From: Lepidodermella squamata
Lineage: Eukaryota; Animalia; Gastrotricha
Direction of reading: 5' to 3'
DNA: 64,000 bases
Assembly: GCA_047495785.1 (NCBI GenBank)
Contig: JBLDXI010000015.1
Coordinates: 4,588,001 to 4,652,000 of the forward strand
Shown: piece by piece, positions 1 to 64,000 of the stretch
How positions within the stretch are numbered: the first letter of the stretch is position 1
Layout of the letters: each line of letters begins with the position of its first letter
Position numbers and translations under genes: made by a program
Notes under the pieces: model-generated
The model's database searches: none
Told to the model about the DNA's origin: nothing
What the model saw: only the letters and a program-made list of their open reading frames with translations

Positions 1-790
1 GGAGGTTCCGAAGAAGGAATTTCTGCCGATACTGAAACGATATTTCGATTTAAACATGTTCAAACAATGGCCATTTGTTTGCGTAATTGCATCGGCTGGA
101 CTTGCCATCGTCGGTAAGAATAAGATAACCCGGCAACTTAGCTAATTAATGCTATTCCAATATATTCTAGGGTACTTTGTTCCGACTCTTCTCCTACCTG
201 GTCACGCGAAAGATCCTAAGAATGGAGTTCACAAATTTGTCGCGCCATATATAATGAGCATTTTCGGCATAATGAATCTCATAGGGCGAATAGTCTTGGG
301 CAAAGTCGGAGATCTGGGCAACCGCTACGCCATATTTACGCCATACAGCTTGTACAACGCATCACTGATACTAGGAGCGATATGTTTTCTTGTTCTGCCG
401 CATGTTATGTTTCTCGGAACGATTTCTTTCGTCACTTTCGCTGTACTTTACGGCTTCTCATGTGCACCGATTATCATCATGCGATCACTTCTAACAACGA
501 CTTTATTTGGGAAAAAGAACGCAAGCGCTTCGTATGGCTGGTTTTTGTGTGCACAAGGCGGCTTGCAGATGTTCGGCTACGTCTTACCAGGTGGGTGGAT
601 TTATTAGAGTTTTGTTTGAATTTATTAAAACTTCTCTACAGCCTTGCTGGAAGAAAAGCTTGGGTCGTCTTGGGCTTACTCTTTTGCTGCTCTCATGTTC
701 CTGCTCTCATCACTTGCCTGTAGCTCTACTTTCAAACCATATTTCGAAGCAAGGAGAAAGCAACTGGAGGAAATGAAAACGAAAAGCTAG
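1..790 (+). CDS. MFS monocarboxylate-transporter-like protein, 3' part (3 exons visible)
   Basis: Exons ~1-112, 171-590 and 642-790 join via GT-AG into a multi-TM protein with SLC16-like motifs (YFDLNMFKQWPF, GYFVP, NLIGRIVLGKVGD, LFGKKNASASYG); stop TAG at 788-790. Confidence 0.75.
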
Positions 791-2090
791 CAATTAACTT
801 AGCATAGGCATCGCTATGTGATGAAATTTTAACCAAAATGCGAGGTTTCGCCTGTTCACGTTTTTACTACATAATTTGTTGTCTCGTGTTCGTCATCCTT
901 CTGCTTAATATTTTACTAAACAAAAGTACTTCGTAAAAGCTAATGAAGAAGCTGAATGCTAAACATTAGAGTTTTGGAGGAATGTGATGCAAGAAGCATC
1001 TGGTTTGAAAAGGCTCCAAAAGCATCCATTGCCTATTTCGATTTCGATAAGGGGGAATGATGGTTCACTCTGAAAAATTACAGGACTTTTCCAACATAAT
1101 AACACGCTTTTTCGGTAAAGAGGCAATCTCTGTGCTGCGTACCGCTGCTCAGGCAACAAAACTTTCCCATGGCATATCGCTGATAGCAAGGCTCGTCAAA
1201 AATCATCGCATTTTTTGGTAGATTGGTTGAATCACTATGGAATGACTGAAAAATGTCCAAGGTCCAAGTTGAACGGTTTGTCGCATATTTTCGGTGGCAA
1301 TTTTTCTTGAATTTAATCTTCATCTGCAATGTCATCTTCATTCACAAATGAGCTTTACATCTCGTTCCAGCCCTTTCAAAGTCGCATAGCTTCTCACATC
1401 ACTGCACATCACAGCACAGCACAGCAGTAATTAAGCAATCGTGTATGGTACGGAATACAAGAACACTTTTCCGGTACGAATTACCGTATGAATCGAGGTT
1501 CCGAAGGTCACTGAGTGGTCGCTCGGCTGAGTTCTCCCTTAGTTATTGCATGCCATCAAAAAACTAAATTTTTCAGCATCAAAATGTCGAATTAATTGTT
1601 AAAACTTGTTCGAATACTTAAAAATTAGAATTCTGCATGTCCTTGAAGTGACGTCTTTTTCTCGTTTTACCGCGGATTTCTGTTCTTGGAAAAGTTTCGA
1701 TTTTGCGCCCCTTGGAGGTGGTGCGGTGTTTGCAGGTTTCAGGTAGCAGCGAAGGGTAAACTGTTGACTTTTTTCAATTATTGAACATCTTGAGTATTCA
1801 GTAACGTACATATACAGTCGACTATCGACTTCGCTAATGTTTGTCTTACTCCGTCGGAACTTATTATTTTCTGTTTTATGAGCACAATTCTGGTTCGTAA
1901 GCCCAGGCTCTATCATGATTCCATGAAGTAGTTGTGTGATGAAGATGTGAGATCTAGCTTGGACACAAATAGCCCAGTTGAACGTCTTGATCATAAATCC
2001 GCACATAATCCTTTTTATATTGCATAGTTGCGAGTGGCTACTTGTCTTGGGGCAGTTTTTCATTCTCTCTTCTCTCATAGAGGTTTAACC

Positions 2091-3224
2091 ATGTCTCATC
2101 CTCACCTGGACGGCATTGATGGCATCCTTCTCGGAATAGCGAAAGAACAATGCGAAGGTGATATAAAAGTTTTTCTCGATATCGTATTCGGCTTTCTCGG
2201 CAGGAAAACTGATTTCTACACCGGAGCTGACAAAGCAACGGCGGAGAAAGTTGTGCGCGATTGCTTTGAAAAGAATAGAAAGCTTGCTGTCGAGTTTCAC
2301 AAAAAAGATATGGAAGAGCGCGAGGAAGCTGAGAAGCGGCGTCAAGAACGTCGTAAACAACAGGAAACCCTAAATGGCAATAACAAGAGCAATACGATTT
2401 CTTCTGCTCCTGAACCTGCCAAAATCGTTGAGATTACTGACGAAGAGGCAGAGCGCATTGAAAAGGAAAATCGTAAAGTGAGTTTACTACTATTTTAATT
2501 TGAAACTGAACTTTGAAGTTACTGGGTGCATTTTCTTCAAATCAGAAACGAGGCGAGAAAGTGGACGATGAGCCCTCGAAGAACGGAGGCGCTGACGCCC
2601 CAGTTGTAAAACCCGATGAAGAAGAAGACGAAGCCGACAAGGGTAAATTGAAACCTAACGCTGGGAACGGCGCTGATCTTCCTCATTATTCATGGATGCA
2701 AACCCTCGGCGAAGTAGACGTATGTTTCGAGATAATAATCATAATCCACTTTTTCGCGAAAACTGTTGCGCTTAATTCAGATTCGCGTGCCTTTCCCTAT
2801 CAAAATTAAATCGCGAGACGTCGTCGTAGATATTCAAAAGAAGCACCTGAAAATTGGTCTGCGTGGACAGCCGCCAATTGTAGACGGTGAGCTGTATAAT
2901 ACAGTCAAGCTTGAAGAATCATCTTGGCTTATCGAGGAAAACCAGATTCTCTGCCTAACGCTGGAAAAGATTAATAAAATGGAATGGTGGAGTCGTGTTA
3001 TCACTACAGACCCCGAAATCAACACAAAGAAAGTTACCCCCGAAAATTCCAAGCTATCTGATTTAGACGGGGAAACTCGCGGCATTGTGGAAAAGATGAT
3101 GTACGATCAGCGACAGAAAGAACTTGGATTGCCGACCTCAGAAGATCAGAAAAAGCAAGATATTCTCGGCAAATTCATGCAAGCTCACCCAGAAATGGAC
3201 TTCTCCAAGTGCAAGTTTAACTAA
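2091..3224 (+). CDS. nudC: Nuclear migration protein NudC
   Basis: Exons 2091-2477, 2546-2719 and 2781-3224. N-terminal [33 protein letters not shown], a CS domain and the C-terminal MMYDQRQK...[16 protein letters not shown]. Confidence 0.96.
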
Positions 3225-3491
3225 ACAACGACGCCTATGGAACTCTAAGTCGAAATGTGAAAAATTTGCTCTGTATAGCTCTCTAATAATGCGATTGGCT
3301 TGACAATATCATGAGCTTTGTCATCAGTGATTTGAAAAATTAAGCAGTGTGATCACGTATTCTTGACATAATTATGTTTACAGTTTACTTACACGCTCAG
3401 TGATATGTACATTATACAAAATCATACATTTCATTTTGCATTGACTCTTGTTCTTTTTCACCTTTGTAGCCGTTAATTAATATTATATACG

Positions 3492-4667
3492 ATGCAATCC
3501 GGCATTCGGGCTTTGGTTTCCCTGGCCAATAAGGCTGGCCAGGCCTCCGCAGGCAGACGCTACCTCTCTGTTCTGGGCAGCGCTCGGTTGGGCAAGCAAA
3601 TCACCATTCGCGATGCCATCAACGCCGCAATTGACGAAGAAATGGCTCGTGACGAGCGCGTTATCCTCATGGGCGAAGAAGTAGGCCAATACGATGGTGC
3701 TTACAAGATTTCGAGAGGATTGCTGAAAAAATACGGTGATACTCGTGTTTTGGACACCCCCATTACTGAGATGGGCTTCGGTGGTATTGCGGTTGGAGCT
3801 GCGATGGCCGGATTGCGCCCGATTTGCGAGTTTATGACATTCAACTTCGCGATGCAAGCAATCGATCACATTATTAACTCCGCTGCGAAAACGTAAGATT
3901 GTGTCACTGATAACTTGATTTTTTCTAATTTGAAGCTGCCAACTAGTTATTATATGTCTTCTGGTGATGTCCCGGTACCAATCGTGTTCCGCGGACCTAA
4001 CGGAGCTGCCGCGGGAGTAGCCGCTCAGCATTCGCAGTGTTTTGCTGCCTGGTACGGTCACTGCCCAGGGCTGAAAGTCGTCTCACCTTACAGCCCCGAG
4101 GATCATCGTGGTCTACTGAAAGCTGCCATTCGTGATAACGACCCTGTTGTGTTTTTGGAGAACGAAATTCTATACGGTACGCCTATGGATATTAGCGACG
4201 AGGCGTTGAAGGACGATTTCGTTCTGCCATTTGGCATCTCTAAGGTTGAACGAGAGGGAAAGCACATTACCCTGGTTTCACACACCCGATATGTCGGTGT
4301 TTGCCTTGAAGCCGCTCGCTTACTCGCTGAGCGTCACGGAATTTCGGCCGAAGTCATCAACCTCCGTTCGATTCGTCCTCTCGACACGAACAACGCCATC
4401 GGCAAGAGTGTTCAGAAAACCAATCACCTAATCACCGTCGAGGGTGGCTGGCCGACTGCGGGTATTGGCGCGGAGGTCGCTGCCCGAGTTGCCGAAACTG
4501 GCACGTTCGCCTACCTGGACGCGCCCGTAGTTCGCATTTGCGGCGCGGATGTGCCAATGCCTTATTCGAAGCCATTGGAGGATAAATGCCTACCGACTGT
4601 TGACGACGTGGTCGGCGCTGTCAGACGGTTGATTACTCCGGCGCGTATCGCTGCAACCGGCAACTGA
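3492..4667 (+). CDS. PDHB: Pyruvate dehydrogenase E1 beta subunit, mitochondrial
   Basis: Exons 3492-3892 and 3947-4667. Presequence followed by [46 protein letters not shown] and ADVPMPY. Confidence 0.98.
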
Positions 4668-5115
4668 GATTTGACGTAGAAAGAACTTGAAATATTTTGT
4701 CTGGCCTCCTTGATAATAACGGCATGTTGTGTCACGCTAAAAGACCCGAGTTTTATTTTTATTTTGACTTGCTCGCGTCACAAACGCCGTCGCTAAGCAC
4801 CGCCATTTATAGGTAACACAAGATCAGCATCTTTCAAAACTATAGTAGCCCACGTAGAGAAAAATGCTTGTTGTTGTCCCAACGCTTTTTGTACCTCCCG
4901 GTAAACCTATCTTCTGTTCTGCCGACCTATCAAAATCACGACTGGAATTGTAAACATTGGCTTAGCCAATTATTTCTTCCTCTAGTTATAACTAAATGTA
5001 AGACCATTGTTGTCGTATAAATCTCTCTTGTCCATTCGGTGATTGATTGGCGTTAAGAGCGTTTAATAAATCGAATGAATTGCCATTTTATGTGTTATTA
5101 GTCATTACTTGAAAA

Positions 5116-8100
5116 ATGTTACCGGCGGCCGCCGCTCAGCCGGATTACGAATTGGATGATTTCACCGCGGTGTCTGAATGGGAACGCTTCACCGCCAATG
5201 TCGAAGAGTGCCTTCGAGAATGGGCACCGACCCCAGCCACCGCTGCTACTACCCTTTATTCGCCATCAGTCACAGCCAGCACTCAGCAACAGCTCATATC
5301 ATCCTGGCCAAATTGGCTGGTAAGAGCTTGTGATTTGGGATCAGTTGGTGGGCAGCGATTCGAGCTAGTGAGGCATTGGCATGAGTCAACTGTTTCAGAT
5401 CGGAATTTAACGCCGTCTTCAAGTTCAGGCTCGAATTCATCCCACAACTCAGTTACAGCTGATGGAAACGTTTTCCTCGACTTGTTGGACTCCCGGTCCG
5501 ATTTTGACGCAACTTCCAACCCAGACCCATATAAATTATTCGGCTTTCGCGATTTCGCTATTCTCAGAGTGCGGCAAAGCACGAACTCAGCGTCTTCCCC
5601 AACGCTACTAGCAATTAATCTAACGAATATTTTACTGAGTTCATTGTCAAGCGCTGCAACTTCAGCGTCATGTGCCCTTCCTATGCTGCTTGAGCTGCCT
5701 TCGTCGCAAAGTGGCTCTCTCGGCCGGGTGGGTTACACCGGTATTTCGGTATCTCGTGTCGCGATTGTTGATTTGAACGCGTCGCTATTCAACGCACCCT
5801 CCCGCCCGCCTGCTCATCTATCGACACAAGCGACCGGCCATTTGTGCTACTGGATAGCTGTGATGCGCAATCATTTGCGATGTCCCTTGTGGCCGCAACC
5901 GCCTTTACAGTTGTCTGTCAGATATTCGTATTACATCAGGGTCGCGTTCCCTGTTTTTGACTTCATGACACCGACGGGGCCTTATGGTGACGATGAGGAT
6001 GACGGCAGTTTGTACAGTGAGGAACTCATTGATAGCGAAGACGATTATGAGGATGGTTTTCTACACTCCCGGGAAAATCAACGCCGCCGAGTTCGCCGAC
6101 GTCGATCGTCGGGCGCTTCGATAACTGGAGAGACGATTTCCGCGAATTTCACGCGGCTACCCTTTGGAATTTACGAGCCGGGCGAAGCTGCTCTAGAAAT
6201 AGCACTAACCTGGCCGACCCTGGACGATTCGCATTTCACTGATTCGCCGGTGGTATCTTCGACAAGCTCTAGTCTTGATTTAATGAGCGGTGTCTCGTCA
6301 TGTCGTGGTTGCATGCTGGACCCTTCGACAGCTATCGACTGGGCTGCTAAACTGTGGCTGGAACGGCAAGATTCGATTACAAACAAGCAGAATGCCCTGT
6401 CGAGATGCATGCTAACGGATGTAATTTCAGGTAAATTGGATATGAGCCTTGTTGAAAATTAATCGAGTACTCGAGTACCAGAAAATGCCAAAAATGCTCG
6501 ACAAGCTCAATAAATAAGCAAAAAAACCTACAAATGTTAGAAAACATGTCATCCTGTTTGCAAATAGGCAGCTAGTAAATGTTGTAGATGGAAAATGAGT
6601 TGAAAGGCTTTTAGGGTGGAATTTTAGATGAAGCAAAGCATGGTGAAAATTTAGTTAGCCGTGAGCTCATGCAAAGAAGCGCTCATAAGCTTGATTTCAG
6701 ACTTGAGAAATTCTATAGCCATTACCTGATAATGTCGACCCTTTCTGATGAATCTGATAAAAACACAAAGCTCATTTTCAATCTCACATTCTCCTTTAAT
6801 ATCTCCTTAATATTCTCATCGTCAATTCGTCAGAGGCGCCGGGCCGCCCCCCGCGTATGGTACGCCGGGCCATCTACTTCAGGCATCGCATCGGGCATCC
6901 TCCTGCTGGGATACCGCACAACTATAGGTGTCGCCGTCGTGCTGTCGGTGCTACCGGTGTTGTTTAGAAGCCCCAGCTCCACAGCATCGTCGTTGCTAGC
7001 CTGGCGATCGCGATCGCGATAGCGCGAAATTATATGATACGCGCCGGAGGCAGCCGCCGTGAAGGCTACCCCGGCAAGCACACCGGCTAAAAATTGTTCC
7101 ATTAAAAACAATAAAACCTATTCAATTAAGTAATGGAATTATTAGCCATGTTTTTATTTTTAGCAAGGCTCGCGGGATGCTGCTTACTTTAGGGAACAGC
7201 CCAAGCGAGGAAAAAAATAACTTTCTTTACCTGGCTGGAGGCCACTAGAATTTAAATACTGGAAATTTACCTCTTGGCCTCGGCGTTCCAGGTAACATTT
7301 CTGGCGTTCGAAGGCGCTGTTATAGAAAGAATCGAGGCCGCAGCGCTAGCGCAGCTCCACATACAAATCCGGCAAAAATGTCTATTATACTATGAAATTA
7401 ACCTCTGAATTAGTTAAATATATCTCGAGCTTCCATCCCAACTTCTACACCTATAGGTATGAGTTGAGCGAAATTGAAATCGAAAGTGATTAGCTGGCAC
7501 TAAGAAGAGAATGCTGCTAGCTGTAGAGGAGCAACAAAAATTGGCCATCGAAATGTTCAGAAATTGAGAAAATAAGCATTCGACTCAGCAAATAATTTGA
7601 AGTATCAAGCTTGATCCGAGATCTATCCACGCCGCAATAGCCGCGACGATTTCATCAAATAAACATTAAATAATAAAACCTATTCGAAGAAAAAATGAAA
7701 TTATTAGCCATGTTGAAATTTGTTAGCAAGACCCGCGGGATGCTGCCAAGTTTAGGGAAAAGCCCAAGCGAGTGTGAATGCAAATTATTCCTTTACCTGG
7801 CCAAAGGCCAAGCGATGATCAAACCACTAGAAATTTACCTCTTGGCCACGAAAGCCACACAGTTTACTACGCGTTGAGTTTGATCAGCTTTAAACTAGCC
7901 GAATCAAATAGTAGAGTCTGTTAAATCTCCAGTTTTCCCAATAAATGTCAACCCCAAAAATTGATACGAAAAAACTCGGAAAATGAATCTGCGGGTAACA
8001 TAGATAGATAGATGCCAATTGGCTTACCAGTAAACAAACAAGTATTGCTCAATCGTCTCGAGTCCATGTAGAGCGCGCATCAATATACCAATGATGATAA

Positions 8101-11100
8101 TAACACCAAATTGATCCAACATGCTCAAATCAGACATTTTTTCTGCTCCAAATTAACAAGAGCTAGCCGCGCCAATTTAAAGCCAAAGCATTTAAAAAAG
8201 CATTAAAAGCGGGCTTTATAGCTTTATAGTAGATGAATAAGCAGTTGACTGACTTTAAACATCGCCAGATATTGTACGTATAATTAAATTAAATTAAATT
8301 GGAATTCAACTACGCCAAAAAGTATAGTTGAATGGTGATAGAATTAATGCATAAGTAAAGCATGTTAGCAATTTTAAAACGCTACATTTTCATTGAAACT
8401 GATGGAAAAAAGATGAAAAAGCGATGCATTCTAACCCTGAAACCACCTGTAGCCGGCAGATTCATGACGTTGATGGTGCATGTTGAAGTGATTTTGCGTG
8501 TTGTTGCATGCTGCGAGTGGATGTTCGGATGCCTGAAGTAAAACAAAAAAAACAAGTAAATCACGCCGCATTTTTTTTAATCTCAAGCTAGTCGCGATCG
8601 CTTTGTCAGCGCATTCATTTCGGCGCTGACTTGGCGCCTGTTTTCGCCCTCGTGTTGGCAGCGGGAGGCGGGATCGGTTTGATGGCGGCTTGGGGATTGG
8701 GGGGAACTTGTTGTTCGCCGCCCCTCGCACCACCTCCGGCTCCTCCGTTCCTTCGCTCGGGCTCCTGCTCCTCCGTTCCTTCGCTCGGGCTCCTGTTCCT
8801 CTTCGCCTTCCTCGTCGTCATCGTCGTTGTTGTCACCGCCAGCTTGCTGGGCGCCGATTGTGGTGGTATCAGCGGCCGCATTGGTGACGCTAAGCAGCGG
8901 TATCGCCGATTCATTAAGTTCGCTAAATCTTGTTGCGGCAAGATCGGCAACCACACCGGCGCTCGCTCGCACGCCCTCGGCCACGATATGGAGCAAATCG
9001 GCGCGAAGGGCGGCCGCGCGAGCTTTGCGAGCAAAGCACCACCTTGCCAGCCGGATGACCTGGCCGGCAAAGGTGATGATAGCGAATAAGAGCGAGGCGT
9101 AAACTGCCGCCTTTTGAGAATCTAAGCCGATGGCATCTCCTATGAATCAGAGATGATAGAATGTAAATGTCGTATGTAAAGTTGATAATCATTTAATGTT
9201 GATAATACATAGCAAGATGTCATGTAATGTTGATAATACATATGTATTCTTGATAAAACATGTCAAATGGCCATTTATTATGCGAACTACATGATCATTG
9301 TCATTTATTATTGATAAAAAATATCAAATCAGCATCTAATGACCATGGAAAGTGGATAATTGTATTATTCACAGTTAAGATTGTCACAACTCTTTCCGGG
9401 GTGGCACCTGCTGTTGCAGATAAGCTCATTCTTCCGACAGCGGCAGTTGGCACCCCTGCCGCTGATCTTGCAACCAGTGCGACAATTGCAGTGGACGTGT
9501 CCTTGAGCCTTGGCGTGTCCTTGAGGATGGCGGGCGCGGCCGTTAATTATCACCAGGCCTTCCCATAGGACAGCTAATTCTGAGATGACAGCGTTCACAA
9601 ACTCACGCCCTCGATCGCTGTGAAGAATAACTGGAGCACCGAAAATGCAGAACACGTCAACCAATTCGTGGGCGACGCAGTTAGCCGATTTCGCTTTTAT
9701 TGCTCGTAGGATCAGGAACTTCGAGAAGTGGTCCTGATAAACGAGGACCCATCTCATGCCATTGTATGATACCGATTGATAATCCATCAAATCGACCTGG
9801 GCCCGGTCCCAGCAATTGTTACTTACGATCGGCTTAACGACATTGGCTCGAACCACTGGCAGACGCTTTTTTGCGCAAATGTCGCACTTTCCCACATACC
9901 ATTGTACCTGTTCCTGCGTAACATTGTACCATGAGTTGTGGCAGGCTGTCCAAATGGCGTTGATGCCACAGTGACCCAGGTCGATGTGAGTGGCGTGAAT
10001 CGCGTCGAAAACTTCTCCCAAACTTCCAACGAACACCTTCTTGGAAGTTGAATCCTGCCGTTTCAAAATGAGCCGTTCGCGTCCTCCTAGAGTTATCACC
10101 TCGTACTTCTTTACCAACCTGAATTGAACAATTGAGTAAAATTTTTAGGTAAAAGGTTTCGAAGGGAAATTACCTGTAATCACGCGGTTTTCTTGAGGAT
10201 TTCTCCGCTGCCACTTTGACTTGAGCAGCCAGCTCAGCTAGGCTTTCTTCGGAGTGGGCCTTGCTATTTTGCGTAGCCCCTTTCTCCGTAAAATGCTCAA
10301 TGAAGCAGACTTTTAAAACAACAGTCCCCAAAACAGACTTGACTGAGATGGTGACATCTTCTTCATTTTCATTTGAGCTAGAAGCCATGTTTTCAAGGGT
10401 TGAAATGTTCAAATGTGAAAATGATCTCATTCCATCTCCATGAGACCACTGACACGCGTCCAGATCAAACACGCGACCACTACAGCACCTGTTACCTACT
10501 TTACATGGCGTATTGTTACTGATTTTTTATGTTTTATCAAGAATAAATGAGACTTTTCATGTATTATCCACATTAGATAGCCATTTGACATGTTTTATCA
10601 AGAATACATATGTATTATCAACATTACATGAAATCTTGCTATGTATTATCAACATTACATGATTATCAACTTTACATACGACATAAACAAAACAATGGAG
10701 AGCAATGAATATACTGAGAAAAGCCTCCAACTTTGCCTCGTCCCGGCCGCAGTTGGTCGGGCAGCACGGGGCGGGGTGGGAAGCAGCCGAAGGAGGAGGA
10801 GCAGCAGCAGCAACAGGCGGGGCGGCTGGGCACAAGTTGCATGGCCCGCGAGCCCCTCGACATGCGGCCTCGGACGCGGCTGGAAAAAAATTAGCAATAA
10901 AAAAGCAGCAAACAAACAAACAAGAGTAAATTACTTGTATGTTCGTTGCCGGAAGGCCATCATGCATCGATAGTCTTGCGGGAAACAAGTTCTTGTTGTT
11001 TCCCGCATTGGATATGCTAACTAAACAACGCAAGTGAAGTTTTCAGGCTATTTCGATCATTTTTGGGCGAGAATTGAATGGAAAACGGGGAGCGTTTGCC

Positions 11101-13166
11101 TAAAACCTGGACATTTACTGATTTTCTTTTTGAAATTTCGGAGCATTTTTAGGCCTTCTTTAAGGCTTTTTCACCCAAGTAATCGAAATTTTCCGCCCGC
11201 AAGCTCTAAATATGGCTTCTTGATTTCAAGAAAATCTGGAAATTCAATTATTCAAACAAGAAATTTACAAAAGAATCGAATATTCAATCTTATCGCTAAA
11301 CCGATCAACTTCTTTTTTTTTAGGATTTTCGAAGCTGGCTGGTCTTAACTCGGCTCCCTCGTCTTCGTCGTCATCGCTAGCAAACGCCCCAGGTAGTGAG
11401 ACTGCTTCGCCATCGGCCGGCAATAGATCAGCGGCTTCAAATCACTGGTCGATGCGCCTAGTCAAGCAACTAGCGACCGCAACCGCCTCGGCTGCAGCCG
11501 CCGCCCTACCCCCACCTAACCTCCTACCCGACCTGGTTCGCGTTCTGGTCGACAACTGGATATTCCCACGATCAGAGGAGCCCGCAGCGAGTGTTGTCGG
11601 CGATGTCGATGTTCGAGATCTGAAGGCGTCGACCCCCGATAGCCTGGTGGAACGCATCGCTGTAACTGCTTGCGTGTTGAACGCAGCATTCGGCCAAGCA
11701 GCGGCTGTTCAATTCTGGCAAATAGTTTGCGGCAGGTTGCAGACGATGTGGGAAACGGGTCGGTCTCTGCCGCGAACCGACTCGGCTATACCGCCTGATA
11801 TGAAACAGAGCCTTGTAGCTCAAAAATTCCAGTTGCTAGCTTACTGCCTTGGTCAAAGGCTCAGGCGTGAGAGGGAAGTTGCTAACGCTGGCAGTGCTTT
11901 TATGGCTGACAACTCGAAGGACGCGCAGAAATCTGACGGCAGGCTCCGTATGCTGGACTCTGTCAACAAAACGCAGCTCGTTTCTGGCAAAGACGTGATT
12001 TACGTACCCGAGACGCAGGAACCGGAGCCCATGACTGAGGACGAGTTGCCGATGTTCCCCATTGAGTCGGAGGGGGAACCAGGCGCTGGTATCGGTTTCC
12101 AACATTCGATTCCGTGCCTACAATCCGACATGAGTTCCTTCAAGGCGGCTAATCCTGGATGTGAACTCATCGACTTTTTGCGTTGGTATTCGCCTCGCGA
12201 TGTGCAGACGTCACCGGACGGCACGCCTGTCCTCAGCTCGCGTATGTGTATACCTGATAATGTTTGGCTTTCAACTTGGGAAAAGGCGAAACCGACCCCG
12301 GCGCGACGTCAGAAACGGCTGTTCGACGAAACGAAGGCCGCGCATAATGTATTGAGGTGGTTCAGTGCGCTTGGCAACTCACCTCGCGATCTCATTCTCT
12401 ACCTCCTGCCGGTTGTGATGGGCGCGGCTCTTCGCAGGCTCCTCCGCGAGGCGAAAACAGTTCTACCGACTTCGAACGCGGCGCATCACGTTCCGAGCTC
12501 GAAATACGTGAAAGAAGCTGTCGATGCGGCTACTGAATCCGTTGTGCGAGCTAATAATGCTGTTTCGACCTATGCCCTACACCGATCAGCCGCGAATGCC
12601 GACGGCAGTGGCCGATCGACGCCTATGGACTTCGAATCAGGTGGGCAGTCACCGGGTGCTATCGCTACTGCGGCGCTATCTGCGGCTTTCGACGCAATCA
12701 ATGTTGCCGAGCAGCGCGTTGGTCTACTAGCCGCATTGAGGACAAAACTTTCCGGAGCGATCAGCGCAGGTGATGGAGCAGTTCTTGATGAATTTCTATT
12801 TGCTCTGCTCGCAAACTGCTCGGCTCAAAACAACGGCATCCCGTTTCCAGCGCCTGGAAAAACTCCGGTAATTACATTTGTCAGGGTTTCAGATCGACCC
12901 AAGATATCAAAAAACCTTGTAAATCTGAATTTTATTCATGATTTTTATTATTACAGACCATTCGCGGCGTGGTGCTATCGTTGATATCATCTGAATGTCA
13001 ATCGCCGATGGCTGTTAACACAGTCATTCGCGCCAACTGTCCGAGACCAGCCGCTTTCTCCCGATCCCTGCCCCACCGGCTGTCGGTACGGTTCCACCCT
13101 AACAATCCGACGGCATCATGCTCTCATCTCGCCGCTGCGTTTTCTCGTGATATCATTTTTGCATAA
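5116..13166 (+). CDS. RAB3GAP1: Rab3 GTPase-activating protein catalytic subunit, split by a 4.9-kb intron
   Basis: Exon 1 5116-6430 (DFTAVSEWERF). Phase-1 intron 6431-11323 rejoins in frame to exon 2 from 11324 (YVPETQEPEPMTED, LQSDMSSFKAANPG, DFLRWYSPRD, PARRQKRLFDET). Last exon ends PRPAAFSRSLPHR...AAAFSRDIIFA at 13166. Confidence 0.92.
6830..7102 (-). CDS. Small orphan protein with N-terminal hydrophobic segment, antisense in the RAB3GAP1 intron
   Basis: GC-rich island in an AT-rich intron: MEQFLAGVLAGVAFTAAASGAYHIISRY...GPAYHTRGAARRL; acceptor-like AG just upstream of the ATG. Confidence 0.45.
   Translation of the reverse strand: MEQFLAGVLAGVAFTAAASGAYHIISRYRDRDRQASNDDAVELGLLNNTGSTDSTTATPIVVRYPSRRMPDAMPEVDGPAYHTRGAARRL
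7110..7847. repeat. Two diverged ~170-bp direct repeats (7110-7278 and 7672-7847)
   Basis: Shared blocks in the same order: AATAAAACCTATTC, ATTATTAGCCATGTT, CGCGGGATGCTGC, AGCCCAAGCGAG, CTTTACCTGGC, GAAATTTACCTCTTGGCC. Confidence 0.85.
8739..8794. repeat. Exact 28-bp tandem duplication
   Basis: GCTCCTCCGTTCCTTCGCTCGGGCTCCT twice, at 8739-8766 and 8767-8794. Confidence 0.95.
9168..10683 (-). mobile_element. Ginger2/TDD-like (KRBA2/SCAND3-type integrase) DNA transposon, internally deleted
   Basis: TGT...ACA termini; 104-bp TIRs (9168-9271 and 10580-10683, 2 mismatches); 4-bp TSD TAAA (9164-9167 and 10684-10687); encodes an rve-type integrase. Confidence 0.9.
9365..10388 (-). CDS. Ginger-type transposase (H2C2 zinc finger, truncated rve core, Cys-rich tail), ~322 aa
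   Basis: Exons 10388-10174 and 10118-9365 (phase-2 intron). Motifs HIDLGHCG..CDIC, RAQVDLMD, YQDHFSKF, PVILHSDRGREF and GRARHPQ, then directly CNC..C..CRC..CNSRCH..C.N. Confidence 0.85.
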
Positions 13167-13412
13167 ATGAAACTCGGCAATCGTCATGAAAATTACGCGA
13201 TTATTTTGTTGTCCGATCTGTGAATTATTTGAAAAAAGTCAGTTGCTTTCAATAGCCAGTATTGTGTTCGGCATGAAAATATGCAATATGTTGGTATTCC
13301 AGGTATTATATTATTATTTATCATCCCAGTCTGTCTTGAAGTCTGATTAAAAATTGAAACAATTTTTTGTTAAATTTCATCTCTTGTTTATAGTTAACTT
13401 TAACTGATATTA

Positions 13413-14423
13413 ATGGGCGCAGAGCAAAGTTTGGAACAAGCCGACCCAGCGGGTGCTTCGCCTTTCTCTCGTCTTCTGCCTAAATCTGCTGGACCCTCAG
13501 GTCGGCCTGATGGTGTCGTTGTAGTGAGTGGACCGAACGCGGCGTCGTCATCTGGTCAAAGCGAGTTGGATAAATTGGCGAAAATCCCGCTCTTCACGCC
13601 TTTCATCAAGTCTTCAGTCAATATTTTCGGCTTTGATTCGAATTCTATAGATGGCTCGTCTTCCGCGGCACTTTCGAACAGTGCGACAGCCACTGGCCTC
13701 GGCCAAGCTCCGGCAATGTTTGACAGTCGAGCTCTGGCGGCGATAAGCACCCGCCTTCAAGAACACCTTCGCCAATGTGCCGAAGCTGTGGCTTTCGATC
13801 AGAATGCATTGTGCAATAGGATGAATGAAGTGAGTTATTCGTTCTGGTTTTGAAATTTTGATAATTTTTGATTTATTTACTCAGATCGATTTGTCGATTG
13901 CTGCGGCTAATTCTTGTCTGTCTGAACGCCATCGTCGCTATACCCGTTTAACTGAACAACTTTCGCAAACTAAGGACATGTGCGCTTTGGCTTCAAAGGT
14001 TCGAGCTGGCGTCGAACAGGTATGTCTTCTTACCAATCGCTATGTAGGTTTCATTTATTTTTTGCTACTACTTGATAGACTCATCGTGGTTTAATCGAGT
14101 TGAATAACCTACTGCCAGCTGATTTGAGGGTACCCATTCCGGAGCTGCCCAGTCGCGAGGCTGAAAGCAACAGAAGCAGTCGGGCTGTTTCGACGTCGAA
14201 CTCGATTGAGGTGCCAAAACGATCTCTTTTTGAAGCTCTTGCTTCGTCCGCCTCGTCCACCACTTCGTCCCACGCGCCCCAGCCTGAAGGTCCGGTTGCG
14301 AAGGAGGAAACGAAGGAAAACAACGAAAACGAAACTCCACAAGTAGCTTCGACTTCGAGCAATCAGCCAGCTACTGAAGGTGCTTCCGAACCGGCAGAAA
14401 GTGGCAACGCAACGGCTTCGTAA
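13413..14423 (+). CDS. BORCS5: BLOC-1-related complex subunit 5 (LOH12CR1/myrlysin)
   Basis: MGAEQS myristoylation start, IPLFTPFIK, RLQEHLRQCAEAVAFDQNAL, LNNLLP; exons ~13413-13829, 13885-14019 and 14079-14423. Confidence 0.9.
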
Positions 14424-16871
14424 TGGGACATGTACATCATTTGTGTCAAATCCGCCCCATTTTAATTGTTATTATCGTTATTATATTCTGTGATTTTTGT
14501 CTCGCTCGTGTCTGCAATTAATTCATGTTGTGATGATTTTTACGTAATGATAAGCATGGAGAATAAATTTTGCTTCATCATGAAATCGCCGGCTTTTGAA
14601 ATCATCGACATCGCGAAAATTCTCTTCGCTCTACTTCGCTTTTTTCGACGTAAATAGCGTTAAGCAGACAGAACTGAGAGAGCGCCACGTCCTATTTTCG
14701 ACCTAGGTAATCAGTGTCGATTTGCGTGAAGCGATCACGTCAATTGCGCCCGAATAATGGCGCACATTTTAGCACCGGCGAACCTTTGAAAACTGTGAAA
14801 ATTTGCTCGTATTATTGAAGTATTATCCAATTGAGCGCAATCGCGATGGGATGATCGAGGGGCAACACCTATGCCGTAAATCTGCGAATTGCATGTCAGT
14901 TTTTGCAGTTTGTTATCGCCATCAGTTGCTCACCTTAACGCAGTGCCGTTTGGCAACAGATTCCGGTGGTTAATAAGCAATAAATAATGGCATTATTAAA
15001 ATATAATTTTGATAGCTGCTATGAACTTGGGATAAACATCTCAGCCAGATGATGGGTCATTTCGCTACTGCTAATGACACACCTCTCGAGTGCTGCAAAA
15101 GGACAATTACGCCACAGTTATATATTGAGAGAGAGGTTTATATAGCACGTTAACGAACCCGCTCGGCGTGTTAATTTCCAAGTCATTAGACTGTCGAAGT
15201 CGACGACTTGTTTATTATTGCACTTCCGTGGACACGTCAGTGGCGCGCGCGCATATGATAGTGTCATCAGGCCCGTTCGATTGCATGCGGTCAGGCCATT
15301 AAAAATCGCCGATGAGATCGCTCGCGATGAAGTGCGCAATAAAGTGTCACCAAGTCATTTACGCTGCGCTCATTGAGCCATATGTTGTGATTTGCGTGTT
15401 TTGCTTACAGGTTTATTTTCATTATTGAGGCCCACCCTGAGTTTCGCGAAAACTTCGCGCAAGTGCTGATTACCCGCGGGTAAAGGTGATGCGAATGTCA
15501 TTTTGCTCTTCTAATTCGCTATGAAAGTGGACGAATTACGCGCTGTTCATTTGTCCTCATCAAAACGCAGGTGTATAAATTAGTTCCATGCAGAAATAAT
15601 TTGCTCGGTTTCATTGTGATGAAATGCGCGCGGCTCTCTCATCGGAACGAAGACGAAAGATGCGCTTATTGTAACTTTTAAATAGAGGTAAAAACTCTGC
15701 TGAGATGAAATAGCGAGATAGCATTAATGTTATAATGGAGGGCCATCAGCGCAATAATATCTACCGCGCCACCACGACACCATTTAAAAATACCAATTGA
15801 TAGTTGATTGAGTTGACAGACGAGCTGTCTGTCTACACTAATTCGAAACTAACAACGGCGACGCGCCCGGTTGAATGCAAGAAAACGGTGACCGCGCGGA
15901 CAAATGACGAGAGCACAGCCCCGTTTATATCGCAATGGAGCGAAAAATTATTATTATTATTAAGACCACACAATACACCCCTATATTAGTAACCCTGAAT
16001 AGCCCGCTTTTACGCACCTTGGGTATATGATGATGTGGCTTCTTCATAAAAGTGTGTTTATTTAAAAGAGACACCATTGCGCTAAAAGTGGCAGAGGGCC
16101 TTCTTCCCCCACCCACCTACCCGCAAAGCTGCCTTCAATAAGCGACGGCAAGCGCGCAACAGAATTGTGAAAAAAATTTGGTCATCGCAAATCAACATCG
16201 ACATCAACGAAGCCAACCAGCCGTAAAATTGCTCCACTGCTTGCAATAATAACAACAAACTGGCGGTGATGAGACGAGGTGGCACATACAATGAAACCTG
16301 CTAGATTGAAGAGCGAGCCTGTAAATACCAATTTACAGAACAATTTGCCTTTTTTGATAGGCGGTCTTTCAGCTCATGACGGCAGCATTTGATGGTGGCG
16401 AAAAGAAAATTCGACTTAAGAACAAATTTCACGCTCAACTGCACTATCTTTATTGCCACTAAGTTGTACTCATTTGTTCCAATGAAATGGAGGTCAGTAA
16501 AAAGAATAAATCTCATGACGACACATGAAAATCTGCTGTAATGAAACGTAAAATATCTGCAGTATCGAAGTGAAATCAATATTATGCGGATGAAAAGTGA
16601 AAGCAAAGCTGGCATAGTTTTAAACAAATGAATGAATTAGTGATAAACGTTAATAGGCAAATGACAACGGAATGATACAACTCCAATAATTTTCGCCTTT
16701 CAATATTCATTTTCTTATCTATTGATTTGAAATTTGAATTTCAACTGCTGCTGATTTGCTCGGGGATCGATAAACAACATCTTCTTTTTCCCAGTCGCTA
16801 AAACGATGCCCCAATTTATTGTTATAGAAAAGAGAGAGCAGCTGCGTGACAAATTTCGCGCATTTTAAAAA

Positions 16872-16941
16872 GGGGCGGAGCTTAGTAGTGCGCGCACTGA
16901 GGCGCCTTGGCCAATAGCGTCGCGGCGCACAGGCGCACGTG
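16872..16941 (+). promoter_or_regulatory. Candidate proximal promoter of the BarH gene
   Basis: GC box GGGGCGGAGC (16872-16881), CCAAT (16911-16915) and E-box CACGTG (16936-16941), ~120-190 bp upstream of the ATG. Confidence 0.45.
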
Positions 16942-17058
16942 ACTGTCGGGCTCACTGCGCGAACGGCAAGTTTACAACCAATTAACATATATTCACTGGT
17001 TGCTATTTTAACTGAAACTTGCCTTCTGACTTGGCATCGCCACTTTATTTATCACTCC

Positions 17059-18993
<1,935 letters not shown>

Positions 18994-21900
18994 TGAACTG
19001 TCAAATTGTCTTTGGTCTTTGTAATAAATCTTTATTATATATAATGTTTCGAAAAAAATCCAATTTCCTGAGTACTTCATTTGTGCTGCGAAGTATAGCA
19101 AGTACAATCATCACTTAACATATTTTATTGCAACGGTAGATGATTTTTGACGATTGAAAATTAACTATTCCTATTTCCGAAAATGTTGCTCTCTTGTCAT
19201 TTGTTTCTCAACTCTCTTTATTGTTTTGTTGTCAAAAACACGTATATCCGAATATCTTGTTATATTGATCGTTGTCGTTTTCGTTCTAATTTCCTTGCTA
19301 TATTCCAACACTAGTAGCGGTTTTGAAACAGATTTCATGAAAAAAGTTAATCAACAACTGCGCTATTATTAGTAGAAATGTATTTATGATATATAATTTT
19401 ATTCAACCGTGTAATTGTCAATAAAAAGGCTGACGAAAACTTTACTTTCTTTCATGTTTCATCACGGACAAAAATAGGTATTATTTTTCAATTTAGTCAT
19501 ATAGGTTGGGTTACCATGTTCTCGTTTTACAAGCGCATAGTACGTGTTTATTTAGAAAAAGTACAATCGAACTTGAAGCGCGAATATTCACGCGGCGATT
19601 GCTGGATCTGGCGCGTGCCGTGTTTTCAGTGTCAATGGGCGCAAATTTGACGCGTGAACTCGAGTGGCAGCCTGCCGACAAACGAAACGTGGCACGTTTT
19701 ACCGAATGGGTGATTGAATGGAAAAATTAAAACCATACCGTAAATAGCGCACGCGCCTGCTTAACAGTCAAAATAAAGGCTAATTATTTTTTATTCACGC
19801 GCCCACCTTCGCCGTTTTGCGGCATTTAATACCCACTCAACACTTTGTCTTTCACTTTTTGCGCGAGCTGAGTGGTCCACGCGCAGGGGGAGGGCGTCAA
19901 CCTGAGGCGTGTGTCGAAATAATGAAAAGTAAAATTGGGTCGCTTTTTGTCAAAAGCGAGCGACAAGTGCGCAACCAGCGTTACCACGGTCGCAGCGGTC
20001 CAGTTCAAGGTAGAGTGCACACAACATCATTAATAATTACTTTATTATTATTACTTTTGTACAAAAGTTTTGTTGCGTCGCTTGGAGTAAATTTCGTTCA
20101 CAAAACGACGTTTTCAACGCCGAGGTTAATGAACGGCAAAGTGGCGGCGGTTAACTGCGCTTTGTGCCCATTATTAGTAGTAGCTACGCGCGCGTTTTGG
20201 GCTCGGCCTCGTGTGAGCGCGTACAGGTAACAACCGCGACCGTGGATGACAAGGTTGCGCTTCGCGGCTAGTGCTATTAATGCCGCCGACAAGATTTATT
20301 AGTATCACTTACAGTAATTATCTAATTATTCTTACTACACTCACAGCCGGGACGGAGTTGATGATGATGATGACGACGATGCGAGTACTTTTGCGTATCC
20401 GTTGTTGTTTCATTGCTGCATTATGTTATCATCATTTATCATTTTATTTTAACAAGTACCAAAATGTCTTCTGCAGTAGTAGCACTGCCGCCGTGACACA
20501 TTTCGCTAACCACCACCACTACTAATAAAGCGGCGGCGCGTTGCTTAACGCCCTGTTGCGCGCACTTGCTCGCTTCCGCGTGTATTAGTATTTGCGCAAA
20601 TAAAACTGAGAAATAAATCGAAATCGAGGTTTGGCGTCAGCTCAAGCATGACACGCCGCGAAAATACGACGATGAAACCGATGAGACGGTGCAATTACAA
20701 AAGCTGCCAATTTTTCATCATCGAATTTTAAATACAATAACAAGTTATTTAGGGTGACTAAATTGAAGGAAGAGCGAACAAGCAAGCGAATGGCCGGCCA
20801 GTCGCGCTTGTTTCTCGTCATTTTAATGCGGCGCTCGGTCGGAAAGTCTAGTGTAAGAATACTTCATTATGATGCGGGCGGTTGAAATTTCGATCGCTTT
20901 ACAGAGAGTAGCGTGTTTATTAGCTGTTCGGCGCATGTTTTGGCGCCGCTGCAGGGTGTAACCAAGCGAGTACAAACGCACGCGCTTACTAGCTATAATG
21001 AGGTTAATCGGCAGACAATATATGGCTCAATTTCGATTAAATATATAATGGCATGTGTTGAATTTTTAACACTCCAACGAGTTTAATCAAAATCGTTTAT
21101 TCTGAAAGTGTGCGCGCTCACACTTGCGTTCGCGATTTCTTTTGCTCGTCGCCGAACATCCGTCTTTTGGCGCCATAGCATTTGATTTAATAGAGACAGC
21201 CATTGCCCAGGCCGATTTGCGACATGTGTCTGCGCCGGTCCCTACAGGCGCGATGCTTCATGGTTCGCTAGCTTAGGCCAGCGCAAGTTCTATCTAATAC
21301 CGAGTTTCCGCATGCGCTAATTGGAATGCATTTTGTGATTTGTTTTCAGCTTTTATAATTGCCGTTATTTTCTTTCTTCATCGTTTGTCACACCATAAAA
21401 TGGCATCGAAATTGCACAATTTTCGCTTCTCGCATGTATGACTTTGCTATTTCGCTGTGATATCATGGCGCATTAAATTTGACATGCCGCCCGACGCTTG
21501 ATTATAAAAATTTAGCAGCTCAATAAGTGTGAAATAAATGCGCTGATTTAAATCAACTCGAACATTTTTCGAGAAAATCATTGCCGAGTTTATGTAATTC
21601 GTTTTCGATCCCAAGTGACTGGGAGAGTTACACATGTTAGGAGACGAAAAAGACTGAACGAAAAGAAATTTGGGCACATGCATAGAAAAGAGAAGACGGT
21701 ACAAAATGAGATGAAACAAGGCAATATAAGAATCGAATGATCAGAGAATCTGGTCTGAGGCAACAGCCCATAAGGATATACCTAGCTACTTCGCGGCCGT
21801 ACAATGTTAAAAATAGCTAGAGCAGTTGCGAGACAACCTGTGAAGATGAACTAAAATACTCCGAAAGTATCTTATAAAAGAGAAGTACTGCAGTTTCTGT

Positions 21901-23181
21901 AATATTCAGAACTTCATATTACAAAACTCATGCTATATCAGTAAAAATTAACTCAGAATTTTTCATCGGCTTCGGTGGCTACTCGGCTGGGGTCAAACGG
22001 TACCATTCCACGTTGACTAAGAAATCCTGTCTCACTCACATTTTAGAGGGCGCCCTTTTTTCTTCTTACGATCCAATTTTAACCCCTTCTTCTAAGTTTA
22101 AGGAGTCATACCCCTTCTCACTGACCTTGCGCAGGTGCTCATGTCAAAGCCAAACGTTGGCGAGGCGATGATTGAGAGCCATCGACACGGTTGTAGCCGC
22201 AGTTAATAGGTGCAAACTTGACCAGCCGTATCCCCAACACTCGGTGGCTCCGAGACACATAGGACGTCCTTTGAGAAGTCCTCGGAGTAAAACACATCTA
22301 CTGATACTATTTTAACGCTGCTGTGGATTGTGTAACAAATCTCGAAAAATAAATTTGGGAATCAATTGCGAGATAGTGGATAATTAACAGGTTCGCGAGA
22401 CAGATGGCTTTGCGAAGGATTTCCATCGCCAATACTTGGAATGACGTGGAACATTCGAATGAAGTTTTCAATAGTATAAAATGAGCTGATCGTTCTCAGA
22501 ATATGGGCAGGTCCCGGGTTTTAATTCCGATGTTTTTAAATTCATAATCTTCAGGCCAAAAATTGGTCGGCAGATCGCTCATCGGCTTTCCAGGCGTTTC
22601 AACTTAAACGTCATGCTCGTGTCACAATTCTGGCGAAATTATTAGGTACCAAATGATTTCCCACAATTCAATCCAATAAGTGAGATCAAAAAAGCTTGCA
22701 GCTGAGCGGAAGCTTGCGTTTTGAAAATTAAAAATTAAAAAATCAAAACTTCAACCTTTGGGCAGGTCCCGGGACTCCGGGACTGCTGTTAGGCGGAAGC
22801 CGGACCCCGATTTTTTCTCTGTCTGTTTGTGACACCTGCAGCTACTTCAGGTCTTCATTCGTCTTGAGATTTTCTAAACTTGTTGATCTTTGATCCTAAA
22901 ATTTATTCTTGAGATTTTTTTACGTCTCGATATTTACATCAGGTATAACAGCCTTCACTGAGGTTACCGCGGTAAAATCGATCGTTTTTACAGGCACTTA
23001 GTTTTCTTTACTCCGCAGCCCAGGTAACTGCAGCGTATGGAATCCTAAGATTACGCATGCAATCAACAGCACTTACTCATTTTGTCGTGAACCACCTCCC
23101 TCGGTGATCCCTCGGTTAACGTGAATCACCTGAGCATCAGGTGTTCTTGATCACGCAACATGATCGACTGTTGTCGATGGT

Positions 23182-23565
23182 GTCATTCCAGTATCATATT
23201 TACTTTTTTCTCAATGAGGATACTCACGCTGCGCTATCATTCAGTTGAAATCAATCATTATTGTGAAATGACAGTGAAAATGAATGGCAGTGAACTCAGT
23301 GATCAGTGACATCATGTGAGTTTTGTGTCTAATAAAATTAAAGAAATGCCAGGAGAAAGATTCTCTTCGATCTATGTGTACGTCCAGGTTACACATTCGG
23401 AGAGTATCTTACCTCAATATGCATCTAGCAAATGCATGAAGGATGCACGCTCCTCTGATATCAATGCATCAAGAAGTCTATCGGCGTCATTCCAGTATTA
23501 TTTAATCTTTTCTCATCTGGATACTCACGCTGCGCTATCATTCTCTTAAATTCAATACCTTGTGA
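23182..23565. repeat. Two diverged ~80-bp direct repeats (~23182-23264 and ~23486-23565)
   Basis: Shared GTCATTCCAGTAT...TTTTCTCA...GGATACTCACGCTGCGCTATCATTC...TTGTGA. Confidence 0.8.
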
Positions 23566-23879
23566 TAAGTAATTTTTTAGTTTTGTTTCCGAAAAAGTAT
23601 TATCGGAAGAAAGCTTCTGTATGATACATATATAGCTAATTCCTCTAGGGGTACACAATCAGAGATCTAACCTAATAAGCGAGCAGAAGCATACTGCTCA
23701 GAGATAAAGCTACCCTGAGAAGTATCCGCAAATGGAACAATAATGACATCTCAGACAAGATCTAATGTATACGTTTTACTTACATATTTATCTTGAACAA
23801 TCTTAAGCAAACAATCATTGAAGGAATGAGAAAAATCAACTAGAAGCAACAATCAATCATTGACCAAATCATTGACCAG

Positions 23880-24356
23880 GTGAATACCTTGGAGATTAAT
23901 ATATCGAGCCAGATGCGGTACTGGCAGCCGCCAGATGATACTTGGAGTAGACCTCGAGGGCGACCAAAATTAAGGTGGATTGATTGCATCAAAAAACATC
24001 TGACAAATTAGGGATTATAAATTTTGAGGAGGCCGACGCCCTGACCCATGATAGAACTACTTGGAGACAAAAAATTCAGAGTTATTTTGGTGGAATTGAA
24101 ATATCAGATTCAGGGTGAGTTTTTGAGGTTTACGATCCAGGATAGGTAGCTTGCTACCGGTCCTCCTCCGACACTCGGTTCGCTTGGCGTGAACAAAATT
24201 TACATCACGCCCGGCTAATCGGGTACACCGGAGTGATTTTTATTTCATCATTTTTCCTTCTCATTTTTCTTCGTCTCTGTACACGTACTCAATTGTTATT
24301 GCCATGTTATTGTTGATTAATGAAGGAAAAGATAAAATATGCTATGCTATGCTATG
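23880..24356 (+). mobile_element. 5'-truncated RTE-clade LINE 3' end
   Basis: Degenerate translation WQPPDDTWSRPRGRPKLRWIDCIKKHL...A.DRTTWRQ, typical of an RTE ORF C-terminus; 3' UTR ends in (ATGCT)3 at 24339-24353; 5' boundary approximate. Confidence 0.7.
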
Positions 24357-25037
24357 ATGTCAAACTGGTGTCGCTCTTGGATGTTCTTTAGCTAAGGTTT
24401 ATGACTGATGTGATGCGACTCTCGATTTCGAGCTTCTGACGCGGATACGCCCGCAGCCACCGCTTAAGGGCGTCGACGTGGGTGGCCATACTCCTCTAAT
24501 GGTCGGAATGCTCAGAGGAACAAACATCTAAATCGTTTGTCGTCATCCCTCAGCCAGTTAGGGTGTTCATTAGAAGGGCTGTGCATCCAGTAAAGTCCTC
24601 TTGGATGATAGTCGGACTAGCCACTACGCTGACATTATGGTCATGTCGTTGAGTCGTTCGCGGCGCCCGGCTTGTCAGTACCCTACCCTACCCTAACTAA
24701 TACCTATGACCTGAGCACAATAAAACTGGATGAAGAATTCCGAGGAGAAGCTAGACAACTAACACACCAACTACACCTTTTTTCAATTGCAATTGCGGAA
24801 AATTCAAAACAGTTTGCAGGCACGTGGTTTATGTGTGACGGTTGTTTATCTGAAAATTTAAATTTAAATCACGTGCTCACGCCACCATTTCGTGTCATGT
24901 TTTGAGGCCAGAGACAACTCTTTCATGAACTTTCGAGAAAAGAAGAACGAAAAATGCTCTCAATATTCATCTCATGAAAAAAATTTATTTCCGAAATTTC
25001 TACAAAATTTTTGTTCAAAAAAATTATTCTCAAATTA

Positions 25038-26146
25038 ATGCCTTACAACAGAACATCAAACGTAGATCGGTTAAGGTTGATACGGGCTTTCAATGACGGT
25101 ACTGATTACGTTAATTTCGGTAGGATGCTCGGCATCAAAGAGCGAACGATTTATAACATCATAAGTACTTATAGAGAAGAAAATCGCTCGGAAAGTTTGC
25201 ATCGAGGGGGGCGACCAAAGGCTTGGCGGGAGGATTTTACCCATTTCGTTATTGAGAGGCTTGAGGACAATAGCCAGCTTACCCTGGAACAAATTCAGAC
25301 AATGCTGCTTGTCGAGTTCGGCGCTGGCCTCTCCATTTCCACTATCCATCGTCACCTTGAGTATATCGGCTTTACTGTTAAGAAGGTCTACGCTTGTCCA
25401 GCGGATAGAAATCGACCTGATGTCATAGCCCTAAGAATTGTTTACGCGAATTGGTTCAACGGGTTTCGTCTGCATAACAGGTATTACTATCAGGACGAGT
25501 TCGGGGTCTGCCTTTGGACTCGTCGATCTTGTGGCCGAGCTCGTCGTGGTCAGCGGGCTGTTGTGCAAAATCCGATGTCCCATGGTGGCAAAAATGTGTC
25601 TGTTTCGGTCGTCGTTTCGAGGCATGAGGGGTTGGTCTATTATCGATTGTACGATGAAGGTATGAAAAACAACATGTTTCGTGAGTTTATGCTCCAGGTA
25701 TGAGCGGAAAAATTCATCAAATTGACGATTTTTCTGAAAAATTTGATTTATAGGCGTCAGCAGTGGTTGGCGTTAATAACCCGGCGACTTTCATCATCGA
25801 CAATTGCCGCTCTCACAATGGCGCCGTCGGTGAACTGCCGCAAGGCCATACCATACACTTTTTACCGCCGTACTCACCATTTCTAAACCCAATAGAAAAT
25901 GTTTTCTCTGCTGTCAAGTCTGGCATCAAAAGAGAAATTGCGGCGAGACGTGTCGAGCTGTTTGAGCTTCTAGCCGCTGCCCGAGAACTTGGTCAACCGA
26001 TGACGCCAATTTGTCGAAACTTTCTGCACGAAATTGTCGAGCGTAATCTTCGATCGATCGTTACTCCGGCATTGGTGCGAGCCTGTGACGATCATGTACT
26101 GAATTATCTTCCAGCTTGTGCTGCTGGGCAACCGATTATTTATTAA
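25038..26146 (+). CDS. IS630/Tc1-type DDE transposase, 350 aa, one intron, DD31E spacing
   Basis: Exons 25038-25697 and 25754-26146 (phase 0). HTH region, GGRP linker, second HTH (SISTIHRHL), YQDE, IIDNCRSH and FLPPYSPFLNPIE; no stops or frameshifts. Confidence 0.92.
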
Positions 26147-26264
26147 GAAATTTTTGCAGGAAAAATTGAAGAACCGAAAAAAGATGAATGAAATAAAAGA
26201 AACGTTTAATCGCGTGCTTCGCTTTATTTACGCTAATTCAAAAATTACGAATAAAAATCAGTGT

Positions 26265-26748
26265 TCATTGAAGTGAAGAATACGCCTGCCAAATAGGCTT
26301 TTCAATCAGCTCAATCGCCTTAGCAACAATCGATCCTTCCGAGCGGCGAAGACGTCTCATTAAGTCCGGGTCGAACAACAGATAATCACGAAGGCTTCCT
26401 CTTGAAGGTGCAAACTTGTGCTTTTGCAAATATTGAACAAAAGACAGTTGTAGCTCGTTTTCTTCGGCTTTAGTCCACTTTCGCCGTGATCGATCTAAAT
26501 GAAATGAAATTGAACACAGCTCGTTGCGCATTACATTAATTACCAATATTTGCCATGACAATGTGACGTGGCGGCAGTTCTGGCCGCGGTCGAGGGAGAT
26601 TCGTCGGCACAATCAAGGGCAAGCCCAAGTCTTTCCAGGTTACCTTCTTGCTCGGTGGTTCCGAGACCGAGGCTGATCTTTCTAAAGTGGCCCCACGCTT
26701 TCGGCCACTACGATTTCGATTCGGCGACGGATCGGTTGAACTTGACAT
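26265..26748 (-). CDS. Transposon ORF2, 144 aa, basic/Pro-rich N-terminus plus Myb/SANT-like domain
   Basis: Exons 26748-26544 and 26494-26265; a 49-bp GT-AG intron joins MANI-D-RSRRKWTKAEENELQLSF...RRSEGSIVAKA. Lies wholly between the TIRs; minus-strand AATAAA near 26223. Confidence 0.7.
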
Positions 26749-28720
26749 TTTTATTTGCTTTTCTCACGAAGAATTTGAAGAAACTGAAGGGCTGGACAGA
26801 CATTTAAACTAGTGCAATGCTATTAATAAATGAGTTCAATCCTAGCCAAGATGATACAAGCAAATAAACAAAAAGCACGCGATTGCAATTAGTTTTGAAT
26901 TTTCTGCAATTGCAAATGAAAAAATGTGTATTTGCCCATGAACGCAGAAAAGTCACGTCGTAAACTTTCCAGGCCTTGGCGGCAGTTTGAAGCCAGTCTC
27001 GCAACGTCTGCGAAGGATGGCGTCAGATTTTGCATCATTTTGCATTTTGCGTCTTTTCATCCCCGTGACGGCCAGCTTGACCAACTATTTTACGTCCTCC
27101 TGAGACAGGGTATCGCATAGGACATACCCATTAGAGCTGAGGGGACGGCGGGGGATTTACCGCGCCGATACTCGTTGATGTCAATCACATTTAAAGCTCA
27201 TCGTCACGCTGACTGCATGCTCTGAACGTTTAGCTCACGCTGGGTGACTTGCTCAATGCCACGAACATTAGACCGATGCTCTTGGGGAAATGAGAGATCC
27301 AATATTTCAAGCTGGCCGCTTCCTCTCAAAACGAGCCAGGCGAAAAGAGTGACCTCGACAGCCCGTCTACCGTTTGACATCTTCCTGAAATTGAGAACCT
27401 AGGATTCCAGTGTTGATCTTTGAGATTTTTGAGGTTGTTCGTCTCACTTTTATCGGTTTTCTGTTATCGAAATTATCAAACTAGGGACCTGCCCATTACG
27501 CCACGCTGCCAAGCGCAGCGTAAGACAATGACGCCGTTTGGCGAAAAACGCCCGCGGGCTCTTGCTCAAATTTCAACCAAATTTCATGAAACTTAGAGGG
27601 ATAATTCACTGAATAATGAGAAATCTGTTGACATCAGATTCGTCCTTATCCGAAGCGTGACTGATCCGGAAACCCCGTTCTTACTATGCTTGGCGTCGGA
27701 AAAACTGAATCGCGGATTTTTTCAGAAAAACCTGCGGCGATGGTGATATTATTTTTTATCATTCACTACTCTAATATTTATATTTTATTTTGTTTCAAGT
27801 AATTTTGTATAATTATATTAGGCTAAATATCGGCTGCGTTATTTTTCAAAATCTTTGAAAAGGGCGCGCAATGATGAAGCATACCTCTCTGGGAACAAAA
27901 GGCTGGACCCTGGTTTCGGTTGGCGGATTTCTTTGTGGTTCGTGGACTGTGATAGCAGTGTTGCATGTTGCAATGTGTAATGGCACACTTTTTGACTCTT
28001 GTCAATCATCGCTAATCTTGAAACCCTACATCGTGTCTGATGTTCCTGTTTTCTGTCTAAGTTTCGAGAAATCTCAAAGAGCCGAAGACCTTAAGGATTT
28101 CAACCTCATGGTTTACAATGCTTCCAGCGTCCACGAGCTTCGTTGCATACGTTCCGCTTGACGGTAACTGAATCCTGAATCTTTCCCTTGTTCTCCTGCG
28201 TTCTAGGGGCACTTAACTCCGAGGTTCGAGGCAACACCATAGCGAGTTTTGAGTTGCGTACAAGAAAAACTCCTTTATTCCGCGGCTACAATGCTTGTAT
28301 TAATTTTTAAGAATGATTTATGATTATCATGTAAATCGTTGAGCAGATTCACTCGCGAGCTTCGTATTAATCATCGGTAGATAATCGTAGATTGGTAGAT
28401 AATCATCGTTCAAACGGCGTCTCTCTCAACTATCAATGTGTCCTATTGCAATTTAAATATTTTACGGTTTGATTAGTATTAAATGTCCTCATGTCAGATT
28501 TATAGTGATATTATCATGAATTTTGTTACAATCGATTCGATTAATCTGCTAGCTTTTTTGCGGCAATACGATCTCTGACTATAATCCAAGGTAAGTGTGA
28601 CTTTGCGAACCTAACCAGGAGCATAAAATATAGACATTTTAGAGACTGGTAATGGCATAACGTTGAGCACTTGTTGATTTTTATCAGTGGCTTTCAGCCA
28701 ATTTTGCTGAAACTGCTTCA

Positions 28721-31700
28721 ATGGCTGACACTTGGCGTCAGTGTACACCGCGCTGTCGCTCTAGGAATCATGCGACATGGTTGATATCGGTTATCACAAA
28801 GTCCTCAGAAGTCGAAAGCATCATCAGCTTGTCGCGATGCTATAATCCTGGTTTGGTTGTCGATGAATTGGGTCATACCGTGCTTCACGTTGCTGCGGCA
28901 TGCGGAAAGAAGAAAGTGCTTTCATGGCTTTGTGCCAACTATCGTGTAAATGTTAACGCCAAGGATTATTGTTCCGGTTGGACCCCATTGCATTATGCTA
29001 TGTACCACGGGCAAATGGATGCAGCCATTGCTCTACTTCTGGCTGGAGCTGATTTGTATATGAAAGTATGTGAAAGAATAGGTCCACGTTTTGTTATTGT
29101 AACATCTTTCTCATATAGGACTACAACTGTTTCACGCCACTTGACTTATTGCGAAGTGACGTTCGTCCCTATTCAATGATTTCCGATGATAATGATATGT
29201 TCACTTGGGGAAACAATGCCAGCTACACATTAGGCCAACCCAACGGTCAAAGCAAGGGCAATCCTGAATTCTTGCCGATCTGGTCAGGCGAAGCCGGGAA
29301 CGCGGATCACCCACGACGTCAGTTGTCGCCTGTGGATGTAGTAATGACAAAATACACTTCGTTTTATTTGACCGCAAATGGCCGAGTGTATGCTTGCGGC
29401 TCCGGAAGAGGCGGACGTCTGGGTTTGGGATCTGAACAAACTGTTCTACCTCCCACCTTGATTCAAAGTTTATCTTCGAAGCACATAATTTCAGTGGCGG
29501 CCAATGTAAACCATGCCGCTTTTGTCACGAATGACGGCCAGTTATATGTCACTGGCAGTAACGAACATCAACAGCTCGGCCTTGGCCCTACTTGTACCAA
29601 AGAAGTAGCTCCCAAATTTGTCCGTTTCAAGCGTGATGTAAAGCTGAAATTCGTTGCTTGTGGTCGATTTCACACGGCAGTTATGTCCGATCGAGAACTT
29701 TTTTCCTGTGGTCTTAATGCCGGCCAGCTGGGTCTTCTGAAAGATACGCCCTACCAGAGTGAATTCAAACTTGTTACAGCTGTCAGCGCAGCAGTTCGTG
29801 ACTCGCAGAATGGCCCTACGTTATCCATTTTAACCTGCAGCGATTCCGCTACTATTGTGAAAACGTGTTCTGGCGACGTCTTTGCGCTGATGGCTTACAG
29901 CTGTAAGAAGATTGCCAACTGCCCAGGTATAACGCACATAGCCGCAACTGGTGGCCGATTGGACCATGATTCGATGCCTGACTTTTTGAGAGCCGAGAAA
30001 GGTGCTGATCTGACTGTGCTTATGCTAGTTGGTGAATCGGGGCAAGTCTTGGTTTGGCGCGAGAATTCTCAATCCAGCCAAGGCGGACTGCTGCGTGAGC
30101 TGCGCTGTACTGGCCTTGGCCGTGACCTGTTTGCCACTTGGATTTGGGCACCCTCCACGGCAGCTGACGGTCGGATTCTCATGTGTTCGAATGAGGGAAA
30201 TGCGTTCATTGTAACACTAGCTCCCAGTTCCCAAGCCAATAACAAAGATGCGAAACAAAAACCGTCGAAATCCGAATGGTCAGCTTTTCACGTCGCTGAT
30301 CGTGGCCGTGGCGTTCAATTTCGAGTAAATTCATACGAGCTGGCAAGCTCAACTGTGAGAATCAAACACGTGCATCGCGCGGTGAAAATTGTCGCTGACC
30401 CGGCTTTGGCCAACTTTGCCTGCATCCAATCAAGACCAAACACTGCCGTGGCTGAACTTTCTGTATCCGGGTCTTGTGATCTAGTCACCGACCTGAACAA
30501 GCTGTACGAATCAGTCGGTAGCCCATACGATTCGGGGACTGATGTAGAATTGGTCTTTGGCGCGAATAACTGCCTGTATGCCCACCGCGCCGTTTTAGCT
30601 AGCATGAGCTCGTACTTCAAACGTGTGTTCATCCAAAACGCAAACTCCGGAAACATCGTGAATCCAGTTACCAAGCGCTACAGGATAAATATGACCGACT
30701 GCGAAGATTCGGAATTTCGACCCCTGCTTAAATTTGCTTATTCAGGCTTTGTTGATTTGAAGAACTATTTGGTGAATGACGAATCGAATGGGAAACACCA
30801 GCAACAACATAGTTCGCCCCCATCGATAAAGACTTCACCACCAAGCGGCAAGAATTCGAAGAAGAAGCCGTCGCCTAACAGCAAATCCGGCAAACAAACC
30901 CAACAAGAGCAGCCTCGTTCGCATTTGAACGAAGCAGCTTTTGTCAACACGCAGCTGTTGGGCCGCCTAATTGAGGTTGCGAAGAGATTTGGGTTTGGCG
31001 GTCATGTTTTGGTGAATGAACTTGAATCAGTCAAAAATCTGGCCGCCTCGGGTAAAGCCTATGCAACTTCTTTCAGATCGATGGCGAAACTAGCCCTAGA
31101 ACGTGAGGCCATAGAAGAGCTGGCTGACGTTTGGCTTAAATCTACTGACGGCCTGGAATTTCCGGCTCACCGCTGCATTTTATCATGCCGTTCCGACTAT
31201 TTCTCTTCAATGTTGGCGGTCGGACGATGGGCAGAGGGCGGTAAAGCCATTATCGATCAACCGGTCGATGCCGATGTCCTTCAGTTAGCGCTGACTTACA
31301 TTTACTCAGACTGGCTTGGCGAAGTTTCCGACTGGCGGCTGCTATGCAAGCTAGTCGTTTATGCCGACCAGGTGTTCCTGAGTGGTCTGAAATCGACAGC
31401 CGAAGTTCAGCTGTCAATGTCACCTAGGCTGAATCTGTCGAACTGTTGTCAGCTGGTCGACTTCGCCTACGCTTATCGAGCCGAGTCTCTCCTGCCAGCC
31501 GTCATTCGATTCGCGATTGCGAATATGCCGAGTCTCATGGAGACCTACTTCAACAGTTTGGGCTGCGTTGACGACGAGGCGCTCATTGAGCTGGCGAAAG
31601 AATTCAACAAACTCGTGTGCCCGCCCCAACGCGCGATTAAACCATGGAAGTCAGTAGGACCTACTGCCGAAGAGATTGAGTCGATAATGAGCGAAGCCGC

Positions 31701-34700
31701 TAAAATTCGGCTGTTCATTGACGATGATTTGGAATCGGTCGCACAAAATATAAGCGAGATCTTACTTGATTCGAAAGACCAGAATGCGCCGGGCAATGAA
31801 GGGAAAGGTAATGCGAACAGCAACGCAGTCGCTCGACCTGTTGTTGGGAAAAATCGAAGGCAGCGCCGTCGCAGTAACAACAGCGAGTCGTCCGACGGCA
31901 GCACCGGCGGCGGTGGAGGGCCGATTTTTATTGCGACGAGTATTCCTGGCCCGATGAATCCGCCTTTATCGCCTTCGATAAACTCATCTGCCATGAAATC
32001 TGGGCCGATGTCACCGAGTTTTTCGAACAGGATGAACGCTATGTCGTTGAACAGCGAGCCTTCTTACAACCCGCTAACTGCCTCGAAGAGGAGTGTCGGT
32101 TGGTCGAATGATAACCTGGCGAATAGTTCGTCGAACAGCGGCGGCGAGTCTTTGTCACTGGCCGATATCATGGCTGATGAAAAGCGTCAGCAAGAAAATC
32201 GCGGTAATAAGGCGTCACGCCCGCGCCTGATGCAGCTCCCGCCGTTAACTTGCGGCGTTGCCTCGTCACCGCCATCGTCGCTTTCGAACACCCTGCAAAT
32301 CTTGGCGACTTCGCCGTCGAATGCGCAAATGCGGCCGCCGCCTTCGCCATCTACTGGCACGCGAGGTTGGGGCTGTGTACCGTCATCACCGCTGTCTAGC
32401 AGTCCGGTTCCGATTATGGCTGACATTTTGAGGCAAGAGCAACAGCGTACGGATGCAACTCGCCGGCAAGATCGGCGATCACTTCATCAAATTCAGGTTT
32501 GTAATTGACCTCGCACTTGAATTTTCACTAAGTTTATGAATATCGAATATACGGGATTTTTTGCGCTGTCGGGACTATATATTTCGAGCGTTAAGCAATC
32601 ATTTATGCGAGTTTTGAACCATTAATCGTGCGGCTCGACAATCAGTATAAATTAAGAGTGAGCTGAAAATGAGTTGTTGTACTTGCTGAAAAAATGGCCG
32701 TCAAATATAGAATTGCCGTATTGCAAGTTTCTTCGAATTTTCTTGTTTATAAAACGTAACGCGTTTATTCCGACGTTTCGGTGATACTCAATAACCATCT
32801 TCAGGGATTGATTAAGAAATTAAATCAAATTTGAAGTTAAGTTAATAATTAAGGAGGATGTATCTCGAAGTTGTAATCTGGCTAGTTTTCCATCTTCTTT
32901 TTACACCTCTCATGGAATATCGGCAAATATCCAAAAAATCAGTCACTTGCTTATTGATACCAGGTGATAAATTGACGATGATAAAATCAAAGTCAAGTTG
33001 CTTGCCTAACAAGGCTTGGAATAGCACTGGGGCAGTAGTTGTTTTCGTCAAAATCACTTGAGTTTCTCGCTCCTTATTAAAACAAGTTTCCTTCTTTCGG
33101 CGAATTTGTCGATAAATTTTTGACGAGGCAAGACAACCTGTCCAGACGCCAGAAGAAAAAATAGTCTCATCGCAACGCCATATGTCGATGTTGCGGTAGT
33201 AAAGAAAACGAAAGGAAAACGAAATTTTTTCGGTAGCACTTTCGTCAGCCCATTTATCTCCAGTATTGAAAAGAAAATCAGAAAAGTATTATTAGTAAGA
33301 ATATTGAAAAGTAAGTGAAGATAGCTCGCTTGAAAGCACCAACCCCTCGAAAGCGGAAACGGCCACTACAACGCTACTGGGCCTAGTACTCGACACCGGT
33401 CTATCAATGGAGGAATGCATGACCAAGAAGATCGGTCAGGCCAATAGGGCAATCACGCAGCTCCTAAGACTGAGACCTTACTTATCGACACGCCAGCTCG
33501 AAAATGCTTACAAGACCTACGTTCTACCATACCTCGAATTCGCTATGGTACCATATACATTCGCGGCGTCAGCGTTAAGATGACGGAAGCCAAATTGACA
33601 CCGCTGGGCCATCGCAGATTCGTCGGGGTCATGACGTATCTCTACAAAACTATGGTAGCAGGTCGGGGGACGAAACAAGTCCGCTCGAAATTTATAAAAA
33701 TCCCGAAGCCGAATACAAGAACGAGGGCAGCGAGCGAGAAACACCACCATCAACTACAGCTCGCAAAATCGTCGAAGAACAGGGTCGACACGGCACCCTT
33801 TCGAAGGATGCAAGAGATCGTCAATCAATGGAACGACCTACCACGCGATACCTTCCCTGACACCGTCAACATCACAATATTTAAAGAAAAGATGAACGTC
33901 CTAGGGCGTCGGCTATAAGCCTACTAATGATAACTGTGTGCGCCTGAATTTTTTCGTAAATAAAAAAAAAAAAAACCGTCGGTTTTGCCGAACGAGTTGA
34001 GTCGTTAACATTTCGGAACCATTTGCTCCAGTCGTATCGCCAAGTCAAGCGCCTCACAATCGACCATTTAGGCCTGACCTTAGCGTCGGCGGGGGATTAG
34101 ATTTAGTAGATAGGGAGTAGCTGATGAGGTTTCGTCCAGAGGGATCGTCGCGTGATCGCATTGCCACGCCTGGGCTTCTTTTTCTGATCCAAAGAATAGC
34201 CTCGGTTATGACATCCGGCGCGTGTTGAGCCAGCACGACAACGGGCTTATCATTTTTGGTCATCACTAGCTTTTTAACCGCGAACAACTGCTTGTATATG
34301 AATTCGAAGCTAACAATCCGCGATCGATGTTTTGCAACGGTATTTCGAATGTTGGGTAAAACCCACCTGGAAATGTTTTACGCTTGCTAAAGTTCTCAAC
34401 GCTTTGATGATTTTGAATTTCGAAGGTAGCTGTTGATCTGTGGCCTAGGCGCACCACAAATATGATCATATTTCTTTGGCGATATATTGAATAACACAGG
34501 CGTCGTTCGATATATATTGCATACTCACACGTCACAGTCACACGTGCAGACATAATTTATCAGTCAGAATTAGGTAGTTGGTGTAAGAGGATATATAAGT
34601 AGCTTTAACGTCGTCCGGTAATTGTAATATCGTTAACATGTAGTAAAGTCAAGAATTCTGATCGCTGAACAGAATTCTCAAACTGCCTAGCTGGTACGGG

Positions 34701-35256
34701 GCTGGGACCAGTCAGCAGCCCAGCGCAGTTGCCATCGTCACCCGGACCAACGGCATACATAGATCCGAGCTCTTCGGGATATGACAAGATCATAGTGATT
34801 GGATTGTCAATCATCGCACTGCTTGGAAAGGTAGATTTTCGGAACTTGGATCCATTCTTGAGAAGTAAAAAGTTAAACAACAAAATTACTAAGATTATAT
34901 CGGATAATCGGCTATCAGTATAAATTAAGTGCGAGGCTGAGGAGTGAGCTGAAAATTAGTTTTTGTACATTTGCTGAAACAAAATGGCCGTCAAATTATA
35001 GAATTGGGCTTCTATTTTTTAATTTTAATTGTGATTAATATGCTATGTTTAGCTTGAGGAACGAGCGATTGACGAGCTGACCAAGTTGTATGCTGATTTG
35101 GAGACTCACGGCATTGCGGTAACCGTCGAGAGAATGTCCGTCGGCGTCGCGGCTCCAACGTGGGCAGCCAGATCGGCCCCTGTGGTTGTTGGCCAGCAAA
35201 ACAGCATAAATCACCACTTCCCTGCTCTTTCATCTGTCCCTGTCAGCTATCGTTGA
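28721..35256 (+). CDS. IBTK: Inhibitor of Bruton tyrosine kinase (ankyrin + RCC1 repeats + 2 BTB)
   Basis: Exons 28721-29065, 29119-32496 and 35053-35256. Ankyrin SGWTPLHYAMYHG; RCC1 repeats (TWGNN..YTLG, GGRLGLG, GLNAGQLG); two BTB domains (AHRAVLA, AHRCILSCRSDYFSSML); the C-terminus LHQIQ|LEERAIDEL is spliced across a 2556-bp intron. Confidence 0.93.
32767..32809 (-). ncRNA. Minimal type I hammerhead ribozyme of Penelope-like-element type
   Basis: Minus strand reads AATCC-CTGAAGA-T-GGTTATTGAGTATCACC-GAAAC-GTC-GGAATAAA: intact core, GGU/ACC stem II, loopless stem III, UCC/GGA stem I and an adjacent AATAAA. Confidence 0.75.
33330..33975 (+). mobile_element. 5'-truncated CR1/L2-type LINE fragment with poly(A) tail
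   Basis: Degenerate RT-thumb/C-terminal motifs LGLVLDTGLS, AYKTYVLPYLEFA, RR..YLYK and VNQWNDLP..FK; AATAAA running into A14 at 33962-33975; 5' boundary approximate. Confidence 0.8.
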
Positions 35257-35902
35257 GAGAAAGATTTAACCTATAAATAATCTTATTCGCAGCCTTGCCG
35301 CCCAAGTTTGTACACTTATTCCCGGTTCCTTTACGGAAAGTGGAGACTAACTACTCTTGGTATTTCGCTATTTTTGTTACGAGAGGCGCCGTTCTATGTA
35401 GGGCAGCCTCTGTTGGTGTTGTGTTATTCATGGCGACTGGTTGTCTTCCGTAGAAACGACATTTTGTGTATTTTCTGAGTGCTGTTATTATTATTCTGTC
35501 ATGACATGGAGCTATTAAAAAAATAACCTTATTCTTGTATTATAAATTTTCTGTCTACTCCGCGCATCATGGGAACCGCCAGCGATTTACCTACTCATTC
35601 GACTGTTTCTTCAAGTTTGACTTGCCTAACCGATTACTTGGAAATAGATTACAAATGTGTATCTTTCTTATTGTGTAGTTTGTGTTCATTTTGCGTATGC
35701 AATGCGCGTTTTACTGCGTGTTTTTTGCTCTTACATGTTTATCATGCATTAGTCTGGTGTCTCGGCAAGTTGTTTAGCTTCACATCTGTATTGTACTACT
35801 CCAAAGTTTACAGGGCAATAATAAATGCTTTCAAAATCAAATAGGCTCGACTTTTGACTTGATCGTAATTTTTCCAATGTAGGCAGATTATTCTTGAAAA
35901 AA

Positions 35903-37793
35903 ATGACGGAGGTGGAGATTTCTCTATGTGTTCGCGTCGTCGGCGAACTTTTCGGCCCACTCTGCTCCAAAGTCTGCTATCATTTATTGAAAGAAGGCGA
36001 ACTGCCTTGTGCATTGCTCAAAAAATTCACGTCATTCTCAGCTGAAGAAATCAGACGAAGCTTAGCTGTGTTACTCCACAACCGCATAGTTTCAGTGATA
36101 CCAGGAAAAAGTGAGCTCTGAAAAGAAATCAGAAATAATTCGTAAAATTTGTAATTTCCAAGTGACCATGTATAACTGCAACGTTCACAGCGCGCTGTCG
36201 TTTTGTTTCTACAAGTACTACATTGCCCTGGTGAAGAAAATCTACGGCGACGTTTGCGAACTGGTTGTCGAAGAACTGCTCTTCATGGGCCAAATGACCT
36301 TCCTCGAGTGTGTCGAACGCACTGTCAAGCGGTACAACGCTGTAGTCGACCCGGAAGAAGCGCTATCTGTCGAACGTGTCAAAGACAAATTCACCGTGCT
36401 GTTGCGCGAGGGCATCATCGTTCAAGTCGTTGGCAATAACAGCGGTGGCGTCATCGAGCAGCAGTCGGCAGCGAACCAACCAGCTCAATCGTCGAAAACA
36501 GCGTCGGAAGATACAACCAGCATTGAATCAATTTTCGAGCAAACAAGTAATTTTCATGGAGTATTTCAATTTTTGTAAAGGATTTTTCTCCAGCCCGGAG
36601 AAAGAGATTCAGGCGCGATGGTCGAGGCGCGGCGAATGAGGAGCCCGATAATGTCGAGTCTCTGAAACGGGTTCGTGTCGAAGACCCGGATATCGGCCTC
36701 TACTACGGCGTGGGTCATACGTTGTTAGCTCGTCTCTTCGCCGAAGACTTTTTGATTCGGCTAGCGAGTGATTTCTACGACTCCGGAGCTGGCCGTGTCC
36801 TCTCCGCGATGTTTCGTATTGTTCGCAAGAAGCTGAACCAAATGGCAGGGCCGCAACCCGGTTGGGGCGGCCTGCCGTCAGTCGCTGCGTTCATCGAAGA
36901 CGTTTCGAGCGGTAAACTGCCGATTGGACCGAACGATATCGTGAAAGAGGTCAACGCGAAAAGCGCTTCCGCCAACTCGGCATCGTCTAGTCAACCCGAA
37001 ATGCCGCTTGTAACAGTTCAGCAGTATCTTTCGCTGTTGAGCGGCAAATTCAGCCCTGTCAAATTTATTTCAAAAATCGGAGAAAATACGTATGGTTGTG
37101 ATATGCAGCTAGCATTTCGCGGCATTTGCCAACGCAGCGTCGAAAACGTGATCGAGTACCGCTACGGCGTGAAAAGTCTTCGCATATTCAGAATGATCTT
37201 CCTTAACGAGTTCTGTGATCAAAAACAGGTTACAGAATTTTCCTGAAATTGATTAATTTTATTTGCAATTTTTTTGTTTTAAGATGGAGCAGACAGTTCT
37301 TATGCCTGTGAAAGAATGCCGAGAGCGGTTATACAATTTGATGTCGAATGGCTTTGTTGTGGTTCGAGAGGGTGTCTCGCTGAGTGGCGGGGGATCTGCG
37401 TCGGCTGGAGCCGGGGCTCGTTTTGGCACGGGGCGTGGCGGCGCTGCGATGGCCTATACCGTCGAGATGGATCGAGTATCTCGAATGCTACTGGAATGGA
37501 CTAAAAAAGCGCTGTTGAACTGTATAGTTCGTCGCGAGTTTGAAGTTCTGAGTAACAAGCGTATAATCGACCGTGAAAAACGCGTCATCGATCTGATGTC
37601 GACGATGGAGGAGGGCGAGCATTCGGCGGAGGATCGGGCCGCTCTCGAAGAAATGCTGCCACCGGCCGAGCGGCAACAAGCCGCTGCTATCCGCAAATGC
37701 GTTTTCAAACTCGAAAACGCGGAATGTCAACTAGTCGAATCGTTGTTCATATTTGAAACTGCTGCGAGGCTTTACAAAAATCACGCGTTTTAG
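35903..37793 (+). CDS. POLR3C: RNA polymerase III subunit RPC3 (RPC62/C82)
   Basis: MTEVEISLCVRVVGELFG..V...L start, IRRSLAVLLHN, IYGDVCELVVEELLFMGQMT, IEYRYGVKSLRIFR and EQTVLMPVKECRERLYNL; four exons with short introns. Confidence 0.88.
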
Positions 37794-37873
37794 TTTCATT
37801 GTTCCTTTTTTTGAGTGTGCAAAACTACTGCTGAATGAAAACAAATGAATTATATTTAGGTAGGTTTTATTTT

Positions 37874-39502
37874 ATGGCAAGTTATTGGGGTGCATTCAGC
37901 GACGACGAATCTGTCGATGCTGAAATTTTGAAGGCTATTTCCAAGTCCGAAAGTGGCGAGTTCATTTCCGATGACCAATTTGCGCTGTCTCTTCAGTGGG
38001 AAGAACTGAATGGAGCGAGCGAGAGCAGCAATGACAAATCGAAAAGCACGTTTGTTATCGAGTACGGCGACACGTTGGCCGATGAAGATGGTTTCGAGGT
38101 TATGCCAACGCCGAGTCAAACCTCGATGCCGAAATATGACGATTCGATGTCATCTTCCATAGCGCTATCCGACCCGCAATGGGAGTTGATTGACCCTACG
38201 CCTAATATTCACACGCTATTCATCGAATTCAACAAACGATTTTTCTGGGATAAACTCGGCGCTGTTGAAATTGGGTGGAGCAAGCGAATGACGACTTGCG
38301 CCGGAATTTGTTACTACTCAGGCAGCAGGTCGGGTTACTGCCGAATCGGTCTAAGCGAGCCGTTGCTGAAACTCCGAGCCCGCAAAGAATTATGCGAGAC
38401 ACTGCTTCACGAAATGATTCATGCCTATTTGTTTGTGACTAACAATAACATAGATCATGACGGGCACGGGGGCGAGTTTCATAAGCACATGTATCGGATA
38501 AATCAGGCAACTGGTCTTGCGATCAGTGTGTACCACACCTTCCACGACGAAGTTGCGCATTACAAACGGCACTGGTGGCGATGTGATGGTCCGTGTCGCA
38601 ACAGGCCGCCGTTTAATGGCTACGTGAAACGGGCTTCGAACCGGGCGCCGAGCAAACACGACACGTGGTGGGCGGCGCATGAGCGGAGTTGCGGCGGGAA
38701 ATTTATCAAGGTCAAAGAACCGGAGGAGTACACTGAAAAACAAAAGAAATTGCAGGCTAAAAAGGAAGCGGCGTTATCTGGCTCTCAAACTTCGATATCG
38801 AAAACTGCTAAACCGAAAAATGTGAGAGAAAAAAAAATCTTTTTCGTGACCTAATTAACAACTCTAATTTTTTTAAAGGGCGCTGTGTCTGGAAAGGATA
38901 TTCGTAATTTATGGTCGAATTCCGCAGGAACTTCGTCATCGCCATCTCCTTCTCCTTCGCCGGTCCCTTCGTCGTCTCTTTCGCAGATAGTAATCAGCAA
39001 ACCACCTCCAAAAACAACAAAACCTCCGCCATCTAACAAAACGGACTTCGGCGCCGATATTCGAAATTTTATCTCAGGAAGCTCATCGCAGCCTTCGATT
39101 TCAACCCAATCGAATTCTTCACGGGTTCCAATATCTTTCACCCAGCCGACTTCATCCCATTCCAAAACTACCTCTCAACATGAGATTTCGAGTACTCCTG
39201 TCGATGTAGATCTTTCTAGTAAAGCAACAACTTCGTCAGACGCAGTATTGAACTCTGGCTCTTACTTGCGGAGGATAATCGAGGAAAACCGGCGGCTTCG
39301 AGGTCTCGATCCTTTGCCGGCGCCATCCACCTCAAAATCGCCGGTGAAAGCAATAAGCCAGCCGGTTATTGTTCTGGACGATTCGAGTTCAAGCAGTTCA
39401 ACCGGATATCGGGAGACTACAGTAGCATGTCCTGTCTGCGGGATAAACGTGTCTGAAGCTTCAATTAACTTGCATTTGGATAACTGTCTTTCGAACTCTT
39501 AA
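37874..39502 (+). CDS. SPRTN: DNA-dependent metalloprotease Spartan
   Basis: DPQWELIDPTPNIHTLF, WSKRMTTCAGIC, ETLLHEMIHAYLF (HEXXH) and a C-terminal UBZ4 CPVC...HLDNCL; exons 37874-38821 and 38879-39502. Confidence 0.95.
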
Positions 39503-39771
39503 AACAAAAGTTGAAACTTTCTCATTTTTTTACTAGTTGAAAATAAATTTTGTTGCCATGTGCGATGGATAAATAAAACTCGAATGATTAGTTGCATATT
39601 TACATTTTATTGTACGAGACCTCGATTAGGATGGTTGTAAGGTCATGAGTTTATAGAAACGTTTAGCAATTTGCATCATGTGGATCATGATTCAAAATCA
39701 CTCGGATTATGAAAAAATTGTGAAGAATAAATGAAAAATATGTGAAAAAATCAGTCAGTGAAATAGGTTTT

Positions 39772-42549
39772 TCAGGCCGATTCAACATCAGCTGAAGCCT
39801 CCTCCTCGAGCTTGCTTTTGATCGGGTGAATGCGGCGCAGGCGACCGATGCGAATCAGCAGAAGAAAGTAGCCGATCAGGCGAAATCCAACAAGTAGAAC
39901 AGCTAGAGAAACGAAATTGCGCAAATGGTTGTCCTAAATTAAAAAAATGTAATTCAAAGTTACAGAAATTTATGAGACGCAAACAAACAATGCTGTAACT
40001 GAGGCTCGTGAGAACTTCTTCGCCGTTGTGGAAGCACCTTGTCGAAAATCCAACTTCGCTAGCGGTCGTAGCGTTCAAAGTAGAGTTGTCTTTGTGCCAG
40101 GATGGCGATGATGTCGTGAACTCGCATCTTCGAATTTATTGGTGATATTAATTTGAAAATCTCGAAAGATGATTACCCGATGTTGCCGAAATTGTGCCAC
40201 TGGTTTACGACCAAAATTTCATTTGCATACTTGAACCATGACAGATGAGCCAACCAAACAAAATAGACCGGAATAGACCTTGGCAATGAGGGGAAAATAA
40301 ACTTTCGAACAATAACGTATCATTTTAAGATATTACGCATCATTCAGCATGAAACCAGAGAACAGCATGAGTGGAACGATAATAGGGCTGGCAATAACTG
40401 TTGCAACCGACACATCACCAGCAGCCGCTGAAATGAAGTAACCTGGGAGAAATTGCAATTTAAGGTAGAAATATACTAGAAAACTTAATTTTGTTACCGA
40501 AAGAAACAACAACGTGGGTCAGGTAGACGATAGTAGCTACAAAGATGAAGAAGGCTTCAACGTCAAACTTCATTCCGACCATCCAGTACAAGATCTGAAC
40601 ATAATCACGTTTCCTTTTCTAATTAAGGTTGCTAGTAATATAGAATTAATTACCGTTGCAAAGATAATAGGCATGAAGGTGAATTGAGCAACATCGGCCA
40701 GCATTTTCGTCACATAGTAAATGCACGTGCTGTACATTCCGGCATGGTGTTCGCGTTTCACAATTGGAATATCTCTAGGGAAAGTCTAATCGACAAGAAT
40801 TCCTTGATACTTGAACCTAAACAATTTAGATGATATATGAACTCACACTGAAAACTGAGTAGGCATTTCCGAAAGTAGAGTTCGTGATGATGAGAAATAT
40901 CGCACCGTTGATATTTTGCACGCCCTTCTGATCGTTGTCCTGACGGAAGTAGAGAAACCCTTGAGCCAACAAAAAAGAAGCAATCAAATACCAAAAGGCA
41001 CTGTAGATTAATTACCAGTAAACAGGGCGATGATCAGTGTTTGACAGAGTCGTGCGATGATTATGCCCCGATCGCGGTAAGACGAAATGGAAGCCCTGTA
41101 AAATCACAGCAGTTCTCATATTGTAAACGCCAACATTACAAAATCCAACCGCCATAAACACAGTCGAAACTGATTCCAGGCACCGGTTTTATAGTCAGAA
41201 GCTGTTGGTACCGAGACCAAGTCAGCAGTCAAGGGCGACTATAGACAGAGGAAAATCAAACATTTTCTCCCGTAATTCATTGGATAGGTCTTACATTTGA
41301 ATGAATTTCGGCTTTTTCCAAAATCTCTTGCTCGCCTTTACCTTTCGACGTCGCGAAGGCATCGCACAGTTTCTCGACTTTTTCACGGCTCTCGAGCTCT
41401 TGGCCCGGCGGTATCGCGATGGCATTGATGTAGAAGTCCGCCTTAAAACAATGAAATTGTTCATTCCCATTTTCATGTTGAGATTCCTCTTACAGGGTTA
41501 AAATTTGCCGGGCAAACCATTCCTGCCCCGGCGAAAAATTCCCTCGCACCGGTAGCTGAGCCCATGTAAACAACTTTGCCGTTGGAAAGAAGCAGAAGGC
41601 TAAAAATCGGTATTGATCAGGTAAGATTGCGGCATAATTAAAAATCAAGAGCGAACTTGTCAAACATGGCGAAAATCTGCGATGAAGGCTGATGGATTGT
41701 GCACAAAATAGTCTTGCCCGCGTCGGCCATTGTCTTCAGCGTTTGCACAACGTTTTCAGCCATGAAGGAATCAAGGCCAGATGTGGGTTCGTCGCAAAAC
41801 ATAAGCGAAGGATTGGTCAAGACCTAAAAAGGTTTCGTTATTTTTGTTATTTATTGGGACATCGCAAAGAGACGACATCGATTTAACGAACCTCCGAAGC
41901 AAAAGATAAACGCTTGCGTTCACCGCCGGAAATAGCCTTGATTTTGTTAGGCTCTCCGATAGGCGTATCGGCGCATTTGACCAAGCTCAGTTCATTGATC
42001 ACTTCATCGATGCGCTGATTTCGAGCAGACTCGCTCACCTCCCCATCCATTCTGAGCATTGCCTGTACAATTATGTTGGAAAAGCGCATCGGAAAATTTG
42101 CTAAGAAAATATTACTTGAAACCAAAGATGCTCTCGAACTGTAAGGCAACCAAAAAATAAGTCGTCTTGCTGAACATATGCGGAAATTCTAGCTATTTCG
42201 CCGCCAATCGGTTGGCCGTTAACACGAACAGTACCCGATACTTTCAAATCAGAGCCGAAGCGATGCGTCAGGGCGTTCAGTAAGGTGGTCTTGCCCGAGC
42301 CGCTAGCTCCCATTATTGCCAACAATGCGCCCGGCTGAGCAACTCCGGATACTGAAAGGGAATCAAGAAGTTTTGAAAGAAAAAGCGTTTTTCATTAATA
42401 CCATTGCTCAATATCGTGATGCCTTCGGTCGATTTGCGCGTAAAACACGGTTTTTTCGGCGGCAATGAAACACTCAAATCGTGCCAGCTCAGTGTGACAC
42501 TCGGAGAGAGCTTCGATGATATATTGATTTGCTCTGGCGAGTCAAGCAT
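39772..42549 (-). CDS. white: White-like ABCG half transporter (many short introns)
   Basis: Walker [22 protein letters not shown], signature [41 protein letters not shown] and YLSWFKYAN-like TMD; about 13-14 introns; stop at 39772. Confidence 0.85.
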
Positions 42550-43172
42550 TTTCGATAAGCATGCAGAACCTCAACCCACAATTCGTGGCACAAGACGAAA
42601 TAATTGTGATAAAAGATGACCTTTGTAGTGCGAGGGAGCAATAAAATTCTGGCGGCTTGATGCGCAATTAGAGTAGTAATAAAATTAACCTTGTTGAGGT
42701 CATGACGCCGTCATGAAACACAACTCGACATTGATGGCACTCAGGAAGCAATTAGGGCTGTGTGTTTAACTTTTATTGACAACAAACCAGGACGGTTGCG
42801 CAATGGGTATTATGCTTCGGGAGAAGAATTTGGGGCCGAGATTCAACACAGGGGCTCTGATGCAATCGGAACTATCAAAATCTTATTTTATTTTGACGTG
42901 AAACTGAAAGAATTTTACCAAAAATAGGTAACTCCGTTGCTGCGTATAGTTGTTTTTTTTACCGGTCACAGCTTCAATCCCCGACGCGGTAAAACTCACC
43001 AGGTGCACCCTAAGTTTGTTGTTGTTGTGTTTTTATTTCAAGGATGTAATATTTGTCAAAAATAAAATGGGTATGGAGTTATTTAAAATAACAAAACTAG
43101 ACTAATATATCAGGTACAAGAAAGGAGACGTGTGTTGAGCAATATTATCGATGTGTCACATACTGCCAGCTT

Positions 43173-43943
43173 TTAGCCACGCCAGAAGTCGCGACCGATG
43201 CGGCATCCAGGTGAAGCTGCGTTGGGGTCAAGGTCGACCAAACGATAGTCTTGCAGCTCCTCGGCACAGATGTATCGCCCAGCAACAGTTAGAGTAGTCC
43301 AAAGGCCGATGCCTAGAATGATGGCGCTGACGGCGAGGCCTATTGAGCATTTGTACCGTCGAATAACACCTTGTCTTGTGAGATATTGCGGTGGGGTTTG
43401 ACATGCCAAAACGGCAGCTGGTATTGCAAGGGGCAGAAACATTATTAGCACGGAAATGGCTGACATTGCGATGGCTACGGATTGCAGTTTGGTCATCAGC
43501 TCACGCTCCCGTTGTCGCGTCTTGTACTTATCTAGAGCTGGCATTAACGAAGCTCGATGCTTCTTTAAATCCTGCTTGATCAATGGCCGATTTTTCGATT
43601 GTAGTTTCACCTGATGGTCAGTGACGATTCGAACCGGAGGTACGTGCAGTGCTTCATTACTCCCATCATTTTGATCTGGCTCGGCTTGATTTGAGTTAGC
43701 TGTTGAACGGGCTAAAGAATCGCTGTAGTCTTCGTTGGGCTGGGGTTGATCATCGAATGAGGCGATCGGTACTTGGAAATTCGAACTTCCGCCAGATTCG
43801 ACGCTTCTAGCTTTCGTTAAAGGCTTGCTCTCAACGACATTTCCGCTCGTTACCGAAATTTGGCTTAACGCTGGGCTGTAATGACCCGCTGATGCAGATC
43901 GAGCTGATAAGGCCTGTTGTAGGTCTTTCAAATTGGCGTACAT
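43173..43943 (-). CDS. CD225/dispanin-like membrane protein
   Basis: Disordered N-terminus, then hydrophobic AISVLIMFLPLAIPAAVLA and SIGLAVSAIILGIGLW segments in CD225-like spacing; single exon. Confidence 0.5.
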   Translation of the reverse strand: MYANLKDLQQALSARSASAGHYSPALSQISVTSGNVVESKPLTKARSVESGGSSNFQVPIASFDDQPQPNEDYSDSLARSTANSNQAEPDQNDGSNEALHVPPVRIVTDHQVKLQSKNRPLIKQDLKKHRASLMPALDKYKTRQRERELMTKLQSVAIAMSAISVLIMFLPLAIPAAVLACQTPPQYLTRQGVIRRYKCSIGLAVSAIILGIGLWTTLTVAGRYICAEELQDYRLVDLDPNAASPGCRIGRDFWRG

Positions 43944-45618
43944 GCAAAAATCTTACACCTTGCTCAACTCCTAGAATGAAGCAGTGATTTCATTACTCGT
44001 TTATTTACAGCGCTATATTTACGATGAGGAGGTATTGCTTATTTATAAACGCGGCAACTATAATACATTCAGTTTAACAAAACGCAATGCGCAGAGCAGG
44101 TATACCTGCATGCTGTGCGGTTGCATGCTATTTTTCCGCTCCACTTGAAATCACGATTCTAATATTACCTGTGCGTTTTATTATACGGCGGGCAGCGATT
44201 CGATAGTCGCGTGGCGAAAAAACAAGTCACGGCGCTATTATTCTACATATCCTTCCATTACAGTGAGCATATTTATTTATTTGTTTACACCCTAAAATTA
44301 TTCACCTTGCGAACAATTACCACCTTTTCAGCAACATTAAGCAACGTAAAAAATTGATCTTTCAGTTTTTAAATCTGCCGTTGGAACACAAAACCCTGGA
44401 AATATATATCCTCTAACCAACGAACACAACAAAAAGTAACGATTCTTTTCCTCTCCTTCATGCCGTGAGGCGTACAATAAACAGCTGAGGGAATGCTTGG
44501 CCCCGCCCAGCTATGAAGGTGCCCAAGAAAGCCATTGGCATAACTTTCGAAGGCCCCCAACTGCAGCCATTTGCTGAACTTCGAATGTTCCGTGGTCAGT
44601 GATTACGGCCGGGACGTTACGCATCAAGCAACAGTTCCTGAAGTTGGATATTTTGGAAAATGTTTTACGCGGGATTTTTATGTGTCCTTGCAATTTTCAT
44701 TGTCTCAAAATTGTTGGAGCCTCGCGCCGAAAAATTGAAGAATTTTCGCGAACTAAGCGACTGTTCTGCAACAAATTTTGAAGTATAGTGCGATATTTAC
44801 GGGCACCGTGGTTCGCGCTCTATAGGAGATAGCGCGCTTGGACTTGGCCTCATTTCGAGATCATCGATTTTTTCCTTAGCAGCTTTGATGCCGCCATTTT
44901 AGCCGCTGCATGCACCGATGGCTGAGTGATGGATTCAACTGAAAGAACTCGCTGCATTTGATTATAGCTTGTGAAGATAATATAGCCGTTAAAAAATCAA
45001 TTCACAACAGAATAGATGTTTTATTATTTCTCTTTCGCACTTGCATAAGAATAGTAGTAACATTTTAATAATATTCATTAGTATAAAGCCAATAACATGT
45101 AATTTTTTAGCCGCAAGTTCCGAAAATAACCATAGACAACCATAATCGTGGAAAAATTGAAGAGACAATCACTATCCAGACGTGCGTGAGACGCTAGTTT
45201 GACCCACGCGGTGAACCACCGAGTAACCATAAAAGCCGCGGATTGCACGAGGAGCTCTATAACGATGTTACAAATACGTATTTAGGGCGCACAAATTCAA
45301 CAATCACAGTTTTCTTCATCCATCGAAATGGCTAAACGACGATACGACGGGGGCAGTTTTAGTGTCAATTTCATAGCTCGAAAAAGCGGCGGCGGATGTG
45401 AACATAAATAGCGGCGAAGGCTAGAAAGTTCAATTGCGCAATGTTTTGACTAAAGTTTTTCATCAATGATTTGTGCACACCGATTTTAATACCGCTGAAA
45501 AGCACGCTTGAATTAATTCAAGGTCAATTAAATAGATAAAAATTGTCAAGTTATATATAGGTCGCATCGATTCAAGTCGAATTGAACAAGCAAACACAGG
45601 GCTAGTGGTTGGCGCCAA

Positions 45619-47965
45619 TCAAACTCGTAAGGCTCCTTCGTCCTCGAGGGCGACCTCGAAAACGACAGCTCGTTGGTCGGGCGGCGCTTGCTTGGCACGC
45701 TCGGCAAGGTCAATGAGCCGTTTGATACCGATCCAGATGCGAGCCCGCGACGGATTGTCAACCGAGGTCGCTTCGGTGAGACGGCCGTTGATGTATTCGA
45801 GCTCACGCGGCGTGAAACAATCGAGATTTTCAAGTGTTGTAATGACTTGGTCAGCCGCCTAAAATAAAATCGAATACAATCAATTTATAAATCTAAAAGC
45901 GTCAACTTACCGTGATATTGGGCGTGCCAATGACGCTGGAGAAGACACCAGAGAGGCCGAGATCATCGAGGACTTGCTTGGACGCAGTAGTGGCAATGAC
46001 AAGAAGGCGGCGATTGTGCGGTGCCGGCTCTTTCAGCAGCACCTTGAGCGCTTGCAAAACCAGGTTGGAGTAGCGAGGGCCGATCGGCGCGTAGTCAAGC
46101 AGCGTCTCAATGTCATCGAGAACAATGCAGCTGAGTGCCGATTTGTGCGCGTCGTCGAAGGCCTTTTTGATGGCAAGGCACTTGGCGCTTTCGTGATGCC
46201 CGACCATGGTGCGCGGCGTGCACATGCGAACGAACGGAAATCCGGCCCGGCGAGCAATTTCGCCAGCCAGCGCCGATTTGCCGCAAGCCTCCGGTCCGGA
46301 CAGCAGAATCGACGCCAGACGAGTGCGATCTGAACCACGCACTTGCGCAACAATTAGCTCGGCCGTGTCGAGTACGCGCTTGACAGGGTCGCCCCAAATG
46401 ACAATACCGTTAGGTGCCAAGTCCTGGAATACGTCATCCGATGTCCCGAAAGCTGGTTTTATATCGTTTTCCAGCGCGTATTCAAAATCTTCGCGGGTAA
46501 CCATCAAATTGTCACCGGCGTTATCGTTGAGTTGTATTTTGTTCGAAGCCTTGATCAAGCGGTTCATAGCGGTGAAAGTAGCCGCTCGGACGAGACCTTC
46601 GATCTCGGCGCCGCTAAAATTCCGCGTCCGCTTCGCTAGCTCAGTCAGCTGAATTTCCGACGCCAGCTTTTTGTTCTCCTTCAACAAATTCGTGTGAATG
46701 TTCAAGATTTGAAGACGGCCCGCTTCATCGGGCAAGCTGATCTCCATCTTGACCTCAAGACGGCCCGGGCGAAGCAGCGCCTCGTCGATCATGTCGAGAC
46801 GATTTGTCATGCCGATGACTAGAATGTTGTTCAACTGCTCAACACCGTCGATTTTCGCGAGTAGCTGGTTGACAACGGTATCGTGAACCGACGTCGAACC
46901 GGCGACTGAGCCACGGGCCTTACAAATGGCGTCGATTTCGTCGAAAATAATGATGTGAAGGGCGGAGTGAATACCAAGTCGCTTCTCCTCCTCTTCGGCC
47001 TCCGCAAACAATTTACGAACGTTTGACTCAGACTCGCCGACGTATTTGTCCAAAATTTGAGGACCGCTAATAATTTTAGGCTCACGAGCGTTCAGCATTT
47101 TGGAAATTTGACGTGCCATCAAGGTTTTGCCGGTACCAGGAGGACCGTACAACAGAATGCCGCGGACGTGCTTTAACCCCAACTGTTGAACAAGTTCGGG
47201 AGGGAAAACACGGCTGGCAAAAGCGCGACGGAAAATACCGGCGAATTCACGATCAAGACCTCCGATTCCCATTTTAGTGAAGTCCCAATCTGGGGAAATG
47301 ATGGAGTGCTGAGCCGATTTACCTTTAGCCTTGCCGATAAGGGCCAGAGACGCGTTTTCCGAACGCTCAAACGTAATGATGGTGTTGCCCATAATAAGCC
47401 CCACGTGGGTCAAGTGCGTTTTTGGTTCATTTGGGTCGCTCAAGTCGAGCGCATGCATCTCCTTGACGGTGGCAAGCATTGTTTTGTCCTTTTTCTCTGG
47501 AAATTGGTAAGCAAGAAACTCGCCGGCTGTGAAAGCGCGGTTGCGAAACTGGCTGAGGAAGTCCATGGCCATTTTTTCAGTATCGAATTGATCTACAGGT
47601 TGATTTGTATTGTTGGCTCGTTTCTGTAACAAATCAACCTCGATAGATAGGCTTTGCAAGCGCTGCTGCAATTGAGCGGGTGCAAGTTGAATTTCTTGAT
47701 TCAACGATAAGTTTGCCCATTTTCGCTGCAATGCGCCAACTCCTAGCATGCCGCGAGCTACGTCTTTGTGCGAAACCACAGTGAACATGTAGCTTTGACC
47801 GGGTGATACGAGCATGTTAACATGTCGGAACTGCTCGGCGTTCCAATCTTGAGGATTGACGACAATGCAGTTGGTCAGGGTCAACTCATCGGTGGGAATT
47901 TTAGAAACTTTCAGCTTGATACTACCCATCGGTTGGGCTGGCATGTTCCGAGGCGGAGCTGCCAT
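45619..47965 (-). CDS. NSF: Vesicle-fusing ATPase NSF, ~764 aa
   Basis: MGIGGLDREFAGIFRRAFASRVFPP, GILLYGPPGTGKT, IIIFDEIDAICK and a D2 domain with PIGPRYSNLVLQAL; exons 47965-45911 and 45858-45619. Confidence 0.98.
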
Positions 47966-50892
47966 TTCACTCACTTTGATTAATTTACTAGAAAAAAGCA
48001 CATATAAATCACACTACGAGACATACAGGAGTACTCAAGATAAAATTGTAAGTATGAGGCATCTAATAAACTGGAGAGGGAGTGCAAATAAGTCTGAGCT
48101 GTAAAGCCTCATATGTGTATAATCCCGATGTAGAATTCATTTATAGTGAAATAAAAAGCCACGGTCGTAGGCAAACAAAAAGAAATCGGATCGATAACCC
48201 TTCGTAAAATACATTGCGCAGTACGTCGCATAATAGAATATCGATTTCTATATTACTCGGCGAGAACGCAGTTAACACAGAGGGAAATATGCTATGTGGG
48301 CCACGAGCACAGTACTAGGCTCTCTCATTATTAGATTCTAGATTCACTTCTATTGATCAAAAAAATAATGCATGCGCGAATACCCCCATAAGGTTCCAAA
48401 ATTCTGCGGAAGTCACTCAGACACAAATTTACTAGTTGTCAAAAATAATAGCAAGTTTGCCCGTCTAGGACTTTCGCCAGCGTCAATTCCTTATGCATAA
48501 AAATACTTGCGTAAAAGCAAAGCAAAAATCACAGCGCTTGATCGACTAAAAATAAGATGCAAAAAATGATAGCTCTCATGAGGCTAATGTAAACATTGCA
48601 TGGGTATTATCATGCGCAATAAGCTAGTAAATATTCCATGTGATTAGCATACAGCCAAGTGGAGTGAAAGGTTAAGATTATCAGGGATGACTAAGCCAGA
48701 TTTAATACAAGCTAAAGTTCCCAGATAGCTATATCGGAAAGTAACGACCAAAATGAAGGATTATATTCAACCATAACAAACAAAAAAGAATATTTAACAA
48801 TTATCATTATCGGCGTTAACAAACAATTAGATTGAGTCCGACAGCATGACCGTGAACGGCCTGCTTCAGCATTGGAAACAGGATATTCAGTTATCAGCGA
48901 GAGAACCGCAAAATGATGGGGCACATGAATCTCCACTAAATACTTTCAAATGCTATCTTTTGCATAGTGGTAGGAATGGATATTATCTGTTCTCAATACT
49001 TAAAAAGCATATACCTAGGTTTCGCCGATAATTTTCATCAACTAAGTGGGTGACACATCAATAAATCCAGCAAACCACAATGTTATTGTTGAAGCTGTTA
49101 TGCTCCAAGAACAGCCAATAATTTTATGCATACTTGAATCAAGAACAAATAAAGCCATAAATTTCACTGTGGCAAAGTGATTGCTTTTTGTGGCGTGGCG
49201 CACTGGACAAACGACTCAACACAGATCGCGATTCGAAATGTTTGTACCTGTTTTGGAAGGCAGTGGTCGGGGCTGTTACTATGACCCTCTCAAGTATAGC
49301 AGAAAGAATTTCTACGTTTAGGATACACTAATTACAACAATAGAGCCATGCTATCTATGGCTGCGTGACTAAGGCGTCCAATGCGTAACTAAGGACTCAA
49401 ATCGAGCTAGCAATAGACCGATATATAGCGAGTTGCAACATACTTATCTCAGCCAACCAAAATTGTAGGATGTAGCCATTAGGATTAGAAGGAATGTCTA
49501 GAATGATTCCATATGTTGAAAACTACTATTCGGTGGATACCACCTAGTATCCGGCCTAATGCTTAATTTGAAACCGTCCGCGAGAAAATAATGAGAATTG
49601 TTCGCAATATGCCACAAAGTGTCAAAAAAACTTTCATTGGACATTACCTCGATTTTAACTAGAGATTCATGATTCATGAATACTCAAACCACTGTGCCAG
49701 TAACCAGTAATCAGTCATGCAGGCGTTCTCATTATTTCCTTCTGTAGCCAAAGTAGAATAACTTACTAGGTCCTAATACAGATACTGCTCGTTAACAGCA
49801 TACTCGTTCAGTAAGCATAATATCATGAAAAATAAAGCAACAGTAGCAAATCGCATAAATCGGCGATATGCTTGCCTCACCTGATACTGAAAATGAAATG
49901 CCAACTGGAGGAATAAGCTTAAAATGAAATATAGAAGATTGAGGCCATATATGGTGCTTGATGCATGATGAGATGAGACGTCAACATAAATCATTAGAGG
50001 TTCTGCGATTGAATGAGGCAGATTCGATACGTGGCATGATTTAACGTATGCGGTTAGCGACGCGTCGATAAATGCGACCCTGCGAAGGTCGAAGCGGAAA
50101 TGGGGGGCAAGATTTTTTATGATCGATTAAAATAATTTTTATGGCCGATTTTTATCAGTCCTATGATGTCGTTATGATAGCCTCAATTATATTTCTTTAT
50201 ACATACTGTTCTTCACAATATTTACAGTAATTTTTTTCGAAAATCGCGAAACCAAAACCCACGGCGGTGTTTCGACCGGGACAGTGAAAGCTGGTTCAGC
50301 GGTCGGTTGCTCAGCTCTGAGCTCCGAGCTCTGCCCATCTATCAAGTCGAAATACCTGCTAAAAGTTCTGCGTCATATTTCCGGATTTAATTGGGTTATT
50401 TTTCCTAGAGCGCACTACCTTGTCCCGTACAGGCTTTTGGCCATCGAGAACTCGTGTGGAGAATCCACTCCTGCTCCTTGACTGTTAACTTTGCTTTGTT
50501 TTTGTTTGCACTTGAACAGACCATAGCATTACATCTCGCATTTTCGCTTGAATATTGAACGGTGCGAATATTAAATATTGATTATTGATTACTTATGCTT
50601 TATGCTGAAGATGGCACGTAAACAACTTGTACTGTCATGTAGGTTGAAACCTATTCTTTTACTATTCTTTTATTCCTTTTATAGTATTCCTTTTACTATT
50701 CTTCGATACCTTTAACTACATCTTCATTATTTCACAATATATTTTGCGTGTTCGCTAGAGAGAAAAGTTCTTATTCTCCGAGCGTAAATCACCTGTCTTC
50801 GTGTGCTAACGCTAGAACTAAGCGTTACTCGAACGTTAAGTCGATTGTGTAGCCGATTTATGTCTTAATAGGTAATTTATCATCCCACCGCT

Positions 50893-53800
50893 ATGGATAT
50901 AATTACCAATACTATAATGCCGTCCCCTAAGAGGTTGCGAGACCTCATTCGGGAGATACGTTCTGCAAGAACAGCTGCAGACGAGCGCGCTGTTGTTAAT
51001 AAAGAATGTGCGCAAATCCGAGATTCCTTCAGAGAAGAGGATAATCTTTACCGGTCGCGCAACGTCGCCAAGCTTCTCTACATTCACATGCTAGGGTATC
51101 CTGCTCATTTTGGACAGGTATCAGTGTATTACATCAAATATTTTCATATGCGAGCCACATTATGTTACCATTTCAGCTGGAATGTATGAAGTTGATTGCC
51201 AACCAGCGATTTAGCGACAAACGAATTGGCTACCTCGGAGCCATTCTTTTGCTTGACGAGACAAGCGAGGTTCATCTTCTCATAACGAATTCTGTTAAGA
51301 AGTAAGTACCTTTTCACAAATCATTAAGGCACACAAACATTTCTGATGTTTAGTGATCTATCCAATTCAAATCAATATATTGCCGGCTTGGCACTAACTG
51401 CTCTCGGTTCGATAAATTCGGTTGAACTTGCTCGCGACTTGGCCAGTGAGGTTGAGCGTATGATGAAGTCGCAAAACACATATTTAAAGAAAAAGGTTTG
51501 TTTTAGTATTTTTACTTTTCTTGATCATGTGGTTATTTTGGCTATTAGGCTATTCTATGTGCAACGAGAATATTGAGAAAAGTTCCAGATCTGCTTGAAA
51601 TGTTTCTTCCGGCTACGAGATTTTTGCTAAGCGAAAAATGCTTAGGTGTGCAATTGACTGCTGTAACTCTGGTGACTGAAATGTGCAAGTTGAGCCCCGA
51701 CGCGCTCAATCATTTCAAGAAGGCTGTTCCTCAACTGGTTCGCATGCTGAAGCAATTGATCATGTCCGGCTATTCGCCAGAACATGACGTAAACGGTGTG
51801 ACTGATCCCTTCCTGCAAGTGAAAACACTACGATTGCTGCGTATCCTCGGCAAAGGCGACAAAGAAGCCAGTGAATCGATGAACGACATCTTAGCTCAGG
51901 TTTGTCAGTCATCTTGCCAACATATGATTATGCATCAGTTTTCGTTTTTACAGGTTGCTACTAATACTGAAACAACTAAAAATGTTGGACACGCAATTCT
52001 GTACGAAATTGTTCGTACAGTAATGGGTGTCGAAAGTGAACAAGGCCTTCGGGTGAGTTGAAATAACGGCACTAATCTGTTTCCTTTTCTTTTTCGCATA
52101 TCGTCGCGCGCTTCTCGGGTCGTAGATAGCCACGAATACTGACCCGTTACAGCAAGCCGGAAATGCCGTTCTCTTAGAAACCGTAAAATTAGCTCTCCAA
52201 GTCCCGGTCGAAAGTAACGTCAGGGTTGGTTCCCATAGGCAAAATTACGCGTCAAATGCCGATTCTGCTATTTGCCAATTTGATAATAACATGAATATCC
52301 TATTTGCGGCTTGCAGCTGGAAACTAATGAACTTTGCTTGCATGAGCTAGTTTCAACTGTGAATGAAAATTCGTTTGTTTTCAGGTCTTGGCAATCAATA
52401 TCCTCGGTCGATTCCTATTGAACAGTGATAAAAACATTCGATACGTGGCTCTGAACACCTTATTAACGGTTGTGCAGGCTGATTACAACGCTGTCCAGCG
52501 ACACAGATCTACTGTCATTGACTGTCTGAAAGATCCTGATGTATCCATCAAAAAGTGAGTTTGACAGTTGCCCTCTTATCTCGAAATTTTCATCGATTAT
52601 GTGTTCACAGGCGCGCAATGGAGTTGTCATTTGCGCTCGTCAACTCACAAAACATTCGCTCCATGGTGAAAGATTTACTGTCTTTCTTAGAGGTCTGCGA
52701 AGTGGAATTCAAGGCGGATTGCGCTTCGAATCTGGCAATTGCGGTCGAGCGGTTTTCTCCCTCGCCGCAGTGGCAGTTCGACAATGTGCTAAAAATGCTA
52801 ATATTAGCCGGAAATTACGTGCGTGATGATGTCATTGCCGGCACCATTCAACTGATAGCCGAGACATCTGCACTTCATCAATATGCAAGCCTTCTTCTAA
52901 TTCGTGTGCTCCGACCTGATGGACCTGATCTGTTTCTGCATCAACCACTCGTTCAAGTCGCCTGCTGGGCCATCGGCGAGTACGGTCAAATGCTAGTTGG
53001 CCGGCACGACATCGACGGTGAAGTTATCGAAGTAACCGAGACCCACATAGTCGCGAGTATCGAACGAGTTGTGAATGGCCGCACACTATCGGTGATTACG
53101 CGTGGCTATGCATTGACCGCGTGTTCGAAGTTGACGGCTCGAGTCAATGACGAAGAGGAGCTGGCGCGACTTTCATTGCTCATTCAAATGTACGGCCCAT
53201 CGACGATAATCGAACTGCAACAGCGCTCTATCGAGTACAAACAGATCTTAAATCGGCCGCAGTCACTGCGAGCCGCTTTGCTTGAACAGATGCCGGTGCT
53301 CGAAGTGCAGAAAGAGCAGAAGGGTATCGCCGGCATGGCCAGTCCTCCACCCGCGTCTCAGACAGAGGCTAATTTGCTAGGCGGGGAAGTCCATACTAAT
53401 GGAAATGGCGTTTCATCTGACGTGAGTTTTTTCGTTTTTCATTGCCTATGAATTACAAATTTATTTCCTCTTAATTATAGCGTGCCAAGGTGCTGGATTT
53501 ACTGGCGGATTTGTCTTCGGTAGTCGAAAATAACCACGCCAACCACACTTCGGCGCCTGGCGGAGGACTCGGTTCGTTGATCGATGGCCTCGGAGGCCTC
53601 GACGTGTCGTCCCCGCCGCAGCCATCGAAAACCAGCAATAACAATCACAACTTCGACCCACTAGCCGATCTGCTGAATATGCCCTCGTCGACCCCTACCT
53701 CGATAGCGGCCGTAGCGAATCAGCCCATCGCTCCGCCGCTGGTGTCCTACGACAAGAATGGCCTTAGAGTAACGTTCACCTTCCCTCGACCTGCGGCCCC

Positions 53801-54139
53801 TGACGTCGCCGAAGTGTTAATGACGGCGGAAAACACGGGCGCGACCGATATTACCGAATTCCTGTTCGAGGCTGCCGTGCCAAAAGCATTCTCGCTGAAT
53901 ATGCTGCCACCGTCCTCCGACAAAGTCTTGCCCTTCGGTCAGCAAAACGTCACACAGAAACTGCTAATCAAAAACCCTCAAAGAGTAAGCAGTAGCCAAG
54001 TTAAAATGAAATTTCTAATTTGGTTTTTTTACAGCAACCTATTCGAATGAGGCTAAGAATCAATTACAACCAAGATGGCAGTAAAATGACGGAGCAAGTG
54101 GACGCTAGCAACTTCCCGCCTGCTCTGTGGCAGCAATAA
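50893..54139 (+). CDS. AP1G1: AP-1 complex subunit gamma-1
   Basis: [61 protein letters not shown] and a C-terminal GAE ear domain ([13 protein letters not shown]); ~9 exons; stop at 54137-54139. Confidence 0.97.
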
Positions 54140-55443
54140 ACTTCGAATTCCTTCTTCTTTGCTTGATACTAACGTTGTGCTATTCTGCTTGCGAAAACGG
54201 CGGCGTAACACGTCGCCCTAGCAACAGCTTTTCATCGTCTCAGTGTTTTGTTATACCTATTCTTGTTCGTTTATACGACGCAAATTTTAGGTCGCATTTC
54301 GAGCGGCTGCAATGCGTGCTCATCTTAGCGTAGCATACATCCTACACTGCTAGAAAAAAATCATAAATACAGTTGTAACTAGCCCACATGTAATTAGGCC
54401 TTGAACCCCCTGTCATCTGCTTATTCCTATGTTTTGAGGTGGATTGATAGCAGCATTCATCTTCGGCTTCCAAAGCCTTTTCGTAGTTTCGATGCTCATC
54501 GTCCAGTCTCTGAAACCCAGTGTATTGTCAAATCGTTGTGCACACTCGAAAACTAAGAGTACTAATAATGATAAAAGGTGATGTCAAAAAACATGTTTTA
54601 CCTGGAAAAATTGGTGATGATTGCTGTTCATAAACGCAGATTATTATTTATATTTCGACATAACTTTCACAGATCCAATTTATCGAGTCGGTTGTGACCT
54701 CAATATTGATCATCCGTGCATCAACGAGGCCTGAAATTTGATGAAGAAAGCACATTCAATTGATTCATTTCGATGTTGTGAATGATCAACTCTAACATTA
54801 TTAATATTATTTACTTATTGTGTTTTCAAGTTATTCTGCGACGAATGATGATGATAATAAATTATTTGTGAGAAAGTCCATTCATTTTACGGACCATTTA
54901 TATTATATTGATATGCTAGAACATTCGACCAAGCTATTAAAATCGTTTAAAGCTGTTATCATATTAATAACAATTTTCCGGGGTGTTACGAAAAATTTGT
55001 CTTTTCCACTGCTTTTCTTTGTCAAAAAGGCTTGTTCTATGTGTAAACACGTTATATGAAGGATGGCATGTAGAAAACGTGAGTGCCGGATGTACCTATG
55101 CGCAATTGAAGGTATACAAAACAAGGCGGATGTGGCATGCTAATCATATCTTGTACTATTAATTAACAATATACATGAATTAGTCGAAACTGTACTGATT
55201 ATCCTGGAATTCATTTCAAGAGAAAGATAATGATGTAATAAAAAAACGACACAAGTTTTCATTATTTTTTCATGTTCATTTTTTTCAATGGTCATTCACA
55301 AGAGCTGTTTACTACGCGCTGGATTATAGCTTCTGTCTAGCGTGTCATGTGGTCAGACGGCGTCGTGTTTTTTCTGCTCTCAGCAGCATTATTTATTTCA
55401 CTCATTATTTGATTTTTACTAGAAAGTTAGATACAGAAACCGA

Positions 55444-57056
55444 ATGGCAACAACATCGGAGAGCGAGAAGAGCACTCCGCAGGATGTAGCGTTTGCGATC
55501 AACGCGCTCATCATCAGCAGCGGGCATGACGGCCTGCATTCGATTGACTCGATCACGACAGCTGCGAAGAGTGTCTGCAAAATCATCCGGCCCGACGGCG
55601 CCATGGGCAGCGCTTTCTTCTGCAAACTGCCGCCGATCACGGCGACGGAACGCCTCGTCGGCCTCATGACTAACAACCACGTGATCGACGCTGATCTGCT
55701 GGCGAGTCGTGACGGCTATTTCGAGGTGTGTTTCGAGACGGACAAGCGCTGCGTGCCGATTCGCTTGTCCGTGAAAAGCGACGTGGCCTGGACGTACACG
55801 GATTCAACGCTAGACATCACTTTCATTCAACTGTTGCCGGAAACTGTCGCCGATATTTTAGGCGAGAGGCGCGTGAAAATTCTGGAGTTTTCCGACCGCA
55901 AGGTAGCCAAAGACCAGCAGGTTGCTATCGTGCAATTTCCGCGCGGGGAGCTGCAGAAAATCGCTTTCGCTTCAGTTAAAGAAGTCGTTGGCTCAGATTT
56001 CAAGCACACGGTCTCTACCGACTACGGCTCGTCCGGCTCGCCCGTCTTCGAAGTTGACTCATGGGCCGTAGTTGGCATCCATAAAATGCGGTCATCCGAA
56101 GCGGAGGCGAACCGTTACAACTGGGCGGTCATGGCTCGAACGGTTGTAGAAGCTATTGTTGCTAAATGGCGCAAATCTTTCCGCAAGAAACGAAGCCGCA
56201 GCCGTGAAATTCACTCGAGCGAGGCCGGTCACGATGTGGGCCGCGATATCCAAAACTACTACGCACCTCGATTGCACAGGTAAATAGTATTCGGAAAATG
56301 AAAAGTCCACCTTAAATTTTGATAATTAGAGCTGCTTTAAGCGGTAACCTTAAAGCTATCAAGGATTTGCTGGTCAAGTTTCGCGAAGAATTCCGCCCGC
56401 GTGATGGTGATGAGCTGACCCTGGAAGAGCATCTGATTGATCATCAGAACAAGGCGAATTATCAACGAACAGCCTTGATGGAAGCCGCGCAAGCTGGCCA
56501 CCTTAAAGTTGTGCAATTTTTGGTTCAAAACTGCGATGCGGATGTTTACGTTCAAGATTCGCCGCAGACGCTTCGATCCTCAGCGATTCACCTGGCTGCC
56601 GAAAATGGCCACCTCGAAATCGTGTCTTTCCTCCTGCAAATGGAGCCGGAACTTCTGGAATTTCCGAACGGCTCCGGTGACACTGTTCTCGGAATGGCCG
56701 CATTCGCCGGACACGCGAAAGTTGTCGAGTTCCTTGTCAATAAGAAGAAGGCTGATCAGGATGTAAAAGGCGAGTTGGGCCGAACGCCGTTGATGCGAGC
56801 AGCGGTGAATGGCCACCTGCCCGTGGTGAAAGTGTTGGCTGAGAAGGCGAAAGCAAGCCTGGAGAAGCGCGATGCGACAAAGCACGGCAACACCGCCATC
56901 CACCTTGCTGCCTATTTTGGCCACGCGCCCGTCGTCAGGTACCTGTTGGCAATTCAGCCGAGCCTCGCCAAGTTGAAAAACAAACTCGGCCGCACACCGG
57001 TGTACTACGCGCAGCTGCCTCTGGATAAAAGCGAGATTGTCAGCTTGCTGGAATGA
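55444..57056 (+). CDS. Trypsin-like serine protease fused to ankyrin repeats, ~520 aa
   Basis: Exons 55444-56279 and 56330-57056 (phase 2). GSAFF, MTNNHVI (His), LDITFIQL (Asp), STDYGSSGSPVF (Ser), VVGIH, then ~6-7 ankyrin repeats. Confidence 0.85.
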
Positions 57057-57981
57057 AGCAGAGGCTCGCGATGACATGATTGATTATTTTCACTGAACAG
57101 TGCCATGACATGTATGATGATTATAGAACCTCAGATGATATTTACCCAAAAATAAAGCCTTGTTGATGCATCGGCAGTTTTTCCATGTTTTATTCAAATC
57201 GAAGAAATGCAAGATTTTCTCAATCAATTCATGAATAGCCAGATACATGTGGACTCAGGCAGCAGAGGTAGCAGAGGCTCGCAAGCATGCGACGTTCGTC
57301 TAGAAATAAGGAATATCATGGCGATAACTGTGGCCGTGTTCGCGGTTACATGAACGGCGACTGCCGCTCTTCACCCGGCAACTGTGAATGAAGTTGACGA
57401 TGGCGAAGGTAAAAGTGCCGTATGAGAGAACGAGTCGAAAGGTGTTTTCGCACGCGTCATCGTAGGTTGAACCTCGTGGCAATGAAAATGCGCTCTAACT
57501 GGGAACCTTCACAAATCGGATGTGAAGTAACAATTTCAGCTTCAGCTTTTTGAAGCAGTGGTGTCGCGACAAGTTAAATCGAGAGAAAGCCAAAAAGGCC
57601 GACAAAATACCAAATGCAAATACCGGCTGAATTCTGCGAAACTCTTTCATCCTGAGCCACGCAGGTCGTCAAAAAGCTGTTGCCAAATCCATCTAACCAT
57701 TGAATTTGATGACTTGAATTTTAGTTTTATTTGTCCCATTAAATGAGAGAAATGGCAACCACACACCAAAAATCACAAACCAATCATGACAAAACTGAAG
57801 TAAAAGACTGATTAAGGATCAATTATACAAATCCGCAGTAATAATTAAAAAAAACCGAAAATAAAAAAACCGATTTCGGCGTTTCAATGGAAACTAAAAA
57901 AAATTCGGTGAATGGCGAAACAAAATTCCATCAAAAAATCATGCCAGTCTGTTATTGATCTCGTAAATGAATGCCAGCCGA

Positions 57982-60402
57982 TCACTCATTTGGAGGATAC
58001 TTGAAATTTTTTACGGTGTCCAGCAGCCAAATTCCACTCATCGATGCAGATATTATCATGGATAACCCAGCGAGAGCGAGCTGTTGGCCGACGGGGTCGC
58101 GCATCACCAACAATATCAAAATCCCGCCACAAATGATTGTCGAACTGATAATAGCTGATACAGCTTGCTTTCCGAAATCTGGGCAGACCGCTCCGAAATG
58201 ACTTTGTTTAACCTCAAAAACGATGAAGCAAGCAACGGCGATGAGAAGTACGTGGTAAATCGCGATAGCTATGATCCAACCAAGTTGATTTTGCGAATAA
58301 CACATGTAAACATACTGCTCGGTCATAACATCAGAAACTTCGTCGTAGATAGGCAGTTTCGGCATGGTAACAGAACAGCGCAGTTGATCGGCCGTCAGCC
58401 ATATGACAAGGACAACAATCATGCTACCAAACATCATCATAGCTAGGATGACCCCCTTTCGATCAGCATCTCGGAACGAGCTTCGGTGGATGATAACCGG
58501 TATTGTCGCACGTGTCGATTTGCGTAAGCTTCGAGTGCTTTCATTCGTATTGCTTCGAGGTCTAACCACAACTTTATGCTCGCTTGCTGTCTCCACAGAT
58601 TGCTTTCGAATCGAAATCGAGTCTCTGCGTTCAGGCGGCTCGCTGGATGACATGTTGCGACGAGCCTCTTTCACCAAATGACGTGTTTGGCGCAAATTCA
58701 CGAAAATTACATTGACAACGAGTGATATACCAGTGACAAGGAGAACGATGCGCGAATGCCAGATTGCACTAGCGTCTTGACTAGTTTGCAGCACGAAAGC
58801 TATGGCAGCCGAATTCAAGAGCAGACAACCAATCAACCCGATACACTTCATTTTCGGCATAGTTCGTTGGTTCCAGTTGGCTCTTCGCTTGAAAAACGTC
58901 AAAATCAGTCCAATGACTTGAAATATCATGACCATGCAGCAAATCACTATGATAGTTACCGACGATGCCTCAGGTACTTCCATCACAGTTTTTATCACCA
59001 GCCACGAATCTCGCGGAGGCCTCTTATCCGGGGTCTGCCATTGCATCGTATCGATCTGCTTGATTCGATAGCTATCGTAGCTTTCAATCGGAGCGTTGTC
59101 AAGCATGGTGATTAGAAAAGTTTTCTGCAGAATGGCTTTACGAGCCCAAACCAAAATGAAGTTGGGCAAACCATACAACTGTCCATTTCTGTCGAATCGA
59201 ACCCTCGACGCTCGGAGACCCCGGAAATCAACCCCTATCAGCTGATCCTTTACGACCTCCATGACTTTCTTCGGCTGCTCGTAATAGCTGCGTAGAGACA
59301 TATTTTGAGTTTGTAGCACTTTCTCGGCCTTATCTAAAACCAGGGCAGTTTCCATAACGCTATCACTACAGGCGAACCTGAAGTCGTAGTCCAAAGTTCT
59401 GACACCTTGACTTCCTTGCTGGATGGCGAAATTGTCGAACATTTCTTCAAACTCGATGCGGTTGTACCCAAAATTCGTTTTTTGCAGCAAATCGGCGTTG
59501 TCATCCGTGTTTCCCATCGCCAATGTGTATCGAACTTGTTCTGTTATGATAGCTCGGCTGCACGTCGAAGGAACCTGGGCATCCATCAGCGTTGTAGGAT
59601 TCGGAAGAGCCGTGTCGTGAGTGATGAACAAATATCGACTACCTGTTATGCCAACTCGATAGGCCAGACAGAGCACATTTATAGCCGTTGCCATATTACC
59701 CGTTTGAATGAGAATGATCCTCTCCTCGCTGGCTTTTAGGGACAAGGCCGTCTCCATATCGAATGTTACAACAGCGTTGAACCATTTGATAGCAAACCCT
59801 TGTTGGGAAGCGATGTTATAGAAGCTTAGAGCTGCTTGGAAATCGTTGACATTTTCCGCGAATGTGAGTACGGCGCATCTTCTAGCTTGAACCACTTCCT
59901 TCAGGAACCTTACGTATCCGTAGTTTTTCGGATTCACAGTCGGTACAGACAGGAAAAGGTTCGGAAATCGTTTACGGTCATTCAAAATCGAAGCAGTGCA
60001 CATAGTTGATATCCCGACGAGATTAACCTGGTGGAGAAAGGTCCCGATAGCTTTGCAGCCATTGGAGACCCAGGGGCCGAGAATGATTGGAGATGGGAAA
60101 AGGTTGCTCGCAGGTTGGCGTTCGAATTGGCTCGAGAAGTTTACAACCGTAGCCGGCGCATTCACGCCGCTATTTTTCTCATCGCCGTAGACTAGTTCGA
60201 GTTCGTAATCTGGCAGAATATCCGTGCGGTTGTTGGCGATTTGCGCTGTCATCTGTGAAGCGTATCGGCAGTCCTTGGGAATGACAGGCTCGGTGCCGGT
60301 GATCCGCGTCATCACCAGTAGAGGCATCTTATACGGCTTTGAAGCGCCGCTCCATGTTACATAAAAAAAAGATATTACGGCTAAAACGACCTCGCGCTTC
60401 AT
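57982..60402 (-). CDS. Divergent GABA-B-receptor-like class C GPCR, intronless, 806 aa
   Basis: Signal peptide; Venus flytrap motifs (NNRTDILPDYELEL, ILGP, LNDRKRFPNLF, VRFDRNG); no Cys-rich domain; seven hydrophobic helices. Confidence 0.82.
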   Translation of the reverse strand: MKREVVLAVISFFYVTWSGASKPYKMPLLVMTRITGTEPVIPKDCRYASQMTAQIANNRTDILPDYELELVYGDEKNSGVNAPATVVNFSSQFERQPASNLFPSPIILGPWVSNGCKAIGTFLHQVNLVGISTMCTASILNDRKRFPNLFLSVPTVNPKNYGYVRFLKEVVQARRCAVLTFAENVNDFQAALSFYNIASQQGFAIKWFNAVVTFDMETALSLKASEERIILIQTGNMATAINVLCLAYRVGITGSRYLFITHDTALPNPTTLMDAQVPSTCSRAIITEQVRYTLAMGNTDDNADLLQKTNFGYNRIEFEEMFDNFAIQQGSQGVRTLDYDFRFACSDSVMETALVLDKAEKVLQTQNMSLRSYYEQPKKVMEVVKDQLIGVDFRGLRASRVRFDRNGQLYGLPNFILVWARKAILQKTFLITMLDNAPIESYDSYRIKQIDTMQWQTPDKRPPRDSWLVIKTVMEVPEASSVTIIVICCMVMIFQVIGLILTFFKRRANWNQRTMPKMKCIGLIGCLLLNSAAIAFVLQTSQDASAIWHSRIVLLVTGISLVVNVIFVNLRQTRHLVKEARRNMSSSEPPERRDSISIRKQSVETASEHKVVVRPRSNTNESTRSLRKSTRATIPVIIHRSSFRDADRKGVILAMMMFGSMIVVLVIWLTADQLRCSVTMPKLPIYDEVSDVMTEQYVYMCYSQNQLGWIIAIAIYHVLLIAVACFIVFEVKQSHFGAVCPDFGKQAVSAIISSTIICGGILILLVMRDPVGQQLALAGLSMIISASMSGIWLLDTVKNFKYPPNE

Positions 60403-61416
60403 TTATCATGAAATTAAATGAAATTGAAAAGGTTAGAATGACCTTCCATTCGAACTCGAACGTCTTGGAGCATGGAACTTGCGTGGCATTATAAAGTATA
60501 TCACACAAACAGGATGTTATGTACGGCTATTTTCAATGAATGAGTGGCAAGGGTGGGGTACACATAGTAACAATAAACACTCTATCGCAACATGTTATTG
60601 TTCAGCACCGCACATCCTGGTGGTTGAGGATGATCAAAATTCGCACTTCCTTTCATTCAAATTAGGCAGAGGGAACCACACGTTTCACCTGTCTCTTAAA
60701 CACGCGCATGATTTGACACGAAACAGAAGACTGTTAAGAAGATTCAGTCGGCTATAAACGGATGCGGAAGTCGGATATCAACTGTCTTTTCAAATACGCT
60801 CACTTATAGTGCAAAACATGTTTTTGTTACAACAAAACGGAGCGACCAACAAGCAATTATTAACCCGTCTCCTGTACGCATTGTTTCGTCTATTTGCGAT
60901 TGGCTGATGTTTTATGCGCTGTCTCACACAATTTACCCGACATACAGATATTGTGTCAAAAACAAGCCTGCGTTTCCGCAACCGTATACAGTCGTTGTTT
61001 TCTAATTGACAGATCTTAAAATTGCTGAAAACAGGAAAACAATAAGATTCCGACACCCCGCACAATGAAATAAAAATTGTCGAATATCTCATATTTATTT
61101 GTCTTTTAACAGAACAAATCAACAAAAACAGTAGCTAAATAGTAAACAGCAGGTGACAGTTGACAGGTAACCGAGGATGAAGAGATGCCGACGATATACA
61201 TGATGACTGAGATAACTGGCAATTGAAGTATAAGATTCTCGCGGTACAACGACTTGATTGGTTTGAGTGTGAGTAAGAGTTGGAGCTTACAGAGTTAGAG
61301 CAGGATGGGAGGGTAACAGTCTGAGCAATTGACATCATCGGAATTACAAAATCATTATTACGAGGTCGTTCTTCTCCAATTTAAAATATGCCAGCCGAAT
61401 GAGGTGACAGCAAGTT

Positions 61417-62251
61417 TCAATACTCAGGCGACATTTTGAAAATCCAATAGCCATAGTTTTGACGCTTATTCATCTTAAAGTGGTAGGAGCTCGTGATGAT
61501 GTCAAAGTAGGAAGTGAGAGCTATCCAGTAGTCACAAGGATCTTTCTTGCTCAAGATATCCGGAAAAACATGAGTATAATCAGAGCTCACACAGTTCACT
61601 AGCTGAGCAATGACAGAATTAGCCGCTTTTTGCCACGCAATAAATTTCGCAGTGGCTTTGGAAGGATCCTTAGGCTTGGTTTTTGGATCAGTGAGAACTC
61701 CCAGAAGCCCCTGTTGGGCCATGTTTGTCAAAAATTTCTGCTGCCAGCTATACCACTCTGTGGCATCCACCAATTTCTCTAAATCCACAACGGGTGGTTG
61801 AGGCTCTACAAGATCAGGAGAAGGTGAACGAGTACCCGTAGTAGCTGAAGTAGTTGTTGTAGCCATTGTAGACATGCTTTCGTAACTCGAGGCTGAAATC
61901 GACAAAAAATGATTGAGGAGAAGCGGCGGCTGCGATGGCTCAGAGCCTCTAAATGACGAACAATTTCAGAGCAAAAACTGAGCAGTGTTAGCACGGCGTG
62001 GCGCCTGTAACCTGATGTTTATAAGAAACCAAAATTTACCTCTGACTTATTTTATTTTATCATTCTCTAGGTATTTATATTTCGGCATGACTGGATAATA
62101 TGTATATCTAATATCTATAATGGTGTCGTTTACGCGGTCAACAGTATCATACATCGGTTACAATGTTGAACGTGCGTTTAGCTGTAACATTACGAATGAA
62201 CTTACATTATGCATGACTAGAAAAGTATGAATAAATCTCTCGTGTGTAACA
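61417..62251 (-). mobile_element. Copia LTR-retrotransposon 5' remnant (LTR, PBS-like segment, gag N-terminus)
   Basis: Gag-like LEKLVDATEWYSWQQKF..QQGL..WQKAN..IAQL..YWIAL. The candidate LTR ends ...CATCA at 62013 and starts with TGTTGA (62143) or TGTTAC (62251), with TATAAA and AATAAA; no pol or 3' LTR seen. Confidence 0.65.
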
Positions 62252-62611
62252 TCAAAAGCCTCCGAAGATCGAACTGACACGAAGGTCCATATATATTAGC
62301 ACCGATTTTCACACCATAGCTATGATATAATAATATATATCATGAAAATAGCCTGAAACAAATGGAGTGTTAGTATAGCAATTATTCTGCGCGTGTAACT
62401 TTTATTATGAGCAAGCTGTGTCTGGTTTTTATGCGCGTATTTTTTTTTACCTTGGAGGGTGCACTAATATCGCAGACTATATTGTTTGGCAGCTGCAAAC
62501 AGACGTTTGATCATTTGCCAGATTCTATATAAATGCCGGTTCCAAGCCGCACTAGCATGGTTAGCATTTTGTAACATCTCTGCTGCTGTGTAATAATATC
62601 AGCCTGCAAAG

Positions 62612-62977
62612 ATGGACGAAGAGGATTCGTGCCAGAAATCGCAAAACGAAAGCGCATCAATATCGCCATCCAACTCCCCCACGTCGTCGTCCATGTTTTA
62701 CGAAGACTTGGACTTGGCTATGGTATCCGCCGCCGAAACCCAGTCAGGCTCGGCTTCCCCGCCGTCGGAACCAGCCGAGAGAACAATTGATGACCACCAG
62801 CCTTCAGCAATCAGCCTCGGAACGCAGACGGAAATATCGATCGATAAATCCACGCAAACCGACGAACTAGAATCCTTTTTCGATTTCGAGGATGACATTT
62901 TAGAGGAGAATCCCTTGCCCTTGTACAATTTATCTTCGAATAATAACGATGATGATTATCCCAATTTTGATACGTAA
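62612..62977 (+). CDS. Small acidic low-complexity hypothetical protein
   Basis: 121-aa ATG ORF, TATAAA ~85 bp upstream and AATAAA downstream; no recognisable domain. Confidence 0.4.
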   Translation: MDEEDSCQKSQNESASISPSNSPTSSSMFYEDLDLAMVSAAETQSGSASPPSEPAERTIDDHQPSAISLGTQTEISIDKSTQTDELESFFDFEDDILEENPLPLYNLSSNNNDDDYPNFDT

Positions 62978-63058
62978 CCGCATTTTTCAATTTTTATTCA
63001 CAGGATCGAGGAAATAAATTAGAAAAATTATATCAAAAATAAACGATGGTGTCAATAG

Positions 63059-64000
63059 TCAATGGGAGTAAGGGCATTCGACATTGCGGCAGTCTCGCAA
63101 AGTGCACGGTGGGTGAATAAAGAGACATTCTACTCCGAACTTGCAGAATGGGAACAACTGACAATTTTTGGTTGGATGCACGAATTCGCAATCTTCACCT
63201 TTCTTGCAGTTCGGCCAGAACCGGCACCGCTTTTTCTTAGACGTGCCTGCATTAGCATTTTTCGTAGCCATTCCCTCAATTTGCCACTTTTTACGCCTCT
63301 GAATTTCATTGCTATTGCCGTGAAACTCTTCATTTTCAGCACCACTTTCGCCACCACTGACCACGATTGAAACAGAACCGGGCTTGTTTTCGCCTAGAAA
63401 TTTTTTGAACAGACTAGCGATAGTTTTGAAATCATCGAGCACCGGCTTTGAATCTTGATTTTGAAGAGCTTCCGATGACAGCATGCAAAGATTGATAAGT
63501 TGATCGAGACGCTCTTTACAGCTCGCAGAAGTTAGGAAGAAGTCACCCCACATGGAAACAGCTCTGCGAACATTCAATAACTGGGGCGGAATAAGAGCAA
63601 TAGCTGCCTTGCTAATGTTGTACAGATTCGGAGGTGTTAGTACATGACGAAGACAGTTGAACAAATCTTTGGTAGACACGCTGGTGCCAGGCGCAAGGCC
63701 TAGGCCGAACTCTCGTCTAATTCGACCGAGCCCAGCTTCGATATCAACCGCAGAAGATCCGTTACCGGGTGAAACCTTACGCCAAGTTTGAATGATGTCA
63801 TTGATGATGGAGTCGACAAATTCCGCAAAAGCAGCGGAGAAACTCGACTCGGTCAGCGGCACGAATCGACGTTCGATGACATGAGTTCGTTTTCGGCCTG
63901 ATAGTAGAGACGCAGGGGGAGGCGGGATATTTCTGCATCTCAGAATCGCGGACGGAATCGACGTCATCGCCGGTTGCTGCTGATCATTTGATACTACGAT
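63059..64000 (-). CDS. ZC3H14/Nab2-type CCCH zinc-finger protein, 3' part
   Basis: C-terminal CRFWPNCKKGEDCEFVHP, CQLFPFCKFGVECLFIHPPC and CRNVECPYSH; the frame stays open to the window edge. Confidence 0.65.
   Translation of the reverse strand: MVVSNDQQQPAMTSIPSAILRCRNIPPPPASLLSGRKRTHVIERRFVPLTESSFSAAFAEFVDSIINDIIQTWRKVSPGNGSSAVDIEAGLGRIRREFGLGLAPGTSVSTKDLFNCLRHVLTPPNLYNISKAAIALIPPQLLNVRRAVSMWGDFFLTSASCKERLDQLINLCMLSSEALQNQDSKPVLDDFKTIASLFKKFLGENKPGSVSIVVSGGESGAENEEFHGNSNEIQRRKKWQIEGMATKNANAGTSKKKRCRFWPNCKKGEDCEFVHPTKNCQLFPFCKFGVECLFIHPPCTLRDCRNVECPYSH

Follow-up and report, generated by a model that had tools for sequence, protein, structure and literature searches.

The window, by which we mean the whole 64,000-nt stretch of DNA analysed, carries a transposon of the IS630/Tc1/mariner (ITm) superfamily with two genes, one for a transposase and the other, ORF2, convergent to it (Table 1). 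We think it probable that this element is autonomous and currently or very recently active, and that ORF2 supplies a DNA-binding partner that acts with the transposase. IS630/Tc1/mariner elements normally need only their transposase; here the second gene is conserved and expressed, and the element therefore looks like a two-protein transposition system.

Table 1. Features of the two-gene element, in window coordinates.
Feature	Position	Strand	Evidence or remark
Whole element	24774-26928		2155 bp; TA on either side; cut-and-paste transposon
Left TA target-site duplication	24772..24773	.	letters; X2 empty-site contig
Left terminal inverted repeat, 37 bp, first letters CAC	24774..24810	+	pairs with right end
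Transposase exon 1, 220 aa	25038..25697	+	N-terminal HTH domains, first catalytic D (D153); Pfam, NCBIfam
Transposase intron, 56 nt, GT..AG, phase 0	25698..25753	+	missing from X1/X3 contigs, retained in X2
Transposase exon 2, 130 aa and stop	25754..26146	+	D236, E268; Pfam DDE_3, NCBIfam IS630
AATAAA poly(A) signal, transposase mRNA	26192..26197	+	in intergenic gap; X1 transposase contig ends 26206
AATAAA poly(A) signal, ORF2 mRNA	26223..26228	-	in intergenic gap; X3 ORF2 contig ends 26210
ORF2 exon 2 with stop; basic arm RSRRKW; helical domain predicted at residues 70-144, homeodomain-like	26265..26494	-	AlphaFold2
ORF2 intron, 49 nt, GT..AG (minus strand), phase 1	26495..26543	-	missing from X1/X3 contigs
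ORF2 exon 1, basic Pro-rich N-terminal part	26544..26748	-	pI 11.3; NLS-like SGRKRG, PSKK
Right terminal inverted repeat, 37 bp	26892..26928	-	pairs with left end
Right TA target-site duplication	26929..26930	.	letters; X2 reads

The element belongs to the ITm superfamily by its HTH and DDE_3 domains, its intact catalytic triad, its TA duplication and its terminal inverted repeats (TIRs). The transposase is a protein of 350 aa that begins with an ATG at 25038, a coordinate absent from the initial annotation. Exon 1 matches Pfam HTH_32 (1.4e-8), HTH_29, HTH_28 and HTH_23 and the beginning of DDE_3, together with the NCBIfam IS630 profile (68.5 bits, profile positions 2-212); exon 2 matches DDE_3 (8e-10) and IS630 (39.6 bits), and the two exons jointly cover positions 2-287 of the 299 in the IS630 profile. 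Judged by these comparisons of sequence, the transposase is closest to the IS630/DDE_3 profiles. The Tc3-type HTH and mariner models of Pfam gave no match, HTH_SB scored 18.6 bits, below its cut-off of 43, no sequence match was found to the solved ITm transposases, and a word search with exon 1 returned no match. The triad D153, D236 and E268 has an unusual D-82-D-31-E spacing, and its D and E are invariant among the relatives in the transposase alignment (A2). The spacer from D to E counts 31 residues in the window copy and in its two nearest relatives, L001 and L002, and 28-30 in more distant ones. It thus differs from the spacers of Tc1 (34 residues) and mariner (34D), and with 31 residues and no Tc3-type HTH the element lies outside the strict Tc1 family (DD34E). 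It appears to define a short-spacer (DD28-31E), intron-bearing, IS630-like eukaryotic clade that is unnamed in current ITm classifications.

The boundaries of the element can be drawn to the letter. The 37-bp TIRs agree at 34 of 37 positions when the left end is set against the reverse complement of the right, and a repeat search lengthens the arms to 67 nt at 82% identity. A 33-mer and a 25-mer derived from the ends each occur twice in the window, only at the element ends, where chance predicts 0 occurrences; there is no second copy and no MITE with these ends within the window, and none of the ten large ORFs scanned there is another transposase gene. Three public runs, X1 and X3 (RNA-like) and X2 (DNA-like), were used to follow the element in reads. 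In X2, an empty-site contig (depth 129.5) skips 2157 nt, from 24771 to 26929, and keeps a single TA, with a 2-nt ambiguity at the join; this allele with one TA implies that the insertion is polymorphic and young. The full element is also present in X2, at a contig depth of 550 against ~180 in the flank (~3x), contig word depth being a poor measure of copy number. Several different flanks join the element end at 26930 in the read contigs, and the three runs hold 0 variant letters inside the element. The 2155 bp are thus present or absent as one block at this locus and move as a two-gene unit, and several copies without sequence differences exist. Intact expressed genes, insertion polymorphism and near-identical copies mark the element as recently mobile, that is, currently or very recently active.

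Transcripts of both genes are spliced, and the two are polyadenylated tail to tail. The X1 and X3 contigs skip exactly 56 nt with GT..AG borders and 49 nt with CT..AC borders, the latter being GT..AG on the minus strand, and X2 contains neither splice joint. The gene 3' ends are separated by a gap of 118 bp (26147-26264) with an AATAAA on both strands, and the contigs terminate 9-13 nt past these signals. A candidate short product with a poly(A) tail ends at 25064. What the initial annotation had read from the letters stands in full, well beyond chance expectation. It described a TA-flanked element of 2155 bp with 37-bp TIRs, and the coordinates, the TIR identity of 34/37 and the empty site all agree; its assignment to the IS630/Tc1 superfamily is borne out by the HTH_32, DDE_3 and IS630 profiles and by the TA duplication. 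It also described two intact, tail-to-tail spliced genes with poly(A) signals in the gap and proposed an RNA check of both junctions; the X1 and X3 contigs, from which both introns have been precisely removed, and the AATAAA pair confirm that structure.

The case for ORF2 as a working part of the element comes from its relatives. The transposases of L001 and L002 are 57-64% identical to that of the window, and each is followed by a convergent gene at the same place. Both loci belong to a single public sample and lie on contigs, 0.9-1.2 kb long, that do not include the element ends, so that family-wide conservation of ORF2 rests on three lineages. Across 140 codons, the homologue in L001 (tblastn 9e-34) and ORF2 have 57% identity (pN 0.315, pS 0.89, pN/pS 0.35); by exon, the identity is 55% in exon 1 (pN/pS 0.39) and 59% in exon 2. 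Its 60-nt intron matches that of the window ORF2 in both position and phase, and the L001 transposase intron also occupies the position seen in the window copy. In L002, the convergent ORF has weak, reciprocal similarity to ORF2 (E 0.005-0.007; hhalign E 0.021). Co-occurrence in relatives and a dN/dS below 1 had been put forward as checks on ORF2, and the results speak for it on both counts, with a convergent gene kept downstream of the transposase in L001 and L002 and a pN/pS against L001 that matches the value for transposase exon 2 (0.33). Sequence comparison thus indicates that the element keeps ORF2 as one of its conserved components, and that purifying selection on it matches in strength the selection on the transposase.

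Farther away, ORF2 was not recovered. A scan of JGI metagenomes with the ORF2 alignment found no relative, and the same scan with the transposase alignment found 80 distant loci, none of which held an ORF2-like sequence by tblastn or hmmsearch. Counts of convergent downstream ORFs at these distant loci are uninformative, because the loci are mixed and probably mostly prokaryotic. At this distance, with transposases 27-45% identical to ours, the relatives show no ORF2 homologue; they are mostly short contigs, many of which may be prokaryotic, and in P0003 and P0005-P0009 the flanking context is too short to judge. Protein collections were also blank: the ORF2 domain had no hit among 5.8 billion proteins in a word-indexed search, and an exhaustive phmmer search of 1.84 billion representatives returned nothing.

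That ORF2 has no homologue in such large collections, and that DNA transposons do capture gene fragments, could suggest a passenger, a piece of a host gene carried along with no role in the life of the element. This reading is close to refuted. Little weight attaches to the blank searches, since the collections leave out truncated or intron-containing gene calls (the L001 homologue among them), and a passenger would not be expected as the same gene at the same place in relatives with transposases this divergent, nor with an intron shared with the closest of them and the constraint measured against it.

The ORF2 product has 144 aa and a pI of 10.6. It shows no similarity to the transposase N-terminus by BLASTP, so it is no duplicate of that protein's DNA-binding domain. 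Profile searches did not name its domain: none of the ORF2 proteins of the window, L001 and L002 hit a Pfam family, be it Myb, SANT, MADF or any other, up to an E of 10, NCBIfam and PHROGs gave no meaningful match for ORF2 and its relatives, and a three-sequence profile found nothing relevant among PDB sequences. One candidate was tried and rejected along the way. A phmmer search of the PDB had pointed to a Z-alpha winged helix (E 0.2), matched across the whole domain; the match is gone with the three-sequence profile, ORF2 does not conserve the key N and Y that contact Z-DNA, and its model is all-helical.

Structure prediction was more informative. An AlphaFold2 model from the single sequence reached a pLDDT of 60 and gave meaningless Foldseek matches, and the model made with the three-sequence alignment reached a pLDDT of 85.3 and a pTM of 0.70, predicting a homeodomain-like three-helix bundle. 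Among 48,161 solved chains, homeodomains rank first (Z 5-6.1); Myb, trihelix and SANT-SLIDE domains come next, with Z 3.4-4.9 for the Myb-type domains of Cdc5, GT-1, Zeste, c-Myb and KNL-2, 4.4 for Chd1 and 3.6 for CASP8AP2. Several of the best AFDB clusters found by Foldseek (E 0.5-1.3) are named 'Myb-like domain-containing protein' and consist of small proteins with the matching domain at or near the C-terminus. All these matches are middling (Z <=6.1; Foldseek E >=0.5) and the model is built on three sequences. Rap1-Myb and Myb are neighbours of ORF2 in a protein language model at 0.87, a lead only, and the atlas features for the L002 domain, at 0.62, are uninformative. The predicted domain fits the Myb/SANT/homeodomain fold class, with scores too low to pick a family. 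The initial annotation had called ORF2 'Myb/SANT-like': the fold class fits, on a three-helix model with a pLDDT of 85, and family membership is not supported, since no Myb, SANT or MADF profile matched. Counting against DNA binding, helix 3 is poor in the polar and basic residues usual for recognition helices.

The same fold class takes in SANT and SLIDE modules that do not bind DNA, Chd1 and CASP8AP2 being the examples among our matches, and the window copy has a helix 3 of hydrophobic and acidic character. ORF2 could on these grounds act on the host, as a SANT-like chromatin- or protein-interaction module for tethering of the transposition complex to chromatin, target choice or anti-silencing. 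We hold this to be improbable: with a pI of 9.5-10.1, the domain is basic in each of the three proteins, whereas SANT domains with affinity for histone tails tend to be acidic, and a basic N-terminal arm preceding helix 1, as in ORF2, is characteristic of homeodomains that bind DNA.

We favour instead a DNA-binding role for ORF2 alongside the transposase. ORF2 would be a small nuclear protein made of an NLS-like basic N-terminal half, a basic arm and a predicted homeodomain-like three-helix domain. It may bind DNA, the likeliest targets being the ends of the element itself or the subterminal TTGCA-rich repeats, and would then work with the transposase as a helper in end recognition or nuclear import, by analogy with the Myb-like protein of PIF/Harbinger; within the same view, it might act as a dose-dependent regulator. 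A distinct proposal is that ORF2 is a negative regulator, occupying the ends or the transposase promoter, or titrating the transposase, and so keeping copy number low. Its basic nature and predicted HTH-type fold are compatible with this, as are the low copy number suggested by an element depth ~3x that of the flank and an ORF2 contig depth about equal to or above the transposase value (X1, 53 vs 25; X3, 5.8 vs 6.9), a poor measure. A competitor would, however, be expected to resemble the transposase DNA-binding domain, which ORF2 does not, and the constraint on ORF2, which equals that on the transposase, is explained no less well by an essential function. We regard negative regulation as unlikely, and retain the partner reading as the probable one.

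Among described systems, the element resembles IS630/ITm elements in its HTH and DDE_3 transposase on the IS630 profile, its TA duplication, its short TIRs and its size of ~2 kb, and differs from them in having a second conserved gene and spliceosomal introns in both genes. The Harbinger Myb-like protein is required for nuclear import and end binding, and in broad terms our element may operate like PIF/Harbinger, with a DDE transposase and a small partner that has a tri-helical HTH domain (predicted in our case) and NLS-like basic stretches. The PIF/Harbinger transposase, however, is an IS5-like DDE_Tnp_4 rather than an IS630-like DDE_3, its duplication is a 3-bp TWA rather than TA, and Harbinger partners match the Pfam Myb_DNA-bind models, whereas ORF2 matches none; by transposase type and duplication, the element is not a PIF/Harbinger member.

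Within the ITm superfamily, L31 elements reportedly carry an additional ORF2 (Puzakov and colleagues). Their spacer of 37 residues, against 31 in the window transposase, sets our element outside that family by spacer length. L31 (DD37E), from molluscs and cnidarians, is a minor ITm family (PMC7325037). Multi-ORF IS630/Tc1 elements have already been described in ciliates, namely TBE, Tec and the Paramecium elements Sardine, Thon, Anchois and Tennessee (PMC7325037, PMC3464196); the spacer is short, at 32 aa, in Sardine and Thon, and the Anchois transposase has a possible intron (PMC3464196; PMC7325037). They share with the window element an IS630/Tc1-type DDE transposase and the presence of extra ORFs. 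They differ in measuring 3.6-6.7 kb with 3-4 ORFs, against 2155 bp and two genes, and in living in hosts with germline-limited DNA; the products described for their extra ORFs are a tyrosine recombinase, a zinc-finger protein or hypothetical proteins longer than 200 aa. TLEWI, the intron-containing Tc1-like elements of bivalves, have spliceosomal GT..AG introns in the transposase gene and spliced transcripts (bioRxiv 10.1101/656579), but are single-gene, domesticated-looking DD36E elements without TIRs, whereas the window element has TIRs, a 31-residue spacer and two genes.

In the literature searched, whose coverage stopped short of the L31 ORF2 papers, we found no ITm element whose second gene is Myb-like or homeodomain-like. 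The novelty is real but bounded, as the ciliate multi-ORF IS630/Tc1 elements precede it (PMC7325037, PMC3464196). A wider reading, which we consider a long shot, is that ORF2 is one case of a genome-wide habit, in which unrelated DNA-transposon superfamilies in this genome carry small Myb- or homeodomain-like partners. If such partners are related to one another or were recruited repeatedly, the lineage would impose a common partner requirement on cut-and-paste transposons, be it for a DNA-binding, nuclear-import or anti-silencing factor, and helper genes would be swapped as modules between transposon superfamilies.

ITm elements are the textbook transposase-only transposons, and their self-sufficiency underlies both the ease with which they cross between species and their use as gene-transfer tools. 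Here, an animal ITm lineage keeps a second gene under selection matching that on the transposase. With two small genes in 2.2 kb, it offers a tractable system in which the contribution of a partner to end recognition, nuclear import, regulation and host interaction may be studied, and it allows comparison with the independent solution of PIF/Harbinger.

The two-gene transposon is a mobile unit whose genes are both expressed and both under selection. Its architecture, described in the initial annotation as a TA-flanked element with 37-bp terminal inverted repeats (TIRs) and two tail-to-tail spliced genes, is borne out by the sequence, including the 118-bp gap between the stop codons that holds a poly(A) signal on either strand (see the table). 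Over their first 37 bases the two inverted ends agree at 34 positions, and a repeat search extends a weaker similarity to 67 nt at 82%; end patterns of 33 and 25 bases each occur twice in the 64-kb window, both times at the element ends, and never in 100 shuffles. Subterminal repeats containing TTGCA are also present. An imperfect palindrome in transposase exon 1 (25143-25190; arms of 27-30 nt, 70-73%) is probably due to chance.

Coordinates of the element, its genes and its neighbours in the window
Feature	Position	Strand	Details
Element	24774-26928		2155 bp; CAC at start, GTG at end
Flanking TA	24772-24773 and 26929-26930		directly outside both element ends
Transposase gene	exons 25038-25697, 25754-26146	+	350 aa; 56-nt GT..AG intron, phase 0
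ORF2 gene	exons 26748-26544, 26494-26265	-	144 aa; 49-nt GT..AG intron, phase 1
AATAAA	26192	+	in the gap between stop codons
AATAAA	26228-26223	-	in the gap between stop codons
Rab3GAP catalytic subunit	11452-12981
Homeobox gene	17904-18896
Spartan/SprT	37835-38851
CDC48-like AAA ATPase	45905-48001	-
Adaptin	52555-53448
Class C GPCR	57985-60402	-
Nab2-type zinc-finger protein	63062-63967	-

The transposase is best placed in the IS630/Tc1/mariner (ITm) superfamily, nearest to IS630-type profiles and outside both Tc1 (DD34E) and L31 (DD37E; PMC7325037), because it matches IS630 and DDE_3 profiles, has a short spacer and gives no match with the Tc3-type HTH model. In Pfam, exon 1 hits HTH_32 (1.4e-8) along with several related HTH models, and DDE_3 is divided between the exons, its start falling in exon 1 and its end in exon 2 (8e-10); against the 299-position NCBIfam IS630 model, the exons score 68.5 bits (positions 2-212) and 39.6 bits (positions 225-287). 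The catalytic residues D153 (QDEFG), D236 (IIDNC) and E268 (NPIEN) are separated by 82 and 31 residues, and the D and E are invariant in the alignment with relatives, where the spacers are 31, 31, 30 and 28. No solved transposase matched in sequence. Two contigs from the Tara Oceans marine metagenomes, L003 (1009-2176) and L004, carry IS630-like transposases 34% identical to that of the window; in each, an apparent short intron separates 212 aa with the HTH from 168 aa with the DDE domain, with only 28 residues between the second D and the E, which suggests a wider eukaryotic short-spacer clade.

Contigs of three public sequencing runs that contain the element (X1, labelled 'RNA?'; X2, DNA-like; and X3) were aligned to window positions 24300-27400. 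In X1 and X3, contigs span both predicted introns, which are precisely removed: the joints are a 56-nt skip (GT..AG) and a 49-nt skip (CT..AC, or GT..AG on the minus strand), each free of mismatches and with a shorter arm of 215-255 letters. A single 2124-base X2 contig retains both introns and neither joint occurs in the X2 contigs over the element, so the spliced forms are RNA and an origin as processed retrocopies is ruled out. The X1 transposase contig ends at 26206, 9 nt past its AATAAA, and the X3 ORF2 contig at 26210, 13 nt past its own; the two mRNAs terminate almost back to back. In X1, a 103-base contig (depth 27) matches 24985-25064 and continues with 23 A's absent from the genome; it may reflect a short, prematurely terminated transcript whose poly(A) tail follows the 27th nt of the transposase coding sequence, or it may be an assembly artefact. 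The spliced ORF2 contig of X1 crosses the right TIR and continues for 30 letters into a flank unlike that of the window (junction 26930). In one or more further copies, transcription must therefore start at the element end or outside it, and the ORF2 promoter may lie inside the TIR or transcription may read through from host DNA.

The insertion is polymorphic. An X2 contig joins 24771 to 26929, skipping 2157 nt with a 2-nt ambiguity, and represents the empty target, in which TA occurs once. Word depth, which tracks copy number only roughly, is 129.5 for this empty-site contig, ~180 for the unique flank and 550 for the element contig; X1 and X2 show several different sequences after position 26930, marking other insertion sites, and no variant letters were reported inside the element in any of the three runs. 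Taken together, these observations describe a family of a handful of copies without sequence differences, in which the two-gene block moves whole. Only two organism labels cover runs with copies identical over the sampled words; of these words a third label has 6-9%, and a fourth, from the same study, none.

Around the insertion, the left flank (24400-24720) is repetitive, with an X2 word depth of 770-1740 against ~180 on the right, numerous variant letters and, at 24711, an allele with an 8-bp insertion; the element thus adjoins or sits within another repeat. Two direct-repeat pairs at 23179-23556 (32 and 38 nt; 78-89% identical; 301-304 bp apart) point to a ~300-bp tandem duplication, now diverged, 1.2 kb upstream of the element. 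On the right, the closest large host gene (28721-32508) lies 1.8 kb away, and its ORFs resemble, by eye, ankyrin repeats, RCC1-like repeats and BTB-like regions in an IBTK-like layout. Elsewhere the window appears to carry ordinary animal genes, and none of the ten large ORFs scanned is a transposase.

Direct searches with ORF2 found no match by words among 5.8 billion proteins or by phmmer among 1.84 billion representatives, because gene products cut by contig ends are absent from protein collections. Transposase exon 2 retrieved two close relatives from one Logan-assembled public sample, P0001 (64% identical; contig L001, 1160 bp) and P0002 (61%; contig L002, 939 bp); both contigs lack element ends, and in each the transposase is closely followed by a convergent gene. 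The L001 gene is a clear, full-length ORF2 homologue (tblastn 9e-34), 57% identical over 140 codons once its 60-nt intron is removed; that intron and the 49-nt intron in the window interrupt the same codon and share their phase, and the transposase intron positions also coincide. For this pair, pN is 0.315 and pS 0.89 (saturated), giving a pN/pS of 0.35, with 0.33 for transposase exon 2; both halves of ORF2 are conserved, the C-terminal domain (residues 70-144) at 59% identity and the N-terminal half, which is basic and Pro-rich, at 55%. The L002 ORF, open to the contig end and intronless in that stretch, is only 20% identical to the domain; it shares a Pro-rich stretch, a basic arm (KRNKKKW vs RSRRKW) and twelve invariant positions, and the similarity, although weak, is reciprocal (tblastn E 0.005-0.007; hhalign E 0.021), making it a probable homologue. 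The comparisons show ORF2 to be conserved within the element, with selection on both genes. The idea that it is a passenger gene is nearly excluded by this conservation. Metagenomes, marine ones among them, yielded more distant relatives of the transposase (27-45% identical); no ORF2 was detectable on their short contigs, which are of mixed origin.

Pfam, NCBIfam and PHROGs gave no family match for any of the three ORF2 proteins, and a three-protein profile found nothing among PDB sequences. AlphaFold2 gave a poor model from the single sequence (pLDDT 60) and a confident one from the three-sequence alignment on which the fold rests (pLDDT 85.3, pTM 0.70), with helices at domain residues 8-25, 31-40, 44-48, 52-64 and 66-72. 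Foldseek returned no significant match in the PDB or Swiss-Prot models. In an unbiased structural search of 48,161 chains, homeodomains rank first: MATalpha2 (Z 6.1) heads a group that includes engrailed, CRX and HOXB13 and is interrupted by one unrelated Atg-complex chain; TGIF1 and Pdx1 follow this group. Further down (Z 4.3-4.9) are the Myb-type and related Cdc5, GT-1 trihelix, Zeste, Reb1, ARR1, LUX and Chd1 SANT-SLIDE. Among AlphaFold DB clusters, the top rows reach a probability of 0.96 (E 0.5-1.3), and six of them are 'Myb-like domain-containing' proteins, mostly small and with the matching domain at or near the C-terminus, as in ORF2; protein-language-model neighbours are Rap1-Myb and Myb clusters at 0.87, a lead only. 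The domain has a pI of 9.5-10.1 in all three members (10.6 for whole ORF2), and ORF2 shows no similarity to the HTH region of the transposase. We read the predicted structure as a tri-helical, homeodomain-like domain that carries a basic arm at its N-terminus and follows a basic, NLS-like region; all of the scores lie in a range that supports no more than a shared helical arrangement. The earlier label 'Myb/SANT-like' thus survives as a fold class in the model, while profiles give no Myb family membership. That ORF2 is a SANT-like factor directed at chromatin or the host seems improbable.

By analogy with other ITm elements, the transposase would bind the 37-bp TIRs through paired HTH domains and cut and paste at TA. 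ORF2 would enter the nucleus and bind DNA, most plausibly at the element ends or the TTGCA-containing subterminal repeats, where it might tune transposase activity or assist the transposase, as the possibly analogous Myb-like protein of PIF/Harbinger does. A role as a pure repressor is unlikely, though less so than a host-directed one.

Elements of the L31 family have an ORF2. Additional ORFs, as here, also occur in IS630/Tc1 elements of ciliates: TBE has three ORFs, Tec has a recombinase (PMC7325037), and Paramecium Sardine, Thon, Anchois and Tennessee have hypothetical extra ORFs, with a 32-aa spacer in Sardine and Thon and a possible transposase intron in Anchois (PMC3464196). Bivalve Tc1-like genes have introns like those described here but lack the TIRs and second gene of the window element (bioRxiv 10.1101/656579). 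Multi-ORF IS630/Tc1 elements as such are thus already known; among the papers searched, none describes an ITm element whose partner gene is homeodomain-like or Myb-like.
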